Source: Bacteroidota bacterium
GTDB taxonomy: Bacteria; Bacteroidota; Bacteroidia; J057
DNA length: 64,000 nt
NCBI GenBank assembly: GCA_039029315.1
Contig: JBCCGK010000023.1
Span: forward strand, 56,670 to 120,669
Direction of reading: 5' to 3'
Shown here piece by piece: positions 1 through 64,000 of the stretch. The notes beneath the pieces are model-generated. The model worked only from the letters and a program-made list of their open reading frames with translations. It searched no databases and was not told where the DNA came from. The stretch's first letter is position 1, and every line of letters begins with the position of its first letter. A program made the translations under genes and the position numbers.

Positions 1-31
1 CACACTAGCCCAGTAATTTTTTTCATTTATT

Positions 32-1882
32 TTATGGCTGTCCCGTTTTCAACATCTTTCCCTCAAAATGCTCATTCCCAAGATCGGAAACAAAATCTGC
101 CTTATAAAAATACAGCCCATTCGCAATCTTTTGGCCGTTGAGGTCTTCCCCCCAATTCAATTCAAATGTGCCTCCATTTTCCAGAATTTCTGTATGTGCC
201 AAACATTCCTGACCAAGACTGGAATAAATCTTGATGTGGAGTTGACCTGATCGAGGAATTTGGAATCGCAACAAAGTTGTATTCACAAATGGATTGGGGA
301 AATTGTAGCTGAGTCGATTGCCAAAGTTATCAGGAATATCAATCTTCTCAGGCGCAGGGCTTTCCTTCACATCTATGATTTGATTGGCAGAGATGTCATG
401 CAGGGTATCACTCAGTCCGCTGGGCCAGTAGATCAGCAATTCATCAATCACACTGGCGGCGCCTATCCCAAAATGAACGGGCTTGATGCTTTGCCCAAAG
501 AATCCAGCGCCATGATAATAGCGGGCATAGGTTTGCTCTCCCACCTTGGCTAGCAGCCTGCTGCCAAAGGCATTCCTATTAGACGTGCTTCCTTCTAATC
601 GTATCTGCAGCCAGTTCTTATCCTGTGGCTGCTCATCCTTGATCATGTCATTGCGAAACAGATAAGGTGCAACAAACTGGTTCGCCACGATCATATCCTG
701 ATCACCATCGCCATCATAATCAAAAACCTCCAGCCCCTTAGCAGCAGTAAGCACACCCGCACCTGATTCTTTGGACCAATCCTGAAATCCGGTGCTTCCT
801 TCCATGACAGTATTTTTGTAGAAAAAATTGTTGACTGCCTCTTGAGGAACTCCATTGAGTTTGTCTATTGGCCCATTGACCGCATAGAGGTCTTCATCTC
901 CATCGTGATCATAGTCAAAGAAATGTGTTCCCCATCCCCAACCGGTATTCTCCACACCCATTTCTTCCGCAACATTGACATACTTGAGGTGGTCTTCATT
1001 TCTGAGCAATGGATTGGGATGATGGAGATAGATATTGGTTACATATATGTCAAAATCCTGATCATTGTCATAATCTCCGACCGCAACCCCCATTCCAGCT
1101 CCTTCATCTCCCATGCGGTATGCCAGGGTCCCATTGCGAAAGCCCGCCCCCCCCTGGCTCAGCCACAATTTATTGGCCTGGGTGTCATTGATATCATACA
1201 GATCCAGGTACCCATCCCGATTCACATCAATCGCAATACTTGTCCAGGTAATCGCAAGCAGATCCAGCCCCAGGCCCAACTTTTCCGTTACATTCTCAAA
1301 AGTTCCATCGCCATTGTTTTGATACATGATATTCGGACCATTGAGAATGCTCACGTGCAGATCCAGGAATCCGTCCCGATTGTAATCCCACCATAAACCA
1401 CTTCCACTATAACAGTCAAAACAACCATTGACTCCTGCTTCAAAAGTAACGTCAGTGAAGGTTCCATCTCCATTGTTGTGGTAGAGTTGGTCATCCCTGC
1501 TATTGGTCAAAAACAAATCGGGATATCCATCATTGTCATAATCTCCCCAGGCAGCGCCCATTTTTTCTCCTCTTGCAGCAGGTTCTCCCGCATTGAAAAA
1601 CTGCCCCTCCAGGCCCGCTTCAATGGTAACATCCTCGAAGGTCCCATCCCCATTGTTACGCATCAATCGATTCCATGTCGAGTCGATCAGATAAATGAAT
1701 GAACCATACCCAACAAAATAAATATCCAGGTCCCCATCTTGGTCATAATCGGCAACAGCCACACCATTGTTCGCACTGATATGGGTCAAATTGGCTTCAT
1801 CTTCTACCTGCACAAAATCTTGTGCTTTTGGATAAGCAAGAATTCCCACCAACAGGAAGAGTAAGTAGTAGCGTAAATTCAT
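32..1882 (-). CDS. FG-GAP/VCBS-repeat plus ASPIC/UnbV-like protein (CRTAC1-like) with C-terminal T9SS sorting domain
   Basis: 616-aa ORF with signal peptide MNLRYYLLFLLVGILAYPKAQ. Repeated calcium-binding-type motifs DYDQDGDLDIYF, DYDNDGYPDLFL, DYNRDGFLDLHV, DYDNDQDFDIYV, DYDGDGDQDMIV. C-terminal ~80 aa (NFPNPF...GLYFYKADF) resembles Por/T9SS C-terminal domains. Confidence 0.7.
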   Translation of the reverse strand: MNLRYYLLFLLVGILAYPKAQDFVQVEDEANLTHISANNGVAVADYDQDGDLDIYFVGYGSFIYLIDSTWNRLMRNNGDGTFEDVTIEAGLEGQFFNAGEPAARGEKMGAAWGDYDNDGYPDLFLTNSRDDQLYHNNGDGTFTDVTFEAGVNGCFDCYSGSGLWWDYNRDGFLDLHVSILNGPNIMYQNNGDGTFENVTEKLGLGLDLLAITWTSIAIDVNRDGYLDLYDINDTQANKLWLSQGGAGFRNGTLAYRMGDEGAGMGVAVGDYDNDQDFDIYVTNIYLHHPNPLLRNEDHLKYVNVAEEMGVENTGWGWGTHFFDYDHDGDEDLYAVNGPIDKLNGVPQEAVNNFFYKNTVMEGSTGFQDWSKESGAGVLTAAKGLEVFDYDGDGDQDMIVANQFVAPYLFRNDMIKDEQPQDKNWLQIRLEGSTSNRNAFGSRLLAKVGEQTYARYYHGAGFFGQSIKPVHFGIGAASVIDELLIYWPSGLSDTLHDISANQIIDVKESPAPEKIDIPDNFGNRLSYNFPNPFVNTTLLRFQIPRSGQLHIKIYSSLGQECLAHTEILENGGTFELNWGEDLNGQKIANGLYFYKADFVSDLGNEHFEGKMLKTGQP

Positions 1883-2016
1883 ATCAAAGGATGTTTGGTT
1901 CTGTTATTCGAATGCATGAAATCAGGCAATTGTCAGAAAGATAAGCCGCCAACTACAGCAAAACAAGCATAGTTGGCGGCGATCTACTCAGGTCAAGCCA
2001 GATAAATAGTAATGGT

Positions 2017-3759
2017 CTAGTATCCGTTGTTCTGTATGATCGCACCCTGGCTAACCACGATCTGAGAGTTAGGAATGGGTTGATACTCATCTCGTCCTAC
2101 AACGAAGTTCGCATCGTTGAGGTATTCTCGTCGGGCTTTCTCAGTAGAGAAATAGGCATTCAGGGTCTCTTCTGCAATTCCCCAACGGACCAGATCAAAG
2201 AATCGACCTGGATGAGATTCCAGCGCGAGTTCCAATCGTCTCTCCCAACGCAGGATTCGTAAGGCATCCTCTTTGGTCGCGAAGTGAGACTCATTGTACA
2301 AGCCAATCATATACTGGCCTGATGAACTACCATCCGCCTTGACAAGTTTGCCAGTACTGTTCATTGCCCGTTCACGGATGCGGTTGATGATCGGCAAGGC
2401 TTCCAGGTGTCGGCCTGTTTCGATCAATGCTTCTGCCCAATAGAGAAGTGCATCAGCATAGCGCATTTGGTCAGTGTTTCGAGCAGTAGTAAAAAATGCG
2501 ACTGTTCCGCGGAAGCAGGGAGATTCAGGGAGTTCCTGATCTTTGAAAGCAGCATTGAAACCATATATGCCAGGCACGCGAGAGTAGGTTTCATCAAAGA
2601 TTCGATCAGGGACATATTTCCAGGGCATTCCCAGTACAGCAATACTATGAGAAAATCGTGGGTCGAGGTTATTGGCCTCCACAGCTGCCACTCCATCAAT
2701 GATAGGATCCCCATCATAGGTATCAAACATTGGCAGGCCATCAACATCTGTCTTAAAGGCATTGGCCAGATTGACAGAAGGAATGTTGAACCAACAGCAT
2801 CCGTATCCAGGTCCCATGGTTGAGTTCAGCGCATTGGAATGGTTCCCTCTTCCTTCTGGTGCACCATCGTCAATAGAGCGCATGACTGCCCAAACTGATT
2901 CGATTCCACTTTCTGTTTCACACAGAAAATTGTCAGCGATGTCAGCATGTAGGTCAAATTCTCCAGAGGCATCCACTTCTGCAATCAGGTTGGCGGCCTC
3001 ATTCAATTCACTTTGAGTAATAGCGGTCACTTGATGGTTGTCATCCTGCACATAGGCTTTGTAGATCAAGGATTTGGCCAGGAAGAGCTTGGCTGCCCCT
3101 TTGGTAGGTCGCCCGATTTCACTCTGTGTAGCTGGCAAGCCTGCCACTGCAGCACGCCATTCATCTATGATCCATTGCCATCCTTCCTGATCGCTCAGCT
3201 CTCGATTGTGTTTCGTGATATAGTCTTTCTTCTCAATGGTCTCATCGAGATAGACGATATGTTTGTAGAGGACTTTCAGTTTGAAATATGTCTGGGCACG
3301 CAAGAAGTTCATCTCAGCAATTCGCTCTCCTCTTGTAGGCAAGTCTGCTTCGTTCGCTGCTTGCAAGCGTCCCATCGCTTCATTGATTCTGGAAACCAAT
3401 ACATACAAATTCAACCACATCAGGCGATTATTTGTGTTACCTGTTGCAGTCTGTAGCGTTTTGACTTCGATTCGGTGGGTATTGAACTGGTCAGGAATAC
3501 TTCCCCCTCCTTTATGCGCATCTCCTGCTCCGACACTTCCATATGTCCACATGTCCTGGAAAGGAGCGAAAAAGTTGTCATTTCCTTGAGCCGCATAAGC
3601 AGCAATGACCAGTTTTTCAATATTCTCCGGGCTATTCAGGTCTTCACTATTGACCACTCCTTTGGGTGTAAAGTCCAGAAATTCCTCTTGACAGCCTGCA
3701 CTAAAGGTCATCGAGATGATCAGGACGACAAGGAATTTGATATATATAAATTTTTTCAT
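2017..3759 (-). CDS. susD: SusD/RagB-family nutrient-binding outer-membrane lipoprotein
   Basis: 580-aa ORF with lipoprotein signal MKKFIYIKFLVVLIISMTFSAGC. C-terminal RYADALLYWAEALIETGR-type SusD helical signature. Sits immediately downstream of a SusC gene with a 30-bp gap. Confidence 0.85.
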   Translation of the reverse strand: MKKFIYIKFLVVLIISMTFSAGCQEEFLDFTPKGVVNSEDLNSPENIEKLVIAAYAAQGNDNFFAPFQDMWTYGSVGAGDAHKGGGSIPDQFNTHRIEVKTLQTATGNTNNRLMWLNLYVLVSRINEAMGRLQAANEADLPTRGERIAEMNFLRAQTYFKLKVLYKHIVYLDETIEKKDYITKHNRELSDQEGWQWIIDEWRAAVAGLPATQSEIGRPTKGAAKLFLAKSLIYKAYVQDDNHQVTAITQSELNEAANLIAEVDASGEFDLHADIADNFLCETESGIESVWAVMRSIDDGAPEGRGNHSNALNSTMGPGYGCCWFNIPSVNLANAFKTDVDGLPMFDTYDGDPIIDGVAAVEANNLDPRFSHSIAVLGMPWKYVPDRIFDETYSRVPGIYGFNAAFKDQELPESPCFRGTVAFFTTARNTDQMRYADALLYWAEALIETGRHLEALPIINRIRERAMNSTGKLVKADGSSSGQYMIGLYNESHFATKEDALRILRWERRLELALESHPGRFFDLVRWGIAEETLNAYFSTEKARREYLNDANFVVGRDEYQPIPNSQIVVSQGAIIQNNGY

Positions 3760-3788
3760 TTTGGGTGAATTTGATAAATAAAACAGAG

Positions 3789-6700
3789 CTAGAATCCGAC
3801 GTCAATCCCCAGCGTAATTCTTAAAGGTCGAGGATAGTTTCCGGGGAGGCGCTGACCAAATCGCGTTCCATTCGCTCTCTCAATCAGAGAACCGAATAGG
3901 TATGACGCTTCAGATCCGTTTGTGACAGAAAAATAATGGAGGTTTTCCCCTGTGAGATAGGCTCTTAATGAACCAAAAGGTGAGTTGGCAGCTGCCGGGA
4001 GATTCCATCCCAAGGTTACCTGTCGAATCGCGAGGTAATCACCACTTCTGACATCCCAATCGGAGAATCCAAAAGGTCGAGTGCTGGTACTTTGTGCTGG
4101 AATGTGGGTGTCTTTATTTGTAAATGTCCAGCCATTGAGAGAAGCACTTCCTGCTGTTCTACCTGGCGCAAGTCCTCCCAGTTCATTATAATTGGCATCA
4201 CCAGGGATCAATCGTCCCAATGCTCCTGTCAGTTGAATGGTCAGGTCGAAGGCTTTATAATTCATTTGGGAATTCAGACCAAAGTCTACCAATGCTCTCG
4301 CAGCGGCATCAATGTATTCCCGATCTGTAGGCGTAATCATTCCGTCACCATCCAAATCAGCATATTTGAAAGCTCCGACCCGGATTCCAGGATAGGCAGG
4401 TGCAGCGGCCAATTCTTCGGCACTTTGAATCAAGCCATCTACACGATAGACAAACATCGCATTTGGAGAATGTCCAATGATGTTTTGATCTTCTGTTCCA
4501 TTTCCAGGATAAGAAGCCCATAAGTCTTCAGGTAGGCTGGTGATCTTGTCGACATAGCCAGAGAATACCCCACTGATGGTATAGTTGAAATCTCCACTCA
4601 AGGGACTAAAGTATCCAAGTGAGACTTCCCATCCACGGGTTTCCATGTCCGCACCATTGGCCCATCGACTGTATCCATCTCCAAAGTGTCCGATAGCGGA
4701 AGGACGAATCAGGATATCGGTGGTTTGTTTTTGGTACAATTCGATAGAACCGGTGATCTTGTCAGACCACAACCCAAAATCCAGTCCAACATTGATCTCA
4801 GTGGTTGTTTCCCATTTCAGGTCATCATTGCCGGTTTGGGTCGCCAGAAAACCTGATGGAAGAATGCCTGTATTATTGTTGCCAATATCATAGGCAGTTG
4901 CAGCATCCAGGCACAAGGTCTGTGCACACCCACTTCCCCAGGGAAGATAGGTACTCTGCGGTGCATATACAGCCTGATACAAAGCAAATCGGGCTGTATT
5001 TTCAATATCCTGGTTCCCGGTTTGTCCCCATGCAGCACGAAGCTTCAAGTTGGAAAAGGTTTTGCTCCCTTGAAGAAATTCTTCTTCGCTGATCCTCCAT
5101 CCTACAGAAGCTGCCGGAAAAACCGCAAATCGATTGTTCAAGCCAAAGCGGGAAGAGCCATCCCGACGAATGGTGACAGATGTAAGATATTTGTCGGCAA
5201 ACGTATAATTGACTTTTCCGAAGTATGAAAAGAGAGAGAAACCTGTCTGAGATCCAGCAGAAGTTCGTTCTCCTGAAGCTGCTGACAACTGAAAGTAGTC
5301 GTTGTTTTCCAGAGCAAAATCTTTGCCTGAAGCAGAGAATACGCGGAATTGATTTTCAACGGCCTCTGTCCCCGCCAGGACATTCAAGGCATGTTTGCCC
5401 CCAAAATTCTTGGAGTAGGTCAAGGTATTGTTGAATACCAGATTCGTCTGATGAATCTGAGTCAGCCTCAATTCAGCCGTTGTGTTGCTTAGGAAACCTC
5501 TTGAATAGGTTCTGAAAAGGTCTCTGGTGTAAATATTGTCATAATCGATCCCCAGATTGGTTCTGAAGGTCAGCCCTTTAAGGATCTCAGCCTCAACATA
5601 GACATTCCCAAATGCCTTGACATTGTGGATTCGATCATCCTGATTGTCAAAGCCCAGACCAGCAGGATTGTCTCGATCATCAAATCCCGCACCGGGAGGG
5701 CCAGCAAATCTTCCATCTTCCGTCTTTACAGGCAGCATGGGCTTCATCACGCGCATCAGGTTTTCCACTGTTCCGCCAAAACCATCGTCAGACCACTGGC
5801 GCTCACCTTTTGTTACGCCAATGTTTTCTCCAATTTTCACACGTCCGTTGAGGAACTTATAATTAGAATTCAATCGAGTGGAAATTCGCTGATATCCACT
5901 ATGAATAACTGCGCCTGTATGATCAAACAAATTGACCGAGAGGTGAACCCCTCCTTTATCTGTTGCCTGATCAAATGTTACATTATAATCCTGAACGATC
6001 CCTTGCTGAAAGATCACATCATTCCAATCGGTTCCAGCCTCCAAAGAAGAGCCACCATATTCTGTCCCAGTCCAGGTGCTATTGGGATGTCCTGCAGGTC
6101 TCAGCTGATCTGCTTCATCCAACCACTCTGGATAGATGATTCTGTCCAATACAGGCACACCATTGCCTTGGATACCAGGCCCCAGAGAAGGATCATAGTG
6201 CCACTCATACCGATACCGACCGACATTGTCTGGATCCCCACCATCATTGACAGCAGCTTGCCACTGGTTGATGGCTTTTTCTTCACTGGTCATCAAATCC
6301 CAGGGATTGACTATTCTCTCTGTACTGAATCGGACACTGGCTGTGATAGAACTTCGCCCTTGCTTCGCTTGTTTGGTGGTGATGATCACTACCCCGTTCG
6401 AAGCTCTGGAGCCATAGATAGAAGCCGAAGAAGCATCTTTGAGAATCTGAACAGATTCAATGTCGGCAGGATTGAGCCATGACAGCCCCCAGGTTGCCTG
6501 GGTGTTGGGGGTGTTGCTCGCCCCCTGAAATGGCTGTACAGGAACCCCATCTACGATATACAAAGGTTGGTTGTTCCCCAAGGTACTGATCCCCCGTATG
6601 GTGATACTCGCCCCTTGTCCCGGTTGTCCTGCCAGACCTACCTGAACCCCCGCAACTCTCCCCTGCATGGTTTGCATGATGTTGTTGTTCGTATTCCCTT

Positions 6701-7124
6701 TCGTTTTTTCCATCTCCATGATCCCCACAGCTCCCAAAAGATCCTTCTTTTTCTCAGTCGCATAACCAGTAACAACGACTTCTTCCAGGGTGGTAACATC
6801 AACTTCCAGGGTGACATTGATGGTGGTCCCTCCACCAACCGTCATTTCCCGGGAGACATAACCGATGTAAGAAAAGATCAAGACATCTCCTTCCGTCGCT
6901 GCAATTCGATAAGATCCATCACTTCCCGAGAATGTGCCTGTGGTTGTTCCTTTTTTTGAAATGGTAGCCCCTTCCAGTCCTCCCCCATCTGAACCTGTAA
7001 CTGTTCCTGTGATATTTTGCCCAAAACCCAAATTGGGAATTAATGCTAATAAGACACCAAACAGAATCAATTTGAGAGTACGGTTCAATGGAATCTTCAA
7101 GAGCCGCAGTAATGGTTGATTCAT
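3789..7124 (-). CDS. susC: SusC/RagA-family TonB-dependent outer-membrane transporter
   Basis: 1111-aa ORF with N-terminal carboxypeptidase-regulatory-like domain (ITGTVTGSDGGGLEGATISKKG...SGSDGSYRI). TonB plug motif ITIRGISTLGNNQPLYIVDGVPV. C-terminal beta-barrel ending in aromatic residue F. Paired with a SusD gene. Confidence 0.9.
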   Translation of the reverse strand: MNQPLLRLLKIPLNRTLKLILFGVLLALIPNLGFGQNITGTVTGSDGGGLEGATISKKGTTTGTFSGSDGSYRIAATEGDVLIFSYIGYVSREMTVGGGTTINVTLEVDVTTLEEVVVTGYATEKKKDLLGAVGIMEMEKTKGNTNNNIMQTMQGRVAGVQVGLAGQPGQGASITIRGISTLGNNQPLYIVDGVPVQPFQGASNTPNTQATWGLSWLNPADIESVQILKDASSASIYGSRASNGVVIITTKQAKQGRSSITASVRFSTERIVNPWDLMTSEEKAINQWQAAVNDGGDPDNVGRYRYEWHYDPSLGPGIQGNGVPVLDRIIYPEWLDEADQLRPAGHPNSTWTGTEYGGSSLEAGTDWNDVIFQQGIVQDYNVTFDQATDKGGVHLSVNLFDHTGAVIHSGYQRISTRLNSNYKFLNGRVKIGENIGVTKGERQWSDDGFGGTVENLMRVMKPMLPVKTEDGRFAGPPGAGFDDRDNPAGLGFDNQDDRIHNVKAFGNVYVEAEILKGLTFRTNLGIDYDNIYTRDLFRTYSRGFLSNTTAELRLTQIHQTNLVFNNTLTYSKNFGGKHALNVLAGTEAVENQFRVFSASGKDFALENNDYFQLSAASGERTSAGSQTGFSLFSYFGKVNYTFADKYLTSVTIRRDGSSRFGLNNRFAVFPAASVGWRISEEEFLQGSKTFSNLKLRAAWGQTGNQDIENTARFALYQAVYAPQSTYLPWGSGCAQTLCLDAATAYDIGNNNTGILPSGFLATQTGNDDLKWETTTEINVGLDFGLWSDKITGSIELYQKQTTDILIRPSAIGHFGDGYSRWANGADMETRGWEVSLGYFSPLSGDFNYTISGVFSGYVDKITSLPEDLWASYPGNGTEDQNIIGHSPNAMFVYRVDGLIQSAEELAAAPAYPGIRVGAFKYADLDGDGMITPTDREYIDAAARALVDFGLNSQMNYKAFDLTIQLTGALGRLIPGDANYNELGGLAPGRTAGSASLNGWTFTNKDTHIPAQSTSTRPFGFSDWDVRSGDYLAIRQVTLGWNLPAAANSPFGSLRAYLTGENLHYFSVTNGSEASYLFGSLIERANGTRFGQRLPGNYPRPLRITLGIDVGF

Positions 7125-7222
7125 AGTAGTAGATTTAAGTTGATTGATGATTTGAACTGATAACAGTCAACATTCAAATTATTATTCCCGATCAGATTCT
7201 GAGGATGAAAAACTGATCAGAA

Positions 7223-7236
7223 TGGGGGGAATTTTT
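7223..7236 (-). promoter_or_regulatory. Conserved 14-nt motif tGGGGGGAATTTTT (copy A), about 100 bp upstream of the susC start
   Basis: An identical 14-mer recurs at 9197-9210, in the same orientation relative to the minus-strand genes. Confidence 0.4.
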
Positions 7237-7263
7237 CTAATCAAACAGCCTGAAGAAGAATCA

Positions 7264-7301
7264 GCAAGCGGATTCATCTTCCAGGAGATGAATCCGCTTG
7301 T
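7264..7301 (-). promoter_or_regulatory. Strong hairpin between GH32 stop and susC start (possible intra-operon attenuator/processing site)
   Basis: Perfect 15-bp inverted repeat caagcggattcatct / agatgaatccgcttg with a 6-nt loop (tccagg). Confidence 0.4.
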
Positions 7302-7324
7302 TCGCTGTACCCTTATGATTCGAT

Positions 7325-8986
7325 TTACCAGATAGACTGAAGTTCATGTACTTCCAGATGGTGAATCACGATCTCAGCCCGTCCACTTATAGACAATCCT
7401 TCTTGATTTTTAGGCTCATTTAGAGGTGCACTAAAATTGAAGCGTCCATGATCCATAAATATTTCAACAGATGTTCTGTCAATCAGGACTTCCAGGTCGA
7501 CGGTTTTGGTTTCGGCCAGATCTGACTCATAGAATACACCATTGAGTTTGTTATAGTTCATGTCATGGGTCAGGATCACATTTCCTTTGTATTTGAGTTG
7601 GAAAGAGGTCCCGTCGAGGGTCTCGACTGTCAGTTTCAGATGAAGAAGCTCTCCTTTGACATCAGCCAACTTCTCATTGGCTTCACCAGTAGTAAGCTTG
7701 CTCCACTGCATGCTGTTGGTATGAAGTTTTTTGAGTTCGCCGATGGGTTCTGAGAACATTCTGACGCCATTGCGTGTAGAGCGGAGGGTGAGTTCGGTAG
7801 GAAAGAGAAACATCTGGGTAAATGGCATCTTGCCTCCATGGTCCATACCCCTTGCCCATCCGATCTGTATGCGTCTTCCATCTTCTTCCGGGATATTGTT
7901 GTACGTCTGAGCAGCATATAGGCTCCCAGCACAGTAGGCATGTTTTCCTGAAGTTGGCTTGAAGGACTTTCCATCAAAATCACCAATCATATAGGTACCA
8001 GAAGCACCATAGATCACCCATTTGGTGTTGTATTTGTTGCCATCTATGGGCAATTCAAACAGTTCTGGGCATTCCCAAAATCCAACCAAATGACTCAGAT
8101 AGGTCCATTCTTTGAGGTTGTCGGAATTGTAAAAGGAATGGCCATCTTTCTCAAAGACCACCATGACCCATTTTTGCGTTCCCTCATGCCAAAAGATTTT
8201 GGGGTCTCGGGTATTTCTGGAGTCCCATTTTGCTTTGCTATCAACCACAGGATTCCCTTCATATTTGGTGAAGGTTCGGCCCTTGTCATTGCTATAGGCG
8301 ATACACTGGGTCTGAATGGCATCCCCTTCTCCCAAATATTTATGTGCAGTATACGCTGCAATGATTGGCGGATTGTCTCCTTCCTGAAATCCTGTTGTAT
8401 TCTTGGCATCAATGGTTGCTGTCCCTGAAAACATGGTCCCTAACTCATCTGGATGCAGGACATCTGTCAGTTCTTTCCAAAACACCAAATCCGTACTTAC
8501 GGCATGTCCCCAGGTCATATTTTCCCAATTGGCTTCATAAGGATTATGCTGGTAAAACAAATGGTATTCTCCCTCATACCAGACCAATCCATTGGGATCA
8601 TTGTTCCAGCCCCGACGAGAGCTGAAATGCACCTGTGGCCGCCCCACTTCCTTGTAGACACTGTCCTCTCCCGCAAATCGATCTGATTGATAGATCTGCT
8701 TCATGCCCTTTACCTTCTCTGGATATCGGATCGTCAGACTGCTTCCTTGAAAGGCCGACATATCCGCAAATACCCAGTAGTCAGGTTCTTCTGTGCTAAG
8801 ACGAATCACGAATGTGCGAATATTGACCCCTCCTATCTCAAATTTCATTTGTTGCCTGTCTTCAGAATGTTGGACAGGAAGATTGAGATACTTTTTCGTG
8901 ATCTTGATGGTTCGTTTGTTTTCCTGAGACCATACAGAAAGCACACATCCTAGGAGCACACACAAGAGCCAGGCTGTTTTTTTCAT
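7325..8986 (-). CDS. Glycoside hydrolase family 32 (beta-fructofuranosidase/levanase-type)
   Basis: Canonical GH32 motifs are present: WNNDPNGL (nucleophile Asp), HAVSTDLVFW, RDPKIFW (RDP) and WECPELF (EC acid/base). The six-frame ORF extends to 9061, but a signal-peptide-like start MKKTAWLLCVLLGCVLSVWSQ at 8986 is more plausible. Confidence 0.85.
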   Translation of the reverse strand: MKKTAWLLCVLLGCVLSVWSQENKRTIKITKKYLNLPVQHSEDRQQMKFEIGGVNIRTFVIRLSTEEPDYWVFADMSAFQGSSLTIRYPEKVKGMKQIYQSDRFAGEDSVYKEVGRPQVHFSSRRGWNNDPNGLVWYEGEYHLFYQHNPYEANWENMTWGHAVSTDLVFWKELTDVLHPDELGTMFSGTATIDAKNTTGFQEGDNPPIIAAYTAHKYLGEGDAIQTQCIAYSNDKGRTFTKYEGNPVVDSKAKWDSRNTRDPKIFWHEGTQKWVMVVFEKDGHSFYNSDNLKEWTYLSHLVGFWECPELFELPIDGNKYNTKWVIYGASGTYMIGDFDGKSFKPTSGKHAYCAGSLYAAQTYNNIPEEDGRRIQIGWARGMDHGGKMPFTQMFLFPTELTLRSTRNGVRMFSEPIGELKKLHTNSMQWSKLTTGEANEKLADVKGELLHLKLTVETLDGTSFQLKYKGNVILTHDMNYNKLNGVFYESDLAETKTVDLEVLIDRTSVEIFMDHGRFNFSAPLNEPKNQEGLSISGRAEIVIHHLEVHELQSIW

Positions 8987-9196
8987 AAATCCAGCAGTTG
9001 AGAAAAACAAATTGACATGCAGGAAACAGAAAACACCTATTCCCATGCTTCCACATGCCAATGCTTAATGAACAAATTAAACTACAACTTAAAGCGGAAG
9101 GTCTTTTGGCTGGATAATTCCAAAGCCAGTCCTTCGAATCTCTAGTAGCAACTTGCAAAAGTCTGCCCAGAATTACGGATGAAAAACAAATCAATT

Positions 9197-9210
9197 TGGG
9201 GGGAATTTTT
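9197..9210 (-). promoter_or_regulatory. Conserved 14-nt motif tGGGGGGAATTTTT (copy B) in divergent GH32 / HTCS intergenic region
   Basis: Identical to 7223-7236. About 210 bp upstream of the GH32 start and about 70 bp upstream of the HTCS start. Confidence 0.4.
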
Positions 9211-9277
9211 TTAGCGCGTCCTCGATTTGGCTTCCCTCTATACATTCGGTATATTGGAAAAAAGCTCCAATCCGCAC

Positions 9278-12022
9278 ATGGTCCTCAAGAACTTGCTCTT
9301 TCCCATCTTCCTTTTTGTGCTGATAAGCCTGGTATCTTGCTCTACACAAGGACCACAATACCCTTATATTATTGGGTTTTCTCAATGCTGTGATGATGCC
9401 TGGCGGGATGTCATGAATGAAGAAATGGCTCGGGAACTGACTTTCCATTCTGATATTCAATTCATCACCAAAAGCGCCCAGAGCAGCAGTTCATTACAGA
9501 TCAAGCAAATCAAAGAATTGATTGATTCAGGGATTCACTTATTGATTGTTGCCCCCAACGAATCCCAACCACTCACTCCGATCATCGAGGAGGTGTATCA
9601 GGCGGGCATACCTGTGATCTTGATTGATCGCAAGACAGAATCAGCAGAATATTCTGCCTATATCGGTGCTGACAACTATGAAATTGGTCAAACGGCAGCC
9701 AAATATATTTCCAGCAGATTCAAGGATGGGGGGAAAATTCTTGAACTTCAGATGGCCATGAAGATCTCTCCTGCAGCTGAGAGGCATCAAGGATTCGTCG
9801 ATGAAATCAAACAGTATCCACATTTCTCAATCATCAAGTCTGTCGAGATGAATTTGAACTTAAGCTCAGATGTGAGAGATTCTGTCAAATCACTCCTCAG
9901 TAGCCTAGGTCCAGTCGATATCATATTCGGGCATACGGATTTGTTGGCTGAAAACGCTTTCTCAGCTGCTTCAGAGTTAGAATTGGAAGAGGAGCTTTTT
10001 TTTGTTGGGGTGGATGGGTATCCCAGTACAGGAGGCGGGATTGAATCTGTGGAGAAAGGGGTTCTGGATGCTTCCTTGTTGTATCCGACTGGCGGAGGGG
10101 AAGCCATCCGTCTGGCCATGACGATTCTGAAGTATATGCCCTATGACCGAATCAATCGACTTCAGACAACAGTCATTGACTCCACCAATGCCAGCATCCT
10201 CCACTCTCAACTGTCCAAGGTTCATTTGCTTCAAAAAAGCATCAATCAGCAAATCCATCGAAATCAGGAATTACAGGGCATTTATCAGAATCAACGACTG
10301 TTCATTTTCTTTCTGTTGTCCAGTCTGATGCTTGCCATGATCCTGGGCGGTTTTCTGTGGTATTCCCTTCGTGCCAAACAAGTGATTAATCTGGACCTTC
10401 AGCTCAAAAACAGGGAAGTCCTTGCCCAAAAAACCCAAATAGAGGAAATTTCTGAGGAAGTCCGCAAAGCTACGCAGGTTAAGGTGGAGTTTTTTACCAA
10501 CATCTCCCATGAATTTCGCACGCCCTTGACCTTGATTTTGGGTTTTGCGGAGAATCTCTTGCCTTCCCTGAAGTTCAATGACCAAACCCAACTGAACATC
10601 AAACTCATTCGCCAAAATGCCGTACGTCTGCTCCGTCTGGTAAATCAGCTGATGGACTTTAGAAAGATTGAAAGCGAAAAAATGATCATTCGAGCGAGTG
10701 AACAGGATATTCTGGAATTTATTCAGAATATCATGAAGTCTTATTTCCCCACGGCAAGAAATAGAGACATTGATTTTCAGCTCATCAGTCGCCACAAACG
10801 CCTACCGGTTTGGTTTGATGTGAACATGCTGGACAAGGTGTTGTTCAACCTCCTCTCCAATGCGTTCAAGTTTACGCCTGATCATGGCAAAATCCACCTA
10901 TATGTACGTGCGGACAAACTGGAAAACATCGTCAAGATCAAGGTAGAAGATAGCGGTCCTGGTATGAGACCGGAAGTGCTGAATCACATTTTCGAAGCGT
11001 TCTATCAGGGGGATGGCACAACCAAAATGAGCACAGGCCTGGGACTGCCTCTCTCCAAGGCTTTGGTACAGTTACATCAAGGCGATCTGATCGCTCAGAG
11101 TATTCCGGGCAAGGGAAGTCGGTTCTCTCTGAGCTTGCCATTGGGTAGACATCACCTCAAAGATGAGGAGATTTTGCCTTTCGAACCAGTAGGGTTTTTG
11201 AATCCAGGGGAATACCTGGACCTGGAAGAAGAGGTATTGATTCCGGTTAAGGAGCAGCAGCAGAATCAGGAATACTCCATTCTCATTATTGAAGATCACT
11301 CAGACATCCAGTTTTTTCTCAAACAACAACTGGAGCATGAATACAACATTATCTCCTCATCACATGGTGTCCATGGTCTCGAAACAGCGATTGAGCTGGG
11401 ACCAGATCTGATCATCTGTGATGTTATGCTCCCTGGTCAGGATGGCTTATCGATCACAAAGACACTCAAATCCGATCTTAGAACCTCCCATATACCCATC
11501 ATTTTGTTGACCTCCCAAAGTACTGTCGAGCAACAAATAGAAGGCACCAAGGCTGGAGCTGACGCTTATATTCCCAAACCCTTCAATGCTTCTTTGCTTA
11601 AGGAGAAAATCAAAAATCTGCTTCACAATCGACAAATCCTCAGAGAAAGTTATGGCAGTGTCCTGATGGGGATACAGCCCCATCCCTCTTATTCTCTGGA
11701 CCAACAGTTTCTCCACGCCTTTGTCCTCTTTGTCAACCAGAATTTTCATAGAGAGGATTTTCAGGTGGCAGATTTGAGCAAAGAATTTGGGCTCTCACGA
11801 TCCCAACTGTACCGGAAGGTCAAGGCATTGCTTGGACAGAGCATCAGCGACTACATCCAACAAATCCGGCTTCAGAAAGCCGAAGAACTTCTCAAAGAAG
11901 AGGAATTGTCTATTTCGGACATTGCGTACAAGGTCGGTTATAGTTCTCCAGAGTATTTTTCAACTGTGTTTAAGACCAAATATGATATCAGTCCGACCAA
12001 GTATCGGAAGGACTGGAGCTAA
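9278..12022 (+). CDS. Hybrid two-component system sensor kinase/response regulator with periplasmic sugar-binding (PBP type 1) sensor domain and AraC-type HTH (BT1754-like)
   Basis: Signal/TM MVLKNLLFPIFLFVLISLVSC. Periplasmic LacI/ribose-binding-like domain (IIGFSQCCDD...LLIVAPNE...GIPVILIDR...YIGADNYEIG). TM segment (LFIFFLLSSLMLAMILGGFLWY). HisKA box (FFTNISHEFRTPL). HATPase (GLGLPLSK). REC (ILIIEDHSD...DLIICDVMLPGQDG). AraC HTH (LSRSQLYRKVK...). The ORF track starts at 9227; the start at 9278 is preferred. Confidence 0.85.
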   Translation: MVLKNLLFPIFLFVLISLVSCSTQGPQYPYIIGFSQCCDDAWRDVMNEEMARELTFHSDIQFITKSAQSSSSLQIKQIKELIDSGIHLLIVAPNESQPLTPIIEEVYQAGIPVILIDRKTESAEYSAYIGADNYEIGQTAAKYISSRFKDGGKILELQMAMKISPAAERHQGFVDEIKQYPHFSIIKSVEMNLNLSSDVRDSVKSLLSSLGPVDIIFGHTDLLAENAFSAASELELEEELFFVGVDGYPSTGGGIESVEKGVLDASLLYPTGGGEAIRLAMTILKYMPYDRINRLQTTVIDSTNASILHSQLSKVHLLQKSINQQIHRNQELQGIYQNQRLFIFFLLSSLMLAMILGGFLWYSLRAKQVINLDLQLKNREVLAQKTQIEEISEEVRKATQVKVEFFTNISHEFRTPLTLILGFAENLLPSLKFNDQTQLNIKLIRQNAVRLLRLVNQLMDFRKIESEKMIIRASEQDILEFIQNIMKSYFPTARNRDIDFQLISRHKRLPVWFDVNMLDKVLFNLLSNAFKFTPDHGKIHLYVRADKLENIVKIKVEDSGPGMRPEVLNHIFEAFYQGDGTTKMSTGLGLPLSKALVQLHQGDLIAQSIPGKGSRFSLSLPLGRHHLKDEEILPFEPVGFLNPGEYLDLEEEVLIPVKEQQQNQEYSILIIEDHSDIQFFLKQQLEHEYNIISSSHGVHGLETAIELGPDLIICDVMLPGQDGLSITKTLKSDLRTSHIPIILLTSQSTVEQQIEGTKAGADAYIPKPFNASLLKEKIKNLLHNRQILRESYGSVLMGIQPHPSYSLDQQFLHAFVLFVNQNFHREDFQVADLSKEFGLSRSQLYRKVKALLGQSISDYIQQIRLQKAEELLKEEELSISDIAYKVGYSSPEYFSTVFKTKYDISPTKYRKDWS

Positions 12023-12310
12023 AGGAGCATACATGTATGCAACAAATCTTGAGACAAATGCATCATTTTTATAGATGTCGTATAAATGAACCGAACAACA
12101 CCCCCGCACAAAAAACTCACAATCAATATTTTACACCCCAATACTCCGATTACAACAATCCTACAGGAATTAGACTATTTTTCTAAGGCTCTCCAACTAA
12201 GAAATCAGTAATTTTTGGAAATGATGGCCTCTTGCACCTAACCATTTATTCTTAGAGACTGTTTTAAAGGACATTGTTGAATATCTGACGTACATCCTTA
12301 GCTGTACTGT

Positions 12311-15019
12311 ATGAGATCGCTACTATTGCTCTTTCTTCTTACTGGATCATTCCTTTCTTGCAACACATTGGAGCAAGATCCCCTCCCTTCCCTGCGCATT
12401 GGGTTTTCTCAGTGTGACTTTGATCATCCCTGGCGAAAAAAAATGATCCAGGAGATGAAAAGAGAATTGGGATTTCATCCCGAATATCAGATCGATTTGC
12501 ACATCAAAGTCTCCTATGAGGAAAGTCCCAAACAGATAGAGGATGTCAAAGCACTCATGAAAGAGGATCTCGATCTGTTGATTATTTCTCCCAATGAAGC
12601 TGCCCCCCTGACTCCAATCGTGGAAGAAGCCTACGATCAGGGAATCCCTGTCATCATTATTGACAGAAAAATCAGCTCGGAGAAATATACCGCATATATA
12701 GGTGGGGACAATTATACCATTGGGAAGCAAGCAGGAGAATTTGCTGCACAATTGCTTCATGGACAAGGGAACATTGTAAATATCACAGGCTTGATGAGTT
12801 CTTCTCCTGCTGAGGAAAGAAGTCAAGGGTTTGTAGAAATTATCGACTCTCATCCAGACATCCATATCATCGAAACGATCGATGGCTTATGGAGTCAAAC
12901 AAAGGCCATGCAGGAGTTGGAGCAAGTCATTCAGCGGCGCAACGATATTGATTTGATCTATGCGGCCAACGATATCATGGCGCTCGGTGCCTACGAAACA
13001 TCCCAATCCCATGATCTCCATCCCCATATCATTGGGGTAGATGGTCTCAATACACCTAGCGGAGGAATTGATCTGGTGTTGGAAGGAAAAATCGAGGGCA
13101 CATTTCTCTACCCCACGGGAGGCGGAAAGGCTATACAGTTGGCCCTGGACATTCTCGAAGGAAAAGACTTCCAGCGAATCAACAACCTGTCTACCATTCG
13201 CATTGACCAGACCAATGCACGAACCATGAAGCTTCAAACCAATCAAATCGAAAAACAGCAAGCCAGGGTTGACTTCCAGAAAAAGCAATTGGGCGAACTG
13301 GCTTTTTTACTCAAAAAACAACAGACATTTCTCTTTCTGGGTGTGATTATCTGCTGTATGCTGATCGCCATTATCGGGCTTACGTTCTATCATCTATATA
13401 AAAAGAGTAAAGCGCATGAAATCCTGAACATCAAGAATCAAACCATTGGGAAACAAACGCGCTTGATCACAAATCAGCGGGATAAGCTTTTGCGATTTGT
13501 GCGAATGGATGAAGAAGATGCTGAAATAAAAACACGTTTTTTCAACAATATTTCGCATGAATTTCGCCAAGCACTGAGCTTGATTGTGCATCCGATCAAC
13601 AGACTGGTGGAAACAGAACGCTCCCCGGAATTTTCGAGTATCCTTCGTGCGATCCAGCAAAATCTGTGTGTTCTTGCCCGACTCTCCGAGGAGGTATTAG
13701 ATTTTGAAAAAGTTGGGAGACATCACTATCAGTTGATGTTCAAGGAAGTTGATCTCGCCACGCTTATTCAGACAGTGATTCACTCTTATCTTCCCAGGAT
13801 AGAAAATGAGAAATTAACCTTTACTTCCAGCATACCCAAAACTCTCCCGGCATATGTAGATCCTTCTGTCATAGAGAAGGTCTTGAGCAATCTCATGTCG
13901 AATGCGATCAAGTACAACCAAGAAGGAGGGAGCATCCATATTGAGGTAAAATGTATTCACCAAACCATCACCATTGCTGTTTCAGACACTGGCATCGGAA
14001 TTGCCGAAAAAGATTTACCCAATATTTTTCATCGATATTATCGAGCAGGCCATCTACACAATGATATAGAAGGGTATGGTCTTGGACTGGCCATTTGCTA
14101 CAAATTAATCCAGCTTCATCGAGGTCACATAAAGGCATACAGCACCCTAGGAGAAGGATCTACCTTCTATTTCACTATCCCTCAACACAAATCCAGATCG
14201 GTTCCGGCTTCTCTACAAGTGTTAGAGGGGTCTCTTCCTACGCCCTCCACTTCTTTTTCTAAAGCCAAGATTCTGGTGGTTGAGGACAATCCAGAAATTC
14301 GCACCATAATATCTGATTGTGTTGGGAGGTTTTTTGAAGTTGTGCAAGCTCAGAATGGGCAAGAAGGCCTGGAGTTGATCAACAAGGACATGCCAGATCT
14401 TGTAGTAAGCGATATTTACATGCCAGGAATCGATGGAATCGAATTGTGTCAACAATTGAAAAGCAATCCATTGACTTTTCATATTCCCGTAATTTTGTTG
14501 ACAGCAGTGGATTCTGAGGATTCCAAAATTCAGGGATTCGAAATTGGAGCTGATAGTTATGTAACCAAACCCTTCAATGAGCGTGTCCTTCTCTCTCAAA
14601 TTCAAAACCTCATTCTTTCACGGCAGCAACTCAAGGAATCATTTCAGGGGATGTTCAACATGAAGGGGATAGTCTCCAAAAAGGAAGGGAAAGATGCCTT
14701 CGTAGAAGAGTGTTTGAAAATCATTCACGAAAATGGCTCTAATGAAACATTTAACCTGGATCAACTGGCCTCTCATATGAATTTGTCACGCTCTTCTCTC
14801 TACAGAAAAATCAAAGAGTATACCGGGATCAAGCCGGTGGAATTCATGCGAAAAGGAAAATTGAATTTCGCTGCCAAATTGCTCCTCACCACAGATATGA
14901 CTGTCAGTGAAGTAGCTTTCGAATCAGGCTATAATGACACCAAGTATTTCAGCAGATGTTTTCGACAGGAATATGGAAATGTACCAAGTCGATTCAAACA
15001 ATTGGCCAATTCAAACTGA
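12311..15019 (+). CDS. Second hybrid two-component system with PBP-type periplasmic sensor domain (paralog of 9278..12022)
   Basis: Same domain order: PBP (IGFSQCDFDHPW...LLIISPNE...GIPVIIIDRK...YIGGDNYTIG), TM, HisKA (FFNNISHEFRQAL), HATPase (GYGLGLAICYK), REC (ILVVEDNPE...DLVVSDIYMPGIDG) and AraC HTH. About 40% identical to the upstream paralog by eye. Confidence 0.85.
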   Translation: MRSLLLLFLLTGSFLSCNTLEQDPLPSLRIGFSQCDFDHPWRKKMIQEMKRELGFHPEYQIDLHIKVSYEESPKQIEDVKALMKEDLDLLIISPNEAAPLTPIVEEAYDQGIPVIIIDRKISSEKYTAYIGGDNYTIGKQAGEFAAQLLHGQGNIVNITGLMSSSPAEERSQGFVEIIDSHPDIHIIETIDGLWSQTKAMQELEQVIQRRNDIDLIYAANDIMALGAYETSQSHDLHPHIIGVDGLNTPSGGIDLVLEGKIEGTFLYPTGGGKAIQLALDILEGKDFQRINNLSTIRIDQTNARTMKLQTNQIEKQQARVDFQKKQLGELAFLLKKQQTFLFLGVIICCMLIAIIGLTFYHLYKKSKAHEILNIKNQTIGKQTRLITNQRDKLLRFVRMDEEDAEIKTRFFNNISHEFRQALSLIVHPINRLVETERSPEFSSILRAIQQNLCVLARLSEEVLDFEKVGRHHYQLMFKEVDLATLIQTVIHSYLPRIENEKLTFTSSIPKTLPAYVDPSVIEKVLSNLMSNAIKYNQEGGSIHIEVKCIHQTITIAVSDTGIGIAEKDLPNIFHRYYRAGHLHNDIEGYGLGLAICYKLIQLHRGHIKAYSTLGEGSTFYFTIPQHKSRSVPASLQVLEGSLPTPSTSFSKAKILVVEDNPEIRTIISDCVGRFFEVVQAQNGQEGLELINKDMPDLVVSDIYMPGIDGIELCQQLKSNPLTFHIPVILLTAVDSEDSKIQGFEIGADSYVTKPFNERVLLSQIQNLILSRQQLKESFQGMFNMKGIVSKKEGKDAFVEECLKIIHENGSNETFNLDQLASHMNLSRSSLYRKIKEYTGIKPVEFMRKGKLNFAAKLLLTTDMTVSEVAFESGYNDTKYFSRCFRQEYGNVPSRFKQLANSN

Positions 15020-15107
15020 TCCAAGTTTCCATCTGCCCAGGACAAAGAAGCATCATAAAGTCAACATGTAAGAGATCCAATCGACAATGTAGATATTCAA
15101 CAGCCTA

Positions 15108-15259
15108 CTAGTGGTTCAAGACTTAAGTCCTTGACAATCCAAGTCTGGTCCTTTTGCACTCCACCTGCCTTATTTTTCGCTATCTTCCTCAAAAATGCGT
15201 TGGCGGAGTACAAAAGCTCTACGACTTAATGATCAGAAACTTAAGTCTTGAACCACTAG
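15108..15259. repeat. 152-bp MITE-like element with 21-bp terminal inverted repeats, between convergent genes
   Basis: ctagtggttcaagacttaagt (15108-15128) matches the reverse complement of 15239-15259 at 21 of 22 positions. The arms are separated by about 110 bp of non-coding sequence. Confidence 0.5.
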
Positions 15260-15345
15260 CTGAAAAGACCCTCACATAAAACAGGTGAAATATTGTTGAC
15301 AAGGATCTATGGTCTATAAATAATCCCTGAATTCGACACTTACTT

Positions 15346-16212
15346 TTACCTTCTTCCTTGTCCTGTACTGCCAAAAATGTCCATTTGCTTACCGACAACT
15401 TCTCCGACAGCCTGATGCGCCTGCTTCATCATGATGACATAATCATCATACACTTTGCCGGCATTGTTGAGATAGCTTGTCATTGATTGTAGGGCTGCCT
15501 GAGACATGCCTGTATAGAAATTGATTTTGGCAATTCCCAGGCTGATGGCTCGCCGGAAATCTTCTGGAGAGATTCCACTTCCTCCATGCAACACCAAAGG
15601 TATCCCAGTAATATCCCTTAATTGTTTCAAGCGTTCAAAATCCAAATCTGGTTCTCCCTTGTACTTTCCATGAGAATTTCCAAATGCAATCGCGAGGAAG
15701 TCCACCTTCGTTTCCTCTACAAATATTCTGGCTTGCTCCACATTGGTATATTTGCTTGGATCTGCCTCTCCCTCCAAGTCTCCCCCTTCTGATCCACCTA
15801 CTGCTCCCAACTCTGCCTCTACACTGATCCCCAATGGATGACAGATTTCCACGACTTGTCTGGTTTGGCGAATATTTTCTTCGAATTCCAATTGAGATCC
15901 GTCAAACATAATGTTCGTAAAGCCATTGTCAATGGCTCGCTCTATGCCTTTCATGGTCAAGCCATGATCCAAATTCAGAACAATGTCGAGAGAAGTTCTG
16001 GCAGCCAGGGCTTGAATAGCAGGCACAATGTTTTCTGGGGTAACATATGGGTAGTGCGCTTCCGCAATACTCAGGATCACGGGCGAATTTTTTGCCATAG
16101 CAGTCCCTACAATGGCTTCTAGGAAATGGAGATTCACAACATTGAAGGAGCCGACCGCATAGTGCTTGTGATAGGCGCGCTCCAGGACTTGTTTCATGCT
16201 TACTAATGGCAT
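15346..16212 (-). CDS. Class II ketose-bisphosphate aldolase (fructose-/tagatose-1,6-bisphosphate aldolase family)
   Basis: 288 aa with N-terminal MPLVSMKQVLERAYHKHYAVGSFNVVNLHFLEAIV...AKNSPVILSI. Metal-binding His-rich segments (LNLDHG, VLHGGSG) are typical of class II aldolases of GatY/KbaY/FbaA size. Confidence 0.8.
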   Translation of the reverse strand: MPLVSMKQVLERAYHKHYAVGSFNVVNLHFLEAIVGTAMAKNSPVILSIAEAHYPYVTPENIVPAIQALAARTSLDIVLNLDHGLTMKGIERAIDNGFTNIMFDGSQLEFEENIRQTRQVVEICHPLGISVEAELGAVGGSEGGDLEGEADPSKYTNVEQARIFVEETKVDFLAIAFGNSHGKYKGEPDLDFERLKQLRDITGIPLVLHGGSGISPEDFRRAISLGIAKINFYTGMSQAALQSMTSYLNNAGKVYDDYVIMMKQAHQAVGEVVGKQMDIFGSTGQGRR

Positions 16213-16238
16213 CGCACAAGGGGTTAAAAATGAAATAT

Positions 16239-17372
16239 TTAATCAAGGGAAAGATAGCTTGACATACGTGGCCAGCCATCTTCAATTCTCTGGCAGACCA
16301 CTTCCCACTGTGGCACGCCACTACTTGCATCCGCTTGTTCAACACTGAAGCCCCCTACAGCTGTCGCCATGATCATGACCTCCTCTGGGGACATCCCTTT
16401 GTTCATGGCTGCCAGAAAGCCTGCGATGGTACAATCTCCGGCCCCAGTTGTCCCAGCTACATTCGCTTGAAAACAAGGAGACATTAAACGTTGGTTGGTC
16501 CAGCGGTCGATGTGAGCAGGTCTTCCCTTTCCCATCTGTGACAATCGCTCAGGATCATCCGTAGTTTGCATAAATAATCCCTGATCTCCCAACTTCAATA
16601 CAACTATGCCTGCCCCCATTTCCAGCAGCTCCTGACTGAGAGACAGCAACAATTCTTTGGAAATGATGACTGTCCCTTGTTTGTCCATCTGCTCAAACAA
16701 CGGGCGATCCATCATCAAGAGAATCTCATCATAACTGGGAAGAAAGATATCGACATGCGGAAGTACCGTTTTCATCCATGCTCTCCAGTCAGTCATTCCA
16801 GCCTCAGAACTAACATCTGGATAGGACATATCCAGGGAGGTTGTCAAGCCCACTTGCTTGATTTCTGACAGGAGTTGGGCCAAGCCCTCTCCCCCATCAG
16901 CATAGATCATCTGCATCTCGGATGGATAGCCAAAATGAAAATACCGGGCACCTTCCAAAGTCTCAGGAGAGATATCTGTTGCCCGAAAGGTATCGTTTGC
17001 GCCAGGATTGTACAGAAAACTCCGATCCATTCCAGGAGGACTGATCACAATGGAATAAGAGGTACTGTCCTCTTTCGACACGATCATTTTTTCTGTAAGA
17101 TCTGATCCATGTTTTTGCAGGATGTCCAGGATGGTTTCCCCAAAATGATCTTGTCCGATTTTACCAATAAGGCGGGTCGATATTCCCAATTGATGCAAAG
17201 CCAATCCAGTATTCGCCACAGCTCCACCAGTACTAATAATCGCAGCCCCGACATTGACCGCCTTTCCAGGCCTGACCAATTGACTCAAATCTCCTTTGTA
17301 CCCATCGAAAGGCAGGATGATGTCCAAACAAATCAGTCCAGCGACAACAATATCAGGAGAGGGATCAGTCAT
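16239..17372 (-). CDS. PfkB-family (ribokinase-like) carbohydrate kinase
   Basis: 377 aa with N-terminal GG-containing sugar-binding region (VVAGLICLDII). C-terminal PfkB signature 2 TTGAGDCTIAGFLAAM. There is a 6-bp gap to the upstream gene and a 26-bp gap to the downstream aldolase. Confidence 0.8.
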   Translation of the reverse strand: MTDPSPDIVVAGLICLDIILPFDGYKGDLSQLVRPGKAVNVGAAIISTGGAVANTGLALHQLGISTRLIGKIGQDHFGETILDILQKHGSDLTEKMIVSKEDSTSYSIVISPPGMDRSFLYNPGANDTFRATDISPETLEGARYFHFGYPSEMQMIYADGGEGLAQLLSEIKQVGLTTSLDMSYPDVSSEAGMTDWRAWMKTVLPHVDIFLPSYDEILLMMDRPLFEQMDKQGTVIISKELLLSLSQELLEMGAGIVVLKLGDQGLFMQTTDDPERLSQMGKGRPAHIDRWTNQRLMSPCFQANVAGTTGAGDCTIAGFLAAMNKGMSPEEVMIMATAVGGFSVEQADASSGVPQWEVVCQRIEDGWPRMSSYLSLD

Positions 17373-17378
17373 GTTTTT

Positions 17379-18812
17379 TTAGGTCAGAATATCATGAATG
17401 ACATGGCCATGTACATCTGTCAACCGAATGTCCCGACCTCCAAATCGGAAGGTCTGTCGAATGTGGTCGATCCCCAGCAAGTGTAGCATTGTCGCATGCA
17501 TATCGTGAATGCTCGTCCGATTTTCAACTGCCCGGTAACCATAATCATCCGTCTTGCCATAGACAGTGCCACCTTTGATGCCGGCACCGGCAAACCACAT
17601 GCTATAAGCTTGTGGATTGTGATCTCGTCCAATGGGCTCACGCATTTCTGCAAAAGGAGTTCGGCCAAACTCACCTGAAAAAATGATCAATGTTTGATCC
17701 AGTAAGCCCCGCGCTTTCAAGTCTTTGATCAGGCCAGCAATAGGTTGGTCGACAGCGTGCGCATTTTCCTCATGGCCTTGTTTCAGATTGCGATGCTGAT
17801 CCCAGCGGTCGTGACCGACGTTCGGACAGGTCAACTCAATGAATCGGACTCCACGTTCCACCAATCGTCTTGCCAGAAGACATTGAGCAGCGTAGCCTCT
17901 GCAATGATGATCTGGAGAATCCAGACCGTACAGCTTTTTGGTTGCTTCTGATTCCCCGGATAGATCCGCCAATTCAGGCACTGCAGATTGCATCCGATAG
18001 GCCAGTTCATAGTTGGAAATGGCAGATTCGATCTGATCGGCATGTCCCAGCTTGTTCAGCAAGGTCTTATCCATCCGGTCCATGAATTGCAACTTCTCCA
18101 ACTGTAGGGATTCCTTGACCTCTCGCGGGGAGATATTGGCCAGGGGTGTATCTCCTGCCCGTAAGACGGAAGCCTGAAATGTAGCAGGTAAAAAGCCATT
18201 TTTGAAATTGTCCAGGCCTCCAGGAGGTGTCAAGCCTCCATCCAGGACAACATAAGAAGGTAGATTGTCCGATTCGCTTCCCAGGCCATAGGTAACCCAG
18301 GCCCCCATGCTGGGTCTTCCTTGTATGCCGATTCCTGTATGCAAGAAATAATTGGCATTGGTATGCTCCGGGAATTCCGAATACATAGAATTGATCATGG
18401 CTATGTCATCCACGCAAGTTGCTATGTGCGGGAATAGCTCACTCATCCACATCCCTGATTCTCCATGCTGTTTGAATTCCCAGGGGCTTCTCAGCAGCTT
18501 GCCAATGCTGTTGAATTGGGTTGCGTCGACCTTGAACAAATCATAAGGACTTTTGCCATTGTCCTTGATCAGACGTGGTTTGGGGTCAAAGGAATCTACT
18601 TGTGAGATTCCTCCATCCATATAAAGGAAGATGACACTTTTGGCCTTGGGGGCAAAATGGGGAAACTTTCCACCCTCTTTTCCTACACCACTGGAAGAAT
18701 TTGCCAACAACTGATTGACAAAGGGATTTTGCATCAATCCCAACAACGCAATAGATCCAAACCCATTGCGACACAGGCTGAGCATTCGACGGCGACTGAT
18801 ATGCTTGTTCAT
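17379..18812 (-). CDS. DUF1501-family protein (sulfatase/alkaline-phosphatase-like fold) with twin-arginine signal
   Basis: Start MNKHISRRRMLSLCRNGFGSIALLGL (an RR TAT-type signal) chosen at 18812; the ORF track extends to 18953. Conserved DUF1501-type blocks, including a C-terminal GRDHNP segment. Follows a DUF1553 gene, as in the conserved DUF1553/DUF1501 pairs. Confidence 0.7.
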   Translation of the reverse strand: MNKHISRRRMLSLCRNGFGSIALLGLMQNPFVNQLLANSSSGVGKEGGKFPHFAPKAKSVIFLYMDGGISQVDSFDPKPRLIKDNGKSPYDLFKVDATQFNSIGKLLRSPWEFKQHGESGMWMSELFPHIATCVDDIAMINSMYSEFPEHTNANYFLHTGIGIQGRPSMGAWVTYGLGSESDNLPSYVVLDGGLTPPGGLDNFKNGFLPATFQASVLRAGDTPLANISPREVKESLQLEKLQFMDRMDKTLLNKLGHADQIESAISNYELAYRMQSAVPELADLSGESEATKKLYGLDSPDHHCRGYAAQCLLARRLVERGVRFIELTCPNVGHDRWDQHRNLKQGHEENAHAVDQPIAGLIKDLKARGLLDQTLIIFSGEFGRTPFAEMREPIGRDHNPQAYSMWFAGAGIKGGTVYGKTDDYGYRAVENRTSIHDMHATMLHLLGIDHIRQTFRFGGRDIRLTDVHGHVIHDILT

Positions 18813-18895
18813 ATGATTGACGGATGACGGTGGACGATGGAGGCTTTCAGTCAGCGACATTTCCGTTGACCGTAGACCGTCCTTCGTTAACCTTG

Positions 18896-21800
18896 TTATA
18901 GTAGATGGATGAATTCTTTCAGGTTGATTAAGGCATGGCAATAGTCTGCCCATAGTTTGGGATCGTTTTTGAGTTCTTCAAAGCTGGAATCATAGCCTTT
19001 GGCCTGGCTGGCAAGAAAGGCTCTGGCGGTTTCCATCTCTTCTTCGCTGGCTTTTCTGGAAAATGCCTTCATGTACATGGTTTGTACCCGCGCCTCCAGA
19101 CTTTCATCTGCTTGCTCCAGGACAGCTTTTGCCCAAATGCCTGCTTGCTCCTGAACGAATGGATCATTCATCAAGGTCAATGACTGCGCAGGCACATTGG
19201 TGGTATTCCGTTTGCCAAAGGTTGAAAAAGGAATCGGTGTATCGAAGGTCAGCATCATTGGAGGAATAAAGTTTCGCCGGACAGCAATGTAGATACTTCT
19301 ACGTCCATCTCCATCCATAGGGCCTGAGGTCCTTGGTCTCCCTCTGCCTGTCATAAAGTTCGTCAAATGCACAGGAATAGAGGGACCATACATCTCTTTG
19401 TTCAATCTACCGGATACGGCCAAAATTCCGTCACGGATGGCTTCTGCTTCCAGACGTCGTATCGGAAAATGATGCAGAAACAGATTATTGGGATCACTCT
19501 CTGCATTTTCTACGCGTGCTTCAGTAGATCGTTGGAAACTTTGGGTCATCAGAATATGCTTGATCAGACGCTTCATGGACCAATCATCCTCCTGAATTCT
19601 GATCGCCAGATAATCAAGCAATTCGGGATGACTTGGCACTTTGCCCTGCAAGCCAAAGTTATCCACTGTCTCTACAATTCCTCGGCCAAATAGATGGTGC
19701 CAAAGTCGGTTGCTGATCACACGAGCCGTCAGTGGATTCTCAGAATCAACAACAGCTTCTGCCCAGGCAAGTCGGCCACTTCCTCCTTGCGGATAGGATT
19801 CAGGGCCCGCTTCGATGAAACTAAAAAACTGATGGGGAACCTTGTCCTCACTTTGATTGTCAATGCTTCCTCGGATGAATACAGAACTGAAGACTGGATC
19901 GCCTTCTGTCAATCCAATAAAATGGGTAGAATCATAGAGCTGCTGAATGAGACCACTTTGTTTCTGAGCCAGTTTTTGGAGAAGGTCTGCTAGTTTTGTG
20001 TTCTCAGATGTTTTTGAGATTCCATGGAGAATCGGCAGATCATCAGCTTTTGTTTGTCCTTGTACCCACCTCTCCAGAACCTTCTGTTTATCCACTGTCT
20101 GATCCGCTGCGACATTCCTGTTCCACTTCATATCGGGCATTCCATTCTGATAGTTAACAGCGTATTGGACATCGATATAGTCATCAGGAGTGATCTTGTA
20201 AATATGACGTCTTTTCTCTCCATAATTGCCAGGAGTAAATTGTAGATATGCCTTATGTCCCTTGACGAGTGAGACATCAAAATAATAGGTCTTCCACTCA
20301 GGCTCATCCAGGATGGCCTCATATCGATCATAAAGCGGTCCTTGAATGACCTGGAAGTTGTCAACGATGATCCTGATCTGACCATGATGGCCTGCCGCAC
20401 GAACAGCGATTGTGTCATGCTCAACAATGAAATTGGGAGATCGAAGTACCCCTTGTACCCCTTTTCCTACTGCCCTGCTGGATACAAATCCACTTTCCAA
20501 TCCTTCAAATGTTTCTGTTCGGGAGTCGAAGTATGGTTCTCCCATCAACACACCATCTCCAAAGGCCCAACCATCTGCAAACCAACCTGCAAAATTCCCA
20601 TCTCGAAAATCTCCAATTACCTGATAGTCATCAGGATCTTTGGGTGTTTTCTCAGGGGTATCCTTGGTTTGGAGATATTGGGTCAATTGGAACACAGATT
20701 CATCAGAGAGTTTCTCCCTCCACTGCTTGCCAAGTTCTGTACGGATTTGTCCTTTTATTTCTGCCAACTGTTCCAGTTGATCTTCCTGTTGTTTGCTTCT
20801 CCTGGCAGGAATGGGTCCGATCCGCGAACTTTCAAACATCCCGTACATGGCATAGTAATCCGTGGTCGGGATGGGGTCGAATTTGTGATCGTGACAACGC
20901 GCACAAGACACAGTCAATGCCTGAAAGGTTTTGGACGTTACATCGATAACATTGTCGATTTTGTCGGCTTCTTCCAACTTGATTTTGACAGGCGCATGCT
21001 TCCCTTCTCCCAGGAAGAAATAACCGGTCCCAATGATGGATTCATTGAAGTCTTCGTCAGGGTTATAGCGGGCTTCTGTCAACATATCTCCTGCCAGATG
21101 TTCCTTGACAAACAAGTCGAAGGGCACATCCTGATTGAAGGCCCGGATCAAATAATCCCGGTATTCCCAGGGATGGCTGATATTGAAATCTCCTTCATGG
21201 CCCATCGACTCTCCGTATCGAACCAGATCCATCCAGTGTCTGGCCCACCTCTCTCCAAAGTGAGGAGATGCCAGATAATGATCGACAGCTTCCTCATAGG
21301 TGGCCACAGAGGAATCCTGTGCAAACTGCATCAATTCTTCTTGTGTGGGAGGCAAACCTGTCAACAAGTATGCGACTCTCCGAACCAGTGCAGCCTGACT
21401 CGCCCTTGCTGCAGATGTGAGGCCTTGTTCCTCCAGTTTCTGATCCACGAGATAATCAATCACCTCAGCGGGAGAAGCTTCTCTTTTTGCGCGGGGCATG
21501 GAAGGCATTTCAGGTTTGATAAACGCCCAGTGAGGTTTCCATTCGGCTCCTTGATCGATCCATTTGGTCAGCAGGGCAATCTCTCTTTCACTAAGGATTT
21601 TTTTTGCGCTGGGAGGTGGCATTTGAACCTCCGGATCATCAGAACTGATTCTGTGTAGCAGCAGGCTTTTGCGAATATTTCCCGGCACGATTGCAGCCCC
21701 CCCGTCCTGCAATTCGGCTGTGGCCCCTGCCAGATTGTCCAGCCGCAGACCTGCTTCTCTGGTACTTGAATCTGGCCCATGGCAAACGAAGCAGTTCTGT

Positions 21801-21952
21801 GAGAGAAGTGGTCGGATATGGTAGTTAAAATCTACCTTGTCCGGCAAATTCGGGGCGTCATATCCTGTAGGCCAGAACACAATGGTTCCCAGCACAATTG
21901 TCAGAGCGATTGCTCCTATGGCCCATTTTTTTTGAGTATTGCTCCAAGTCAT
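18896..21952 (-). CDS. PSCyt1/PSCyt2-PSD1 (DUF1549/DUF1553) family protein with N-terminal cytochrome-c-like CxxCH motif
   Basis: 1018 aa with N-terminal TM anchor. CFVCHG heme-binding-type motif near residue 55. Large DUF1549/DUF1553-like middle and C-terminal regions (CARCHDHKFDPI motif). Confidence 0.7.
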   Translation of the reverse strand: MTWSNTQKKWAIGAIALTIVLGTIVFWPTGYDAPNLPDKVDFNYHIRPLLSQNCFVCHGPDSSTREAGLRLDNLAGATAELQDGGAAIVPGNIRKSLLLHRISSDDPEVQMPPPSAKKILSEREIALLTKWIDQGAEWKPHWAFIKPEMPSMPRAKREASPAEVIDYLVDQKLEEQGLTSAARASQAALVRRVAYLLTGLPPTQEELMQFAQDSSVATYEEAVDHYLASPHFGERWARHWMDLVRYGESMGHEGDFNISHPWEYRDYLIRAFNQDVPFDLFVKEHLAGDMLTEARYNPDEDFNESIIGTGYFFLGEGKHAPVKIKLEEADKIDNVIDVTSKTFQALTVSCARCHDHKFDPIPTTDYYAMYGMFESSRIGPIPARRSKQQEDQLEQLAEIKGQIRTELGKQWREKLSDESVFQLTQYLQTKDTPEKTPKDPDDYQVIGDFRDGNFAGWFADGWAFGDGVLMGEPYFDSRTETFEGLESGFVSSRAVGKGVQGVLRSPNFIVEHDTIAVRAAGHHGQIRIIVDNFQVIQGPLYDRYEAILDEPEWKTYYFDVSLVKGHKAYLQFTPGNYGEKRRHIYKITPDDYIDVQYAVNYQNGMPDMKWNRNVAADQTVDKQKVLERWVQGQTKADDLPILHGISKTSENTKLADLLQKLAQKQSGLIQQLYDSTHFIGLTEGDPVFSSVFIRGSIDNQSEDKVPHQFFSFIEAGPESYPQGGSGRLAWAEAVVDSENPLTARVISNRLWHHLFGRGIVETVDNFGLQGKVPSHPELLDYLAIRIQEDDWSMKRLIKHILMTQSFQRSTEARVENAESDPNNLFLHHFPIRRLEAEAIRDGILAVSGRLNKEMYGPSIPVHLTNFMTGRGRPRTSGPMDGDGRRSIYIAVRRNFIPPMMLTFDTPIPFSTFGKRNTTNVPAQSLTLMNDPFVQEQAGIWAKAVLEQADESLEARVQTMYMKAFSRKASEEEMETARAFLASQAKGYDSSFEELKNDPKLWADYCHALINLKEFIHLL

Positions 21953-21966
21953 AGTTCTCTATATAA

Positions 21967-24918
21967 TTAGTAGCCATCCTTTTGTCCAGGTGCAAGATAC
22001 CAATAGCCCACTGCCTGAAAAAGACAGATATTACGGTCTCCCCATTGGTCTTCCTTATATTTATCGATAACAGCTGTAAATGATCGTTGGAAAGGAATAT
22101 TGTCCGCAATATGAAAGCGGCTAACGATCGTGTGTCCATTACCGTCAATCGCTGTGAAGGGTTGTGCCGCAAATGGACTGTCAAACAAGGCAAAAGGTGG
22201 TTCAGCTGACCAGGCATAGCCAATATAATCTTCACTGCCGGTTCCAAAAGTGGATGGAAATTTTTCTCCATCTACGTAGAATTTTTCGTCTCCTTCTCCC
22301 CACCACCAATTGATGTTCTTGTACCCCCATTTGCCATACCACCAGTTTTTCACTTCTTCTTCTGGCTCTTCCCATTCGTTCTGAATATGCAAACTCAATC
22401 CGCAAAATCTCCCTTTTCCCTGAGTAAGCAGTAATGGCCAGTCTTTGTCACGCCCATCGGATTGGACTTGCTCTTTATACTTCCCATCATGCCACTTGGC
22501 ATGAAAGCGCAGCAAGTCATTAGCTGACTCCTGAAGAGGAATATGAGCAATGTCCATTTTGAGTTGATGGCTCTTGCTCCCTTTGTTGACCAGTTCAATT
22601 TTGGCTTTTTGGGAGAACGGCATATACCAATTGGAATACAGATGTCCGGGAAGCGCCCCAATGGGATAGCTCCGATAGGGATAAACATTCGGATAGGTCC
22701 CAAAATACAAGCCGATCGGGGCAAAGACTGCTGCTTCGGACTCATCGTCCCAGGTAATTTTGAGCCAAATATTCTTCAGCAGTTCTTCTTTTTCCTGCTC
22801 AGAATCATAGACATACTTGTCATAGTTGATGCTAAAATGTGTGATGGCGCGGTTTCCGGTCAAAACAGAAACGGTCTTTGTTGCCCCAGCACCTAGCTTT
22901 GCTCGCTTTTGCAGGATGGCTTCCTTGTCGTAAGACTTTCTGTCATAGCCACGGTTGGCCAGAACCCGATCAGCTTCAGCTAGTGCAATACAGGCATCCT
23001 TGTAGTAGGTTCCATCAAATTTGGGCAAACGCGTAGTCAGGGGATAACTGGAATGGGTAACGTGATAATACATGCCCCAGCCTTCTTCCAGGACGATCTT
23101 ACAATGTCGTTGGTAGGGAATTGGAATGAAGCGATTGCGCCCACGCGAGAGGGTTGGCATCAGATTCGGCAGGTTGATGGAAGGGATGCCGGGCAAACTT
23201 TTGGGCGGGGGGCCATCATCATTGATTTTGTCAAAAAAATCTGAAAAGGGCATGTCCACGACTGGCTCATCGGCAAAGTCGATATAGATCTTGATATGAC
23301 CAGTCTGAGCCAGTGCGCTCCACACACGCCAGATAACCCCGGGTCCTGTCTTGTCAAAAATGACAATCCCATTCCCTTCTTTGCGCACAAATCCTGTCCC
23401 ATCTCTATTTGCAGTCCAATTGACATAGGTCTCTGTCTGAGGATCATATTGAGACTTGCGATCATAGCTTGAAAAATTCCCGGAGGCTTCTGCAGCCACA
23501 GGTGGGACAGCGAGCTGCTCCATATCATACAGCTTGTTGACCAAATCTGGATAACTGTATCGCTTCAGTTCCGGCCCCAGATAGATTCCCTCCTTTTCTT
23601 TATCGTCTGGCCAGCTAAAGGCCTTGATCTTCTGCTGGAGTTGATTCACAATGTCTGGATGTTGTGCTGCCAGATTCTTCAATTCTCCTATGTCTTCATC
23701 AAGATTGTATAGTTCCGTCTCTTGAGATCCCATGTCATCCAGATATCCGTGAAACTTCTGAAGATTCGGCAAGCGAAGTTTCCATTTTCCCATCCTCACT
23801 GCCTGCAATTCATTTCGACTGAAGTAATAGAAATGATCTCTGGCTCCGGCTTCATTCCTCCCCAATAGCAAATCTGTCTGATCTACGCCATCAATGACGC
23901 GATCTTCTGGCACAGGATATCCTGTCAGATTGGCAAAGGTGGGCATGAAATCAAGGGTAGAGAAGATTGCATCGCTGACACGCCCTGCGGGAATATTTTC
24001 AGGCCATCGGGCAATGGTGGGAACCCGGATCCCCCCCTCATAGGTTGAGCCTTTTGCCCCTCGCAAGGGACCAGGCGATCCCCAGGCCAATGCACCATCG
24101 TGTTTTTTGCTCAGGCTTTCGACATGATTGCTCCAAGGGCCATTGTCTGTTGTGAAAAGGACAAGTGTATTTTCTTTCAAGCCCAATTCCTCCAATGCAT
24201 CCAGCAGGCGTCCGGTATGGAAATCCAGTTCTTCAACGGCATCTCCATATAGGCCTTCACGGGACTTGCCCTTGAATTCAGGCGAGGCATCTATGACAGA
24301 ATGCAACATACTATGAGCAAGATAGAGTAAAAAGGGCTTGTCTTTGTTTTCTTCTAAAAATCCGATGGCCTTATCTGTATATATTCTGGTAATACTGGCC
24401 ATGTCCTCTGTTCTTCCAACCTCTTCATTGTTGTGGTGATACACCATCCACTCATTGTCATTGGCACCGAGCGTTCCCCAATAGTAGTCAAAGCCCTTGG
24501 CATTGGGCATGCGATCAATGATGGCGGCCCGATTAGACACATCCCATTTGCCGACACAGCCCGTTGTATACCCATTCTCTTGCATGAGTTCTGCCAAGGT
24601 GATTTCGCTGGCAGGCATGGACCAACCCCCACTTCTGACTGGATAGCGCCCGGTCAACAATGCAGAACGAGATGGTCCACACACAACCTGGGCGTAGGCA
24701 CTGGTAAATCGGGTCCCTTCTGTAGCCAGTCGATCAATGTTAGGGGTGCGAATCTTGGAGCCAAAACAACTTAGATCTCCATAGCCCTGGTCATCGGTGA
24801 ATATGATCAGAATATTGGGGCGCTCCTCCTGCTTGCTTGTCTGTGCGTTCAGGAACGGAAGGCAGACAATGAGTTTCAGGAGGAGAAATAGTAGTATATG
24901 CTTGTTCAAACACATCAT
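21967..24918 (-). CDS. Sulfatase (formylglycine-type) fused to a C-terminal DUF2961/GH172-like domain
   Basis: The N-terminal ~470 aa carry the sulfatase signature CGPSRSALLTGRYP and NILIIFTDDQGYGDL. The C-terminal ~500 aa contain WWGEGDEKFYVDGEKFPSTFGTGSEDYIGYAWS and FHAKWHDG...DWPLLL, which I recognise as DUF2961 (GH172) hallmarks. Confidence 0.7.
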   Translation of the reverse strand: MMCLNKHILLFLLLKLIVCLPFLNAQTSKQEERPNILIIFTDDQGYGDLSCFGSKIRTPNIDRLATEGTRFTSAYAQVVCGPSRSALLTGRYPVRSGGWSMPASEITLAELMQENGYTTGCVGKWDVSNRAAIIDRMPNAKGFDYYWGTLGANDNEWMVYHHNNEEVGRTEDMASITRIYTDKAIGFLEENKDKPFLLYLAHSMLHSVIDASPEFKGKSREGLYGDAVEELDFHTGRLLDALEELGLKENTLVLFTTDNGPWSNHVESLSKKHDGALAWGSPGPLRGAKGSTYEGGIRVPTIARWPENIPAGRVSDAIFSTLDFMPTFANLTGYPVPEDRVIDGVDQTDLLLGRNEAGARDHFYYFSRNELQAVRMGKWKLRLPNLQKFHGYLDDMGSQETELYNLDEDIGELKNLAAQHPDIVNQLQQKIKAFSWPDDKEKEGIYLGPELKRYSYPDLVNKLYDMEQLAVPPVAAEASGNFSSYDRKSQYDPQTETYVNWTANRDGTGFVRKEGNGIVIFDKTGPGVIWRVWSALAQTGHIKIYIDFADEPVVDMPFSDFFDKINDDGPPPKSLPGIPSINLPNLMPTLSRGRNRFIPIPYQRHCKIVLEEGWGMYYHVTHSSYPLTTRLPKFDGTYYKDACIALAEADRVLANRGYDRKSYDKEAILQKRAKLGAGATKTVSVLTGNRAITHFSINYDKYVYDSEQEKEELLKNIWLKITWDDESEAAVFAPIGLYFGTYPNVYPYRSYPIGALPGHLYSNWYMPFSQKAKIELVNKGSKSHQLKMDIAHIPLQESANDLLRFHAKWHDGKYKEQVQSDGRDKDWPLLLTQGKGRFCGLSLHIQNEWEEPEEEVKNWWYGKWGYKNINWWWGEGDEKFYVDGEKFPSTFGTGSEDYIGYAWSAEPPFALFDSPFAAQPFTAIDGNGHTIVSRFHIADNIPFQRSFTAVIDKYKEDQWGDRNICLFQAVGYWYLAPGQKDGY

Positions 24919-25029
24919 ATGGCAGCTTATCTTGAGGAAATGATCCTGAATAAATCTAAAATATTAGATATAAGATAGAGAGAGGAGAAGGGGCATATTT
25001 TGAGCAAATATTAACGATTAGGGCCTCCT

Positions 25030-25908
25030 CTAAGTTCTCGGGATAAAGAGATTTCGTCCTTCAAATCGTTTGGTACCATTGAGATAACTAAAATATTTTC
25101 GGCACTCACAGGACAAGTATTCAATATCAACTGGTGTAAATGAACGTTTGGCTTCCGGCCAGAGAGTTGCTTGCTTGGCAATCATTTTCTCCGCCACCTC
25201 ATGATGATCCGCACAGCCCAAATGATGCTGCAAACGATCCAGATAGGGAATGGCACCAATTCCACTTGGAACAGGGCTATCCGGGCGAATCAAATCTGGA
25301 AAAAACCAAGATACATCAATCAAGGCCATGAAAATGGGAAAATCGTTTTCCATCTGAAAAGTCGCATTGATCGTCTCAGTAGCGGTCACTACATTGCCAT
25401 CAGCAGTCTGAATGGCTTCCAGCAAGAAGGGTACGATCTGCGGAAACAACTCTGTACAGGCAGTGAATCGATCATAGCTTTTTCCTTCCCATTGCAATGG
25501 AACGACCGGATACACTTCTGAACACCACTGGTCTCCAAGATCTCTGAGTCGGGCTTGCAAGGCTAAAGGATGTGTTAACATCTCTGCCCCTATCATGTTC
25601 AGGGTCAGATGATGATTGCACCAACGAGCAAAGAACAAGGCATGAACCAAATCAGACCTCTGATCTTTCACAGCTTGGCAGAACTGTACCACCGCTCTGG
25701 AGCCCTTATCATCTTCACGAAACACATTGAGGAAACGCCCCTGCTGGAATACCGGATCATCTGTCCAGGGAGGCGGGTGTCCACTTTCTCGTCGGATTCG
25801 GATTTGTTCCCGCTCTTTGCACCAATCAAAAAAAGCGTGCACCGGGTCTTCTATCACCAGTCCATCCAGGGCAGTTGCATATGGATTGTTTAGCTTGATC
25901 GCATTCAT
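25030..25908 (-). CDS. Hypothetical protein; possible resemblance to aGPT-Pplase-like (DNA base hypermodification) family
   Basis: 292 aa with no signal peptide. The N-terminal block W-x-KEREQIRIRRESGHPPPWTDDPVFQQGRFLNVFREDDKGSR matches, from memory, the W..ER..I...G.P.PWT.D.I....F.NV.RE.D motif of alpha-glutamyl/putrescinyl-thymine pyrophosphorylase-like proteins. This could not be verified here. Confidence 0.35.
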   Translation of the reverse strand: MNAIKLNNPYATALDGLVIEDPVHAFFDWCKEREQIRIRRESGHPPPWTDDPVFQQGRFLNVFREDDKGSRAVVQFCQAVKDQRSDLVHALFFARWCNHHLTLNMIGAEMLTHPLALQARLRDLGDQWCSEVYPVVPLQWEGKSYDRFTACTELFPQIVPFLLEAIQTADGNVVTATETINATFQMENDFPIFMALIDVSWFFPDLIRPDSPVPSGIGAIPYLDRLQHHLGCADHHEVAEKMIAKQATLWPEAKRSFTPVDIEYLSCECRKYFSYLNGTKRFEGRNLFIPRT

Positions 25909-26092
25909 AATTTGTTCAGCTTGCTTGCGGATCTCGAGTCAGCCACGCTTCCGATCGAAGGATGACACTTGAAGCTCGAAGAGAGCAGGAATAAGAGCCA
26001 CGAGCGACTCATTTGATCGAGGATTCATTGCTGTCCGTGGAAGGCGTCAATCAGTGCAACATCCTCTGCCCTTCTTCCTGCCAAATCAAGAA

Positions 26093-27679
26093 TCAGTATA
26101 CGTTGGTTCTGGCCATTTGCCAAACTCTGGCATGTGATATCTTGATTGATTTTGATCCAGTGAACAGTTTTACCTGATTGCTCTCTCTCAATTCTGGATA
26201 GACCACTTGGGTCATACACTGTCTTCCATTGGCGAATACCTCAATGATTGACTGATCTATAAAGATATTCAGCTTAAGGGATTCGCCTTTTTTGAGTTCG
26301 AATGGTGCGCGTTGCTCAGAAACGGGTTCTGTAAATCCTTCCAATTGAGGCTCGCCCATACAGTTGGAGCGAAAGGTCTGGCTTCCTTTTGCACTGATGG
26401 AGGAGTTGGAAAAATCGATCACGAGTTCTTTCGATCCAGGATCGTAGCGAATGATTGTTTCTTCACGGCCATCAGGGGAGCAAAATACTTTGACACCATA
26501 GGTATCTTTGATCGTTCCGTCCAATTCTACCTCTATCTCGAGTGCTGTCCCATCTAGATCCATCAGGTGCTCTGTATCGGGAGAAAGCACAAGATCTGTC
26601 TCCTCGGTCCCAGCCAGACGGAGCTGTTTGAATTCTTCTGGAGGCTGAATCCGCAACACACCATCCGAAGGCAGGCTCAAGGCTCTGGGCATGCTCATGA
26701 TGCCAGACCATCCAAAGTCTTCGAGGTGATCGGGCTTGCGTTCCAGTACCCATCCCCAAATGAGGTTCCGTCCCGAATCATCGACCATCTGTTCCGGGGC
26801 AAAGAAGGTCCCACCCGGCCAATTCATTCGATGATGCTGTTCGATGGTGTATTGTCCGTTTTTGAAGGTCCCGATGTAGTATTGTGTTCCCAGATTATGG
26901 CTGATAAAGAGCAGCATCTGTTTGTCACCAATGTTGAAGAAGTCGGGGCAGGATAGGTCTTCAAAATCGAGTCGTTTTCGGTCATCTTGCGGAATCAGAT
27001 CCCCCAAATATTCCCACTCCATCATGTCTTTGGATCGAAAAAAGCCTGCAATTTTCCCTCCTGAAATCTGGTAGTAGTGATCGGTTTCCTTGTCATACCA
27101 GCCCTCAGGGTCCCAGGCTCGATATTTTTCATACATAGGGTCTCCTTTCTCCGGGCTTCTCAGCACAGGATTTCCTTCAAATTTTTTCCATTCCCTCAAA
27201 TCTGCATCTGTCGAATATGCTACCAGGTTGGTGGCAGATCCTTGCCCATGATACATGATATGCGGAATCCCCTCTCTGGACAGAAACGCTCCTCCACTGA
27301 AAATGCCTTTCTCTATGTCTCCATCCTTCACATCCAGCATATCCGGATACAACTGCCAATGCAACAAATCTGTGCTGACAGCATGTCCCCAGTAGTGTTC
27401 TCGAAATCCCTTGTGATAAGCTTGGTAAATGAAGCCAAGATGATATTTGCCATTCCAGTATATTCCGCCATTGGGGTCGAAAGGATAGGCCATTCCTTCT
27501 GGCGCTACAAAATGATAGATCGGACGATGCGGGTCAGACATGATTCGCTGCCGAAGCTTGCGGGATTGCATCACCTTGTCGAGTTCATTGGTCGTGGTCT
27601 TCTGCCCCATCAGTTCGGGACCATGCAGAGCCAAACAGGCTGTAAGCGTCAACAAAGAGAGTAGTCGTAGTAGTAGCAT
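26093..27679 (-). CDS. Divergent GH32-family (clan GH-J) glycoside hydrolase, secreted
   Basis: Signal peptide MLLLRLLSLLTLTACLALHG. FDPNGG plus KYHLGF (nucleophile block), HAVSTDLLHW, RAWDPEGWY (RDP-like) and EDLSCPDFF (EC block). Confidence 0.7.
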   Translation of the reverse strand: MLLLRLLSLLTLTACLALHGPELMGQKTTTNELDKVMQSRKLRQRIMSDPHRPIYHFVAPEGMAYPFDPNGGIYWNGKYHLGFIYQAYHKGFREHYWGHAVSTDLLHWQLYPDMLDVKDGDIEKGIFSGGAFLSREGIPHIMYHGQGSATNLVAYSTDADLREWKKFEGNPVLRSPEKGDPMYEKYRAWDPEGWYDKETDHYYQISGGKIAGFFRSKDMMEWEYLGDLIPQDDRKRLDFEDLSCPDFFNIGDKQMLLFISHNLGTQYYIGTFKNGQYTIEQHHRMNWPGGTFFAPEQMVDDSGRNLIWGWVLERKPDHLEDFGWSGIMSMPRALSLPSDGVLRIQPPEEFKQLRLAGTEETDLVLSPDTEHLMDLDGTALEIEVELDGTIKDTYGVKVFCSPDGREETIIRYDPGSKELVIDFSNSSISAKGSQTFRSNCMGEPQLEGFTEPVSEQRAPFELKKGESLKLNIFIDQSIIEVFANGRQCMTQVVYPELRESNQVKLFTGSKSIKISHARVWQMARTNVY

Positions 27680-27725
27680 ATTTGTGGGAGTTATAGAAGC
27701 ATCATTTCCAGACTGCGGAAGGATG

Positions 27726-28889
27726 TCAATTTTTCAACAAAGTCAAGGGAGGAAAGCCCGTAATTCGTACAACATACATGCCCGGAATCAGGTCGGAGAG
27801 ATTGGTCAACACATGTTGGCCCCCGGCTTGGAGCACTCCTTTCCAGGCCATTTGCCCTGTATAATGGTACAAAGCCACCTGTTTGTCTCCTGAGCCTGGA
27901 ATGTTGAGATGCAGAACCGACTCAAGTGGTTGCGGAAACGCACGCAGAGAGGGTTCCGTTGGCATTGGCTGAAAGTGCGCATCTTCCAAGCTGATGGACA
28001 TCACTGATCCAAACGGGCTATCGGATGACCATATTGGCCCCGATGGGCTGCCTCCCACATTCATGAAGCCATCACTTGGGCCACCGGATGCTCCAGACTG
28101 GTCACCAATCACTGTTCCTGTTCCTTCATCAAAATGATACAATCCTACTGTGGATCCATCCGTAACAAAGGCTGATGTTGCTGGCGTAAAGTTGGCAGTG
28201 TACCGTAAAACGTCGGAGAAGCGAAGCTCATCCATGAACCCATTGAAGGAGGGGAAGGCTGCTCCAGCATCGTGCTTTTCGGCCCCCAGCACAATGAAAG
28301 GGTCGCTGTTCGTGCAAGGCCCTCCACAAAAGTTGCCTGGAACCCCATCATCGGGATAGGATACATTGCCATCTGGTCCGTCTGCCTGTGCTTCGAGCAT
28401 CCCATCGACATACAACCATATCCATCCATCACTCAATCGGCGCTGAACCGCAATATGATGCCAAACATTGTCCAGGACGTTGGTCGTGCCACAAATGGTC
28501 TGTGAATTAAAAAATGGATCCAATATCCCAAACACTGGCACACCTCCGGCAATCGAAATCCCAAAAGCACGCTCTTGATTGAATCTGTCCCGATCCAGAA
28601 TGATGTTCCCATTGATCCAATCGTAATTAAAGCCGCAAGTGATCGCTGCACTGGTATTGTCGGCTGCATTTCCTTTCATCCAAAATTCAATCGTAAGATC
28701 TGTGTCTCCAACATCCACCGGAGGACCAGGATCGGCTGGCATCGTCGGGTCATCAATCCGGATTTTCACCCGATCTTGATCAACAGCAGCAATTCCATTT
28801 CCAAAAAATCGCAATGAAAATCCCTGAGCAATTCCAGCTTGAACCAATAGTTGACAAACAACCGCCCAACAACAGATTGATCTTTTCAT
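27726..28889 (-). CDS. Secreted LamG/concanavalin-like domain protein with T9SS C-terminal sorting domain
   Basis: Start MKRSICCWAVVCQLLVQAGIAQG preferred at 28889. LTIEFWMKGNAADN...IILDRDRF is typical of laminin-G/pentraxin-like jelly rolls. The C-terminus (ESVLHLNIPG...PGMYVVRITG) is T9SS CTD-like. Confidence 0.55.
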   Translation of the reverse strand: MKRSICCWAVVCQLLVQAGIAQGFSLRFFGNGIAAVDQDRVKIRIDDPTMPADPGPPVDVGDTDLTIEFWMKGNAADNTSAAITCGFNYDWINGNIILDRDRFNQERAFGISIAGGVPVFGILDPFFNSQTICGTTNVLDNVWHHIAVQRRLSDGWIWLYVDGMLEAQADGPDGNVSYPDDGVPGNFCGGPCTNSDPFIVLGAEKHDAGAAFPSFNGFMDELRFSDVLRYTANFTPATSAFVTDGSTVGLYHFDEGTGTVIGDQSGASGGPSDGFMNVGGSPSGPIWSSDSPFGSVMSISLEDAHFQPMPTEPSLRAFPQPLESVLHLNIPGSGDKQVALYHYTGQMAWKGVLQAGGQHVLTNLSDLIPGMYVVRITGFPPLTLLKN

Positions 28890-28950
28890 ATTGTATAGGT
28901 GAAATTCTTGATTGCATGACCTGATTGAAAGGTACACATCATCCATGAAA

Positions 28951-28986
28951 TCTTGGGGGAAATACTGGTCTTTCTTGGGGGAAATT
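28951..28986 (-). promoter_or_regulatory. Perfect 13-bp direct repeats tcttgggggaaat spaced 23 bp apart, upstream of the LamG/T9SS gene
   Basis: Copies at 28951-28963 and 28974-28986, about 65-100 bp upstream of the start at 28889. G6-A-T core related to the tGGGGGGAATTTTT motif at 7223 and 9197. Confidence 0.35.
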
Positions 28987-29480
28987 GTTTTCGACTCCAG
29001 ACAAATCATTCCAAAACTACTGATTCTCGTTCATCTGATGAGGACAAAGGGCAGCACCAGCAGCCTGATCAGCCAAGCCTGACTCATCTTTTTCGCTGAC
29101 ATTCTCCTTGCAAAATATATGTAGCAATCACGCGATAACCTCTGCAGGCTCCACAAAAAAACAAGGGTCTTTGACAATGTTAATGGAGCTGGTAATAAAT
29201 TCTTGCTTGCTCGCTTATGACCTCCCTCGGGTCGCATTTTTCCTTCAGGAGAAACAACCCGCCATCCCACAATGTTGCTTCCACAACTGTTGTCAAAGAA
29301 CCAAAAATAAAAAAGGAATTCGGCGCAGAGACAGCAGACAAGCAATATTTCTCTTGTTTACAAAAACCCATTTCTCAACATTTTTATATCAGGAAACGAC
29401 TGTCCTGCTTTGCTCACCTATTTGGAAGGTTCTCAGGCATTGAATATTTTCAATAGAAACTGCTCAACCAACTATTCGTC

Positions 29481-31232
29481 ATGAAACAACCATTTACTCG
29501 ATATTTCACAGGCTGTATTCTTGGAATCGCCTTGCTGTTTGCAACAATCGTCAGGAGCCAATCTCCAGGCCGTATCATCGAGTCTTCCTCCACTTATTCA
29601 TATGCGTCCCCGACAGACTCCACACTACACAACAAGACTGTTTGTCAATACGATGGGTACCTAAACAATATGGTGGACTGTTACAATTTTTCTTCCTGTG
29701 TCTCTTATGAATGGAATCAATTAAGTCGCGACTGGGACAGGATTTTCAAAACAGAACAGCGAATTGAACGAGAGGGAGACTATCATTCAGAAATCCGCTA
29801 TCAATGGGATGATCAGACACAAGACTGGAAGCCCTTATTTTGGACCCTGAACACCAAAGAGAATGGGAGACAAAAATATCAGGAATATGCCTGGAATCCT
29901 GATCGGCAAGATTGGGGTCTCCTCCTGATCCGGGAGAAGGAGTTTGATGAGGGCTTTCTCATCCTGGATGCAGAGAGAGTCTATCGTGTAGATGAAGGGA
30001 TCTGGTATGGACTCAAAGAAGATCGGGTGTATCTCAGGAACAATCGTCCAGGCGAAATCATCCAGCACAGGTGGAACCATGAAGAAGAAGCTTGGGTACC
30101 AGAGAACAAACAGCTTCTTACCTATAAGGCTTTTCCCTTGAATGTAGAACTGATCACACATGTCACATTTTCCTGGGCTGGCACGCTGGGAGGTTGGCAG
30201 CTTGCCAAAACAGAGGAGCATATTTTCGATGAGTTTGGCACCAAATTACGGGTAGAGATCCGCCATGAAGATCCGCTTTATTTTGAGAGAGAAGAATTCT
30301 TGTATAGTTCTACTGGAGAATGGATTGGTTGGCAGGAGTGGACTAACTTTGATCCTGCGACCGGATGGGTTGGACAACTCAAACACGAATATGGCAGAGA
30401 GCCTCTTGGAGACTCCAGTTTCACCTATCAGAATGAATACTTTTGGGATCTGACTCGCGGGGAGTGGGAAAAACACAGACGTACACAAAATATCTGGTAC
30501 AATAGCTATCTCGTTTGCACCAAAAAATTTCTTTGGAATACGGATTCTCTCCAATGGAATCTCCTTGACAGCTTTGAGCAGATTCGGGATAGCGGAGCTT
30601 TTGTCAATGAAAGCATTCGTTTCTTTTACCAACCGAATGGGAGTCGCACTGGCAGGAAAGAAGAGCGAAAGCCATACCCCGGCACGAATCGTGTGGCTCA
30701 AACCACTGAATCCAGCTGGAATGATTCCCTTCGGATCTGGACCTATGAACGCAGAAATGAAACCCATTTCACACCAGACTTACAAGAATACGGCTATTCT
30801 TCCTATCGCTGGGATGAACAATTGTCTACCTGGCTTGGGGTTGGACGGCGAATTTTCACCTTCGATTCTTTCGGAAATCTTGTTTTCAGCTCGCGGCGAC
30901 AATGGGATGTCCTGAATCAGGAATGGGTTCCGGATCAGGGATTCGCTCAACTTTGGTCAGACTGTCAACAAACCAACAACCGGATCTTTACTTTTCAATC
31001 CATTTCCACCTATCCCAATCCTGTCTCCGATGACTGGCTGTATGTGGACACAAAATTTTCTGAGCCTCTCGCCTATGAGATCCTAGCGACAGATGGGCGC
31101 AACGTCTCGAATGGAGAAATCGAGCCCCTTCACGATCGGATTGCACTAGCCAATCTGAACAATGGACTGTATGTCATTCGTTTTTTTGTGGGAGAAAAAG
31201 CAGAAATGAAAAAGGTGGTTGTCAGACGCTAA
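29481..31232 (+). CDS. Secreted Trp-rich repeat protein with T9SS C-terminal sorting domain
   Basis: Signal peptide. At least seven repeats of the form [YF]-x-W-[DN]-x(4-6)-[DEQ]-W, such as YQWDDQTQDWKP, YAWNPDRQDWGL, HRWNHEEEAWVP, FLWNTDSLQWNL, YRWDEQLSTWLG and RRQWDVLNQEWVP. C-terminal CTD (YPNPVSDDWLYVD...GLYVIRF). Confidence 0.55.
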   Translation: MKQPFTRYFTGCILGIALLFATIVRSQSPGRIIESSSTYSYASPTDSTLHNKTVCQYDGYLNNMVDCYNFSSCVSYEWNQLSRDWDRIFKTEQRIEREGDYHSEIRYQWDDQTQDWKPLFWTLNTKENGRQKYQEYAWNPDRQDWGLLLIREKEFDEGFLILDAERVYRVDEGIWYGLKEDRVYLRNNRPGEIIQHRWNHEEEAWVPENKQLLTYKAFPLNVELITHVTFSWAGTLGGWQLAKTEEHIFDEFGTKLRVEIRHEDPLYFEREEFLYSSTGEWIGWQEWTNFDPATGWVGQLKHEYGREPLGDSSFTYQNEYFWDLTRGEWEKHRRTQNIWYNSYLVCTKKFLWNTDSLQWNLLDSFEQIRDSGAFVNESIRFFYQPNGSRTGRKEERKPYPGTNRVAQTTESSWNDSLRIWTYERRNETHFTPDLQEYGYSSYRWDEQLSTWLGVGRRIFTFDSFGNLVFSSRRQWDVLNQEWVPDQGFAQLWSDCQQTNNRIFTFQSISTYPNPVSDDWLYVDTKFSEPLAYEILATDGRNVSNGEIEPLHDRIALANLNNGLYVIRFFVGEKAEMKKVVVRR

Positions 31233-31480
31233 TTGGTCTCCGACCATGTGCCATCTGTGGATCAAATATGAGATGAGGTGCTTTTCTGTTGAGATATCTT
31301 GTTGAGATATCTTGCTTGGGGTATGAAGCTAGATGAGCAAGGATTGGGGGCAATATCCAGGCAGGTACTCTTTTTCCCATATACCTTTTGCCCCTCTTTC
31401 TGGTCAACTTGCCTTTGATTCGAAGGAGGGACAAACAGAAAACTCATGTTCGTCCTCTCCCCTGCTCCATCGTTTGTAGT

Positions 31481-32992
31481 CTACCGCTGATACCCTAGCT
31501 CCTGTTCTCTTTTGAGCCAAATAGACTCAAGCCGATACACTTCCAGATAAGACAATTTGGCCTTTCCTCCTTCAACAAAAAGGGCCAGATCCTTGTTCGA
31601 TGGATCGGGATAAAACAATTTTGTGAAGGTAACTTCTCCTTGATTGGCATATACTTCTACTGAATTTCTGTCAAGAATACATCTCAACTGAATATGACCA
31701 TCCATAGGTGAGAGGGTCGCCTCCGATCCCATAAAGGTCAATCGTTGAGTTTCCTTCGAATAGCTCAAGCGTTCTCCACGTAGAACCAAGCCCACTTCTT
31801 CTGCTGTTTGGAGGTCAATGTCTACCAATATTTCGAAGACATCTCCATCTACGTCTTCCAGTGGATTGTCAGCTGGACTCACCTCAAGGTCCTGCCAGAG
31901 GTGGGAGTCACTTCTCAATTGCTTGATCGCATGTATCGGCATACGGCAGAGACGAGGAAGTCCGTTGATGGTTTTCAGGCTGAGTTCTACGGGAAAAATC
32001 TGTTGCTGGCTCCATGTTCGATCATGGGTAGGGGCCTCGGTCAGATGCATAAATCCCATCTGGTAAAAAGGAGCATCTCCTTCATAGGAATGCGCCCATG
32101 CCTGAGTGGCATATAATTCCCGATCTGAGCCGCGCCAATTCTCCCTCTCGACTCCATGATTGACCTTGGTGTTCGGCATGTCAGAGTGAAAGTGTGTTCC
32201 ATCGAAGTCCCCGATCCGATAGGTTCCATCTCCATTGATGATGACCCATTTTTTGTTATTCTCATCGCCATCCAACGGCATTTCCAAAAAATCAGGACAT
32301 TCATAAAAGCCCTCAAGCTTACTCAATACCTTCCAATCGAGCAGGTTGTCGGATTTGTAGAATGTAAATCCCGGAGGCTCATACAAAATCAGCCGCCAGG
32401 ACTGATCAGGTTTGTACCAGAAAACCTTGGCATCACGATCTGCTTTCCCCTCCGGCATGGGGATGACGGGATTATCCTTGTGCCGAATCCAGGTTTTGCC
32501 AGCATCCCGACTAAAAGAAATGGAGGTTCCCCTTCCATAATCTGTATAAAAGACGACAAGTGTTTTTTCTACCCCCGATTGCAATCCAAGTGTATTGTTC
32601 CAATCTACAATCCCACTCCCACTACCTGGTGCATGATCCAATCTGGTATTCATGATCTGAGGCAGTTGTCCCCAAAAGACCAAATCATTGCTGATGGCAT
32701 GTCCCCAGCTTTTGTTATACCGACGTGATTTGGACCACTCATCATACATGTAAAACAAATGGTAGGTCCCCTTGTATAGGATCAATCCAGTCGCATCAGC
32801 AATCTGGCCAGTGATAGGGGTATAATGCACCTGTGGCCGAAGTGGCTGATTGTAGTGCATGTTGTCGAACACTGCGTCATAGCTGAGGCCGTATGGATCA
32901 TCCGGGATTTTTTTTTCTTTGGTCTGACTTATTCCCAAGGAACAGATAATCAGAAAAAGAAGCAGGAGTGTAGGAAATTTCATCATCAACAT
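31481..32992 (-). CDS. Third, highly divergent GH32-like (clan GH-J) glycoside hydrolase
   Basis: Signal peptide. The nucleophile block is degenerate (QIADATGLILYKGTYHLFY) but retains the Asp. WGHAISNDLVFW, RDAKVFWY (RDP block) and FYECPDFLEMP (EC block) are present. Confidence 0.6.
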   Translation of the reverse strand: MLMMKFPTLLLLFLIICSLGISQTKEKKIPDDPYGLSYDAVFDNMHYNQPLRPQVHYTPITGQIADATGLILYKGTYHLFYMYDEWSKSRRYNKSWGHAISNDLVFWGQLPQIMNTRLDHAPGSGSGIVDWNNTLGLQSGVEKTLVVFYTDYGRGTSISFSRDAGKTWIRHKDNPVIPMPEGKADRDAKVFWYKPDQSWRLILYEPPGFTFYKSDNLLDWKVLSKLEGFYECPDFLEMPLDGDENNKKWVIINGDGTYRIGDFDGTHFHSDMPNTKVNHGVERENWRGSDRELYATQAWAHSYEGDAPFYQMGFMHLTEAPTHDRTWSQQQIFPVELSLKTINGLPRLCRMPIHAIKQLRSDSHLWQDLEVSPADNPLEDVDGDVFEILVDIDLQTAEEVGLVLRGERLSYSKETQRLTFMGSEATLSPMDGHIQLRCILDRNSVEVYANQGEVTFTKLFYPDPSNKDLALFVEGGKAKLSYLEVYRLESIWLKREQELGYQR

Positions 32993-33144
32993 GTGATAGG
33001 TGAAAGAAAGAAGCTGTCTTCAACTTGTTTACGTTTTTCCGATGATAGGAAAAAAAACAATGAAAAGGCGCATAGGCAAAAGATGAATCCTTTGCACTAC
33101 GGCCTTTCCCGGTCTCCTGATCTTGAATGACTAAGGGTTCTTCC

Positions 33145-34305
33145 TTAGCCTTTTAGGACAGCAAGCGGAGTTAGTTCTACCACGATTTCTGCCAGGTCTT
33201 TCTGGTTTTCCATCACGACATCGATGTCCTTGTAAGCACTGGTCGCTTCATCCAGATCTTTCTGGTTTCGCAATCCGTGGATCACGCCTCTCTGGTTCAT
33301 TAGATCGATCTCATGCTGCAAATCCAATTCTCGCTGGGCCTGCTTTCGTCCCATCTTTCGCCCAGCTCCATGGGAGCAAGACATGAAGCTCTGCTCATTC
33401 CCCAATCCGCGAACAATGTAAGAGTGGGTTCCCTGAGATCCTGGGATCATCCCCAATTCATCTTTGAAAGCTTTGGTTGCCCCTTTTCGGTGGACGAAGA
33501 CATTTTCCCCGAAATGATGCTCCCATGCGGCAAAGTTATGGGCTTTGTTAATGATGTCCTCTCGCTCGAATTCTCCTACAACTTCGGTCAAAGCCTCACT
33601 CATACGTTCCATCATCAACTTCCGGTTCGCCAAGGCAAATTCAATACAATAGTTCATTTCATCGATATAGGCTTGAGATTCTTCAATCTCCAATGGCAAG
33701 AATGCCAGTCCCATCTCTTTGGTTACGGTAGAATGATATCGTGCATTCAGCTTAATGGCCAATTCGTTGTAAAACTTGGCTACAGTATATCCAAGATTTC
33801 GGCTCCCTGAGTGAATCATGATCCAGATGTAGCCATCAGAACCTTTTTGAATCTCAATGAAGTGATTCCCTCCCCCCAATGTTCCGATTTGTTTCAAGGC
33901 TTTGTTGTACCCGCGGCTAACATTCATTAAGGCAGCATGTCCTTCTGGCATCCTTGCCTCATCTTGCTTCTCCGCATGCCAGTTGAATCCCAATGGGATC
34001 AAGGATCGGGCTACGCCCATCACTTTCTTCAACTCTTCTCGGGACACGTCTTGCAGTTCGGTCCGCATCGCACACATTCCACATCCGATGTCTACTCCGA
34101 CAGCATTGGGGATGACTACATTTTTGGTAGCTAATACAGAGCCGATTGGCATTCCATATCCTTGATGGCTATCAGGCATGATGGCGATATGCTTGAAGGC
34201 AAATGGCAAGTTCGCAAGGTTTTTGGCCTGCTTCAAAGCCCCAGGCTCAATGTCTTCCAACCACATTTTGATTGGTCGCTTTTCTGTTGATATGACTTGT
34301 TTCAT
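33145..34305 (-). CDS. rtcB: RtcB-family RNA ligase
   Basis: 386 aa with metal-binding blocks MPDSHQGYGMPIGS, GVDIGCGM and NHAG..SGSRN-like segments typical of RtcB (short form). Confidence 0.75.
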   Translation of the reverse strand: MKQVISTEKRPIKMWLEDIEPGALKQAKNLANLPFAFKHIAIMPDSHQGYGMPIGSVLATKNVVIPNAVGVDIGCGMCAMRTELQDVSREELKKVMGVARSLIPLGFNWHAEKQDEARMPEGHAALMNVSRGYNKALKQIGTLGGGNHFIEIQKGSDGYIWIMIHSGSRNLGYTVAKFYNELAIKLNARYHSTVTKEMGLAFLPLEIEESQAYIDEMNYCIEFALANRKLMMERMSEALTEVVGEFEREDIINKAHNFAAWEHHFGENVFVHRKGATKAFKDELGMIPGSQGTHSYIVRGLGNEQSFMSCSHGAGRKMGRKQAQRELDLQHEIDLMNQRGVIHGLRNQKDLDEATSAYKDIDVVMENQKDLAEIVVELTPLAVLKG

Positions 34306-34398
34306 TGTTTTGAAGGGTAAGGTGATGAACGCAAAGCTGGAAAGACAGAAAGGGAATTGGCGCTTTGCGTCTTTGTGTCTCCGCGTTCATCTTGATGA

Positions 34399-35523
34399 TT
34401 ACTTAGAAAAGATCTCCTTCAACTGATCCACAATCTGACCTCCGCCTGACAGGGAGATGCTGCTGATCTTTTCGGCAATTTTCTCTACATATTCCATCTC
34501 CTTGAGTTTGAAGAGCATGGCGTTTTCTTCCATGAGCTTGGCTGTATTGAGCAGACTTCTTGTAGAAGCGGTCTCTTCTCGTCTGGTGATGATATTGGCC
34601 TGGGCGTTTTTCTGTGCAATCAGTACCCGACTCATGATTTCCTTCACATCTCCCGGCAGGATGATGTCCCGAATCCCGCATGTCTTGATTGCGACGCCCA
34701 GTTCTTCGGCCTTGTCAGCGAGTGCCTTGAGCATAAAAGGAGAAATATCTTCCTTTTTTTCCAATAGTTCATCCAATGTCAAGGTTCCGATAAACTCCCT
34801 CAACGCCAACTGAATGGAGGTATAGAGAGATCGTTCATACACCTTGTTGTCTACCAGTGCTCTTTTCAGATCCACAATCTGATAGATGGTCTGGAAGTTG
34901 ATTCTCAAGGCTGCCTTGTCTTTGGTCAGAATTTCCTGTCCGGGGACTTCCAGTTGCTGCTGTCGCATGTCAGCTTTCAGCACAATGATGGCTTCGGCAT
35001 TCTTCCAGAATCTGTAGATCCCGGCACCGATTTCCCGCTCAAATATGCCATCCCGGAAGAACAGCCCCCTTTCATAGGATTCAATGACAAATGTTCTGAC
35101 AAAAGGAGAAAGCGTAGGCTTCACCAACAGGTTGACATCAATGTTGTCTGAAATTTCAGATACACTCAGGTCTATCTTCACGAAGGAGAAAACCGTTACT
35201 CCCTTCCAAAATGCGTGTTTTCCTGGTCTGAGAACGGCTTTGAAGTTGCCATCCTCATACTGTAGGGCGATCTCATTGTCAGTCACTTCGACCACATAGA
35301 GTTGTTCACTCAAGATGGGGTCTCTCAACAATAGACTCAATGGGAATCTGCTGTTCAGTGGCTGTGTCATGTCATGTCGCTCAATTTGCTCATGGAACCC
35401 CAACCAATAACTTCCTTCAGTAAGGGTTCTTCTGTAGCTCCCAAATCTGGAGACAAGAGCGACTTGACCGGTTGCGATTCTTACTCTGTTCATGACGTTG
35501 ATATAATTGATGGTTGTTGACAA
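34399..35523 (-). CDS. SPFH/band-7 (slipin-like) domain protein with ~170-aa N-terminal extension
   Basis: The C-terminal half has band-7 features (GIRDIILPGDVKEIMSRVLIAQKNAQANIITRRE). It lies 93 bp upstream of rtcB on the same strand. Confidence 0.6.
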   Translation of the reverse strand: MSTTINYINVMNRVRIATGQVALVSRFGSYRRTLTEGSYWLGFHEQIERHDMTQPLNSRFPLSLLLRDPILSEQLYVVEVTDNEIALQYEDGNFKAVLRPGKHAFWKGVTVFSFVKIDLSVSEISDNIDVNLLVKPTLSPFVRTFVIESYERGLFFRDGIFEREIGAGIYRFWKNAEAIIVLKADMRQQQLEVPGQEILTKDKAALRINFQTIYQIVDLKRALVDNKVYERSLYTSIQLALREFIGTLTLDELLEKKEDISPFMLKALADKAEELGVAIKTCGIRDIILPGDVKEIMSRVLIAQKNAQANIITRREETASTRSLLNTAKLMEENAMLFKLKEMEYVEKIAEKISSISLSGGGQIVDQLKEIFSK

Positions 35524-35810
35524 AAAAGAAGAAAACAGACCCGCCAGGGCATTTCGGAGAAAGCGGAACTCTCGTTGAGCAGAAATCTATTAACATCGTT
35601 TCCGATCAGGGGCCTTCGTCATGCAAGATCATAGACGATCTTAGATGCTCTGGCTGCCGAAGCAGAAAGGATCCCAACTCTTTCAGCGGTATCCTGAGTG
35701 TTCAGGGCCTTCCAGAAACTGTCTTTCTACACCGGGTAGTCAGACGGCCCCTTTGGGTGCTGTTTCCTTGTAGGTGGAATTTTTATAGAAGTTTCCACTC
35801 TTCTTGCATA

Positions 35811-35892
35811 CAGCTGGATTAAAAGTCCAGTGCTCTACCAATTGAGCTACTATTCACGTGAGAATAGACGGGAATCGAACCCGCAACACCTG
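35811..35892 (-). ncRNA. tRNA-Lys(UUU)-like element with circularly permuted arm order (candidate tRNA-like ncRNA or tRNA remnant)
   Basis: On the minus strand the order is T-arm (GCGGG-TTCGATT-CCCGT), then acceptor 3-prime strand CTATTCT, discriminator C and a short linker. Next come acceptor 5-prime strand (T)GAATAG (6 of 7 bases complementary), TA, and D-arm GCTC-AATTGGTA-GAGC. Last is a complete anticodon arm CTGGA-CTTTTAA-TCCAG with anticodon TTT. No T-arm follows the anticodon arm. Confidence 0.45.
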
Positions 35893-36175
35893 AGTTGTTG
35901 GCAACAAACGATCAGATAAGCGGCATATGCGTCCTTTGCAGGTTGCACACCATGGAGCCATACAGAAACTCTCATCAGGTCTTTGGCTGTCCGTTTGCTA
36001 CAATACAAATATGAGGAGGCACTGCGCAATCTATTTGCGTAGATAAAAAAAAGTGGCGATTTTTATGAAAATTTTTGGAAAAGGCGGTTTTTGGGCCAAA
36101 AGAGGAGGTTTTTTTTCGTTCCTTGAATCGCACAATACTCGCCTCACTTTTCAAAGAGAGTCAAACCCTTATTCT

Positions 36176-37897
36176 ATGCCAGTCAACAGAAACGCTCTCA
36201 TTCGCTACAAGACCATCGACAAGTGCTTGCAGAACAGGTACAGAAGATGGACCCTGAATGATCTCATTGAGGCTTGCTCTGATGCGCTATACGAATACGA
36301 AGGCATCACAAAAGGCGTAAGTCGGCGATCTGTGCAGGCCGATATCCAAATGATGCGGAGTGATAAGCTTGGTTACAATGCGCCCATCATTGTGGTGGAT
36401 CGAAAATATTATACATATGAAGATCCCACCTACAGTATCACCAATATTCCCTTGACAGATCAGGATTTGGGCATGTTGACCGAGGCGGTGGAATTCATGA
36501 AGCAGTTTCAAGGCTTCTCTCACTTTCGTGGGCTGGACGGTATGGTGCAGAAACTGGAAGACCACATCTATTCCCAGAAAACCCAAAACAAACCAGCCAT
36601 TGATTTTGAAAAAAATGACAACCTCAAGGGACTCGAACATCTGGATCGACTTTATCAGGCCATTATCCAAAAAAGAGCGATCCACATCACTTATCAATCA
36701 TTTAAGGCCCGAGTCGAAAGTACCTTTGATTTCCATCCTTATTTGTTGAAGGAATACCGGAATCGCTGGTTCATTCTTGGGGTAAAGAAAAAAGGAAGCA
36801 ATTTGCTCAATTTGGCTTTGGATCGGATTGTGCGAATCGAAGACACAGAGACCTGGTATCAGGGCGATTCGGGCTTCAATGCAGCGGAATATTTCAAGGA
36901 TGCCATCGGCGTTTCTGTCAGTCCCGGTGTTCATGCAGAAGAAGTAGTGCTGTTTGCCACTCACAAACATGCTCCCTATATTATCACCAAACCTCTCCAC
37001 CACTCGCAACAATTGCTGGAAAAAGATGCTTATGGGATTACCTTCTCTCTGTATGTCCAGCACAATTTTGAGCTGGAAAAAGAGATTCTGGCTTTTGGCG
37101 AAGGGGTTCGGGTGATTTCGCCTGAGCGCCTGAAAAGAAGAATCAAGGATCGAATGGAGGCCGCTGTGGAAAATTATCAAACGGACCTGCGAAGCAGGGG
37201 GCTGGACATTGCCGCAAACAAGCTTCAACACAAAGGGTCCAGCATCCTGAATTATGTCTATACCAGCAGAGAGGTCCGACATATCCGACGCATGCTGGAC
37301 AAAGTTCTGAATAACGGAGGAAAACGCCCACATGCCGAACGGCGGTTGCTTCAGCTTATTCCGAGTTTGAAAACGGTCTTATTCAACAAAAATCTTCGAC
37401 GTATTCTTCATAATATTGATGAACAAGCTTTTTTGACCAAGGCGATCTATTTTGACAAAACCCCTGACGCCAACTGGTTTGTGAATTGGCATCAGGATAT
37501 CCCAATCAATGTCGCAGAGAAAAAAGAAGTGGCTGGCTATAGCAAGTGGACGGCAAAAGATGGCGTCATCAGTGTCTGTCCTCCTGAGCAGATTTGTCAG
37601 AATCGTTTTAGTATTCGCATTCATCTGGATGATGCTGATGCCCAGAACGGTGCCCTCCGAATCTTAGCTGGTTCTCACAAAAAGATCTTTGATGATGATG
37701 AAATTCGCCTGATTGCAGAAAACAGTCTTCCAGTCTTGTGCGAAGTTCCTTCTGGGGGGATTCATTTGATGAAGCCCCTGATCCTGCATGCGTCGTCCAA
37801 GAGTCAGACGCAGAAGCGAAGGCGGGTGATTCATTTGGAATTTGCCTCTGTAGAATTGGAAGGAGAGTTGGAATGGGGGGAGAGGGCGGGGTGGTAA
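36176..37897 (+). CDS. HTH plus WYL-domain regulator fused to a PhyH-type Fe(II)/2-oxoglutarate dioxygenase domain
   Basis: N-terminal DeoR/YafY-like HTH (RWTLNDLIEACSDAL...GVSRRSVQADIQMMR). WYL-like core (FDFHPYLLKEYRNRWFILGV...LALDRIVRIED). C-terminal PhyH signature (WFVNWHQD for the HxD motif, NGALRILAGSHKK, distal VIHLEF). The ORF track starts at 36053; the start at 36176 is preferred. Confidence 0.65.
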   Translation: MPVNRNALIRYKTIDKCLQNRYRRWTLNDLIEACSDALYEYEGITKGVSRRSVQADIQMMRSDKLGYNAPIIVVDRKYYTYEDPTYSITNIPLTDQDLGMLTEAVEFMKQFQGFSHFRGLDGMVQKLEDHIYSQKTQNKPAIDFEKNDNLKGLEHLDRLYQAIIQKRAIHITYQSFKARVESTFDFHPYLLKEYRNRWFILGVKKKGSNLLNLALDRIVRIEDTETWYQGDSGFNAAEYFKDAIGVSVSPGVHAEEVVLFATHKHAPYIITKPLHHSQQLLEKDAYGITFSLYVQHNFELEKEILAFGEGVRVISPERLKRRIKDRMEAAVENYQTDLRSRGLDIAANKLQHKGSSILNYVYTSREVRHIRRMLDKVLNNGGKRPHAERRLLQLIPSLKTVLFNKNLRRILHNIDEQAFLTKAIYFDKTPDANWFVNWHQDIPINVAEKKEVAGYSKWTAKDGVISVCPPEQICQNRFSIRIHLDDADAQNGALRILAGSHKKIFDDDEIRLIAENSLPVLCEVPSGGIHLMKPLILHASSKSQTQKRRRVIHLEFASVELEGELEWGERAGW

Positions 37898-37916
37898 AAT
37901 AAAATATACAAGAAGA

Positions 37917-38156
37917 TTATTCAGGCGGGGAGTCTCTATCTTCCTTTTTCCGTAAACGTTCGATGAACTTGGGACTTCTGGATGTATGGAAAATATCTAA
38001 TATAAAAAGTTGGTTTTCCTGCTTTTCAACCCGATAAATGACTCGATACTGTTTCTGATACGCTGCTGACCTGTATCGGCCATAAGGATCAGGAAGCTCT
38101 TTGCAGATAGGAAACTTAAAAGGAAACTGTGAAAGATGATCACAAAAATCTATCAA
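37917..38156 (-). CDS. RelE/ParE-family type II toxin
   Basis: 79 aa with YRVIYRV...LFILDIFHTS, typical of RelE/ParE plasmid-stabilisation toxins. Confidence 0.6.
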   Translation of the reverse strand: MIDFCDHLSQFPFKFPICKELPDPYGRYRSAAYQKQYRVIYRVEKQENQLFILDIFHTSRSPKFIERLRKKEDRDSPPE

Positions 38157-38248
38157 TCCGATTGTATACTCAATAGATCTTTCTTGACTAAATCTATTCC
38201 CGTAATTAAAGACATCTTCCTATGCCAAGAGTGCCTGTTCAGTCCACT

Positions 38249-38491
38249 TTACTTCCATGAATTCAGTCGCCTTCGAACCTCTTCTGTTGAAAAGACTCTG
38301 CCATCTACGATATCTTTTTCAGCCATTGATATCCTTTGCTGAAATATCTCCATGGACATAGACTCTCCAGGCATAGACATATCTTCGCCAGTGTTTTCGG
38401 TCTGGAGTTTTTGACGTACACCTAATACAACCTTCCATTGTTGACTTTGAGGAAGGGCAAAAATGTGTTTTATAATTTCAGTTGTACTCAT
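38249..38491 (-). CDS. Putative antitoxin / addiction-module component
   Basis: 80-aa ORF immediately upstream of the RelE/ParE gene, with a 92-bp gap. The small acidic protein carries a C-terminal FSTEEVRRRL segment. Confidence 0.4.
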   Translation of the reverse strand: MSTTEIIKHIFALPQSQQWKVVLGVRQKLQTENTGEDMSMPGESMSMEIFQQRISMAEKDIVDGRVFSTEEVRRRLNSWK

Positions 38492-38652
38492 TTTTATTCT
38501 TCACAATTCAAATGATCTCATTAAAGGTACCAAAAAACAGGAAGGATGTCTATCTATCTTGCGAAATGGTTTGATGCACATTCTGCATTTTCCAAGCAAA
38601 CTACTATCTTTCCTCTCTTCTAACTCCTATTACAAAAAACTCACTAACTACA

Positions 38653-39810
38653 ATGTATCATACACTAACTACTGTTGTTGCCGGAGCTGGCTTTATCGGA
38701 CCTGTTCATATGGAAGCACTCAAACGCCTGGGGGTCCGGGTAAAAGGTGCACTAGGCAAAGATCAGGCTGAATCTGAACAGGCCAGAGCGGCAATGGGAT
38801 TGGAAGTCGCTTATGCTTCCTTTGAGGATGTCCTCAATGATGAAGAGGTTGATGCGGTTCATTTGGCATTGCCGAATGTGCTTCATTATCCCTTTGCCAA
38901 GCAAGCTCTTCTCGCAGGCAAGCATGTCATGTGCGAAAAACCATTGGCCATGACATCGGAAGAAAGTCAGGAGCTGGTCGAATTGGCCAAGTCAAGCGGT
39001 CTGGTAGCAGGGGTATGCTACAATATTCGCTTTTATCCGCTCAATCTGGATGCTCGTCATCGGGTAGAGCAAGGAGAATTGGGCGATTTCTACTCTGTGG
39101 TTGGTAGCTATGTTCAAGACTGGTTGCAGTATGATACAGATTACAACTGGCGGGTATTGGCCGATCAGGGAGGTGCATTGCGAGCGGTCGCAGACATTGG
39201 CACCCACTGGATGGATCTGGTGACCACCATTACAGGCTTAGAGGTTGAAGCAGTCTTTGCTGATCTAAATACTGTCCATCCGATTCGGAAGCGACCTATT
39301 GGGGAAGTCGAGACTTTTTCAGGCAAACAAAAGACCTTTCAGGAAGTAGAAGAAATTCCCATCACTACTGAAGATACAGGCAGTATTCTGTTTCGATTCA
39401 AAGGCGGAGCCAAAGGAGCCTTATGGGTATCGCAAGTAACTGCAGGTCGAAAAAATTGCCTTCGATATGAAATCTCTGGCGCGAAATCATCTCTGTATTG
39501 GGACAGTGAGCGACCCAATGAGATCAGAATTGGCCACAGAGAGCGGCCCAATGAACTCATGATCAAAGATCCCGCTTTGGTAGGTGGGCCTGTCGGTCAG
39601 TATGTGAATTATCCCGGGGGTCACAATGAAGGCTTCCCTGATACCTTCAAACAGTGTTTCAGAGCTTTTTATGATGCCATTTTGAACAATACCCCTTCAG
39701 ATGAGGCTGTGTATCCGACATTTGTACAAGGCCATCATGAAGTTGTGCTTTGTGAGGCGATCCTGAAAAGTCACGCGGAAGAAAGATGGGTAAAGACCAG
39801 TGAGATATAG
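38653..39810 (+). CDS. Gfo/Idh/MocA-family NAD(P)-dependent oxidoreductase
   Basis: Rossmann motif [16 protein letters not shown]. The EKPLAM motif is characteristic of the family. Confidence 0.85.
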
Positions 39811-39883
39811 TCTCCTTTTGATCTTGAACACAAAGCCGTTGAGCAACAGATATCGATTGTAGAGAGAACAAGAGATCTTCTCT

Positions 39884-40138
39884 CTACATCTTTTTCAATT
39901 TCCACAGAATATCACTGAGACCATTGGTCTTGATTTCGTAGACCGTGGCTAGTTGCATGCCCAGCTTGCCTTTGGGAAATCCTTCTCTGGCAAACCATTC
40001 CAGGTAATGCGAAGGAAGGTCGCACAGGAGCGTCCCAGCATACTTGCCAAAGGGCATTTTGTGGCGGACCAGTTCCAGCAAGATTTGCGGGTCTGGCATG
40101 GGAGAAGACGTGTTTGGGTCATCCATAGATCTGCTCAT
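39884..40138 (-). CDS. DUF3820-family small protein
   Basis: 84 aa with MPFGKYAGTLLCDLPSHYLEWFAREG, which matches the DUF3820 consensus. Confidence 0.5.
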   Translation of the reverse strand: MSRSMDDPNTSSPMPDPQILLELVRHKMPFGKYAGTLLCDLPSHYLEWFAREGFPKGKLGMQLATVYEIKTNGLSDILWKLKKM

Positions 40139-40237
40139 TGATGTTTCTAGGCCTGCATATTAGGAAATTCACTAACTTGGTCCAATCTCAACGCAGTATT
40201 CTTTTTCGTCTCACTCTTCCTCATCTCCTTCACGAAC

Positions 40238-41158
40238 ATGAAACTTGGATTCGTATCAGCCATTCTCCCGGAACAAAGTCTTGCAGAGGTGCTGTCACTT
40301 GCAGCAGAAATCGGATATGATTGTGTAGAAATCATGTGCTGGCCCAAAGGCAAAGCTGAAAGACGTTATGCAGGGGTAACCCATATCGATGTATCGGATT
40401 TTGGAGAGAATGAAGTGCTGGAAGTACGACGTTTGATTGGTGCAAAAGGCGTCTCTATCAGCGGACTTGGATATTACCCCAATCCTTTGGTGGCAGATAA
40501 GGAAGAAGGACAGGTCTACATCGATCATATCAAGAAAGTCATCCGTGCAGCGGCTATGCTGAATATCGGACGTGTCAACACCTTCATTGGTCGTGATCAT
40601 AACAAAAGTATTGAAGACAACTGGCCACGCTTCCTGGAAGTATGGCCTGACATCATTGCTTATGCCGAGGAGCAAAAAGTCTATGTGGGCATCGAAAACT
40701 GTCCCATGCTGTTCACTTATGACGAATGGCCTGGCGGCAAAAATCTGGGTACCAGCCCTGAGATTTGGCGAAGGATGTTCGAGGCGATTCCCAGCAAGTA
40801 TTTTGGGTTGAACTATGATCCTTCCCATATGATTTGGCAGCACATGGATTATCTGGCACCAATGCGCAATTTTGCGGATCGGCTTCATCATATTCACGCC
40901 AAAGATGTGCGCATTGACTATCACAAACTCAATGAGGTCGGCATCATGGCCCCCCCCAATGAATGGCACAGCCCCAAATTACCTGGCTTGGGAGCGGTGG
41001 ATTGGGGACAATTCTTCTCTACCCTTACCAGTGCCGGATATGATGGCCCAGTCTGCGTGGAAGTGGAAGACCGGGCCTATGAGGGCTCTTTGGAGAAGCG
41101 AAAAGCTGCATTGATTCAGAGCTATTCTTATTTACGGCAGTTTATTCCGAAGATGTAA
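40238..41158 (+). CDS. Sugar phosphate isomerase/epimerase (xylose-isomerase-like TIM barrel)
   Basis: 306 aa, starting [32 protein letters not shown], with metal-ligand Glu/His/Asp blocks typical of AP-endonuclease 2 / XI-like TIM barrels. Confidence 0.8.
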
Positions 41159-41314
41159 GGAGAAGGCACAAGGAAAGAGAAATCCTAAGGGTTCAGGCAA
41201 TAACATTCTCGCTCACAGAAGTTTGCAGGCCAAGCAACAGCTTTTTCCTGTGATTTGCACTACCCCTGAACAAGAACAGATCATTCCTTGCGCCTCCGAA
41301 CTCTACAGGTTCTG

Positions 41315-42592
41315 TTAGTCATCAATCATCTGCCCTACCAACTGCTTGAATTTCCAGCCGGTCTGATCACCATTCCAGCCCTGTGTTTGCTTATAGATGA
41401 TGCCAATGACTTGCTCTTTGGGATCAGCAAAGTATTGTGTATTGAAATATCCGCCCCACTCGAACGTACCTATACTGCCATTGCCTCCCATGTCTTGTCC
41501 CCGCTGATCTACAACCCCAAAGGCCAAACCGTAATACCTGCCGCCGTCTCCCCAATAATCTTTGATATGATTGCCCATGATGGACTGAATGGTGGTTCGA
41601 CTCAAAAACCTGCGCCCATTGTATGTGCCCCCATTGAGGTACATTTGCAAAAACTTCGCATAATCCAGGACTGTGCTGCTCAATCCTCCACCACCAGAGA
41701 AAAATGCCTTGGCACCTTTGATCGGAAAATCAATATCAAAGCGATGATCCGTAAAATTCTGCCATTTTCCATCCTCAAACCCATGTACTGCAACCAGGCG
41801 TTTGGCTTTCTTTTTGGGGAGGTAGAAATAGCTATCCTCCATTCCCAACGGATCAAACAAACGCTCCTTTAGAAATTGATCAAAGGGCATTCCTGACACT
41901 ACTTCGATGAAATATCCCAACACATCCAGACCTTCGCTATAGAGATATTCTTCTCCCGGATGAAAATGCAACGGAAGTTTGGCGAGTTTCTTGATGTTTT
42001 CTTCTATGGTGTATTCCTCGGTAGTCCAGGCATCGACAATTCCGTGCTTCTGATAGAGCATTTTGAAGCGCTCATCGGGATCAATCATCCCATATCCGAT
42101 CCCGGAAGTATGCGTCAGCAAATGTCGGATGGTAATCGGACTGTTGACGGGTTCCGTCGTAAAGGTCGTGTCCGCATAGCGATAGTTTTTCAGAACACCT
42201 GTCTCCGCAAATTCAGGGATATACTTCGAAATCGGGTCATCCAACCGAAATTTTCCTTCCTCCCACAGCATCATGACTGCAGTAGAGGTGATAGCTTTGG
42301 TCTGGGAAGCAATGCGGAATATATCATCTCTCTTCAATCTGCGATCCGCCTCAATATCTGCCGTCCCAAACGCTTTGTGCAGGACGATCTTGCCTTTGCG
42401 GGCTACCAGAACCACAATTCCAGGGACATGTTCTTTTTCGATGGTTTCTTCACACATCTTTTCAATCCGGGCAAGCCTCTCCGCAGAAACACCCACACTT
42501 TCGGGACTGGCTTCTGAGAGCATAGAAGGAGCTTGCCCAAAGAGGGAACTGAAGGCAATTGCGAAGAGAGTAATAAGGAGTAATCGTTTCAT
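41315..42592 (-). CDS. Beta-lactamase-related serine hydrolase (class C-like esterase/peptidase), secreted
   Basis: Signal peptide. S-x-x-K active-site motif ASQTK. Family length about 425 aa. Confidence 0.8.
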   Translation of the reverse strand: MKRLLLITLFAIAFSSLFGQAPSMLSEASPESVGVSAERLARIEKMCEETIEKEHVPGIVVLVARKGKIVLHKAFGTADIEADRRLKRDDIFRIASQTKAITSTAVMMLWEEGKFRLDDPISKYIPEFAETGVLKNYRYADTTFTTEPVNSPITIRHLLTHTSGIGYGMIDPDERFKMLYQKHGIVDAWTTEEYTIEENIKKLAKLPLHFHPGEEYLYSEGLDVLGYFIEVVSGMPFDQFLKERLFDPLGMEDSYFYLPKKKAKRLVAVHGFEDGKWQNFTDHRFDIDFPIKGAKAFFSGGGGLSSTVLDYAKFLQMYLNGGTYNGRRFLSRTTIQSIMGNHIKDYWGDGGRYYGLAFGVVDQRGQDMGGNGSIGTFEWGGYFNTQYFADPKEQVIGIIYKQTQGWNGDQTGWKFKQLVGQMIDD

Positions 42593-42788
42593 ACAAATGA
42601 GATATTGATTGGGGATAAAGCTAAAGAATCGGGATCATTTCTCCCATATTGATAGGTGGGCAAATGCTTGATTTATTCCAGCAAAAAGTTTGATCATCAG
42701 CAATAAATGACATAAGTTTTTCTATATTAGTCTATTACAGACGCTTACACAGGATCTTCTCCTCCCTTTCCTCCTTCAATCATTCACA

Positions 42789-44243
42789 ATGAAAACAACA
42801 ACTCTCCTCTTGGTACTTCTGGTCCTGTTCGGTGGCCTGCTCCACTCCAGAGATATGGCTTGGAGAAATGCCGGTCCATTGGTCCTGGATACTCTCACCG
42901 TTGCAGCCTGCAGTACATACACCAGTCCCAGTGGCCTCTACACCTGGACAACTTCTGGCACCTATCAGGATACCCTTAGCGGAACCTTATGTGATACCCT
43001 TCTTACCATTCATCTGACAATTGGATATCAACCTTCTGTCAATATCCTGATTGAAAATCCCTGCGGGAGCAGCTATACTCTCAATGATACCACCTATACC
43101 ATTTCGGGTATCCACACCCAGATTCTCACCAATGCTGTAGGCTGCGATAGTGTCTTAACAGTCTACCTTAACCTCTTTCACCTTGAAACCTATGACACCT
43201 TGACGGTAGATACATGTGACACTTATACCCTTAATGGACAAACATATTCCACCAGCGGTACCTATACACAGCTGCTTACTAACTGGCTGAATTGTGATAG
43301 CTTTCTCACCCTGAACCTCACCATTCATGAAGCCAGCCAACATCTCCTGGCTGATAGCAGTTGCGAAAGCTACTCGTTTCATGATAGCTTATATACACAA
43401 TCTGGTCTGTACACCCACACATTGACGAATCAGGCTGGCTGTGATAGCCTCATCAGCCTGGATGTGACCATCCATCCAGCCTCTCAGCATCTCTTGACAG
43501 CATCTGCTTGCGAGAGTTATGCGTTAAATGACAGCCTATATACTGTCTCTGGCACCTATGAACAGATTCTCATGAACGAATATGGATGTGATAGCACCCT
43601 CACGCTGGATCTGCGTATTTCGCAGGCTTCACAAAGTTATCTTGATTCCATTGTTGTATGCGATGCGTATTCTCTCAATGATTCTGTCTATACGAGTAGC
43701 GGAATGTATACCCAACTTCTCACCAATGCAGAGGGATGCGATAGCAGCATTTTGCTTGATCTAACCATTGAACCACTACATGTAAGCCTAACTTCTGATG
43801 GTTGGACGATATTCGCCCATCCCAACTTCAACTCACAATACCAGTGGGTGAATTGTGATAGTGGATATCTCCCTGTTCCCGGAGAAACGAATGAGAGTTA
43901 CAGTCCTGTTGCAGATGGAAATTATGCTGTGATCGTAACCAATGGAAACTGTCGGGATACCTCAGCGTGTATGGCTATGACTATTACCAGCTTGGATCAA
44001 AGCTTTGCGCATGAACTCAGATATTTTCCGTCTCCGAGTTCTGGAGTACTGACCATCGACCTAGGAGGTATATATCGACACATCGAGATAGACATTCAAA
44101 ATGCGATTGGGCAACAGATTGGAACCTATAGAGATCAATCTCGCCAAAAAACGTCTGTTCGTTTACCCACAGAATCAGGGATATATATGCTTCAAGTGCA
44201 GGCTGATGATCGGGTTGCCGTCATAAAAGTAGTCCGGGAATAA
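42789..44243 (+). CDS. Secreted Cys-containing tandem-repeat protein with T9SS C-terminal sorting domain
   Basis: Six tandem repeats of about 47 aa (consensus TLT-x-CDSYTLNDSTYT-SGTYTQ-LTN-GCDS-LTLDLTIH) spanning roughly 42900-43790. C-terminal CTD (RYFPSPSSGVLTIDL...GIYMLQVQ). Confidence 0.6.
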   Translation: MKTTTLLLVLLVLFGGLLHSRDMAWRNAGPLVLDTLTVAACSTYTSPSGLYTWTTSGTYQDTLSGTLCDTLLTIHLTIGYQPSVNILIENPCGSSYTLNDTTYTISGIHTQILTNAVGCDSVLTVYLNLFHLETYDTLTVDTCDTYTLNGQTYSTSGTYTQLLTNWLNCDSFLTLNLTIHEASQHLLADSSCESYSFHDSLYTQSGLYTHTLTNQAGCDSLISLDVTIHPASQHLLTASACESYALNDSLYTVSGTYEQILMNEYGCDSTLTLDLRISQASQSYLDSIVVCDAYSLNDSVYTSSGMYTQLLTNAEGCDSSILLDLTIEPLHVSLTSDGWTIFAHPNFNSQYQWVNCDSGYLPVPGETNESYSPVADGNYAVIVTNGNCRDTSACMAMTITSLDQSFAHELRYFPSPSSGVLTIDLGGIYRHIEIDIQNAIGQQIGTYRDQSRQKTSVRLPTESGIYMLQVQADDRVAVIKVVRE

Positions 44244-44380
44244 GAGAGAGGTTGAATTTGGGAAACAGTCCATCTAAAACCACTAGAATGTCTTTGTTAC
44301 AGACAAAATGGACAAAGTCAAACTAAGAAATGGGAAGATTTTTTCATTGATTGAGGCCTCAATCATCAATCTAGCTGCCT

Positions 44381-45496
44381 ATGAACATCGCTGAATTTAA
44401 ACTCGAACGCTACTTCGCAAAATACGAATTCACCACACGCTATCTGCTATCTTGCTCAGACTGTGATGGATATCCTCTTTCCTATGTGCTGGATCAGGCA
44501 ACTACCAAAGAACGAAATCTTTGGGACAAGCTGACCTTGGGGTATACTGAATCCGAAGGCAATATCCATCTTCGGGAAGCGATATCGGATCAATACACAA
44601 GCATTTCTCCATCGGAAATAGTCGTAGCGAGTCCCGGCGAACTGAATTTCATCCTGATGAATCGTTTGTTGCACACTGGTGATCATGTCATCTGCATGTC
44701 TCCGGCTTATCAGTCCTTATTTGAAGTGGCTAGATCTTTGGGCACAGAGCTGTCATTTTGGCAACCCAATCCTGACAATTGGCATTTTGACCCGGATGAA
44801 CTCGCGGCATTGATTCGCCCCAACACTCGGATGATCATCATCAATTTTCCTCATAATCCTACGGGTGCATTTCCTTCAAGAGATGAGCTAGATCGTATCG
44901 TCGACTTGGCCAGACGGCAGGGAATTTATCTTTTTTCGGATGAAATGTATCGGAGCCTGCTTCATGGTGAGACAGAAGAGATTCCCTCAGTTTGTGATCT
45001 GTACGAAAAAGGGATCAGTCTGTGGGGCATGGCAAAAACCTTTGGTCTGGCAGGATTGCGAATGGGATGGCTTGCCTGTAAGGATACACAGATTCTCCAG
45101 CAAATCCTGGCGTTCAAGGACTATCTCTCGATCTGCAACAGTGCGCCCAGTGAAATCCTCTCCCTCATCGCGCTGCGACATCAAGATGCATTTGTCCAAC
45201 CCAATCTGACCAAAATCAGGAAAAATCTGAGCCTGTTTCAGGCCTTTGTCAGAAAGCATGAATCGTGGATTCAATGTATTCCTTCACAAGCGGGCTCAAC
45301 GGCATTTGCGAAGCTACACATCTCTGAGTCGAGCCTGGATTTTGGAGAGCGACTGGTGCGAGAAACCGGCATTATGCTGGTTCCAGCAGAGATGTTTGAG
45401 TATGGACAAGCACACATACGCATAGGATTTGGGCGAGAAAATTTTTCTGAAGTCCTCACAGTTTTTGGCCAATGGCTCTTGAAACAATCCAAATAG
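44381..45496 (+). CDS. Class I/II PLP-dependent aminotransferase
   Basis: 371 aa. The FPHNPTGA motif and a later conserved Lys region are typical of fold-type I aminotransferases. Confidence 0.8.
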   Translation: MNIAEFKLERYFAKYEFTTRYLLSCSDCDGYPLSYVLDQATTKERNLWDKLTLGYTESEGNIHLREAISDQYTSISPSEIVVASPGELNFILMNRLLHTGDHVICMSPAYQSLFEVARSLGTELSFWQPNPDNWHFDPDELAALIRPNTRMIIINFPHNPTGAFPSRDELDRIVDLARRQGIYLFSDEMYRSLLHGETEEIPSVCDLYEKGISLWGMAKTFGLAGLRMGWLACKDTQILQQILAFKDYLSICNSAPSEILSLIALRHQDAFVQPNLTKIRKNLSLFQAFVRKHESWIQCIPSQAGSTAFAKLHISESSLDFGERLVRETGIMLVPAEMFEYGQAHIRIGFGRENFSEVLTVFGQWLLKQSK

Positions 45497-45559
45497 TCTC
45501 TTAATTTTACGCCTGACTTACGAGACATTTTTCTATTCTCACCATTCAATCTATTCATC

Positions 45560-46579
45560 ATGAATGAACAGATACGGGATACCTTTATCCTGGAAATGAA
45601 AAGTCTCATCCTTCAAGCAAGGCAAACAGCCGTCCGAAGCGTGGATGCAGCACGGGTACAATTGTACTGGCACATTGGCAAAGGAATTTTTGAAGAAGAA
45701 CAACATGGGCAGGACAGAGCTGCTTATGGAACATTTCTGATAAATCGCCTTGCTAAAGAATTACAAGCAGAGTTTGGTTCTGGATTCTCCAAGCGTCAAC
45801 TTCATCTTTACAGGCAGTTTTTTCGAACGTTCCCAATTGTGACTGCACTGCGGTCACAATTGAGTTGGACCCAGTACAAGCGTCTCATCCAAATCAAGGA
45901 CCAGGACAAACGCACCTACTACATCCACGAAGCTGTCAAGAATAATTGGTCTTCTCGCCAGTTGGAGCGCCAGATCAACAGCCAATTGTATGAGCGCCTT
46001 CTTCTCAGCAATGACAAGGCATCGGTACTCGCAGTAGCGAGACAGGAAAAACAGCCTGAATCGCCTCAAGAAATCATCAAAGATCCGATGGTTCTAGAGT
46101 TTTTGGGGCTGGAAAGGAAAGCAAGCTATTATGAAAAAGATGTTGAGCGGGGGCTGATCAGCCAGCTTCAGGATTTTCTGTTAGAACTGGGAAACGGATT
46201 TTCGTTTGTCGCTCGCCAAAAGAGAATTCATTTGGAAGGAGATGAATTTTTCATTGATTTGGTATGCTACAATCGCTTATTGCGCGCTTTTGTCCTCATT
46301 GAAATCAAAACCCACAAGCTTAGTCATCAAGACCTTGGACAGCTCAATATGTATGTCAACTACTATGATCGGGTAGAGAAAAGACCGGATGAGCATCCGA
46401 CCATTGGCATTTTGTTATGTGCTGACAAAAACGATGCTGTGGTCAAGTTTTCTTTACCAGAAGACAATCATCAAATTCTCGCCAGTCAGTATCACTTGTA
46501 TTTACCTTCTGAAGAGCAGTTGTTGGCCAAGATGCGGAAAAGCATAGAGGAATTTGAATGGTCCGGGCAACAGACTTGA
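45560..46579 (+). CDS. YhcG-like PD-(D/E)XK nuclease (DUF1016 family)
   Basis: N-terminal DUF1016-like helical domain. C-terminal FIDLVCYNRLLRAFVLIEIK (an E-x-K nuclease core with an upstream D). Confidence 0.65.
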   Translation: MNEQIRDTFILEMKSLILQARQTAVRSVDAARVQLYWHIGKGIFEEEQHGQDRAAYGTFLINRLAKELQAEFGSGFSKRQLHLYRQFFRTFPIVTALRSQLSWTQYKRLIQIKDQDKRTYYIHEAVKNNWSSRQLERQINSQLYERLLLSNDKASVLAVARQEKQPESPQEIIKDPMVLEFLGLERKASYYEKDVERGLISQLQDFLLELGNGFSFVARQKRIHLEGDEFFIDLVCYNRLLRAFVLIEIKTHKLSHQDLGQLNMYVNYYDRVEKRPDEHPTIGILLCADKNDAVVKFSLPEDNHQILASQYHLYLPSEEQLLAKMRKSIEEFEWSGQQT

Positions 46580-46697
46580 GGTGAATTGTATTCTGCGTAT
46601 CACATCTCTATCCTCTCCAGCTCCTCTGACCTCAAAAGTGAAGGTCCGGCAAGCAGCTAGCTTGACCGGACCATTTCACTCTAAAAGTTACCATTAC

Positions 46698-47495
46698 TTA
46701 GTTCATGACAGGAGTGGTTTCCTGCTTCTTGTTTGTTTTTGATTTTCTTTCTGTTGCCTCCTCATACATCTGGTCATAGTCTGCCCGCATCGTCCCCATT
46801 GCTCTGTCCCAAAAGAGGAAATACAATCCGTAATTCCCCGTAAAGCGTTTGTGATGAAGGTTATGAGACACAGAGGTGATGATCCACCGGCCAATCCAGG
46901 TTTTGTGAAATCCTTTGGGGTATAGCTCAAATCCCAGATGCTCATAGACATTATAGACAATCTGGAAAAGGAAGAACCAACTGATGGCTCCGATATGGAC
47001 TGGCAGCGTAAAGGCGATCAGTGGAATGATGGCCACTTCCAGGACGGCTTCTATTGGATGAAAAGCATATGCTGTCCAAGGAGAAGGATTGGTGGATTTG
47101 TGATGGACCAGATGCACATACTTGAAGACTTTGGGATGGTGCATGAAGCGGTGTTGCCAATAGAACCAGGTATCATGAAGCAGGAACATCCAGACCCAAG
47201 TGAATATATAATAGGCCGTACTATATTCATTGAAATCATAGTAGACATTGGTATAGGGACGAAGCACTGTCAGTGTCAGGATGGACACCGTCGCAAAAAT
47301 AGTGATGGTGATCATGGAGTACATAAAGTCTCTCGCATAATCGTTGAGCTTTGGCATTTTTTGCTGAATCTTCCTGAACCAGAGAGGACGTTTCAGAATG
47401 ATGTAAAAGAGGATGAAGGCTCCTGTAGCAAACTTCAGATAATCTTCCAGGATATGATAAGCTTCCCACAACCAATTGTCAAGTAAGGATTCCAT
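46698..47495 (-). CDS. Sterol desaturase / fatty-acid hydroxylase superfamily membrane protein
   Basis: His boxes HRFMHH, HLVHHKS and HNLHH, with multiple TM segments. Confidence 0.75.
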   Translation of the reverse strand: MESLLDNWLWEAYHILEDYLKFATGAFILFYIILKRPLWFRKIQQKMPKLNDYARDFMYSMITITIFATVSILTLTVLRPYTNVYYDFNEYSTAYYIFTWVWMFLLHDTWFYWQHRFMHHPKVFKYVHLVHHKSTNPSPWTAYAFHPIEAVLEVAIIPLIAFTLPVHIGAISWFFLFQIVYNVYEHLGFELYPKGFHKTWIGRWIITSVSHNLHHKRFTGNYGLYFLFWDRAMGTMRADYDQMYEEATERKSKTNKKQETTPVMN

Positions 47496-47757
47496 AGGAT
47501 GAAGAATTAAAGGTGAGCGTGTACTAGGAGATACACCAAATTCTGACGGAAGTTGTCAAATTTCCATACAATTCAATGAATGGTCTTTCCTCGCCGATGA
47601 CTGACAACTATCAGCAGTTGAATGGGGATTCCATCTTTTCTGACAAATGAAAGGATAGCAAGAACCACTGATCGGTCAAATGCTGCCGCTCATCGGATGA
47701 ATTGGGAACTCAGGGCATTTCTTTGTTTTTTGTATCAGCTAGAATGGTGATAATCTC

Positions 47758-48816
47758 ATGGGAACCAAAGAGTTTTTAAAAAATCGTCCGGCCATTGAAG
47801 TCATTTTTTGGACCTTGCTGGTCTTGGGGGAATTTGTTCCATCCCTCAGCCACGAACCTGTGCATGTAGCCTTCATGGGAGCTCTATTTCGAAATATTCC
47901 ACTATTTCTAGCTGTGCATTTATGGTACTATTTATTTTCAATCCTGAAAAACAACCGCAATTCCGTTTGGATTCTGAGTGTGATCAGTATTATTCTGATT
48001 TTTGCCGCACCCGCCATCAATTATCTGGCCTTCAATGCTTTTTTCCCTACCTATCGCTATGAATCGCCCTTATTGACCTATGTGTTGATTTGTTCTCCGA
48101 TCTCTCTCACCATCATCGGTGGGTGTAGTCTGGTCTTGTTTACGCTTGAAGGCTGGCTCAAAGAAGTAACAGATCAGGCCAACCTAAAAAGTGAAAAATT
48201 GCTCTCCGAAATACGAGCACTCAAATCTCAGATCAATCCACACTTTCTGTTCAACACCCTGAACAACATATATTTTTATGCCTGTTCACAACATCCACAA
48301 ACCCCAAATATGATTGAGAAACTGTCCGAGATTCTCAGGTATCTGGTGTATGAGGGAGAAAAGGATCGGGTGAGCCTGAAACAGGAAATAGACATTTTAC
48401 AAAACCTCATTGACCTCTACAAAATCAAAAACTCTGAACAAAAGAACATCACCCTTCAACACAAAGGAGTTCAGACACAACATCAGATTGCTCCCCTTAT
48501 TTTGGTGAACTTATTGGAAAATGCCTTTAAACATAGTGATGCTCTCAACAATCCCAAAGGATTCATCCATATATCAGCGGAGGTCACTGTTGAAGGTCAA
48601 TTTGTATTTCGAATCACCAATAGTACCAAGCCCCAAGCCTCATCTTCAGACCAAGCCGGTGTAGGCCAATTCAATATCGAGAAACAAATTGAGCTCATCT
48701 ACCAGGATCATTATTCCTTTCATACCGATATTGATGACCAGACCTATCGGCTCGAATTGATCTTACCGCTCCAAAATGCCGTCGACTATGCCCTACCGCA
48801 CCCTCATCGTGGATGA
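47758..48816 (+). CDS. LytS/YehU-type sensor histidine kinase
   Basis: N-terminal TM segments. INPHFLFNTLNNIYF His_kinase (PF06580-type) box. C-terminal HATPase. Confidence 0.8.
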   Translation: MGTKEFLKNRPAIEVIFWTLLVLGEFVPSLSHEPVHVAFMGALFRNIPLFLAVHLWYYLFSILKNNRNSVWILSVISIILIFAAPAINYLAFNAFFPTYRYESPLLTYVLICSPISLTIIGGCSLVLFTLEGWLKEVTDQANLKSEKLLSEIRALKSQINPHFLFNTLNNIYFYACSQHPQTPNMIEKLSEILRYLVYEGEKDRVSLKQEIDILQNLIDLYKIKNSEQKNITLQHKGVQTQHQIAPLILVNLLENAFKHSDALNNPKGFIHISAEVTVEGQFVFRITNSTKPQASSSDQAGVGQFNIEKQIELIYQDHYSFHTDIDDQTYRLELILPLQNAVDYALPHPHRG

Positions 48817-49513
48817 CGAAGAACCCGCTCGTGGCTTGTTACAACTTCACATCAGCAAAGTATCAGATCTGCATCTTGCGGGGATCTGTACCAATGCGAT
48901 CGAGGCGAGGAAGATCCTATCTGAAGAGCATATAGACATTCTTCTGCTGGATATCCATATGGGTGATATCTCAGGCCTGGATCTTCTGAGAATGCTCAAA
49001 CAACCACCTGCCACCATTCTTACGACAGCCTATTCTGATTATGCACTCGAAAGCTATGAGCTGGATGTGGTAGACTATTTGGTAAAGCCTATTTCTTTTG
49101 ACAGGTTTTTCCGTGCCGTTTCCAAAGCCATGGAGATCCGTAAACCAATACTTCAGGCGTCAAGAATTCAGAAGCTTCCTCAAGTCCTGGAACAATCCTA
49201 CATTTTTGTCAAAGTGGACCAAAAATTGGTAAAAGTCCCTTTTCAGGACCTCTTGTTTGTGGAAGCCTATGGGGAATATGTCAAGCTGTACACTCCAAAA
49301 AAGATCCATATAAGTCTTCGCACCCTGACATCCATGGAAGAAGCACTTCCTGATTCTTCCTTCTTTCGCCTTCATCGCTCCTATATCATCAATGTCGATC
49401 ACATAGCCGAAATCGAGGATGGCATGGTTCGGATTGGCCCACACGAAATTCCTATCAGCAGAAGATTGAAGGACGAATTTTTTGAGATGTTAAAGAGAGG
49501 GGGAATTTTGTGA
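48776..49513 (+). CDS. LytTR-family response regulator
   Basis: REC domain (LIVDDEEPAR...ILLLDIHMGD). C-terminal LytTR DNA-binding domain (FFRLHRSYIINVDHI). Overlaps the kinase gene end by about 40 bp. Confidence 0.85.
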   Translation: MPSTMPYRTLIVDDEEPARGLLQLHISKVSDLHLAGICTNAIEARKILSEEHIDILLLDIHMGDISGLDLLRMLKQPPATILTTAYSDYALESYELDVVDYLVKPISFDRFFRAVSKAMEIRKPILQASRIQKLPQVLEQSYIFVKVDQKLVKVPFQDLLFVEAYGEYVKLYTPKKIHISLRTLTSMEEALPDSSFFRLHRSYIINVDHIAEIEDGMVRIGPHEIPISRRLKDEFFEMLKRGGIL

Positions 49514-49544
49514 GGGTAAGTCATTCGACGTTTTTCCTGTTTTT

Positions 49545-50822
49545 TTACCCCCTTTGCAACTTGATCACCTCATGTTTCTCCACAAATGCAGGATCAATCT
49601 CAACCCCTAGTCCTGGACCAGAAGGCACCGTCACAACGCCATTTTCACTGTCCAGAGAAGAGGTTTCGCATTCCAGCGGGATATTCTTGTTGAATCCTTT
49701 GAATTCATGGAATGGGCCAGCATTGGGGAGGGCAGAAACAAAGTGCATCATGTACAAATAGCCCAGACCTGAGCCAGAGATATGTGGGGTACAGCTCTTA
49801 CCCATCGCATGTGCCATTCTGGCAACTTTCATAGATCGGATCATGCCACCAAAATAGAACATATCCGGCTGCACAATGTCTAATCCATGATTTGCAATCA
49901 ACCAACGAAAGCCATGCATACTCGGCTCCTGTTCCCCGCCTGCCACAGGAATCGTCAAGGCATCGGCTATCTGTTTGGTTTCTTCATACCAATCAAATGG
50001 AACAGGTTCTTCATAGAAATCCAGTTTGTACTCCTCCAGAATTTTTCCAATTCGAATGGCTTCCTTCGCATCATATGATCCATTGGAGTCGGCATAGATT
50101 GTCATCTCATCTCCAAAGGTCTTCCTCACCAAAGGAATCAGTGCTTCGCTTCGGCCCGGAGGATCATCTGCATTCTTACGCATTCGCCCTCCAATCTTGA
50201 ATTTCACAGCTTTGGCCTGGGTTTCTTCTACATTTTTCTGGATAAAGGCAATGGACTCCTCTGCCGTCTTTCCTCTGTAATTATTGGCCTGATAGACGGC
50301 GATTCGCGGATTGTGGATCTGTCCGATCAGTTGGCCGATGGCCTTCCCTGAGATTCTTCCCAACAGATCCAGAATAGCAAATTCGATGGTGGCAAGGGGA
50401 ACCCACAATGCGAGATTCTGTAACTTGTAGTTGCTTTTGTACACGTATACGTCCTCCAACAATTGCTCTAGATCGCGTGCGTCTTTGCCTGGAAAAAATG
50501 GCTGAAGCCGATTCACAAAAATTGGATACAGCGAAGCCATCTGTGCATTGTTGCTGACACACAACCCAACTGCCCCATCCGTTGACCGAACTCGGCAGAT
50601 GAAATTCCGCTCATATCGCAAAAGCTCCAATGTGTCAATGATGACAGGATCGGGAAACAGATCTCGCGTCAAAACTGGCTCTTGCAAAATCTTGTCCAAC
50701 AGCCTATAGGTGTCTGTATCAGAAAGAGGGTCTGAGGCATCGGAACAAGACAGAGCTGCTGCTCCAATTCCGCCCAATGCCAATGGGAAAAATGTTCTCC
50801 GATTCAGTTTCATTTGTCTCAC
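49545..50822 (-). CDS. Mandelate racemase/muconate lactonizing enzyme (enolase superfamily) protein with TAT-like signal
   Basis: The KFKIGG and DSNGSYD motifs mark the metal-ligand region of the barrel domain. N-terminal MKLNRRTFFPLALGGIGAAALSC resembles a twin-arginine signal. Confidence 0.7.
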   Translation of the reverse strand: MRQMKLNRRTFFPLALGGIGAAALSCSDASDPLSDTDTYRLLDKILQEPVLTRDLFPDPVIIDTLELLRYERNFICRVRSTDGAVGLCVSNNAQMASLYPIFVNRLQPFFPGKDARDLEQLLEDVYVYKSNYKLQNLALWVPLATIEFAILDLLGRISGKAIGQLIGQIHNPRIAVYQANNYRGKTAEESIAFIQKNVEETQAKAVKFKIGGRMRKNADDPPGRSEALIPLVRKTFGDEMTIYADSNGSYDAKEAIRIGKILEEYKLDFYEEPVPFDWYEETKQIADALTIPVAGGEQEPSMHGFRWLIANHGLDIVQPDMFYFGGMIRSMKVARMAHAMGKSCTPHISGSGLGYLYMMHFVSALPNAGPFHEFKGFNKNIPLECETSSLDSENGVVTVPSGPGLGVEIDPAFVEKHEVIKLQRG

Positions 50823-51043
50823 ATTGAGTTAAACAGATAAAATAAAGATATCTATTTCTTTTTCAATCGTTTGCCGTGTGCTTATTTTTTTGAAGTTAAA
50901 TCCTATTTTCATTCTTTCGTTGGAACAAAAAGCGCCAAGAGTGAGCAAGACCCTTCCTAGCTTCCCATCAATCATTCCTTGCACTCCTCCTGGAGGCTTT
51001 GAGATACCCACGCATCCTCTATCATTCACCACTAATTGTTCTT

Positions 51044-53791
51044 ATGAGACACTTTCATCTTATTTCCATTTGTCTTTTGCTGACATTGGGCTTTTCCTCA
51101 TATCTATTTGGCCAGGATATTCCTTTGGCAGAACATCCCCGACCTGACTTCGAACGAGCCGACTGGATCAATTTGAATGGCGAATGGGCCTTCCAATTTG
51201 ATCCCAAGAATGAAGGGGTGGCACAAGGCTGGCAGAATGGAGAAGTTGATTTTGAAGGGAGTATCCAAGTTCCATTTCCCTGGGGCTCTGCCTTGTCTGG
51301 TGTTGAGGACGAGGCAGATATCGGTTGGTATCGGCGATCGGTATCGGTTAGTTCTGCCTGGAAAGACAAACGAACCTTCCTAACTATCGGGGCGTCTGAT
51401 TGGGAAACAACTGTATGGCTGGATGGACAATTATTGGGCACACACCAGGGCGGCTATGTCCCGTTTTCTTTTGAGTTGACAGATCATGTGACCTATGACC
51501 AAGAACAACAACTGATCATCAAGGTCGATGATGCCCGCCGCGAATTCACCTTGTACGGCAAACAAGGATATGGAAATGCTCGCGGGATCTGGCAAACTGC
51601 CTATCTCGAAGCCCGCGGACAGAAGTATCTGGATGCGGTACATTTCACCCCGGATATTGATGCCAACACAGTTACTGTAACTGCTTATCTTCCCTCTGAT
51701 GCGGAGGAAGATCTACCTATTTCTGTTAGCATTCAGACCGAATCAGGTTCGAAGACCTTCTCTACGACCTTCCCACAAGGGGATTACAAACATACATTGG
51801 ACTTAGATATACCATCCCCACATCTCTGGACCCTGGATGATCCCTATTTGTACCAAGTAAAGGTGAGTCTGGGAGATGATACACTCCGTTCCTACTTCGG
51901 TATGCGAAAGATTTCTGCCATGAACCTGCCTGGAACGGACTATCCTTATATAGCCTTGAACAATGAACCGATTTATGTTCAGTTAGCATTGGATCAGTCC
52001 TATCATCCCGAAGGCTTTTATACTTTTCCCAGCGATCAGTTCATCAAGGAAGAGATCGAGCGAAGCAAAAGCATTGGTCTGAATGGCATCCGTACACACA
52101 TCAAAGTAGAGGTTCCCCGAAAGCTGTATTGGGCCGACAGACTCGGCTTGTTGGTGATGGAAGACTTACCCAATAGCTGGGGAGAACCGGATGCCAAGAT
52201 GCAGGCAGAATCAGAATACACACTCAGAGAAATGATCAAGCGGGATTACAATCATCCCTCCATTTTTTCATGGGTGATCTTCAATGAGACATGGGGATTG
52301 GTTACAGAAGTAGAAAAGGATGACAAAAAAGAAAGAGTGTATCTTCCTGAAACCCAGGCCTGGGTTGCCTCCATGTATTATCTCGCCAAATCCCTGGATC
52401 TAAGCCGGATCGTGGAAGACAATTCCATCTGTTGCGGAAGAGGGCATACAGAGACCGATCTCAATAGCTGGCATGTTTATCTTCCTGGTTATGCCTGGGA
52501 AGACTATCTCAGCAATATCGAAAAGAATACCTATCCCGGAAGTGGGTTTGACTTTGAAGAGGGATATACTCAAGGCAATCAACCCAATATCAACTCCGAA
52601 TGTGGGAATGTTTGGGGCTATGATGGCAGTGCGGGGGATGTAGACTGGAGTTGGGACTATCATCGCATGATCAACACCTTCCGGGTCCATCCCAAAATTG
52701 GGGGTTGGTTATATACCGAGCATCATGATGTGATCAATGAGTGGAATGGCTATTGGCGATTTGACAGGAGTGAGAAAGAAACCGGAATGGGAGACATTGT
52801 AGAGGGCATGAGTCTGAATGATCTGCATGCAGCCGTTTACCTCTCCACGGGCAATGAGATTTGCAAGACCGTCAAAACCAATGAATTTGTCACTGTTCCG
52901 CTCTTCCTCTCGGTCATGACAGGAGAAGATTATGGAGAAGAACTCACCGTTTCATATACATTTAGCTCCACCAACTATATAGGTGAAACAGAAACAAATC
53001 AAAACGGCTCCATGCGGATTCCCTACAAAGCCTGGATGCAAGAACAACTCGATCCGATTGGAGTCATGATGCCGACTGTGCCAGGTCTTAGTACTCTGGC
53101 CATGAAGGTCTCGACTGCTTCTGGGCAGGTCTTGAGCAGAAACTTCATGCAGTTTGAAGTTGTGGGAGAACAAAGCCTCGACAAGACCACTGCCGTCACA
53201 GCAAAGCCCAGCGATTTTTCATCAGCGGAATGGAGCAAGAAGCAATGGAATGTCATGGAGGGCCGCAAAGCCAACGGAGCCGGAAAGGGGTATTTTGAAT
53301 ATTCACTTGACCTCCCATCCAATGCCAACAAAGCCAAATCTGCTTATCTACTGTTCGAACTTTCTGCCAAGGAACTCTTCGTCAAGGATCAAGAAGAATA
53401 TGATCGCGATCAGGATTTCATGAAGGGATCTGTTGTCGCTCCCAGTAGCAACCCCAACTCCTACCCCATGTCTGATGAGGTGATGTTTCCTTCTACAGTC
53501 AAGATATCGGTCAATGGGCAACAGCTTCATTCTACCACCCTGACAGACGACCCTGCCGACCATCGAGGCAGCCTCTCCTGGCATCATCAGCTCAAGGATC
53601 GCAAATTGCGAGAAGCGGGTTCTTATGGCTATATGGTCAAGATTCCGCTTAAGAGGAGCATGATCCGCGCTGCTGCCAAATCCGGGAAGATGACAATACG
53701 GATTCAGACAGAAGGCGAAGGCGGCATTGCTGTGTATGGAAAAGAATTTGGTCGATATGCTTTTGATCCGGGTGTGGTGTTGATGTATTGA
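51044..53791 (+). CDS. Glycoside hydrolase family 2
   Basis: Signal peptide MRHFHLISICLLLTLGFSSYLFGQ (the ORF track starts at 50999). GH2 N-terminal sugar-binding domain (NGEWAFQFDP, WETTVWLDGQLLGTHQGGYVPF). Acid/base block NHPSIFSWVIFNE. Confidence 0.8.
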   Translation: MRHFHLISICLLLTLGFSSYLFGQDIPLAEHPRPDFERADWINLNGEWAFQFDPKNEGVAQGWQNGEVDFEGSIQVPFPWGSALSGVEDEADIGWYRRSVSVSSAWKDKRTFLTIGASDWETTVWLDGQLLGTHQGGYVPFSFELTDHVTYDQEQQLIIKVDDARREFTLYGKQGYGNARGIWQTAYLEARGQKYLDAVHFTPDIDANTVTVTAYLPSDAEEDLPISVSIQTESGSKTFSTTFPQGDYKHTLDLDIPSPHLWTLDDPYLYQVKVSLGDDTLRSYFGMRKISAMNLPGTDYPYIALNNEPIYVQLALDQSYHPEGFYTFPSDQFIKEEIERSKSIGLNGIRTHIKVEVPRKLYWADRLGLLVMEDLPNSWGEPDAKMQAESEYTLREMIKRDYNHPSIFSWVIFNETWGLVTEVEKDDKKERVYLPETQAWVASMYYLAKSLDLSRIVEDNSICCGRGHTETDLNSWHVYLPGYAWEDYLSNIEKNTYPGSGFDFEEGYTQGNQPNINSECGNVWGYDGSAGDVDWSWDYHRMINTFRVHPKIGGWLYTEHHDVINEWNGYWRFDRSEKETGMGDIVEGMSLNDLHAAVYLSTGNEICKTVKTNEFVTVPLFLSVMTGEDYGEELTVSYTFSSTNYIGETETNQNGSMRIPYKAWMQEQLDPIGVMMPTVPGLSTLAMKVSTASGQVLSRNFMQFEVVGEQSLDKTTAVTAKPSDFSSAEWSKKQWNVMEGRKANGAGKGYFEYSLDLPSNANKAKSAYLLFELSAKELFVKDQEEYDRDQDFMKGSVVAPSSNPNSYPMSDEVMFPSTVKISVNGQQLHSTTLTDDPADHRGSLSWHHQLKDRKLREAGSYGYMVKIPLKRSMIRAAAKSGKMTIRIQTEGEGGIAVYGKEFGRYAFDPGVVLMY

Positions 53792-53906
53792 GTATTACTT
53801 ATTACTCTGAGTCGAGAGAGCTGTTAGGTTTTAGAAAAAAACAGCTCTCTCTTTAGACTTGAATTTTGGGACAAAAAACCGGAGAGATTTTCCCTATTTT
53901 GAGTTC

Positions 53907-55742
53907 ATGTACATCCGACCTTTTCTATTTTGTTTTTTTCTTTTTTTATTTCTTCCTGACTGTTGTTGGGCACAACCGACATCTGCCTACGTTTCAGGAA
54001 CAGTCATCGATGGTGTAACTAAGCAGCCAATCGAATTCTCTTCAGTATTTTTGTACACGCGAGAGGCCGAGCAGTTGAAATTACTCAACACCTATCAAAC
54101 AGATCAGACTGCCCAATATCACTTTGATCTCGATCCTCGAAATCAATATCAACTCCTGGCCAGTGCACCAGAATACTTTATCAACCGGTTTACGCTCCCT
54201 TTCTTCGAGGCCGGAGATAGTCTTTTCCATGATATCCCAATTGAGTTAGAGCCAATTAGGATTATAGAGCCGATCCCCTTTCGTTTATTATTTCTCGGGG
54301 ATCCTGTTTATCGTTTCCTTCAGAAAGATTGGAGCAGGTCGATAGATACTGTCCGGGATTATTTTGGAGGATATGTTGAATTGTATGAGAATCTGTTTAT
54401 CCCAAGCTCTCAACTTTCTCAAACGAAGGTTTCAGTCGAGGCAGACCCAATGGCCTATAGATTGACCAGATGTCTGATAGAACGCGATCAACTGCCCCAT
54501 CCCAATAATATATATCCAAGTCGATTGATCAATCACTACTCCTATAACTACGATCAACCAGAAGGCAAGCATCCCATCCATCTCCAAAGTCATGTACTTC
54601 CTTGCCCATGGAATCCAGACAATTCCTTGTTGCACATAGGCATGCAAACCAAAAAGATCGATCCTCTTTCCTCCCCCCCATTGAATGTGGTTCTTTTGCT
54701 GGATTTCACAAGATCTTTTTATGGAGAAAATGACATCCACCTGGTCAAACAAGTGCTGAGAAACATTATTCAGGAACTTCGTCCACAAGACCGAATCTCT
54801 ATTCTCAGCCTTGATTATCAAATAGATCTTATTCTTCCTCCAACTTCAGGAGTTGATACATCTGCCTTGTTCAACCTCATTGATCAGATAGAGATTGAGC
54901 AGGCGGGAATTAATCTAGAAGCCATACAGGATGCTTTTGATCTGATCCACTCATCCGGGTCTCCCAACACCTCCAATAGCGTTATTTTTATCACAGAGGG
55001 AGGAATCAATCCAGGCTATTTTTGGTATGCTGATCATTACAATTGGGCTGATTCTATTGCCAAACAATATAGCTCAGGGACCCGGTTTTCGGTTTTTGAG
55101 ATCACACCAGAATATCCAGGAGATCATAGATACGACAAATTGGTCCAACAAGGCGGTGGACAATATGCTATCATTGAACGAGCAGAGGAAGCCAAACTCT
55201 TTATTCAAAGAGAATTGACTCGTTCTTTTTCTCCCAAAGTAAAGGATGTTCATCTGACTATCGATTTCCCGTCGACAGTTGTAAAGGCTTATAGATTGAT
55301 TGGACAAGAATATCGAAGGTTGGAGGGAAACAGGGTTGACATGCCTCCATCTTCTGTGGGTCAACTATATGCTGGCCAATCTTATACTGCATTGTACGAA
55401 TTGATTCCTCAGGCCATTGGACCAGATGTTCCGCCAGATCCTATAGACATATCCCTCCACTACACTCCAGCATCTCAATCATCTTCAGAGGTTCTTCATC
55501 ATCAGGTACTCTTTGATTCTACAGATCCAATTCCGGCAGACGTTTTTTTCGCAGCATCCGTAGCAGAGTTTGGGCTCCTTGTGCGGGATCATACACATAA
55601 AGGCCAAGCCAATTGGGATAGCATCATTCGTGGGGCGAAAAAAGGATTATCATATGATCCTTATGGCTACAAACAAGAATTTGTTGAATGGATGAGAAAA
55701 GCAAAAAAAATGTGGCATAACAAGGAAAAGAAGATGAAATAG
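53907..55742 (+). CDS. Secreted von Willebrand factor A-domain protein (YfbK/DUF3520-like)
   Basis: Signal MYIRPFLFCFFLFLFLPDCCWAQ. VWA-like block VVLLLDFTRSF...ISILSL. C-terminal region resembles DUF3520. Confidence 0.45.
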   Translation: MYIRPFLFCFFLFLFLPDCCWAQPTSAYVSGTVIDGVTKQPIEFSSVFLYTREAEQLKLLNTYQTDQTAQYHFDLDPRNQYQLLASAPEYFINRFTLPFFEAGDSLFHDIPIELEPIRIIEPIPFRLLFLGDPVYRFLQKDWSRSIDTVRDYFGGYVELYENLFIPSSQLSQTKVSVEADPMAYRLTRCLIERDQLPHPNNIYPSRLINHYSYNYDQPEGKHPIHLQSHVLPCPWNPDNSLLHIGMQTKKIDPLSSPPLNVVLLLDFTRSFYGENDIHLVKQVLRNIIQELRPQDRISILSLDYQIDLILPPTSGVDTSALFNLIDQIEIEQAGINLEAIQDAFDLIHSSGSPNTSNSVIFITEGGINPGYFWYADHYNWADSIAKQYSSGTRFSVFEITPEYPGDHRYDKLVQQGGGQYAIIERAEEAKLFIQRELTRSFSPKVKDVHLTIDFPSTVVKAYRLIGQEYRRLEGNRVDMPPSSVGQLYAGQSYTALYELIPQAIGPDVPPDPIDISLHYTPASQSSSEVLHHQVLFDSTDPIPADVFFAASVAEFGLLVRDHTHKGQANWDSIIRGAKKGLSYDPYGYKQEFVEWMRKAKKMWHNKEKKMK

Positions 55743-55771
55743 AAATTCTCTTTCTCCATTGTCGAAGAAAA

Positions 55772-56116
55772 TTATGTGACAGCATATTCAGTATCCTTTC
55801 TTCTGTTAGGATGCAAAAATCCCAAGACCAGATCCTGCTTGAGAATCCCTTTGTCCAACAACATTTGCCCAACTACCAAATCGGTGCCATCATGCTGAAG
55901 CCAAACACGCCCATTCTCCATCACATCTATATGCAAAAAGCAACCGTAGATGCGTTTTTTTCCTTTCCAACCTGCAGAGAACAACAGATAATGACCTGAT
56001 TCATGGTCCTTGATAAATTGCGTTTGAATAGGATCATCTGGCTTGAGTCCCGGCAGTCCTACCTCATCCAGTACTTCTGATACGATTTGTTTATATTTTT
56101 TTAGTTTGTTGTCCAT
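55772..56116 (-). CDS. xisI: XisI-family protein
   Basis: 114 aa. The N-terminus MDNKLKKYKQIVSEVLDE resembles XisI. Overlaps the upstream xisH-like gene by 16 bp, as is typical for xisH-xisI pairs. Confidence 0.6.
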   Translation of the reverse strand: MDNKLKKYKQIVSEVLDEVGLPGLKPDDPIQTQFIKDHESGHYLLFSAGWKGKKRIYGCFLHIDVMENGRVWLQHDGTDLVVGQMLLDKGILKQDLVLGFLHPNRRKDTEYAVT

Positions 56117-56547
56117 TGTACTAAAGTCTCGTCTTCAACATTATATACAATCAACTTTATCTGGCTATTTTGAATAGTTGTTTGGGTAAGAGCTTCAGAA
56201 AAAAAGGAATCAAATGCTTCGTCTGGAACAGCTAGATATAACTCTCTTTCTGGATCTTCATCTGCCAAAGCAGAACGATAATATAAGAATTGGCCTGTCG
56301 CTAGATAAAAATCTGACAATACAGATAGCCCAATAAAACTTTTCACTTCAACTGCGATTTTTTCAGGTCCTTTTTCGGCTGCAATGATTTGTTCAGCCCC
56401 TAGGTCAATTTTTATATTTCTACCTTGAGCCCTTAACCGAAGGGGATCATCAGTGATAACCCAACCATCTTTTTCTAAAGCCGCACGAACTACATCATGA
56501 TATTTATCTTTTGCTGACATACAATCAAAGATAAAAAATTTACCCAT
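56101..56547 (-). CDS. xisH: XisH-family protein (PD-(D/E)XK-like)
   Basis: 148 aa. AKDKYHDVVRAALEKDGWVITDDPL matches the XisH N-terminal consensus (AKD.FH..V..AL.KDGW.IT.DP). Confidence 0.7.
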   Translation of the reverse strand: MGKFFIFDCMSAKDKYHDVVRAALEKDGWVITDDPLRLRAQGRNIKIDLGAEQIIAAEKGPEKIAVEVKSFIGLSVLSDFYLATGQFLYYRSALADEDPERELYLAVPDEAFDSFFSEALTQTTIQNSQIKLIVYNVEDETLVQWTTN

Positions 56548-56556
56548 ACTTCTTCC

Positions 56557-57009
56557 CTATCCCCATCGCTGAATCTCAATCAAATTCCCATCGGGATCTT
56601 TCACATAAGCAAAAGTCAATGCTCCCTTGCCTGCCACACTCGTCTCAATGATCTCTCCATATGCAGTCCCTCCATGTGCAACAACCTGCGCACAAACGGC
56701 TCGCACATCCTCCACTTCGAAGGCAATATGCCGAAATCCCACACGATTGGACAGGGAAGATGGAGCTTGTAAATTGTCTGCGTATTGATAGACTTCCAAA
56801 GTCGGTCCATGCTCCCCATAACCCGGCAAGCGAAGATGAACCCCACGAAGATGCGCATTGGGAACACCCGTTCCTCTTTCCAACCAGTCCCCGGATTGAT
56901 CTCTTTCTGGTGGAACGACCTCGCAAGCAAATACTTGTACATAGAAGTCAGCAAGCCGTTGCCAGTCCTGTGTGATGATGTTGGTATGGACGAATTTCAT
57001 AACAATCAA
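56557..57009 (-). CDS. VOC-family (glyoxalase/bleomycin-resistance-like) protein
   Basis: 150 aa. The HIAFEVED block and paired beta-alpha-beta-beta-beta modules are typical of glyoxalase I-like proteins. Confidence 0.7.
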   Translation of the reverse strand: MIVMKFVHTNIITQDWQRLADFYVQVFACEVVPPERDQSGDWLERGTGVPNAHLRGVHLRLPGYGEHGPTLEVYQYADNLQAPSSLSNRVGFRHIAFEVEDVRAVCAQVVAHGGTAYGEIIETSVAGKGALTFAYVKDPDGNLIEIQRWG

Positions 57010-57093
57010 AGTACAAAATTCTCTTTCTCCTCCTCAGAACAAATGCTATTTTCGATTCACAAAAGCTCATAATACTTTCACAAACCCATTATC

Positions 57094-58515
57094 ATGAAAC
57101 AAACATCTCCCCTCCAACAAGCCATGTTTCAGGACATGGCTGACAAACACATTTTTGATCAGGCGAAAAATTATGGTTACGAATATGTCGATCAAGCCTG
57201 GGATCGTCATGTCTATCCGAGTGAGAAAGCCCTGAGTCAACTGAGTGTCTTTGATGAAGCACTTCCAGACAACATTGGACATGCTTCAGACATTCTGGCG
57301 CACCTGCATACCTATGGCTCTCCAGCTACTGTCTCGCAGATTGCTGGTCGCTACTTTGGCTTTGTCAATGGCGGCGTGGTACCTGCTGGACTAGCAGCGA
57401 GGTGTCTGGCAGATTTTTGGGATCAGAACACAGCCATGGAAGTCATCTCTCCCATCTCAGCAAAATTGGAGTCTGTTGTCGAATCCTGGTTGAGAGAATT
57501 GTTTGGTCTACCTGAACAAACGGTGGCAGGCTATGTCAGTGGCACCTCATCAGCCAATCTGTGTGGATTGGCTGCTGCACGATATCGCATTCTCCAAAGA
57601 CAAGGCTGGGACATCAATGAACAAGGCTTGTTTGCTGCACCGAGGATTCGAATTGTGACAGGCCATCATGCGCATTCTTCTGCGCTCAAAGCCATCAAAC
57701 TGCTCGGATTCGGACGGGCCAATATTGAATGGGTAGAAGTCGACGATCAGGGCAGACTCATCGCTGATCAACTCCCTGACTTGGACGCTCAAACCATTGT
57801 TGTTCTCCAAGCTGGCAATGTTAATTCCGGGTCATTCGATCCATTTGAAGCAGTCTGTATCAAAGCACAACAAGCCAAGGCCTGGGTGCATGTGGATGGG
57901 GCATTCGGCTTGTGGGCAGGGGCGAGCCAGCGACTCAAGCCTCTCACAACCGGAATGGAACTCGCCAGTTCCTGGGCCGTTGATGGTCATAAAACTCTCA
58001 ATACGCCTTATGATTCCGGCATTGTTTTGTGTGCTGATCCAGAGGCCATGGTCTCGGCTATGCATATGTCTGGTGCTTATCTGGTTCGGGGCAAAAAGCG
58101 CGATGGCATGTTTTATACACCAGAGATGTCCCGACGAGCCAGGATCATCGAATTGTGGGCGACGATGAAGTATCTCGGTAGGCAGGGCATAGATGAGATG
58201 ATCTGGGGCATGCACGAACGCGCCAGACAATTTGCAGAAGAACTGACTGCAGCAGGATTTGAGATTCTGAATGATGTGGTCTTCAATCAGGTATTGGTCT
58301 CCTGTGGCTCAGATGACGCTACTGAACAAACCCTCCAGCGCGTACAGGAACTCCGAACCTGCTGGTGTGGCGGCTCTTCCTGGTTTGGGAAAAAAGTGAT
58401 CCGAATCAGTGTGTGCAATTGGGCGACGACAGCGGAAGATGTTTCTCAATCAGTAGCTTCCTTTGTCCAGGCCCGCAATGAGGTTATGAGCTTGCCAAAA
58501 TCCAACCTTTATTGA
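57094..58515 (+). CDS. Group II pyridoxal-dependent decarboxylase
   Basis: 473 aa. GTSSANLCGLAAAR, HVDGAFGLWA, and the PLP-Lys block SWAVDGHKTL. Confidence 0.8.
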   Translation: MKQTSPLQQAMFQDMADKHIFDQAKNYGYEYVDQAWDRHVYPSEKALSQLSVFDEALPDNIGHASDILAHLHTYGSPATVSQIAGRYFGFVNGGVVPAGLAARCLADFWDQNTAMEVISPISAKLESVVESWLRELFGLPEQTVAGYVSGTSSANLCGLAAARYRILQRQGWDINEQGLFAAPRIRIVTGHHAHSSALKAIKLLGFGRANIEWVEVDDQGRLIADQLPDLDAQTIVVLQAGNVNSGSFDPFEAVCIKAQQAKAWVHVDGAFGLWAGASQRLKPLTTGMELASSWAVDGHKTLNTPYDSGIVLCADPEAMVSAMHMSGAYLVRGKKRDGMFYTPEMSRRARIIELWATMKYLGRQGIDEMIWGMHERARQFAEELTAAGFEILNDVVFNQVLVSCGSDDATEQTLQRVQELRTCWCGGSSWFGKKVIRISVCNWATTAEDVSQSVASFVQARNEVMSLPKSNLY

Positions 58516-59162
58516 TGAGCGACATCTATATTCCTACATACTCAACTTTCTCAAGAACCAACCCCATGCAAAACCTCAAATTCCCATTACATTTTACCTT
58601 CAAAATTTCTACCCTCTCCAATGATTTTGTGGCCAAAGATGCAGAAGAACGCACCATCGCTTATGTTCGACAAAAGATGCTCAAGTTGATCGATGAGGTG
58701 CTTGTCTACAAGGACGAATCGAAATCTGAGGTCAAATACTCCATCAAGGCCAACAAATGGATTGATTTTTCTGCTGCCTATCTCTTCTCGGATCAGTCAG
58801 GTCGTGAGTTAGGACGCGTTGCCAGAAAAGGTTGGGCTTCCCTCTGGAAAGCTCGCTATGAGATTTATGACGAGAACCAGAAACAGGATCTCCTCATTCA
58901 GGAAGAAAATGGTTGGGTCAAAGTCATAGACGGTATGGTCGGAGAAATCCCGATCCTGGGCATGCTCACTGGATACCTGTTCAATCCTTCCTATCTCTTG
59001 ACAAGACCTGATGGAAGCGAAGTGGCCAAATTAAGCAAAGAGCCCTCCTTTTTTGGACGCAAATTCAAAGTCGAGAAGCTCGCTCCTTTTGAAGAAGGAG
59101 AAGAAACCAGAATTGTATTGGGATTGATGATGATGATCCTGATGGAAAGAAGACGGGGATAA
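58512..59162 (+). CDS. LURP-one-related/DUF567-like (tubby C-terminal-like fold) protein
   Basis: 216 aa. Its pattern of alternating beta-strand-like segments (KFPLHFTFKISTLSNDFVAKDAEERTIAYVRQK) is reminiscent of the LOR family. Low certainty. Confidence 0.35.
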   Translation: MMSDIYIPTYSTFSRTNPMQNLKFPLHFTFKISTLSNDFVAKDAEERTIAYVRQKMLKLIDEVLVYKDESKSEVKYSIKANKWIDFSAAYLFSDQSGRELGRVARKGWASLWKARYEIYDENQKQDLLIQEENGWVKVIDGMVGEIPILGMLTGYLFNPSYLLTRPDGSEVAKLSKEPSFFGRKFKVEKLAPFEEGEETRIVLGLMMMILMERRRG

Positions 59163-59384
59163 ATTCGAAACTTAGCTAAGGATGTAAGGTAATACTCGGC
59201 ATTATGACCACGGAGATAGGTATAGGGTATGGGGGAAATATGGGTATAAGGCTTAATGTTGAGCTGTCCTGGATTCATAAACATCTCACCTTATACCTCT
59301 GAATAGGTTGGATTGGATGCTGAACCAGATTCTTGACCACCCAGCCTTATACCCCATACCTTAGACCTTAGACCCATAAATTCC

Positions 59385-60233
59385 CTAGTCCTTCTCCATC
59401 TCATTCGCCGTCACATACTTCAGCCCATTGACCATGGTTGGGATCATGGTGGTGAAATGATTTTTGTCTGGCATAACCTCTAGGCGCCATTTCAGATTCT
59501 TGCCTTCATAGCCGCTGAAAGCCGTCGCGATTTTGTGAGAGCCTTTCGAGATCCGATTGCCTTCCGAACCCATGGTGAAGTAGACATCATTGTTCATTTC
59601 TTTTTCATTCGCCAGGGTTTCTTCTAGTTGGCCAAAAAGAGAATTGGCTCGGTCTTGAACGGAAGGACTGATCAAGATATAGTCATCGAAAAGATTGTGG
59701 GATTCTGTCAAGGTATAGACCCCAAATAGCCCTCCCAGCGAGTGGCCCATATACAGGCTGTGATCATTGGTGGAAAAATTTTTATCAACAAAAGGAATCA
59801 GCTGATTGGAGACAAAGGCCAAAAAATCCTTCCCCTCTCCAGCATCTTCCCGCCACTCTACCTTCTCCGGTGTCAGATCTGGCCACCAGCGAATATTGGT
59901 TACGCCAACAACGATCATCTCGGGTATCTCCCGATGTCTGGCCAATAGACGTGTGACGCCCGTTGCACAATGAAATAGGTCTTCGCCTCCGATGAACAAG
60001 TACAGGCAAGGATAATCCAGCGTATCTTTGCGTTCTTCATAATTGTCCGGCAGATAGACCGAGACATCATAAGCAAAATCCGTGTACTGAGATGTCAGCT
60101 CATAGGTTTGACCAATGGTTACGGCTTGTTTAGACGTTTGTGCAGGGAGAATCTGTGCACTTAGGCAAAAAGTACCCAGCACACAAAGAGAGAGAAGTTG
60201 ATTCATGGAAGAAAAATTAAATTGTCGTGACAT
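59385..60233 (-). CDS. Secreted alpha/beta-hydrolase esterase (putative esterase family)
   Basis: Signal peptide. Nucleophile elbow GHSLGG. Length and motif order resemble enterochelin-esterase-like esterases. Confidence 0.7.
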   Translation of the reverse strand: MSRQFNFSSMNQLLSLCVLGTFCLSAQILPAQTSKQAVTIGQTYELTSQYTDFAYDVSVYLPDNYEERKDTLDYPCLYLFIGGEDLFHCATGVTRLLARHREIPEMIVVGVTNIRWWPDLTPEKVEWREDAGEGKDFLAFVSNQLIPFVDKNFSTNDHSLYMGHSLGGLFGVYTLTESHNLFDDYILISPSVQDRANSLFGQLEETLANEKEMNNDVYFTMGSEGNRISKGSHKIATAFSGYEGKNLKWRLEVMPDKNHFTTMIPTMVNGLKYVTANEMEKD

Positions 60234-60299
60234 TCACTTCAAAGAACCACCCACCAAGATAGAAGTTGCGCGGCCGTGAAATTCCGGGACATGCCAGAT

Positions 60300-61223
60300 T
60301 TATTTCAGTTGGTTGACCTGCAGGGAGAGGCGGACCTCGGGAGAAGAGTTCGTGGGAAACACCGACAAGCGAATCGATGAGAAGGAATTGTCGGGGAGTT
60401 GATCCATGTGAAACATTTTCTCATCTACCAGGAAATACTGAAAGTCGCCCAGTTGAACAAATCTGAGTTCCGACTCTTGAAAGACAGTCCATTCGAGGTG
60501 ATAATAGATCGGTTGCTCTGGATAAGCAATAAGGATAGCATCTTCATTTAGTGTCATTTTGAAGTTTCCCCATGACAATTCAACCTGGTCCCGAAAGTTG
60601 CTTTTGCTGATGTTTGCGACAATGTCAAAATTCTTTCGCGTATCAAGGCCGGTGATTGGCGCAATCAATATCTCTGCCGAGCTGTCTTCATAAGCAAGGA
60701 TTTCCTGATCAATTTCTGTCTCGATCTCATCAATGTACCAGTCTGGGGGCAAGGTCTCTGGATCGAATAACTCATCGACATAATAGCTTCGCCAAATATC
60801 TGACACCAAACTTCGCAAACATCTTCTTCCATCCTCCGTCCCCTTCATGATGCTTTTGCATTCTCCATGATCCAGGATCACATTCTCATGCCGACGATCC
60901 AGAATACAGTGGCCCAACTCATGAAAGACGAGATATTCTTTTCCGATTTCATTTCGGTCATTCCAGTGATTGGGATTGATGGTCATTTCATTCGTCGCAT
61001 ACCGACAAATACCCGCTGCATGTGCGATGCTCCCAAACTCCATGCTGAAAGAAAAATCTTCCTTCTTCAGGTCAAGTCCTCGCATCTGTGCTTCTTCGAA
61101 GAAGCGATCCACATAAGGCACAAATGTTTCATCGATTACCTGAACATTTTCTTTTTCACAAGACATTAGCATCAGTGTGCTACTGAAGAGAATAATGAGG
61201 AAACGAGAAAATTGCATGTTCAT
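60300..61223 (-). CDS. Lipoprotein with HExxH zinc-metallopeptidase motif
   Basis: Lipobox MLMSC. FHELGHCILDRRHE contains HExxH plus a downstream His/Glu. Confidence 0.45.
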   Translation of the reverse strand: MNMQFSRFLIILFSSTLMLMSCEKENVQVIDETFVPYVDRFFEEAQMRGLDLKKEDFSFSMEFGSIAHAAGICRYATNEMTINPNHWNDRNEIGKEYLVFHELGHCILDRRHENVILDHGECKSIMKGTEDGRRCLRSLVSDIWRSYYVDELFDPETLPPDWYIDEIETEIDQEILAYEDSSAEILIAPITGLDTRKNFDIVANISKSNFRDQVELSWGNFKMTLNEDAILIAYPEQPIYYHLEWTVFQESELRFVQLGDFQYFLVDEKMFHMDQLPDNSFSSIRLSVFPTNSSPEVRLSLQVNQLK

Positions 61224-61464
61224 ATCATTCGTGATTCTTGAAAAACCAAGATAAAAATCTACCCATAGAACTCAAAAAAGGGCACTTGGGTTGTCAACAG
61301 TCTAAGCTTACGCTTATCCCTTATGCCAATCAAGGGTTGGATGCCTCCAAGAAGGTCATCCCAGACAACTGAGCGACCTAGCCAACTCATTTGTCTGAGA
61401 TTTACCCTTTGTCCAGATTCTATCTGCCCACCCAAGCGGTGAGTTCAGCTTTGTTGGGGATCTC

Positions 61465-62937
61465 TTACTGCTTGATGAGTCGGCGACTACCCCTTCCCTG
61501 ATCACTCTGAACAGAGAGCAGGTACAAACCATCGGCCTGATCAGACAAGTCTATGTCCGCTTCACGCCCGACAATATCTTTTACCTGAATCAACTGACCC
61601 TGAATCGTATAGACAGAGAGTCGTGCTTGAAGGGTCTCAGCAAATTGGATATGAAACCGAGCCGTCGAGGGATTGGGCCAGACTTCTGCTTTCAAGGAAT
61701 TCTCTTGCGGATCAATGGAGGAGATGATGTTGTCAAAATCCAGTGGCGTTCCCCATTCTTCTATGCCTTTTTTGTAGTAAACAAGCCAACGGGATAAACT
61801 ACTAGCAATGGTATGTGCCCTATAGTATCCTCCCCCGAGTCCTTCTATCCCATAATCCTCACGTAAGTTCTCAAAGGCACTGCTCTTAAAACAGTCCAAT
61901 CCACCTAAGCCCTTGCTCCATCTTGGATTGTAGTACTTGTATCGCCTTCCATCTCCAGCATCAGATCTTTCCCAACTGCACACATACTCTTCATTCACCC
62001 ACTTTCTCAAAAGGGAATCCCCATTCGCATGGATTCGGCCGGGTTGGTGGCTCAAACTATGGACAGGAATCACCCAGGGAATGGTGTCATTGGTGACGAT
62101 CCATTCGTTATCCTGAAAGGAATTGAAGATTTTTTGTCGCCAAACCTGATAAACAATCGTGTCCTGACTGGCGTTTTCAAGCCGCGACAGAATTTCAAAT
62201 TTTTCATAGGTTGAGTCCAATGGATAGCCAGAATCTGTTTCGCCGGTTTCTTCTACGTGCAACACATCTCCAGGATCAAAATCATAGATCTTTCCGGCAT
62301 TCAGACGCTCCGGCCCCAGATTCGGGTTGCTAAGGCTTGAGAGATACAAGGTAAAGGTATCTGAAGGAAAACGATCAAAATTATAGGTTTGTACCCAGCC
62401 CGATTGCTCACCAATGCGAAAAGTCTTGCCATCCCAACGATCATGCGAAATCACCATTCCGGTTGAATCTTTGTGAATGATGGAAAATTCCTTGATGAGA
62501 TCCTGAACCCCTAGCACATCGCTGAGACTTGATTCCATATGTACCGCCTCCATCACATTCCCATTGGGATAGGTATAAACAGTCCACCTCTCCCCTATCT
62601 GGGTTTGCGTTCGAAATTCGATGGATTCTAGTGTATCATTCGCGAAATGATAGATGCCTGTTGTACTATCCCACTGGACTGGATTGCTCAGCCAGAAATA
62701 TAGGTCATATGCCCATTGTTTCTCTTCTTCGATACAGAAGATCGGAAGGGCAGTTCGATAATAGCTAGCCAAACTATCATCCCAGGACACCGAATCCGGC
62801 GCAAGAAAGTAATTGGCTCCCTGATTGATATTGTATCCGGAAAAATAAGATTGACGGTCCAGCTTCATCAGCTGATAGTTCTGGGAAAATAATTGAACAG
62901 AAGCGATCACACATGGGAGGAGAAGTAGTTTTTTCAT
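61465..62937 (-). CDS. Secreted hypothetical protein with T9SS C-terminal sorting domain
   Basis: Start MKKLLLLPCVIASVQLFSQ at 62937 (the ORF track extends to 63048). C-terminal CTD (VWPNPSTARFHIQFA...GLYLLSVQ). Confidence 0.55.
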   Translation of the reverse strand: MKKLLLLPCVIASVQLFSQNYQLMKLDRQSYFSGYNINQGANYFLAPDSVSWDDSLASYYRTALPIFCIEEEKQWAYDLYFWLSNPVQWDSTTGIYHFANDTLESIEFRTQTQIGERWTVYTYPNGNVMEAVHMESSLSDVLGVQDLIKEFSIIHKDSTGMVISHDRWDGKTFRIGEQSGWVQTYNFDRFPSDTFTLYLSSLSNPNLGPERLNAGKIYDFDPGDVLHVEETGETDSGYPLDSTYEKFEILSRLENASQDTIVYQVWRQKIFNSFQDNEWIVTNDTIPWVIPVHSLSHQPGRIHANGDSLLRKWVNEEYVCSWERSDAGDGRRYKYYNPRWSKGLGGLDCFKSSAFENLREDYGIEGLGGGYYRAHTIASSLSRWLVYYKKGIEEWGTPLDFDNIISSIDPQENSLKAEVWPNPSTARFHIQFAETLQARLSVYTIQGQLIQVKDIVGREADIDLSDQADGLYLLSVQSDQGRGSRRLIKQ

Positions 62938-63457
62938 GGAAAAGATGGTGTTGATGGTTGAGGAAAAAATCAGGATGTAGCATGTGTTAGATCGGGGGAA
63001 AAACACTTTTGACGATTGGCTGTTGGTTTTCCTCCACGTACAAATCATCTCCTATCTGATGTCTGCTGGGTCAGTTTTGTAAACATTTGTTAGGGACAAT
63101 GAGCTGAAGGAAGGAAGAAAAAGTCAACTGCTTTCTCTTGAAGACGGATGTTTTCCCTCAGAAGCTGCGGGAAAGCTTGGGCATTTCGGAAAGAAAAAAT
63201 ACGTACAGGAATAACAAAAAATCATAGGCCCTGTCAATCAGCGAGTTATCCAAAAGTTTTTTATCACATATTTTCACTCCAGAACCTTAAGTATGGAGAC
63301 TATTTCGAATGAAGAATTATGAATATTGAATAGGCTGCCAGACAGCGAGTTAGCAGAATCTATGTTCATATCTATACTTTGGGCCGCATGAATTGTTCCA
63401 TTTGATTCCTCTTTCATTCCCTGATCTTTACTCCCAATTTTTCCGGCTTATAAGCCT

Positions 63458-63509
63458 AGACGTGACGCGTTTGCGGGATGGAATCAGGGCAGAAAAACGC
63501 GTTACGTCT
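63458..63509. promoter_or_regulatory. 15-bp-stem hairpin next to a 12-bp perfect palindrome
   Basis: agacgtgacgcgttt ... aaacgcgttacgtct match at 14 of 15 positions with a 22-nt loop. The palindrome ggcttataagcc lies at 63444-63455. Confidence 0.35.
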
Positions 63510-64000
63510 GAAAAATGCCTTACATCTTTACATCTAAAGTGAAGAATCTATCAGGTCCAATGTATAATTGTGTCCAACTAAGAGCCTTTTTTGGAATCTG
63601 TGCTGAGAATTTTCAGGGTTTATTTTTTTCTCAGACAAGGTTCCTTTTTGTTCTCATAGTGGTGCTATGGGAACAAAAAAAGCCGCCGGATGCGGAAAAA
63701 AGACGCATCCAAAAAATAAGGGATAGATGTTCAAACAGTTTCTAAGTTTGACTTTGGCCAAAATGGAAATTCAAATCTGCCTTCAAAGCCTTAAGTAAGT
63801 GGACAGGTTTATATTTGGCGATCATTTTCCACCCTCTCGCTCTCCCGCCAGCGGGAGAAATCAGCCCACAAGGCCAGGAATCAATGATTTTTCCTTTGGA
63901 GGGGGGAGGGGGAGGAATAGAATAGGCATATGTAAATATGTCCCCTATTTACAAGCCTATTTTCAATCAGAATTAATCAACATCCCCCAAAAACAGCGAA

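Follow-up and report, generated by a model that had tools for sequence, protein, structure and literature searches.

Class II activators of the AraC/XylS family include AraC, with its I1-I2 direct repeats, and MarA, SoxS and Rob, whose boxes lie beside the -35 element. Regulation of PULs outside the gut Bacteroides is largely unmapped, and predicted operators exist only for 16 Bacteroides hybrid sensors (HTCSs), very few of which have been footprinted. The predicted motifs of these 16 HTCSs are tandem half-sites with a mean spacing of 21 bp (Ravcheev et al. 2013, PMC3878776). Footprinting of BT4124 with DNase placed its half-sites about 21-22 bp from each other (PMC13292587); a comparison of HTCS sites with MarA is also drawn there. 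The alignment of Bacteroides BT1763 upstream DNA contains TGCAACA...TGAAACA. For BT1754, ChIP-seq gave the strongest peak in the 3' region of BT1754's own gene (PMC3404733).

Here we analysed a 64,000-nt stretch of DNA, called the window below, in which two HTCS genes (HTCS#1 and HTCS#2) stand in a fructan locus. A first-pass annotation had pointed to a repeated 14-mer upstream of susC and of a GH32 gene, and proposed that this 14-mer and a related repeat farther along could be binding sites for the hybrid sensors' AraC-type output domains, or else elements of a dedicated promoter class. We found that the repeats belong to three two-part sites, which we read, with a probability of about 65%, as tandem half-site HTCS operators, predicted from the sequence and most likely serving HTCS#2. 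They are a new instance of an already familiar type of control element, and no new mechanism is involved.

Genes of the fructan locus

The genes, predicted operators and promoter elements are collected in Table 1. Both sensors have a BT1754-like periplasmic domain, and the sensor domain of HTCS#2 matched the BT1754 periplasmic domain 2X7X with E = 7e-81. The two proteins are 33% identical to each other. HTCS#2 belongs to an orthologue family of its own with a distinct conserved HTH, for which a search listed 3101 proteins at E <= 1e-50, and the family-specific HTH helices were SRSQLYRKVK and GYSSPDYFSTVFK for HTCS#1 and SRSSLYRKIK and G(F/Y)xDxKYFS(R/K)CF for HTCS#2. Close HTCS#1 orthologues had an HTH nearly identical to that of HTCS#1. 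The start of GH32a was placed at ATG 8986 (the ORF-finder start at 9061 was wrong), and that of the LamG gene at ATG 28889 instead of 29009, so the repeats found there lie outside the gene. Operon 3 may extend through same-strand genes as far as those for PfkB and FBP aldolase, which reach 15346. Of the 30 window ORFs run through Pfam, none was seen to encode an ECF sigma or anti-sigma factor.

Table 1 Positions of genes, predicted operators and promoter elements in the window
Feature	Position	Strand	Remarks
Target operon 1	32..7124	-	susC 3789-7124, susD 2017-3759, FG-GAP/ASPIC protein 32-1882
Target gene 2, GH32a	7325..8986	-	N-terminal DUF4980 domain
HTCS#1	9278..12022	+	Canonical BT1754-like fructan sensor; HTH matches relatives with TGCAACA dyads
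HTCS#2	12311..15019	+	Periplasmic sugar-binding domain, histidine kinase, receiver, AraC-type HTH (Pfam)
Target operon 3	26093..28889	-	LamG-domain protein 27726-28889, GH32b 26093-27679
Predicted operator, susC	7203..7236	-	Distal half 7223-7236, proximal half 7203-7213
Predicted operator, GH32a	9177..9210	-	Region divergent from HTCS#1; halves of the susC site, other spacer
Predicted operator, LamG-GH32b	28951..28988	-	Two TCTTGGGGGAAAT copies, 22 bp apart
Candidate -7 box, susC	7175..7182	-	aTAATTTG; ends 28 nt past proximal half
Candidate -7 box, GH32a	9156..9163	-	GACTTTTG; ends 21 nt past half-site; placement ambiguous
Candidate -7 box, LamG	28927..28934	-	TACCTTTC; ends 28 nt past proximal half; inferred
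HTCS_Fru-type dyad	12038..12065	+	TGCAACAaatcttgagacaaaTGCATCA; period 21
Conserved -7-type box	12208..12218	+	GTAATTTTTGG; HTCS#1-HTCS#2 spacer; from alignment

Three two-part sites at fructan promoters

The 14-mer TGGGGGGAATTTTT occurs as two exact copies on the plus strand, at 7223-7236 and 9197-9210, in the same orientation as the first-pass annotation had described. Its distances also held: the first copy is 99-112 bp upstream of the susC ATG at 7124 (about 100 bp claimed), and the second is 211 bp upstream of the GH32a ATG (about 210 bp claimed) and, from motif end to the ATG at 9278, 68 bp upstream of the divergent sensor HTCS#1 (about 70 bp claimed). The related 13-mer TCTTGGGGGAAAT forms exact copies at 28951-28963 and 28973-28985, upstream of the LamG/T9SS gene as claimed and 62-96 bp from its ATG. 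These repeats are indeed perfect, but their start-to-start spacing is 22 bp, with a gap of 9 nt, and not the 23 bp that had been given.

At susC and GH32a the 14-mer is the promoter-distal half of each two-part site. Positions 7203-7236 and 9177-9210 share a longer, gapless 34-nt block, GGATGAAAAAC-N9-TGGGGGGAATTTTT, with 29 of 34 positions identical, and its halves GGATGAA and GGGGGAA are 22 bp apart. All five mismatches were confined to the 9-nt spacer, for which we calculated C(9,5)/C(34,5) = 4.5e-4, and a chance 34-nt block at 29/34 was estimated analytically at about 6e-4 pairs per window. The pattern GGNNGAA-N15-GGNNGAA (period 22, zero mismatches) had exactly three matches in the window, and these were the susC, GH32a and LamG promoter sites. 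All three have the same orientation, each toward its minus-strand fructan target. Their distances from the ATG of the target gene are 78 bp at susC, 190 bp at GH32a and 65 bp at LamG. On the target strand, the susC site has the sequence AAAAATTCCCCCCA-ttctgatca-GTTTTTCATCC and the LamG site ACAATTTCCCCC-aagaaagacc-AGTATTTCCCCC. The target-strand halves are T-rich and then C-rich (AAATTCCCCCC / GTTTTTCATCC / ATTTCCCCC) and belong to a wider family TTTTTCnACC, from whose CnACC part the C-runs of the window half-sites (CCCCC, CATCC) deviate. The half-site spacing did not vary among the three window sites, at 22 bp each, and ranged over 21-23 bp in the foreign loci.

The annotation had put the chance recurrence of the 14-mer at about 1e-3, a figure that is valid solely for a 14-mer specified beforehand. 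Direct repeats of 14 nt or longer numbered 30 in the window, against 14.9 +/- 4.6 in Markov shuffles, so the exact 14-mer pair is unremarkable alone. It had also named frequent copies of the motif in coding regions as a point that would speak against its proposal, and no such scatter was seen within the window; a looser match that it gave at 47822 falls within the ORF of a LytS-type histidine kinase and was taken as a chance match. A register of 24-25 bp, based on GATCAG repeats in the susC promoter, was rejected, being absent from the GH32a site.

Promoter context

A TAnnTTTG-like box ended 28-29 nt past the proximal half at 8 of the 11 placeable sites (window and foreign sites taken together), and also in the foreign locus L174. 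The GH32a promoter has a weaker GTTG ending at 28 nt besides the TTTG ending at 21 nt, and in the L170 susC promoter TTTG likewise occurs at both positions, 21 and 28. With two candidates at GH32a, the spacing between dyad and -7 box is ambiguous for this promoter. About 20 nt separate the end of the proximal half from the -7 box, which puts this half at the usual place of the -33 element, so the HTCS would probably be a class-II-type activator.

The 14-mer itself resembles neither the -33 TTG nor the -7 TAnnTTTG element of Bacteroidota, and a sigma-70-type promoter scan found nothing at it. The alternative of a dedicated promoter class is not supported; the box downstream of the sites is an ordinary one of the Bacteroidota -7 type. 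Reading the motif as an intrinsic terminator was also rejected, since GGGGGGAATTTTT comes without a complementary upstream C-run; between 6900 and 9500, the sole hairpin of terminator type is the one that follows GH32a on the minus strand (7265-7300). A whole-window Rfam scan at gathering thresholds gave only a tRNA at 35781-35856 and no structured RNA at the motif.

Occurrence of the dyad in HTCS#2-type loci

The HTCS#2-type loci were all fructan loci, in each of which the sensor adjoins susC-susD/GH32 genes; in all but L172 it is also divergent from susC or from the first gene of the locus. TTTTTCnACC dyads with a period of 21-23 were found in these loci, oriented toward susC, GH32, MFS or PfkB genes, and lay upstream of target genes in L086/L173, L088, L169, L170, L171 and L174. 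The window motif is the same as these dyads when read on the target strand. There was no HTCS#1 within 10 kb in the HTCS#2-type loci, and the dyad was still present. Conservation at orthologous promoters, which the annotation had asked about, was found in the foreign loci sampled. The flanks and spacers differ among the orthologous promoters that keep the dyad. No convincing dyad was found in L172 (HTCS#2-type, 45% identity), and the L171 dyad upstream of PfkB, which was picked by eye, was unranked in the leave-one-out scan.

Matrices built with one locus left out scored the sites at 25.2, 27.0, 29.2, 26.7 and 29.6, and L174 scored 22.4 with a matrix from the other loci, while 2.33 Mb of control Bacteroidota DNA contained no match of at least 25 and one of at least 22. 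The foreign half-sites were picked by eye before scoring, a circularity that the leave-one-out design and the controls lessen but do not remove, and only about seven independent HTCS#2-type loci were available. The peptide patterns of a metagenome scan with the HTCS#2 family alignment proved too generic; its 80 loci were mostly unrelated HTCSs matching the C-terminal half only, and they served solely as control DNA.

Using a matrix from the foreign sites only, scanned over 128 kb, the window sites ranked #1 (LamG, 20.3), #2 (susC, 18.9) and #4 (GH32a, 14.6). Control DNA gave about 0.27, 0.49 and 3.1 matches per 64 kb at these scores, so the significance of the window sites rests on their position and mutual identity. 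Rank #3, at 22258-22290, is inside the sulfatase-GH172 ORF, and we read it as a coding coincidence because a near-identical match lies inside the GH172 gene of L169. A further dyad in L003 (Phaeodactylibacter), GACATTTCCACC-N10-GCATTTCCACCC, stands between convergent AAA_14 ATPase and TonB receptor genes without a fructan link, and it was left out of the support.

A different dyad goes with the HTCS#1 lineage

The window also has a TGCAACA-type dyad, which begins 16 bp past the HTCS#1 stop and precedes the HTCS#2 ATG by 246 bp (Table 1). It was the only window match to TGCAACA/TGAAACA at period 21 with at most one mismatch, and there was none near 7223, 9197 or 28951; thus the G-rich sites are not members of the canonical HTCS_Fru motif. 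Just past the HTCS stop, TGCAACA-N14-TGCAACA was present in the window and in all six close HTCS#1 relatives (L001, L002, L081, L083, L084, L085), and in none of six HTCS#2-type loci. The ChIP-seq peak of BT1754 in the 3' region of its own gene is consistent with such a dyad at the 3' end of HTCS#1.

Matches to GGNNGAA-N14-16-GGNNGAA in 80 HTCS#1-relative loci were scattered, mostly coding, and not at equivalent promoters, which first indicated that the HTCS#1 relatives are without the G-rich motif. The T/C-rich-dyad matrix reached best scores of only 12-20 in HTCS#1-lineage loci, and the top matches inspected were in coding DNA, except for the unrelated convergent spacer of L003. In the sampled loci the motif tracked the HTH lineage, TGCAACA with HTCS#1 and TTTTTCnACC with HTCS#2, and no cross-occurrence was seen.

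An unbiased search for direct repeats in intergenic DNA found AT-rich repeats with a 21-bp period after the HTCS gene in L006, L020, L026 and L039. These are more distant relatives, and their repeats led to the TGCAACA dyad and not to the G-rich dyad.

Which regulator binds the sites

Anatomy and comparative data support the proposal that the sites would be bound by AraC-type output domains of hybrid sensors. The sensor family named by the annotation is therefore kept, but the adjacent sensor is not, since HTCS#1 orthologues go with TGCAACA-N14-TGCAACA and HTCS#2 is the likelier partner.

The wording of the annotation implied that the sites are operators of the adjacent HTCS#1, or are bound by both paralogues. 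The position of 9177-9210 in the GH32a/HTCS#1 divergent region, 68 bp from the HTCS#1 start, would fit this, as would the BT1754-like periplasmic domain in both sensors and the shared motif predicted in PMC3878776 for paired HTCS paralogues of one Bacteroides locus. However, the HTCS#1 orthologues with a near-identical HTH carry TGCAACA dyads and reach only low T/C-rich scores, and the HTCS#2-type loci keep the dyad with no HTCS#1 nearby, so we consider HTCS#1 an unlikely regulator of the three sites. It is even less probable that another factor, for example a global carbohydrate regulator, binds here, or that the sites are an alternative-sigma promoter element, with neither HTCS involved. An A/T tract beside a G/C run could serve as an UP-like or bending element, and some dyads are oddly placed, abutting the HTCS start codon in L170 and L174 and lying in an unrelated convergent spacer in L003. 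But the motif in the window is only at fructan-locus promoters, its tandem arrangement at 22 bp matches that of HTCS operators, and it tracks the HTCS#2 lineage, with high scores essentially absent from the 2.33 Mb of other Bacteroidota loci; the ordinary -7 box downstream and the lack of an ECF sigma or anti-sigma gene among the 30 ORFs run through Pfam also argue against this idea. Least credible of all is a functionless site, by chance likeness or as a remnant of a duplicated promoter fragment: 14-mer repeats are common (30 runs where 15 are expected) and the window matrix scores are near the control maxima, but the mismatches of the 29/34 block all fall in the spacer (4.5e-4), period and orientation recur at a third site, an independently built matrix selects the same three sites, and the dyad is kept at orthologous promoters whose flanks and spacers differ.

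Proposed mechanism and its meaning

With HTCS#2 as the preferred regulator, we propose that a dimeric, membrane-anchored HTCS would bind a sugar, probably fructose or fructo-oligosaccharide, through its periplasmic BT1754-like domain, and would then phosphorylate its own receiver domain. Its two AraC-type DNA-binding domains would occupy both half-sites on one helix face, and the bound HTCS would probably recruit RNA polymerase as a class-II-type activator. In this way, susC-susD-ASPIC, GH32a and LamG-GH32b would be switched on, possibly through to the fructokinase.

A two-tier cascade, in which HTCS#1 binds 12038-12065 and HTCS#2 activates the three fructan operons, can be suggested only tentatively, and we think it rather doubtful. 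In relatives, the TGCAACA dyad heads the spacer before the whole MFS-PfkB-GH32-susC operon, and the homologous spacer of the window leads into HTCS#2; the box GTAATTTTTGG in this spacer aligns with the TAnnTTTG box preceding the MFS gene in relatives. On the cascade reading, HTCS#2 may represent a BT1754-like lineage not described before, whose own operator would be TTTTTCnACC twice at period 22. If true, the cascade would link two membrane-bound two-component systems, each a single polypeptide and both reading similar periplasmic sugars, in a circuit of the sensor-activates-sensor or feed-forward type.

The sites provide a candidate operator, with consensus, spacing and -7 position, for a second BT1754-like sensor lineage in environmental Bacteroidota, and the window indicates that two BT1754-like lineages with two different dyads can share one fructan locus. 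If the assignment to HTCS#2 holds, the dyad could help to mark out fructan regulons in genomes of Saprospiraceae and Chitinophagales, and the idea of one sensor controlling another would become testable.

Comparison with known systems

The half-sites TTTTTCnACC and AAATTCCCCCC / GTTTTTCATCC / ATTTCCCCC were not found in the searched text and supplements of PMC3878776 and PMC13292587. The host is a Saprospiraceae-like metagenome-assembled genome and not a Bacteroides, and its sites are predicted from the sequence. In those two papers, the operators of Bacteroides HTCSs are like the window sites in having direct-repeat halves about 21-22 bp apart, at the promoters of PUL operons and near the HTCS gene, and there, as here, paralogues with different HTHs have different half-sites.

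BT1754 (HTCS_Fru of B. thetaiotaomicron) has, like HTCS#1 and HTCS#2, a 2X7X-type periplasmic domain, HK, REC and AraC HTH, and its regulon, like the genes in the window, includes susC/D, GH32 and fructokinase targets. The difference is that the G-rich sites of the window are unlike the TGCAACA dyad, and they go with HTCS#2, which is a distant paralogue of HTCS#1 with different recognition helices.

Like the sites of AraC/XylS class II activators, the window sites are direct-repeat or asymmetric and orientation-dependent, and the proximal element abuts the position of the upstream promoter hexamer. In contrast to those activators, the window sites go with Bacteroidota-type promoters (-33 / -7 TAnnTTTG), and the DNA-binding domains hang on a dimeric membrane sensor kinase instead of belonging to a soluble protein.

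Two hybrid sensors stand side by side in one locus, as in BT4111/BT4124 and BT4178/BT4182. The Bacteroides pairs are close paralogues with one predicted shared motif, according to PMC3878776, whereas the window pair is 33% identical and goes with two different dyads, one of which sits before the gene of the other regulator.

Locus and gene content

The window is a fructan utilisation locus of a Bacteroidota metagenome-assembled genome, as its gene map combines susC/susD, GH32, PfkB and hybrid two-component sensor (HTCS) genes. The nearest relatives of the genome are Saprospiraceae, and no close relative was found in the collections, where the best protein-level identity was 57%. The same-strand block after GH32b encodes PfkB and class II FBP aldolase (fructose catabolism), alongside a sulfatase-GH172/DUF2961 fusion and Planctomycete-type PSCyt/PSD1 and DUF1501 proteins, a gene mix that is unusual for a fructan locus; GH172, FBP aldolase, PfkB and sulfatase genes likewise lie near the foreign locus L169. 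A 292-aa ORF between GH32b and the sulfatase-GH172 genes matched solely the helical domain of 5-hmdU DNA kinase (PF18723), an unexpected match for a carbohydrate locus.

Features of the window and of foreign sensor loci (L-numbers); window sites are read along transcription
Feature	Position	Strand	Sequence or score
FG-GAP/ASPIC protein	32-1882	-	
susD	2017-3759	-	
susC	3789-7124	-	
susC site	7203-7236		AAAAATTCCCCCCAttctgatcaGTTTTTCATCC
Hairpin, 15-bp stem	7265-7300	-	
GH32a, with DUF4980	7325-8986	-	
GH32a site	9177-9210		AAAAATTCCCCCCAaattgatttGTTTTTCATCC
HTCS#1	9278-12022	+	
TGCAACA-type dyad	12038-12065		TGCAACA-N14-TGCATCA
HTCS#2	12311-15019	+	
Block including FBP aldolase, PfkB, sulfatase-GH172 fusion	15346-24918	-	
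292-aa ORF	25030-25908	-	
GH32b	26093-27679	-	
LamG-domain protein	27726-28889	-	
LamG site			ACAATTTCCCCCaagaaagaccAGTATTTCCCCC
T9SS-tail protein	29481-31232	+	
GH32c	31481-32992	-	
tRNA match	35781-35856	-	33.6 bits
L086, example dyad			CTTTTTTCACCCtatagtgactGATTTTTCAACC
L169, example dyad			AATTTTTCTACCtactctgactAATTTTTCCACC
L174, example dyad			ATTATTTCTTACacaattgatgAGTTTTTCCCCC
L170, start-codon dyad	9968-10000	+	29.6
L174, start-codon dyad	5149-5182	+	19.2
L171, start-codon dyad	9985-10018	+	19.8
L003, dyad	7472-7505	+	19.3
L006, AT-rich repeat	12770-12805		
L020, AT-rich repeat	7378-7413		
L039, AT-rich repeat	8579-8614		
L026, AT-rich repeat	12757-12792		

A 34-bp tandem half-site

The 14-mer TGGGGGGAATTTTT had exactly two copies on the + strand (7223-7236 and 9197-9210), and TCTTGGGGGAAAT also had exactly two (28951-28963 and 28973-28985). 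The first-pass annotation had the distances of the 14-mer right, its copies lying 99-112 bp from susC, 211 bp from GH32a and 68 bp from where HTCS#1 starts, but the 13-mers are 22 bp apart and not 23 bp. These repeats do lie upstream of the LamG gene as claimed, and because its true start is the ATG at 28889, they are not inside a longer ORF. Chance recurrence of a 14-mer had been called improbable, and this argument fails: the window has 30 direct repeat runs of at least 14 nt, against 14.9 ± 4.6 in first-order Markov shuffles of it, and a single identical 14-mer pair is ordinary here. The observation itself stands; its statistical justification was mistaken. A further match to the 14-mer with two mismatches (35771-35784) overlaps the 3′ end of a tRNA match that is just over threshold (gathering score 29).

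The signal beyond chance lies in features that had been missed, namely a longer block, mismatches confined to its spacer and a shared period. Both 14-mer copies fall within a gapless 34-nt block, GGATGAAAAAC-N9-TGGGGGGAATTTTT, and the two blocks are 29/34 identical, for which we calculated an expectation of about 6e-4 pairs per window. All five mismatches are inside the 9-nt spacer and both flanks (11 nt and 14 nt) match perfectly, which under random placement has a probability of C(9,5)/C(34,5) = 4.5e-4. The block consists of two related half-sites, GGATGAA and GGGGGAA, with a period of 22 bp, the same as that of the 28951/28973 repeat, and GGNNGAA-N15-GGNNGAA (period 22, zero mismatches), sought on both strands of the window, matched exactly three times, at the sites before susC, GH32a and LamG-GH32b.

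At all three sites the G-rich strand is on + and the nearest genes are on -, so the 14-mer is the promoter-distal half of the site. The Bacteroidota -7 consensus is TAnnTTTG. A -7-like box ends 28 nt past the proximal half at both susC (TAATTTG) and LamG (TACCTTTC), so the proximal half sits where the -33 element would be, matching the layout of a class-II-type activator site. At GH32a, with TTTG at 21 nt and GTTG at 28 nt past the proximal half, the promoter geometry is ambiguous. The hairpin that immediately follows GH32a, ahead of the susC site, probably terminates GH32a transcripts; susC would then be transcribed as a unit of its own. A terminator formed by the G-run and T-run was rejected, since there is no stem to form one, and Rfam families gave no match in the site region.

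The sites follow the HTCS#2 lineage

Both sensors have the BT1754 architecture, and their periplasmic domains matched 2X7X with E = 1.6e-70 (HTCS#1) and 7.3e-81 (HTCS#2). Their mutual identity is only 33%, and they belong to separate orthologue families (best matches 57% and 55% identity, respectively), whose AraC helices differ family-specifically: LSRSQLYRKVKALLG ... GYSSPDYFSTVFK in the HTCS#1 family and SRSSLYRKIKEITG ... G(F/Y)xDxKYFS(R/K)CF in the HTCS#2 family.

The HTCS#2-type sample amounted to about seven independent loci (proteins P0122/P0124, P0123, P0128, P0132, P0137, P0139 and P0129 at L086/L087/L173, L088, L169, L170, L171, L172 and L174, respectively). All were fructan loci with the sensor adjoining susC-susD/GH32 genes and, except in L172, divergent from susC or the first gene of the locus; no HTCS#1 gene was found within 10 kb of them. 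Dyads with the same T-run/C-run half-site, period and orientation as the window sites lay upstream of susC, GH32(DUF4980), MFS or PfkB genes, and in the window the half-sites read CCCCC and CATCC, a variant form of the CnACC seen in the family. No clear dyad was found in L172. In three loci a strong dyad pointing toward the HTCS gene abutted or overlapped its start codon, which may mean autorepression because it is too close for activation; no counterpart was found before HTCS#2 in the window.

A matrix of the 12-nt half-site was built from foreign sites only, picked by eye before scoring, and scanned as a dyad with a period of 21-23. Among the 128 kb scanned, the window's LamG site ranked first (20.3), the susC site second (18.9) and the GH32a site fourth (14.6). 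The third match, AAATTTTTCTCCatctacgtagAATTTTTCGTC at 22258-22290 (+), was read as a coding coincidence because it is inside ORF 21967-24918, antisense within GH172/DUF2961 coding sequence, and has a near-identical match in the GH172 gene of L169 (13375-13408); a conserved peptide motif probably mimics the operator here. Leave-one-locus-out scans of HTCS#2-type loci had their top matches in promoter spacers, with scores from 25.2 to 29.6, and also found unpicked sites, e.g. before the GH32(DUF4980) gene of L088; L174 scored 22.4 with the matrix from other loci, and the L171 dyad seen by eye did not rank. Control Bacteroidota loci (2.33 Mb) had no match of at least 25, one of at least 22 and 10 of at least 20; they gave approximately 0.27, 0.49 and 3.1 matches per 64 kb at scores 20.3, 18.9 and 14.6. 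By score alone the window sites are modest, and their weight comes from position, orientation, mutual identity and the shared -7 spacing. A clean GACATTTCCACC-N10-GCATTTCCACCC dyad was also seen in L003 (Phaeodactylibacter), in the spacer that separates two unrelated genes facing each other (AAA_14 ATPase and TonB-dependent receptor).

The anatomy of the sites and the co-occurrence of dyads and sensor lineage support the earlier proposal that AraC-type output domains bind here, with two changes: the 14-mer is only one half of a predicted operator that spans 34 bp and has tandem half-sites, and it is HTCS#2, the second sensor, that is the likely regulator, not the adjacent HTCS#1. A periplasmic sugar would activate dimeric HTCS#2, its two AraC-type domains would be placed on the two half-sites, and the bound sensor would activate transcription at the adjacent promoter. 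For the three sites we infer binding, ligand and activation (versus repression), and the choice of paralogue from lineage co-occurrence only.

A separate dyad in the HTCS#1 lineage

In the HTCS#1 lineage, a TGCAACA-N14/15-TGCAACA dyad lay directly past the HTCS stop codon in L001, L002, L081, L083, L084 and L085, followed, where the contig reaches, by an MFS-PfkB-GH32-susC-susD or susC-susD operon. In the window a single dyad of this type occurs, beginning 16 bp past the stop codon of HTCS#1, and there is none at susC, GH32a or LamG; the dyad is probably bound by HTCS#1. The HTCS#1-HTCS#2 spacer (12023-12310) aligns with the HTCS-to-MFS spacer of the relatives, including the TAnnTTTG box at 12208-12218, so HTCS#2 occupies the slot of the first regulated-operon gene. 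Spacer homology thereby raises the speculative idea that HTCS#1 controls HTCS#2 in a cascade of hybrid sensors, and among the loose ends, these two lineages with their possible cascade are of most interest.

L081, L083, L084 and L085 have another conserved block, TACAACnAnnTTAAAGGAATTTGGGATnATnCTTAAG, downstream of the TGCAACA dyad and some 40-75 nt ahead of the MFS -7 box. This block may serve as a further operator or be recognised by a different regulator, and its window counterpart (12148-12187) is degenerate, GATTACAACAATCCTACAGGAATTAGACTATTTTTCTAAGG. In more distant HTCS#1-like loci, AT-rich repeats with a 21-bp period directly follow the HTCS gene, e.g. two copies each of GGTATCAATTTTGAA and ACAATTTTTAAAAA. 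It seems that across Bacteroidota the operator keeps its position and period as its sequence drifts.

Comparison with known HTCS operators

Ravcheev et al. (PMC3878776) predicted motifs for 16 Bacteroides HTCSs, all of them direct repeats that are 21 bp apart on average and whose spacer is not conserved. A supplementary alignment for the fructose sensor BT1754 gives TGCAACAtatcttacagcattTGAAACA upstream of BT1763. In DNase footprints of activated BT4124 the half-sites are in tandem, with about 21-22 bp from one to the next (PMC13292587), and the strongest ChIP-seq peak of BT1754 maps to its own gene, at the 3′ region (PMC3404733). The predicted dyads belong to this already known kind of element, HTCS operators, and are of moderate to low surprise.

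Follow-up and report, generated by a model that had tools for sequence, protein, structure and literature searches.

A PSCyt/DUF1501 gene pair beside sulfatase, kinase and aldolase genes in a putative fructan locus of a Bacteroidota bacterium

Results

Organization of the locus

The stretch of Bacteroidota DNA analyzed here (64,000 nucleotides, hereafter the window), from an uncultured and probably Saprospiraceae-related bacterium, carries a string of five minus-strand genes at 15346-24918, encoding a sulfatase-GH172 fusion, a PSCyt protein, a DUF1501 protein, a PfkB-family kinase and a class II aldolase (Table 1). The gaps of 14, 83, 6 and 26 bp given in the original prediction were reproduced with the DUF1501 start at 18812, and its domain assignments for all five genes were borne out by Pfam search, every domain passing the curated cut-offs. 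The ORFs were those listed in Table 1 except for DUF1501, whose longest ORF spans 17379-18953; the start at 18812 agrees with the NCBI call and is needed for the twin-arginine signal MNKHISRRRML. While the five genes themselves were confirmed, the extent assigned to the string was too narrow. The run begins three genes earlier on the same strand, with LamG, GH32 and HMUDK_hel-like genes (gaps of 111, 184 and 46 bp, counted outward from the fusion), so that eight genes spaced by 6-184 bp lie between 29009 and 15346; the first divergent gene begins at 29481. On this reading, the string makes up the last five genes of an operon-like unit of eight. Tight same-strand spacing is typical of operons. 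Sigma-70 promoter and terminator scans gave chance-level results, and matches to the Bacteroidota -7-like motif TAnnTTTG were found only upstream of the first gene of the eight.

Table 1. Features of the window, with strand and supporting match
Feature	Position	Strand	Evidence
FG-GAP/ASPIC protein	32-1882	-	Pfam
SusD-like	2017-3759	-	Pfam
SusC-like	3789-7124	-	Pfam
GH32	7325-9061	-	Pfam
HTCS1, second BT1754-like hybrid two-component sensor	9227-12022	+	PDB 2X7X 2.1e-71
HTCS2, hybrid two-component sensor, convergent with the operon-like run	12311-15019	+	Pfam architecture; PDB 2X7X
Class II (type B) ketose-1,6-bisphosphate aldolase, cytoplasmic, 288 aa	15346-16212	-	F_bP_aldolase 5.6e-93
PfkB-family sugar or sugar-phosphate kinase, cytoplasmic, 377 aa	16239-17372	-	Pfam PfkB 2.5e-32
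TAT-exported DUF1501, alkaline-phosphatase superfamily, 477 aa	17379-18812	-	Pfam DUF1501 2.5e-140
PSCyt1-PSCyt2-PSD1 (DUF1549/DUF1553), 1018 aa	18896-21952	-	PSD1 9e-84, PSCyt2 2.5e-71, PSCyt1 4.9e-17
Secreted S1 sulfatase + GH172 fusion	21967-24918	-	Pfam Sulfatase 5.3e-57, DUF2961 (GH172) 1.4e-62
HMUDK_hel-like N-terminal domain, 292 aa, cytoplasmic	25030-25908	-	PF18723 3.3e-19
GH32 beta-fructofuranosidase	26093-27679	-	Glyco_hydro_32N 1.4e-45, Glyco_hydro_32C 1.1e-28
LamG_3 (concanavalin-like) protein, first of run	27726-29009	-	Pfam Laminin_G_3 3.1e-10
Third GH32 gene	31481-32992	-	Glyco_hydro_32N 1.4e-36, Glyco_hydro_32C 3e-20

The LamG_3 gene likely starts at M41 (about 28889), which yields a signal peptide, and its product has a weak match to a T9SS sorting tail (Por_Secre_tail 0.017). 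The GH32 enzyme next to it has an N-terminus of signal or lipoprotein type and an NCBIfam scrB_fam/BfrA-like match under the cut-off. The HMUDK_hel-like gene had no counterpart by tblastn in loci L001-L093.

The minus-strand block at 32-9061, which is the core of the putative fructan locus and extends past the left edge of the window (in L094), and the two plus-strand sensors lie downstream of the string. The HTCS2 periplasmic domain matched PDB 2X7X best (E 1.5e-81 over 300 residues; runner-up 2.9e-31) and, judging from this match, is orthologous to the BT1754 sensor domain; HTCS1 is 33% identical to HTCS2. The SusC/SusD genes, three GH32 genes and two hybrid sensors whose sensor domains best match 2X7X together indicate a BT1754-type fructan locus. 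SusC/SusD, several GH32 enzymes, a hybrid two-component sensor and a PfkB-family kinase are likewise found in the BT1754-BT1765 locus of Bacteroides thetaiotaomicron, the source of the 2X7X sensor structure. However, that locus has one sensor where the window has two paralogs, the window kinase is not a canonical fructokinase, and the window has no inner-membrane sugar permease. Neither an inner-membrane sugar transporter nor a canonical fructokinase was found in the 64-kb window or 10 kb past its left edge. To our knowledge, the B. thetaiotaomicron locus lacks the fusion, the PSCyt/DUF1501 pair, the class II aldolase and the HMUDK_hel-like and LamG genes.

The sulfatase-GH172 fusion

The N-terminal domain of the fusion (about aa 34-434) is an S1 formylglycine sulfatase with PDB matches to S1_15, S1_16 and S1_19 sulfatases. 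It carries the CGPSR formylglycine motif at residues 80-84, and its sulfatase residue set is complete (D42, D43, C80, R84, K124, H202/H206, D258, N259 and K289). The C-terminal domain (about aa 480-983) is a GH172/DUF2961 retaining alpha-D-furanosidase with PDB matches to 4KQ7 and 7V1V. It shares the DUF2961 double jelly-roll domain with alphaFFase1 of Bifidobacterium dentium (7V1V) and with exo-alpha-D-arabinofuranosidases. The match to alphaFFase1 is remote (E about 2e-17), and the equivalents of its catalytic residues W267, E270, E291, D292 and W298, reported in PMC8605356, are all kept in the fusion as W872, E875, E896, D897 and W903. Unlike alphaFFase1, the GH172 domain of the window trails an S1 sulfatase within one polypeptide. 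No other sulfatase-GH172 fusion occurred among the best 120 full-length matches or the best 150 GH172 representatives. The fusion ORF was present in two independent assemblies, showing that it does not stem from misassembly.

The PfkB kinase and class II aldolase

The kinase belongs to an uncharacterised PfkB subfamily, with 50-59% identity across several phyla. No NCBIfam model reached its cut-off, the top one, IolC_N, scoring 90 bits where 300 are required. The aldolase matched NCBIfam NF005284, 'ketose 1,6-bisphosphate aldolase', at 407.3 bits, above the model's cut-off of 406; its best PDB matches were class II FBP aldolases, YdjI, SqiA and AgaY, and matches to FBP/TBP/SFP aldolase structures ranged from 1e-48 to 1e-62. 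Kinase and aldolase act together on ketose phosphates in the tagatose pathway (LacC/LacD and GatZ/GatY), the inositol pathway (IolC/IolJ) and sulfoglycolysis (YihV/YihT or SqiK/SqiA), and the window, like these pairs, has a PfkB kinase beside a class II ketose-bisphosphate aldolase. SqiK is a PF00365 protein, not a PfkB protein (PMC10665668). None of the Iol, Gat or Yih partner genes was found in the window.

The PSCyt and DUF1501 proteins

The PSCyt protein has a single N-terminal membrane anchor (aa 8-27). The heme-binding motif named in the original prediction, C54FVCH (residues 54-58, nt 21779-21793), was conserved in 74 of 76 full-length homologs; a second CxxCH, C350ARCH (nt 20891-20905), had been overlooked. 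C350, C353, H354, M111 and P112 were at least 98% conserved among homologs, and M111-P112 likely provides an axial ligand. Conservation was poor in the middle of the protein (aa 401-450 and 601-700). The sole sequence match in the PDB was the cytochrome c domain of caa3 oxidase.

In DUF1501, the twin-arginine motif SRRRML occupies residues 6-11 (nt 18780-18797), and D66, S70, H150, T151 (T/S), D338, H340, H347, D397, H398 and H439 are invariant, making them candidate two-metal and nucleophile residues. The alkaline-phosphatase-superfamily fold and TAT signal proposed earlier held up, but the likeness is not to sulfatases in particular: phosphatases and phosphodiesterases with a Thr nucleophile are among the closest PDB folds just as sulfatases are, and the CxPxR sulfatase motif was absent. 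The sulfatase alignment by hhalign was confined to the C-terminal third. DUF1501 had no significant sequence match to PDB chains. In its AF2 model the mean pLDDT was 68, with the H150/T151 loops below 50. D66, T151, D338/H340, D397/H398 and H439 presumably follow the same order as the metal and nucleophile residues of NPP/PafA. This Asp/Thr/His arrangement would fit the two-metal Thr-nucleophile site of NPP/PafA-type enzymes (Xac NPP, ENPP4/6/7 and Flavobacteria PafA). Identity to these enzymes is just 13-16%, and, unlike them, DUF1501 contains large insertions, is exported by the TAT route and is obligatorily paired with a protein bearing two heme-binding motifs.

Gene neighborhoods of the pair in relatives

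Neighborhoods were compared across 80 genome loci that encode close relatives of the DUF1501 protein, plus five extra contigs. As predicted, the pair is a conserved two-gene module (PMC3542564, PMC5615132); the cytochrome partner adjoined DUF1501 in 74 of the 80 loci, the median distance between the two genes being about 27 bp. The window pair has the Pfam architecture and gene order of the PSCyt/PSD1-DUF1501 modules of Planctomycetota and Verrucomicrobiota described there by Kamneva et al. (2012) and He et al. (2017), with TAT on DUF1501, CxxCH on the partner and, as is frequent there, sulfatase and carbohydrate-gene neighbors. Unlike those modules, it sits in a Bacteroidota SusC/SusD fructan locus.

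The five genes had first been read as one pathway, possibly for a sulfated sugar, running from desulfation through the pair to phosphorylation and aldolase cleavage. The tight gaps, the order of genes from periplasmic to cytoplasmic proteins and the complete sulfatase catalytic set are consistent with such a pathway, as are the sulfatases found within 10 kb of the pair in 7 of the 80 loci and in L093, and the pair-sulfatase-GH32 arrangement of L091. However, the five genes were not conserved together: neither the fusion nor an aldolase ortholog lay beside the pair in any of the 80 loci or five contigs, and the fusion was found only in the lineage of the window. The L091 sulfatase is 26% identical to the window sulfatase domain and probably belongs to a different subfamily, while the window subfamily is joined to many unrelated partners and is found in non-fructan loci. 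The kinase and aldolase are not tied to the pair or to a sulfatase either. Both were found pair-free on two metagenomic contigs (L087 and L088), where an aldolase of 60-63% identity adjoins a PfkB kinase of 56-58% identity, and in other phyla the kinase is found by itself, the pair being absent. Judged by these neighborhoods, the two genes are a separate module, independent of the pair, and we consider a single sulfated-sugar pathway quite improbable.

The association with the kinase recurred in three relatives (L002, L004 and L086), in which the same PfkB subfamily (52-59% identity) directly follows the pair, though at a DUF1501-PfkB gap of 190-300 bp against 6 bp in the window. Four further genomes of the window's own clade (L001, L004, L006/L002 and L091) resemble the window in having GH32 or GH32-like genes no more than 10 kb from the pair, in arrangements that vary by genome; none of the more distant loci, about 68 in number, did. 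In L001, orthologs of the window SusD and FG-GAP genes, together with a LamG/GH32-like gene, immediately precede the pair. The carbohydrate-catabolic link drawn in the original prediction thus recurs in relatives, although the fructan setting had been missed.

Alternatively, the pair may be a general, sugar-nonspecific periplasmic module (e.g., an envelope or respiratory accessory) that landed here by mosaic assembly of the locus, so that its adjacency is uninformative. A DUF2231/PSCyt1/LRR membrane protein was encoded in 61 of the 80 close loci, 47 of which also had a Mala_s_1-like propeller; these loci contained neither GH32 nor the window PfkB subfamily, and the window pair is the minimal two-gene form without either protein. 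DUF1501 kept 66-80% identity across very different contexts, a constancy that tells against a substrate-specific enzyme. Several of the related clusters have transposases at their borders, and the fusion and aldolase are unique to the window genome. By contrast, GH32 genes are rare in genomes, yet five genomes with differing gene orders have them near the pair; in four genomes the pair is followed by a kinase of the unusual PfkB subfamily seen in the window, and nearly all other pair neighborhoods are also sugar-catabolic. A general module is conceivable but rather doubtful.

Most close relatives of the pair belong to a different, four-gene module or have inositol or 3-keto-sugar genes nearby, and other neighborhoods held LacI, MocA, lactonase, GSDH-cytochrome c and 3-keto-disaccharide hydrolase genes and an ABC sugar transporter. 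Such neighbors, including MocA oxidoreductases, GSDH-cytochrome c fusions, gluconolactonase, an aldo-keto reductase and a cytoplasmic shikimate-dehydrogenase-like enzyme, would suit a periplasmic redox system that oxidizes a sugar or ketose such as fructose and passes electrons via two hemes to the membrane, resembling Gluconobacter fructose dehydrogenase or glucoside 3-dehydrogenase; the oxidized sugar would be imported, reduced and phosphorylated. Gluconobacter 5-ketofructose reductase is of the shikimate-dehydrogenase-like family. The two conserved CxxCH motifs and the membrane DUF2231-PSCyt1 protein of the common four-gene form point the same way, and TAT export of DUF1501 suggests a cofactor loaded in the cytoplasm. 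However, DUF1501 has a hydrolase/transferase fold, metal-site-like invariant residues and no recognisable flavin, PQQ or molybdopterin domain, and we know of no alkaline-phosphatase-superfamily oxidoreductase. The window also lacks a membrane cytochrome, a shikimate-dehydrogenase-like gene and DUF4432. We regard this redox role as unlikely.

Proposed role of the locus

With slightly better than even confidence, we favor a fructan locus in which the pair is functionally linked, within the clade, to GH32/ketose catabolism and the kinase and aldolase form their separate module. The aldolase and fusion are not conserved with the pair. The nearest neighbors of the window in the DUF1501 tree, L092 and L093, have no GH32, and contexts within the clade are heterogeneous, with acyl-CoA dehydrogenases in some cases and 3-keto-sugar genes or the four-gene module in others. 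The fructan-enzyme neighbors here and in four relatives are a usable but unproven lead to the function of the pair. The genomic context is partly supported as a lead, and the biochemical function proposed below is inferred.

By homology, fructan would be captured and imported by SusC/SusD and then cut by the GH32 enzymes. The secreted fusion, whose catalytic residues are present, may strip a sulfate ester and cleave alpha-D-furanosidic linkages that GH32 cannot cut; its presumed substrate would contain an alpha-fructofuranoside, difructose anhydride I or an alpha-D-arabinofuranoside. No natural fructan bearing sulfate or phosphate is known to us. The pair itself could, tentatively, be a periplasmic complex, tethered to the inner membrane, that takes a phosphate or sulfate (di)ester group off a product containing a ketose. 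Catalysis would fall to DUF1501, acting as an alkaline-phosphatase-superfamily hydrolase with two metals and a Thr nucleophile, and the PSCyt partner would tether it, probably bind substrate via its variable middle and couple the complex to redox chemistry. Two hemes are not obviously needed by a hydrolase. Strong homology suggests that free fructose would be sensed by the two BT1754-like hybrid kinases. In the cytoplasm, as their families and conserved adjacency indicate, the PfkB kinase would convert a ketose or ketose phosphate to a ketose-1,6-bisphosphate, which the class II aldolase would cleave to triose phosphates.

Gene organization and locus setting

The five minus-strand ORFs at 15346-24918 that had been predicted by reading the sequence were all present, and their Pfam matches were all far above the curated cut-offs. 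The gaps between them were 14, 83, 6 and 26 bp, as originally claimed, when the DUF1501 start was placed at 18812, which is also the start used by NCBI; the CFVCH, SRRRML and CGPSR motifs were found in the respective proteins. The same-strand run extended three genes upstream of 24918, with gaps of 111, 184 and 46 bp, and the first opposite-strand gene beyond it began at 29481. Among the intergenic gaps, the Bacteroidota -7 motif TAnnTTTG matched only upstream of the LamG gene. Scans for sigma-70 promoters (19 vs. 19.6 expected from shuffled sequence) and terminators (15 vs. 12.8 expected) gave no signal on transcript boundaries. The spacing and strand fit a single transcription unit from approximately 29009 to 15346, and we infer that these genes would be co-transcribed.

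Main features of the window and its five-gene string
Feature	Position	Strand	Remarks
GH32, SusC-like, SusD-like and FG-GAP/ASPIC genes	32-9061		
SusD-like protein	2017-3759		SusD_RagB, SusD-like_3; adjoins SusC-like gene
SusC-like TonB-dependent transporter	3789-7124		Plug, TonB_dep_Rec_b-barrel, CarbopepD_reg_2
Paralogous hybrid two-component sensor	9227-12022		Adjoins the 12311-15019 sensor
Hybrid two-component sensor	12311-15019		Downstream of, and convergent with, the five-gene string
Class II aldolase	15346-16212	-	Pfam
PfkB kinase	16239-17372	-	Pfam
DUF1501	17379-18812	-	477 aa from the start giving MNKHISRRRML; longest ORF reaches 18953
PSCyt1-PSCyt2-PSD1 protein	18896-21952	-	1018 aa; Pfam
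S1 sulfatase fused to DUF2961/GH172	21967-24918	-	983 aa; Pfam
HMUDK_hel-like protein	25030-25908	-	Upstream of the five-gene string
GH32	26093-27679	-	Upstream of the five-gene string
LamG_3 protein	27726-29009	-	First gene of the same-strand run
Third GH32	31481-32992		

The original prediction overlooked the setting of the string. Three GH32 genes were found in the window neighbourhood, and both hybrid kinases had sensor domains matching 2X7X, which is the BT1754 sensor domain from the fructan locus of Bacteroides thetaiotaomicron, with E values of 1.5e-81 and 2.1e-71, some 50 orders of magnitude ahead of the next PDB matches at approximately 1e-21 to 1e-31. Because these matches to 2X7X were so strong, the five-gene string was placed inside a BT1754-type fructan utilization locus. 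Adjacent SusC and SusD genes, GH32 genes and BT1754-like sensors were all present, consistent with a putative fructan-class SusC/SusD polysaccharide utilization locus in which fructose sensing is predicted. The model Bacteroides fructan locus has an inner-membrane sugar permease and a canonical fructokinase. The window locus was a variant of this type. ORFs of 150 aa or more in the window and 10 kb of left flank included no inner-membrane sugar transporter (MFS or SSS), and no canonical fructokinase was found in the window or 10 kb past its left edge; the PfkB protein of the window scored 48 bits against the cut-off of 450 for fructokinase NF006957. Permease and fructokinase were both missing from window 1-64000 and from 1-21851 of L094, the contig that continues past the left edge, leaving the import step unaccounted for.

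The two BT1754-like sensors were only 33% identical to each other, with 2X7X being the best structural relative of both. Their side-by-side arrangement suggests two different monosaccharide signals, one for each half of the locus.

The PSCyt-DUF1501 pair in related loci

Scanning from the DUF1501 side with one genome per species gave 80 loci in which DUF1501 was 66-80% identical to that of the window. All but two were from Bacteroidota (Saprospiraceae, Cyclobacteriaceae, Flavobacteriaceae and Chitinophagaceae). The PSCyt partner was directly upstream of DUF1501 in 74 of the 80 loci, and five of the six exceptions were cut by a contig end. The gap between the two genes had a median of approximately 27 bp across loci and was 83 bp in the window, where the pair has the form that defines the module, namely four Pfam domains above cut-offs and the partner upstream on the same strand. 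When neighbouring ORFs were clustered, the commonest context was a four-gene module consisting of the pair followed by a Mala_s_1-like propeller, present in 47 loci, and a DUF2231/PSCyt1/LRR membrane protein, present in 61. Nearby genes encoded LacI, GFO_IDH_MocA, gluconolactonase, CBM9, GSDH-cytochrome c and phosphatase proteins.

Neither the sulfatase-GH172 fusion nor an ortholog of the window aldolase was found in any of the 80 loci, and generic sulfatases (26-32% identical) were within 10 kb of the pair in 7 of them. The gene context gave no support to the five-gene sulfated-sugar pathway of the original prediction, but it did support a link of the pair to fructan/ketose catabolism in the window's own clade; the lead was useful but overstated.

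In a neighbour-joining tree, the window and approximately 20 loci formed a clade set apart from that of the four-gene module. An HMM derived from GH32 sequences placed GH32 or GH32-like genes no more than 10 kb from the pair in the window, L001, L004, L006/L002 and L091, and near the pair in no other locus examined. In L001, SusD (73% identical to the window's), FG-GAP (52%) and a LamG/GH32-like gene preceded the pair. The order in L004 (Cyclobacteriaceae) was ABC ATPase, permease, shikimate-dehydrogenase-like gene, GH32-like gene, DUF4432, pair and PfkB, with two GH32 genes nearby. L006/L002 (Saprospiraceae) contained an SDH-like gene, a GH32-like gene, DUF4432, four pairs with an extra (orphan) PSCyt gene, PfkB and an aldo-keto reductase, and L091 contained the pair (79%), a sulfatase, GH32 and a beta-lactamase-like gene. 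The PfkB subfamily of the window (52-59% identical) followed the pair in L002, L004 and L086. Chance is a hard explanation for the association of GH32 with the pair, because GH32 genes are few per genome, yet it was found in five genomes, albeit related ones, with different gene orders. Saprospiraceae- and Cyclobacteriaceae-type genomes of a defined clade repeatedly place the pair with GH32 enzymes and one particular PfkB kinase, a recurrent linkage that is new; in relatives, its companions also include a DUF4432 protein of the periplasm, an ABC transporter for sugar and a shikimate-dehydrogenase-like enzyme. Other clade members had acyl-CoA dehydrogenases (L003), a DUF6797/cytochrome protein (L005), vanadium-haloperoxidase-like genes (L092), a 3-keto-sugar type cluster (L095), or a membrane cytochrome with an ABC transporter, SDH-like gene and DUF4432 (L093) as neighbours, and this heterogeneity weakens the case for any strict rule. 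Should the link hold, the first candidate substrates for the pair would be fructans or fructose derivatives; should it fail, the locus is an ordinary one for fructan, apart from its unusual sulfatase-GH172 fusion.

Inositol genes formed another sugar-catabolic context, unlike the first, in which a close relative of the pair was found. At 11458-15797 of L067 (Flavihumibacter), the pair and a membrane cytochrome were directly followed by iolJ-iolB-iolC-type genes, and an IolJ-like aldolase was also beside the pair in L057 and L073. A true iolJ-iolB-iolC set adjoined the pair in L067 only.

Tandem PSCyt-DUF1501 arrays were observed in relatives, at 3526-17767 of L006 with 1-12751 of L002 (OZ252053.1) and at 1-11128 of L086, where two pairs were followed by PfkB.

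Kinase and aldolase

The PfkB protein reached no NCBIfam cut-off; the best was IolC_N, with 90 bits against 300. Homologs with 50-59% identity were found in Bacteroidota, Paenibacillus, Chloroflexi, Armatimonadota, Acidobacteriota and Phycisphaerae, and a metagenome scan with the PfkB protein returned just three weak partial matches. In two loci (L087 and L088) the PfkB homolog adjoined a class II aldolase 60-63% identical to the window's, and the pair was not nearby. This adjacency without the pair indicates that kinase and aldolase are an independent cytoplasmic module, and its separation from the pair is a new finding. The aldolase matched PF01116 over its full length (1-277/277, 5.6e-93) and barely passed NF005284, 'ketose 1,6-bisphosphate aldolase', at 407.3 against a cut-off of 406. 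It matched the structures of FBP, tagatose-bisphosphate, YdjI and sulfofructose-phosphate aldolases about equally. Candidate substrates of the aldolase are fructose, tagatose or another bisphosphate, and a plain route from F6P through FBP to trioses may apply.

Sulfoglycolysis of the sulfo-EMP1/2 type, which takes a sulfoquinovosidase, an SQ isomerase, an SF kinase and an SFP aldolase, was rejected; the window had only a PfkB and a class II aldolase. The sulfo-EMP2 kinase belongs to PF00365 and the isomerase to PF02952 (PMC10665668). The window contained no PF07221 or PF02952 isomerase, PF16161, GH31 or sulfoquinovosidase. Myo-inositol (Iol) catabolism was rejected for the window because its kinase fell under the IolC_N cut-off and KduI/IolB and IolD were absent from the window.

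The same PfkB subfamily was also seen outside Bacteroidota (L084 6073-11844, L085 8767-10529 and L089 2282-3932). Its neighbours in Paenibacillus were DUF4432, DeoR, an aldolase of the DeoC/LacD type, a MocA oxidoreductase and a cupin resembling lyxose isomerase; an Armatimonadota contig had the lyxose-isomerase-like gene alone, and L089 had a type II dehydroquinase. These contexts hint that the subfamily outside Bacteroidota serves an uncharacterised sugar or cyclitol pathway.

The sulfatase-GH172 fusion

The sulfatase half of the fusion (Pfam Sulfatase, 5.3e-57) had a complete S1 set, with C80GPSR, D42 D43, K124, H202/H206, D258 N259 and K289 invariant in 26 homologs, and had its closest relatives in steryl sulfatase and the carbohydrate sulfatases of S1_15, S1_16 and S1_19. 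In the GH172 half (DUF2961, 1.4e-62), E875, E896, D897, W872 and W903 aligned with E270, E291, D292, W267 and W298 of alphaFFase1. The latter form the active site, including the nucleophile Glu, the acid/base Glu and the -1 subsite (PMC8605356), and the fusion keeps equivalents of all the residues so defined. A GH172 enzyme is sensible in a fructan locus because it can cut alpha-fructofuranosidic or difructose-anhydride linkages beyond the reach of GH32.

Among the best 120 whole-protein matches, DUF2961 was found only in the window's own sequence; the sulfatase domain (55-68% identical) was fused in the others to beta-lactamase-like, DUF229, GH116 or GH32N domains, or stood alone. None of the best 150 GH172 representatives had a sulfatase domain. 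The unique fusion, a new finding, occurred in two independent assemblies, showing that it is real but lineage-specific.

Among the protein matches, P0136-P0201, P0135, P0142, P0148 and P0206 joined this sulfatase subfamily to beta-lactamase-like serine hydrolases (many in Planctomycetota), GH116-like, GH32N or DUF229 domains, and fusions to DUF1501-like domains possibly occur. The subfamily seems prone to fusing with other hydrolases. The sulfatase-GH32N fusion P0206 was considered as support for sulfated fructan and rejected, because it lies in a cluster with sulfatase, heparinase-like and rhamnosidase genes and not among fructan genes.

The PSCyt partner and DUF1501

The PSCyt protein had one hydrophobic anchor, at its N-terminus, and two CxxCH motifs, C54FVCH in PSCyt1 and C350ARCH in PSCyt2 (nt 20891-20905, aa 350-354; followed by DHKFD). 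The first was kept in 74 of 76 full-length homologs, among which C350, C353, H354, M111 and P112 were at least 98% conserved. The partner may carry two hemes, not the single one originally proposed, with heme attachment predicted from the motifs; the second putative heme-binding motif is new. Conservation was lowest in the middle of the protein, at approximately 401-450 and 601-700. The same region holds carbohydrate-binding modules in other family members (PMC3542564, PMC5615132). No Pfam domain was found at aa 377-725 of the PSCyt protein, even at E=1. Electron transfer, redox gating or oxidative maturation of the hydrolase-fold enzyme are possible roles for a partner with two heme motifs.

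DUF1501 had the core alpha/beta fold of the alkaline-phosphatase superfamily and an SRRRML twin-arginine motif at residues 6-11, from which TAT export is predicted. The C/S-x-P-x-R sulfatase nucleophile motif was absent, and the corresponding strand-to-helix junction read S-x-F-P-E-H-T-N; the missing motif argues against an S1 formylglycine-dependent sulfatase. Alignment with S1 sulfatases by hhalign covered only residues 353-448, the C-terminal third, at 83% probability, and the nucleophile could not be mapped by it. PDB sequence searches with DUF1501 and with the PSCyt protein gave no informative homolog. Across 55 database homologs and 89 locus proteins, D66, S70, H150, T151 (Ser in one), D338, H340, H347, D397, H398 and H439 were invariant, and T151 was at the strand-to-helix junction in the predicted model, in which the loops there had pLDDT <50. 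NPP and PafA presumably have their metal ligands and nucleophile in the same order: Asp, Thr, Asp/His, Asp-His, His. On this residue order, a two-metal esterase is the most economical reading of DUF1501, which would be a candidate for transferring a phosphoryl, or possibly a sulfuryl, group. The apparent NPP/PafA-like pattern is new and provides a residue-level hypothesis, in which DUF1501 would resemble NPP or PafA, with two metals and a Thr nucleophile, and would not be a formylglycine sulfatase.

DUF1501 and DUF1549/DUF1553 are among the most expanded function-unassigned protein families in Planctomycetota and Verrucomicrobiota, and Rhodopirellula baltica has 41 copies of each PSCyt/PSD1 domain (PMC2754498). 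The module has been described as conserved, probably redox-linked and possibly carbohydrate-related (Kamneva et al. 2012, PMC3542564; He et al. 2017, PMC5615132); later searchable literature added nothing to this on the pair, and no functional assignment for DUF1501, DUF1549/DUF1553, PSCyt or DUF4432 was found in it. A speculative and rather unlikely reading of the pair is a new periplasmic enzyme system, composed of an alkaline-phosphatase-fold subunit and an obligatory membrane-tethered two-heme-c partner, which in this clade would act on GH32-released fructose, or on a GH32-released substrate derived from a ketose, by redox-gated removal of an anionic ester or by an oxidative step. If true, it would give the first substrate class for a family present in many copies per genome in Planctomycetota, Verrucomicrobiota and many Bacteroidota.

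Other features of the window

The gene at 25030-25908, between the GH32 and sulfatase-GH172 genes, encodes a cytoplasmic protein of 292 aa carrying a helical domain of the 5-hmdU DNA kinase type (PF18723, 3.3e-19). It had a counterpart in none of the related loci, and how it would contribute to sugar use is not obvious. A 152-bp element (15108-15259) with 21-bp perfect terminal inverted repeats (CTAGTGGTTCAAGACTTAAGT) was located in the gap where the aldolase and hybrid sensor genes converge; it occurred once in the window and could represent either an inserted MITE-like element or a long hairpin. At 36053-37897, one ORF joined WYL and WCX regulator domains to a PhyH-type dioxygenase domain, an unusual combination, and an RtcB ligase gene (33145-34305) was located near it.

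What the first reader, a model, noticed from the sequence alone, without database searches (positions are those of the whole stretch)
21967..24918. Sulfatase catalytic domain fused to a DUF2961/GH172-like C-terminal domain in a fructan-rich neighbourhood
The 983-aa protein has a canonical formylglycine sulfatase N-terminus (CGPSR). It continues for about 500 aa with a segment containing WWGEGDEKFYVDGE and GTGSEDYIGYAWS, which I recognise as hallmarks of DUF2961. That family was recently defined as GH172 (difructose-dianhydride I synthase/hydrolase and alpha-D-arabinofuranosidase activities). A GH172-like module is thematically consistent with the three GH32 genes nearby, as part of fructan or fructose-anhydride metabolism. 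Its covalent fusion to a sulfatase is unexpected, because fructans are not sulfated, and it suggests either a bifunctional enzyme or an unknown sulfated substrate.
Basis: partly seen in the sequence, partly recalled or inferred. Interest (0 to 1): 0.65.

Follow-up and report, generated by a model that had tools for sequence, protein, structure and literature searches.

The report
One-off sulfatase–GH172 fusion in fructan locus
A Bacteroidota genome encodes one exported protein that joins a complete sulfatase to a complete GH172 furanosidase inside a fructose-sensing sugar-utilisation operon; the fusion looks real but occurs in only one sample, so it is a curious lead rather than evidence for a new pathway.

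Summary
Window 21967-24918 (minus strand) is one 983-aa ORF. It has a signal peptide, an S1 formylglycine sulfatase (aa 32-435, CGPSR), an 18-aa linker, and a complete "long-form" GH172 (aa 454-983). The GH172 part keeps both catalytic glutamates (E875, E896), and its model matches only GH172 structures.

The junction is clean and in frame, composition is uniform, and a second assembler gave an identical contig. The locus is a fructan-type PUL: SusC/D, three GH32 genes, two regulators with BT1754-like sensor domains, a PfkB kinase and a ketose-bisphosphate aldolase.

The GH172-GH32 link is conserved: 31 of 80 genome loci have GH32 within 10 kb. The sulfatase link is not. No other protein in the searched databases carries both halves. 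Nearby sulfatases in related loci belong to other subfamilies, and one is frameshifted.

The fused sulfatase belongs to a distinct clade with Asp in place of a conserved active-site His (GKWD). That clade fuses to many partners and is linked to PSCyt/DUF1501 genes, which also lie directly downstream here.

Best reading: a real, lineage-specific bimodular periplasmic enzyme with an unknown substrate. It is a new domain combination of a known kind. Interest is moderate.

The parts
21967..24918 (-). Whole fusion ORF, 983 aa plus stop codon (stop at 21967-21969)
24844..24918 (-). Predicted Sec signal peptide, aa 1-25 (MMCLNKHILLFLLLKLIVCLPFLNA|QT). Assigned by inspection only.
   Evidence: sequence; aligned N-termini of homologs
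23614..24825 (-). S1 formylglycine-type sulfatase module, aa 32-435, of the 'GKWD' clade
   Evidence: Pfam; PDB sulfatases at E 3e-72 and weaker; 60-68% identical relatives
24667..24681 (-). Formylglycine motif CGPSR (aa 80-84), followed by SALLTGR
24532..24552 (-). GKWDVSN (aa 123-129). Asp126 replaces the His found in all five best solved sulfatases (GKWH).
23560..23613 (-). Linker, aa 436-453 (SWPDDKEKEGIYLGPELK), with no homology to either parent family. It takes the place of the signal peptide of stand-alone GH172 proteins.
   Evidence: alignment A1
21970..23559 (-). Complete long-form GH172 module, aa 454-983 (GH172_1st + GH172_dom + GH172_2nd), with a double jelly-roll fold
22207..22308 (-). 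GH172 catalytic segment. E875 (WWWG-E-G) is the acid/base equivalent. E896-D897 (GS-ED-Y) are the nucleophile equivalent and the residue after it. W903 is also conserved. The E-to-E spacing is 21 residues, as in alphaFFase1 (E270/E291).
18896..21952 (-). PSCyt1-PSCyt2-PSD1 protein, starting 14 nt downstream of the fusion gene on the same strand
   Evidence: orthologous context
17379..18953 (-). DUF1501 protein (NCBI start gives 477 aa), the partner of the PSCyt gene
15346..17372 (-). PfkB-family sugar kinase (16239-17372) and ketose-1,6-bisphosphate aldolase (15346-16212), at the end of the same co-directional gene string
25030..27679 (-). Upstream co-directional genes: GH32 (26093-27679) and a 292-aa HMUDK_hel-like protein (25030-25908)
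   Evidence: same order in the Logan contig
2017..15019 (.). Rest of the fructan-type PUL: SusD (2017-3759, -), SusC (3789-7124, -), GH32 (7325-9061, -), and two hybrid two-component regulators with BT1754-like sensor domains (9227-12022 and 12311-15019, +)

Best explanation
This is a genuine, lineage-specific gene fusion that encodes one exported, probably periplasmic, protein with two complete catalytic modules.

Shown:
- A GKWD-clade S1 sulfatase module ends at its usual domain boundary.
- It is joined through an 18-aa linker to the first residues of a mature long-form GH172, whose own signal peptide has been lost.
- The gene sits in a co-directional string: GH32, a small unknown gene, the fusion, PSCyt/PSD1, DUF1501, a PfkB kinase and a ketose-bisphosphate aldolase.
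- Next to this string are SusC/D and two regulators whose sensor domains resemble BT1754.

Inferred:
- The GH172 module is a retaining alpha-D-furanosidase. It would handle alpha-fructofuranosyl or difructose-anhydride-type linkages (or alpha-D-arabinofuranosyl linkages) that the beta-specific GH32 enzymes cannot cut.
- It would feed fructose to the kinase and aldolase.
- The sulfatase module, after formylglycine maturation, would remove a sulfate ester from the same imported oligosaccharide, or from a co-occurring one. Tethering would place the two activities side by side.
- The substrate of the sulfatase, and whether it really belongs to the fructan pathway, is not established.
For: Domains and catalytic residues:
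- Both Pfam matches are far above their cut-offs.
- Sulfatase positions DD, C-x-P-x-R, K, the second His, DN and K all align with human steryl sulfatase.
- In GH172, E875, E896, D897, W872/873 and W903 align with alphaFFase1 E270, E291, D292, W267 and W298. Mutagenesis showed those residues to be essential (PMC8605356).

Fold:
- The C-half model has pLDDT 86 and pTM 0.90.
- Its seven best PDB matches are all GH172 structures, at E 1e-21 to 1e-16.

The fusion is real:
- The junction lies exactly at both domain boundaries (alignment A1).
- The linker is unique sequence, not a repeat shared by two loci.
- GC and GC3 are uniform across both halves and the neighbouring genes.
- A Logan contig is 100% identical over 7580 bp.

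Fructan context:
- The window has three GH32 genes and SusC/D.
- Both regulators have PDB 2X7X as top hit, at E 7e-81 and 2e-70.
- GH32 lies within 10 kb in 31 of 80 long-form GH172 loci, and in the three closest loci looked up individually.

Some recurrence of sulfatases in such loci:
- L009 (the same stretch as L002), L010/L174 and L175 each have one.

Precedent for bimodular sulfatase-glycosidase proteins:
- PDB 6HR5 is a rhamnosidase/sulfatase.
- P0015 is a sulfatase fused to GH116 domains.
Against: - The fusion is a singleton. Only the window's own sequence carries both halves among all fetched proteins. No metagenome locus spans the junction.
- Both assemblies may derive from the same reads.
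- No orthologous sulfatase accompanies GH172 or GH32 in relatives. Only 7 of 80 loci have a sulfatase within 10 kb, at 39% identity or less.
- The neighbouring sulfatases belong to three subfamilies, and the one in L010/L174 is frameshifted.
- No natural sulfated fructan was found in the literature.
- The sulfatase clade has Asp in place of a conserved catalytic His. No member of the clade has been characterised, so sulfatase activity is itself unproven.
- No other sulfatase gene or maturation enzyme was found among the window ORFs scanned (five ORFs at 58512-63048 and one at 48776-49513 were not scanned).
- Whether an N-terminal 45-kDa module is compatible with the trimer-based assemblies of GH172 enzymes is unknown. 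The full-length model was uninformative.
Confidence: 0.55

Rival explanations
1. The fusion is real but functionally incidental. A young, neutral joining of two neighbouring genes produced it, and the two modules work independently. The sulfatase would belong with the PSCyt/DUF1501 module or with general desulfation, not with GH172 or fructan breakdown.
For: - The fusion occurs once only.
- GKWD-clade sulfatases fuse to many unrelated partners: beta-lactamase-fold hydrolases, GH116, a GH32N-like domain, ThuA plus a metallophosphatase, and DUF1501.
- A 63%-identical relative lies in a PSCyt-PSD1 / DUF1501 / SDR / sulfatase string (L089).
- He et al. report that sulfatase genes neighbour PSCyt genes in Verrucomicrobia (PMC5615132).
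- PSCyt and DUF1501 lie directly downstream of the fusion gene here.
- Sulfatases near GH172 in relatives are not orthologous to each other, and one is decayed.
Against: - The ORF is intact over 983 codons, and all catalytic motifs in both halves are kept.
- The junction removes exactly the redundant signal peptide.
- A sulfatase of some kind recurs in four related GH32/GH172/PSCyt loci.
Confidence: 0.25
2. The N-terminal module is not a sulfatase in function. With His126 replaced by Asp, it would act on another ester (a phosphate or phosphonate monoester or diester), or serve as a binding or scaffolding module.
For: - 103 of 104 relatives at 45% identity or more have Asp at this position. Most below 45% have His, and all five best solved sulfatases have His.
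- There are weak Pfam and NCBIfam matches to phosphodiesterase and PehA-type hydrolases of the same superfamily.
- No clade member has a solved structure among the five best PDB matches whose alignments were printed, and I found no characterised member.
Against: - The formylglycine motif CGPSR-SALLTGR and every other catalytic position are conserved.
- The best matches by far are true sulfatases, at E 3e-72.
- From my own knowledge, this position also varies in some bona fide sulfatases. I did not test that here.
Confidence: 0.1
3. The fusion is an artefact: an assembly chimera or a sequencing error that merged two genes.
For: - It is seen in one sample only (SRR22824298) and in one MAG.
- The two assemblies may share reads.
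- It is absent from every other collection searched.
Against: - Two different assemblers gave identical sequence over 7.6 kb spanning the junction.
- The joint is in frame and exactly at both domain boundaries.
- It contains 54 nt of unique linker rather than a shared repeat.
- No remnant of an intergenic region or a signal peptide is present.
- GC and GC3 are uniform.
Confidence: 0.07

Closest known systems
alphaFFase1 (BBDE_2040) of Bifidobacterium dentium, the founding GH172 member (difructose dianhydride I synthase/hydrolase and alpha-D-arabinofuranosidase; PDB 7V1V)
   Same: - Double jelly-roll fold (Foldseek E 3e-17).
- The Glu/Glu catalytic pair has the same 21-residue spacing.
- The -1 subsite residues D292, W267 and W298 are conserved.
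- Both are linked to fructose chemistry.
   Different: - Only about 22% identical.
- The window module is a 'long form' of about 530 aa with an extra GH172_dom segment.
- It is exported, whereas BBDE_2040 lacks a signal sequence (PMC8812541).
- It is fused to a sulfatase.
- At the position where arabinofuranosidase-type members have Cys and alphaFFase1 has Gly, it has Ser904. Its specificity is therefore unknown.
GH172 exo-alpha-D-arabinofuranosidases (Dysgonomonas gadei PDB 8AH3; Microbacterium ExoMA2 PDB 8IC8) and BACUNI_00161 (PDB 4KQ7)
   Same: These are the best structural and sequence matches (E 1e-21 to 4e-17; E 3e-19). The catalytic motifs are the same.
   Different: - Identity is 21-23%.
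- Those enzymes are about 375 aa, single-module, and sit in D-arabinan loci.
- The window module and its relatives sit beside GH32 genes.
Stand-alone long-form GH172 proteins of Bacteroidota, Paenibacillus and Chloroflexota (for example P0121 from a Cyclobacteriaceae MAG, 73% identical)
   Same: They are collinear from the first mature residue to the C-terminus. They share the GH32 neighbourhood.
   Different: They carry their own signal peptide and no sulfatase. None has been characterised.
Bimodular sulfatase-glycosidase enzymes of marine PULs (for example the GH78 rhamnosidase/sulfatase, PDB 6HR5) and GKWD-clade fusions such as P0015 (sulfatase + GH116)
   Same: One exported polypeptide combines an S1 sulfatase with a glycoside hydrolase and is encoded in a polysaccharide utilisation locus.
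   Different: - The glycosidase family differs.
- Those loci target glycans known to be sulfated or are rich in sulfatases. P0086, for example, lies in a locus with at least six other sulfatase genes (L005).
- Here the sulfatase module is the only sulfatase found among the window ORFs scanned, and the locus looks like a fructan locus.
The Bacteroides thetaiotaomicron fructan PUL, controlled by the fructose-sensing hybrid two-component system BT1754 (sensor domain PDB 2X7X). The identity of 2X7X is from my own knowledge.
   Same: SusC/D, several GH32 genes, a PfkB-type kinase, and regulators whose sensor domains match 2X7X at E 7e-81 and 2e-70.
   Different: The window locus adds the sulfatase-GH172 fusion, a PSCyt/DUF1501 pair, a ketose-bisphosphate aldolase and a second regulator.

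Membership tests
S1 formylglycine-dependent sulfatases (Pfam PF00884) | Profile match above the curated threshold over the whole catalytic domain | tested here: met
   PF00884 matches aa 34-334 against profile positions 1-301 of 301, at 194 bits against a cut-off of 25. The best PDB matches are sulfatases at E 3e-72.
S1 formylglycine-dependent sulfatases (Pfam PF00884) | C/S-x-P-x-R formylglycine motif with the downstream LTG-R/K | tested here: met
   CGPSRSALLTGR begins at aa 80.
S1 formylglycine-dependent sulfatases (Pfam PF00884) | Full set of conserved active-site residues (metal-binding Asp/Asp and Asp/Asn, two Lys, two His) | tested here: inconclusive
   DD (aa 42-43), K124, H206, D258-N259 and K289 align with steryl sulfatase. 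The first His (GKWH) is Asp126. That change is fixed in this clade: 103 of 104 relatives at 45% identity or more carry it.
S1 formylglycine-dependent sulfatases (Pfam PF00884) | Post-translational formylglycine formation and sulfate-ester hydrolysis | not testable with these tools
   This needs biochemistry. No maturation enzyme was found among the window ORFs scanned.
Glycoside hydrolase family 172 (DUF2961, PF11175) | Profile match above the curated threshold | tested here: met
   PF11175 matches aa 714-974 against profile positions 1-234 of 235, at 212 bits against a cut-off of 27. The precomputed architecture is GH172_1st, GH172_dom and GH172_2nd.
Glycoside hydrolase family 172 (DUF2961, PF11175) | Double jelly-roll fold | tested here: met
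   The model has pLDDT 86 and pTM 0.90. The top seven Foldseek PDB matches are GH172 structures with probability 1.00, followed by double jelly-roll capsid proteins.
Glycoside hydrolase family 172 (DUF2961, PF11175) | Catalytic nucleophile Glu and acid/base Glu (alphaFFase1 E291 and E270), with D292, W267 and W298 in the -1 subsite | tested here: met
   E896, E875, D897, W872/873 and W903 align to those residues. They are invariant in 52 long-form sequences.
Glycoside hydrolase family 172 (DUF2961, PF11175) | Trimer-based oligomer, with the +1 subsite contributed by a neighbouring subunit | not testable with these tools
   Only monomer prediction is available, and the full-length model was poor.
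Glycoside hydrolase family 172 (DUF2961, PF11175) | Retaining alpha-D-fructofuranosidase or alpha-D-arabinofuranosidase activity | not testable with these tools
   No long-form member has been characterised. Ser904 lies at the position that differs between the Fruf-active enzyme (Gly) and the Araf-type proteins (Cys).
Bacteroidota fructan utilisation locus (BT1754 type) | SusC/SusD pair, GH32 enzymes, and a hybrid two-component regulator with a fructose-binding periplasmic-binding-protein sensor | tested here: met
   SusC/D and three GH32 genes are present. Both regulators match the 2X7X sensor domain over its full length, at E 7e-81 and 2e-70.
Bacteroidota fructan utilisation locus (BT1754 type) | A dedicated fructokinase | tested here: inconclusive
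   The PfkB-family kinase at 16239-17372 reaches no NCBIfam equivalog cut-off. Its best weak matches are to 5-dehydro-2-deoxygluconokinase, ribokinase, tagatose kinase and fructokinase.
Bimodular sulfatase-glycoside hydrolase enzymes | Both modules in one uninterrupted ORF, confirmed independently of a single assembly | tested here: met
   A second assembler gave identical DNA, and the junction is clean. The caveat is that both assemblies come from one sample.
Bimodular sulfatase-glycoside hydrolase enzymes | The two modules act on one sulfated glycan | not testable with these tools
   The literature search found no natural sulfated fructan. Context evidence is mixed.

The most novel reading that the evidence does not exclude
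Some Bacteroidota fructan-type loci (GH32, long-form GH172, PSCyt/DUF1501 and a sulfatase) target a natural sulfated fructose-containing glycan or sulfated fructo-oligosaccharide or anhydride that has not been described. Under this reading the sulfatase-GH172 fusion is a Rosetta-stone link between desulfation and alpha-furanoside cleavage. The PSCyt/DUF1501 pair, which has no known function, would be part of the same pathway.
Probability: 0.12. Interest if true: 0.8.

Novelty: new variant of a known kind. Interest (0 to 1): 0.4.

Why it matters
If both modules are active on one substrate, this protein would be the first evidence for sulfate esters on a fructan-type or furanoside-containing glycan. 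It would also give a single construct for testing two uncharacterised groups at once: the long-form GH172 enzymes that accompany GH32 in many phyla, and the GKWD sulfatase clade that is common in Planctomycetota and Verrucomicrobiota.

The conserved presence of a PSCyt/DUF1501 pair in these loci also offers a defined carbohydrate context for two large families of unknown function.

If the fusion is incidental, it is only one more example of sulfatase modules being shuffled onto carbohydrate-active enzymes.

Tried and rejected
- **Wrong reading frame.** The first PDB search of the C-half used coordinates out of frame. It was repeated correctly.
- **Is the sulfatase near GH172 in the Cyclobacteriaceae locus L002 the unfused counterpart?** Rejected. 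It is 39% identical and has the canonical GKWH motif.
- **Is P0086 (sulfatase, GH32N-like domain, sulfatase) a second sulfatase-fructan link?** Rejected. It lies in a sulfatase-rich locus with heparinase-like and rhamnosidase genes, and its GH32N match is only partial.
- **Did the sulfatase arrive with the PSCyt/DUF1501 module from Planctomycetota or Verrucomicrobiota?** Not supported. The closest DUF1501 relatives are Bacteroidota at 70-84% identity, whereas the sulfatase's named closest relatives are planctomycetal or verrucomicrobial at 68% or less.
- **Is there a conserved 'fructan-locus sulfatase'?** Rejected. The L175, L002 and L010 sulfatases are 24-47% identical to each other.
- **L174 and L010 as independent evidence.** Rejected. 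Their DNA is 100% identical over the 5.3-kb overlap.
- **Full-length structure prediction, to see whether the halves pack together.** The first alignment, A3, was mis-registered. The corrected A4 gave pLDDT 58 and pTM 0.42, which is uninformative.
- **Promoter and terminator scan.** Counts were at chance level.
- **Search for a difructose-anhydride-forming enzyme among the unassigned neighbours (29481-31232, 27726-29009, 25030-25908).** None has a solved relative.
- **Literature on natural sulfated fructans.** Only chemically sulfated levan or inulin was found.
- **Literature on sulfatases in GH32 loci.** Nothing specific was found.
- **Residue limit.** One Pfam call exceeded the limit and was repeated.
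Full report
**1.

Window 21967-24918 carries one uninterrupted ORF on the minus strand, 983 aa from the first ATG. The cited motifs are present: CGPSR at aa 80-84, WWWGEGDEKFYVDGE from aa 871, and GTGSEDYIGYAWS at aa 892-904.

Pfam gives Sulfatase (aa 34-334, E 5e-57), with SGSH_C and Sulfatase_C extending to aa 434. It also gives DUF2961 (aa 714-974, E 1.4e-62). Both are far above their curated cut-offs.

The three GH32 genes are real, at 7325-9061, 26093-27679 and 31481-32992.

**2. The C-terminal half is a whole enzyme, not a domain fragment**

Searched alone, aa 441-983 match stand-alone proteins of about 550 aa over 97-99% of their length, at up to 73% identity. These come from Bacteroidota, Paenibacillus, Chloroflexota and fungi. 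Some are named GH172 by their sources. Their precomputed architecture is GH172_1st, GH172_dom and GH172_2nd.

Against solved structures, the only sequence matches are the four GH172 entries 4KQ7, 7V1V, 8AH3 and 8IC8.

A model built from 52 homologs is confident (pLDDT 86, pTM 0.90). Its seven best Foldseek matches in the PDB are all GH172 structures (E 1e-21 to 1e-16, probability 1.00), followed by viral double jelly-roll capsid proteins. Identity to the solved members is only 21-23%, so this is a distant "long-form" subfamily.

Kashima et al. identified E291 as nucleophile and E270 as acid/base in alphaFFase1, with D292, W267 and W298 in the -1 subsite (PMC8605356). These align with E896, E875, D897, W872/873 and W903 here, with the same 21-residue spacing. 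They are invariant across the long-form alignment.

One position may affect specificity. BACUNI_00161 has a Cys there that is said to clash with fructofuranose, and alphaFFase1 has Gly. This protein has Ser904, so its specificity cannot be read off.

**3. The N-terminal half is a complete S1 sulfatase of an unusual clade**

The best solved relatives are human steryl sulfatase (E 3e-72), bacterial GalNAc-6-sulfatases, a carrageenan sulfatase and arylsulfatase A.

The formylglycine motif and the downstream LTGR are conserved. So are the metal-binding DD and DN pairs, both lysines and the second histidine.

The first active-site histidine is different. It reads GKWH in all five best solved structures and GKWD here. 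This is a clade character. 103 of 104 fetched relatives at 45% identity or more have Asp, while most below 45% have His.

Members of this clade at 52-68% identity come mostly from Planctomycetota and Verrucomicrobiota, where a source names them. They occur as proteins of about 590 aa, or fused to many different modules:
- beta-lactamase-fold hydrolases;
- GH116 domains;
- a GH32N-like propeller;
- ThuA plus a metallophosphatase;
- DUF1501.

In the beta-lactamase fusions included in the alignment, the partner begins where the linker begins here.

**4. The fusion looks real**

Sulfatase homology ends near aa 435-445. GH172 homology begins at Y454-Y456 (YSYPDLV against LTYPDLV in stand-alone proteins). 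That is exactly where stand-alone proteins start their mature chain after the signal peptide.

The 18 residues between them match neither family. They are hydrophilic, so they are not a leftover signal peptide.

GC and GC3 are the same in both halves and in the neighbouring genes.

A contig assembled by the Logan pipeline from run SRR22824298 is 100% identical to window 21691-29270 and carries the same gene order. A chimera would be expected to join within shared sequence. A sequencing error would leave intergenic and signal-peptide remnants. Neither is seen.

The remaining weakness is that both assemblies probably use the same reads.

**5. The fusion is a singleton**

- The full-length query against 5.8 billion clusters found only itself covering both halves (NCBI MEM7369680.1, a Bacteroidota MAG).
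- None of the 120 best GH172 relatives has a sulfatase domain.
- A full HMMER pass over 1.84 billion representatives listed no two-half protein. Scanning all 387 fetched proteins with each half separately confirmed this.
- One caveat applies to the representative search. The query itself is not a representative there, so fusions can hide inside clusters.
- A scan of metagenome contigs, including a junction-specific pattern, found no locus spanning both halves.
- The published survey of DUF2961 architectures lists fusions to carbohydrate-binding modules, GH32, GH43, a lyase, a lipase, an amidohydrolase and a peptidase, but none to a sulfatase (PMC8812541).

**6. Context**

The gene lies in a co-directional string with very short gaps:
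- GH32;
- a 292-aa HMUDK_hel-like protein;
- the fusion;
- a PSCyt1-PSCyt2-PSD1 protein, 14 nt downstream;
- DUF1501;
- a PfkB-family kinase;
- a ketose-1,6-bisphosphate aldolase.

Nearby are SusC/D, another GH32 and two hybrid two-component regulators. The sensor domains of both regulators match PDB 2X7X at E 7e-81 and 2e-70. From my own knowledge, 2X7X is the fructose-binding domain of BT1754. This is therefore a fructan-type utilisation locus.

No other sulfatase and no maturation enzyme was found among the window ORFs scanned (six ORFs of 200 aa or more in 48776-63048 were not scanned).

**7. Which associations are conserved?**

In 80 genome loci encoding long-form GH172 proteins:
- GH32 lies within 10 kb in 31 of 80 loci, and in 22 of the 52 loci of 15 kb or more. 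These span Bacteroidota, Paenibacillus, Clostridium, Bacillus and SAR202.
- A 20-kb span is roughly 0.4% of a 5-Mb genome, and genomes carry few GH32 genes. Chance would therefore give a few per cent at most.
- Together with the GH32-DUF2961 fusions in the literature, this supports a role for long-form GH172 in fructose-glycan breakdown.
- A sulfatase lies within 10 kb in only 7 of 80 loci, never from the GKWD clade, and at 39% identity or less.

Among the closest Bacteroidota relatives:
- L009 (the same stretch as L002) has a canonical sulfatase about 3 kb away.
- L010/L174 has one directly downstream of GH172, but it is frameshifted twice.
- L175 has PSCyt, DUF1501, a sulfatase and GH32 in a row.
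- These sulfatases are 24-47% identical to each other, so no orthologous partner exists.
- In sulfatase-rich marine Bacteroidota, this frequency is not clearly above background.

**8. The PSCyt/DUF1501 link**

A 63%-identical GKWD sulfatase sits in a PSCyt-PSD1 / DUF1501 / SDR / sulfatase string (L089). DUF1501-sulfatase fusions also exist (P0022 and P0028). He et al. noted sulfatase genes next to PSCyt genes in Verrucomicrobia (PMC5615132).

The sulfatase module may therefore belong functionally with the PSCyt/DUF1501 pair downstream rather than with GH172.

The DUF1501 protein's closest relatives are Bacteroidota at 70-84% identity. All three of their contexts that I examined contain GH32 or GH172. 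This PSCyt/DUF1501 pair is thus itself a conserved part of these fructan-type loci, which may be the more general lead.

**9. Mechanism**

Shown:
- one exported polypeptide with two complete modules;
- intact catalytic motifs in both modules;
- an operon with fructose-type sensing and ketose catabolism.

Inferred:
- The GH172 module cleaves alpha-furanosidic linkages that GH32 cannot. These could be alpha-fructofuranosyl or difructose-anhydride-type linkages, or possibly alpha-D-arabinofuranosyl linkages.
- The sulfatase removes a sulfate ester from the same or a co-imported oligosaccharide.
- The products enter the PfkB and aldolase steps.

I put 0.55 on this bimodular-enzyme reading, with the shared-substrate step the weakest part. 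The rivals are:
- a real but incidental fusion with independent modules (0.25);
- a sulfatase-like module with another activity, because of the His-to-Asp change (0.10);
- an artefact (0.07).

**10. Novelty and score**

Both families are known, and bimodular sulfatase-glycosidase enzymes are known (PDB 6HR5; P0015). This particular combination, and a sulfatase inside a fructan-type locus, have not been described in the sources I could search.

It is a new variant of a known kind. Because it is a singleton without functional data, I score interest at 0.40. The most novel reading still open is a natural sulfated fructose-containing glycan targeted by GH32, GH172, a sulfatase and PSCyt/DUF1501 loci. 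I give it about 0.12 probability, and it would merit about 0.8 if true.

Noticed in passing
window 17379-21952 (-); L173, L174, L175: The PSCyt1-PSCyt2-PSD1 and DUF1501 gene pair has no known function. Here it has its closest relatives (70-84% identity) in Bacteroidota. In all three related contexts examined, the pair sits with GH32 and/or long-form GH172 genes. It appears to be a conserved part of fructan-type loci in Saprospiraceae- and Cyclobacteriaceae-like bacteria.
   Followed up: partly
window 24532-24552 (-), aa 123-129: The fused sulfatase belongs to a clade with GKWD instead of the canonical GKWH. Asp is fixed in 103 of 104 relatives at 45% identity or more. The same clade is fused to beta-lactamase-fold hydrolases, GH116, a GH32N-like domain, ThuA plus a metallophosphatase, and DUF1501 in Planctomycetota and Verrucomicrobiota. 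No solved structure of the clade appeared among the five best PDB matches whose alignments were printed.
   Followed up: partly
window 25030-25908 (-): A 292-aa protein directly upstream of the fusion gene, inside the sugar operon, matches only the helical domain of 5-hmdU DNA kinase (HMUDK_hel, aa 24-106). It has no NCBIfam or PDB match. The same gene order is seen in the Logan contig. It is an odd member of a carbohydrate locus.
   Followed up: no
window 9227-15019 (+): Two tandem hybrid two-component regulators both have sensor domains like BT1754 (PDB 2X7X, E 2e-70 and 7e-81). The duplication suggests two related but distinct sugar signals.
   Followed up: partly
L010 2465-3884; L174 7592-8996: A canonical S1 sulfatase directly downstream of a stand-alone long-form GH172 is split over three reading frames. 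The two MAG records (GCA_027592755.1 and GCA_027624155.1) are 100% identical in DNA over their 5.3-kb overlap. This is either a pseudogene or a shared assembly error.
   Followed up: partly
window 27726-31232: Two unassigned proteins flank the GH32 genes. One is a 427-aa Laminin_G_3 protein (27726-29009, -). The other is a 583-aa protein with only a type IX secretion sorting tail (29481-31232, +). Neither has a solved relative. Other long-form GH172 proteins are fused to Laminin_G_3 modules.
   Followed up: partly
L005 10001-14302 (P0086): A 1433-aa protein has the order sulfatase, GH32N-like propeller, sulfatase. It lies in a locus with at least six other sulfatase genes, a heparinase II/III-like gene and a GH78 rhamnosidase. 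It shows the same GKWD sulfatase clade attached to a different glycosidase fold.
   Followed up: partly
window 36053-37897 (+): A 614-aa protein combines WYL and WCX domains, typical of ligand-sensing regulators, with a C-terminal PhyH-type dioxygenase domain. This is an unusual pairing.
   Followed up: no
window 15346-17372 (-): The aldolase just passes the NCBIfam 'ketose 1,6-bisphosphate aldolase' equivalog cut-off (407.3 bits against 406). The adjacent PfkB kinase fits no equivalog. The phosphorylated ketose handled here may therefore not be plain fructose.
   Followed up: partly
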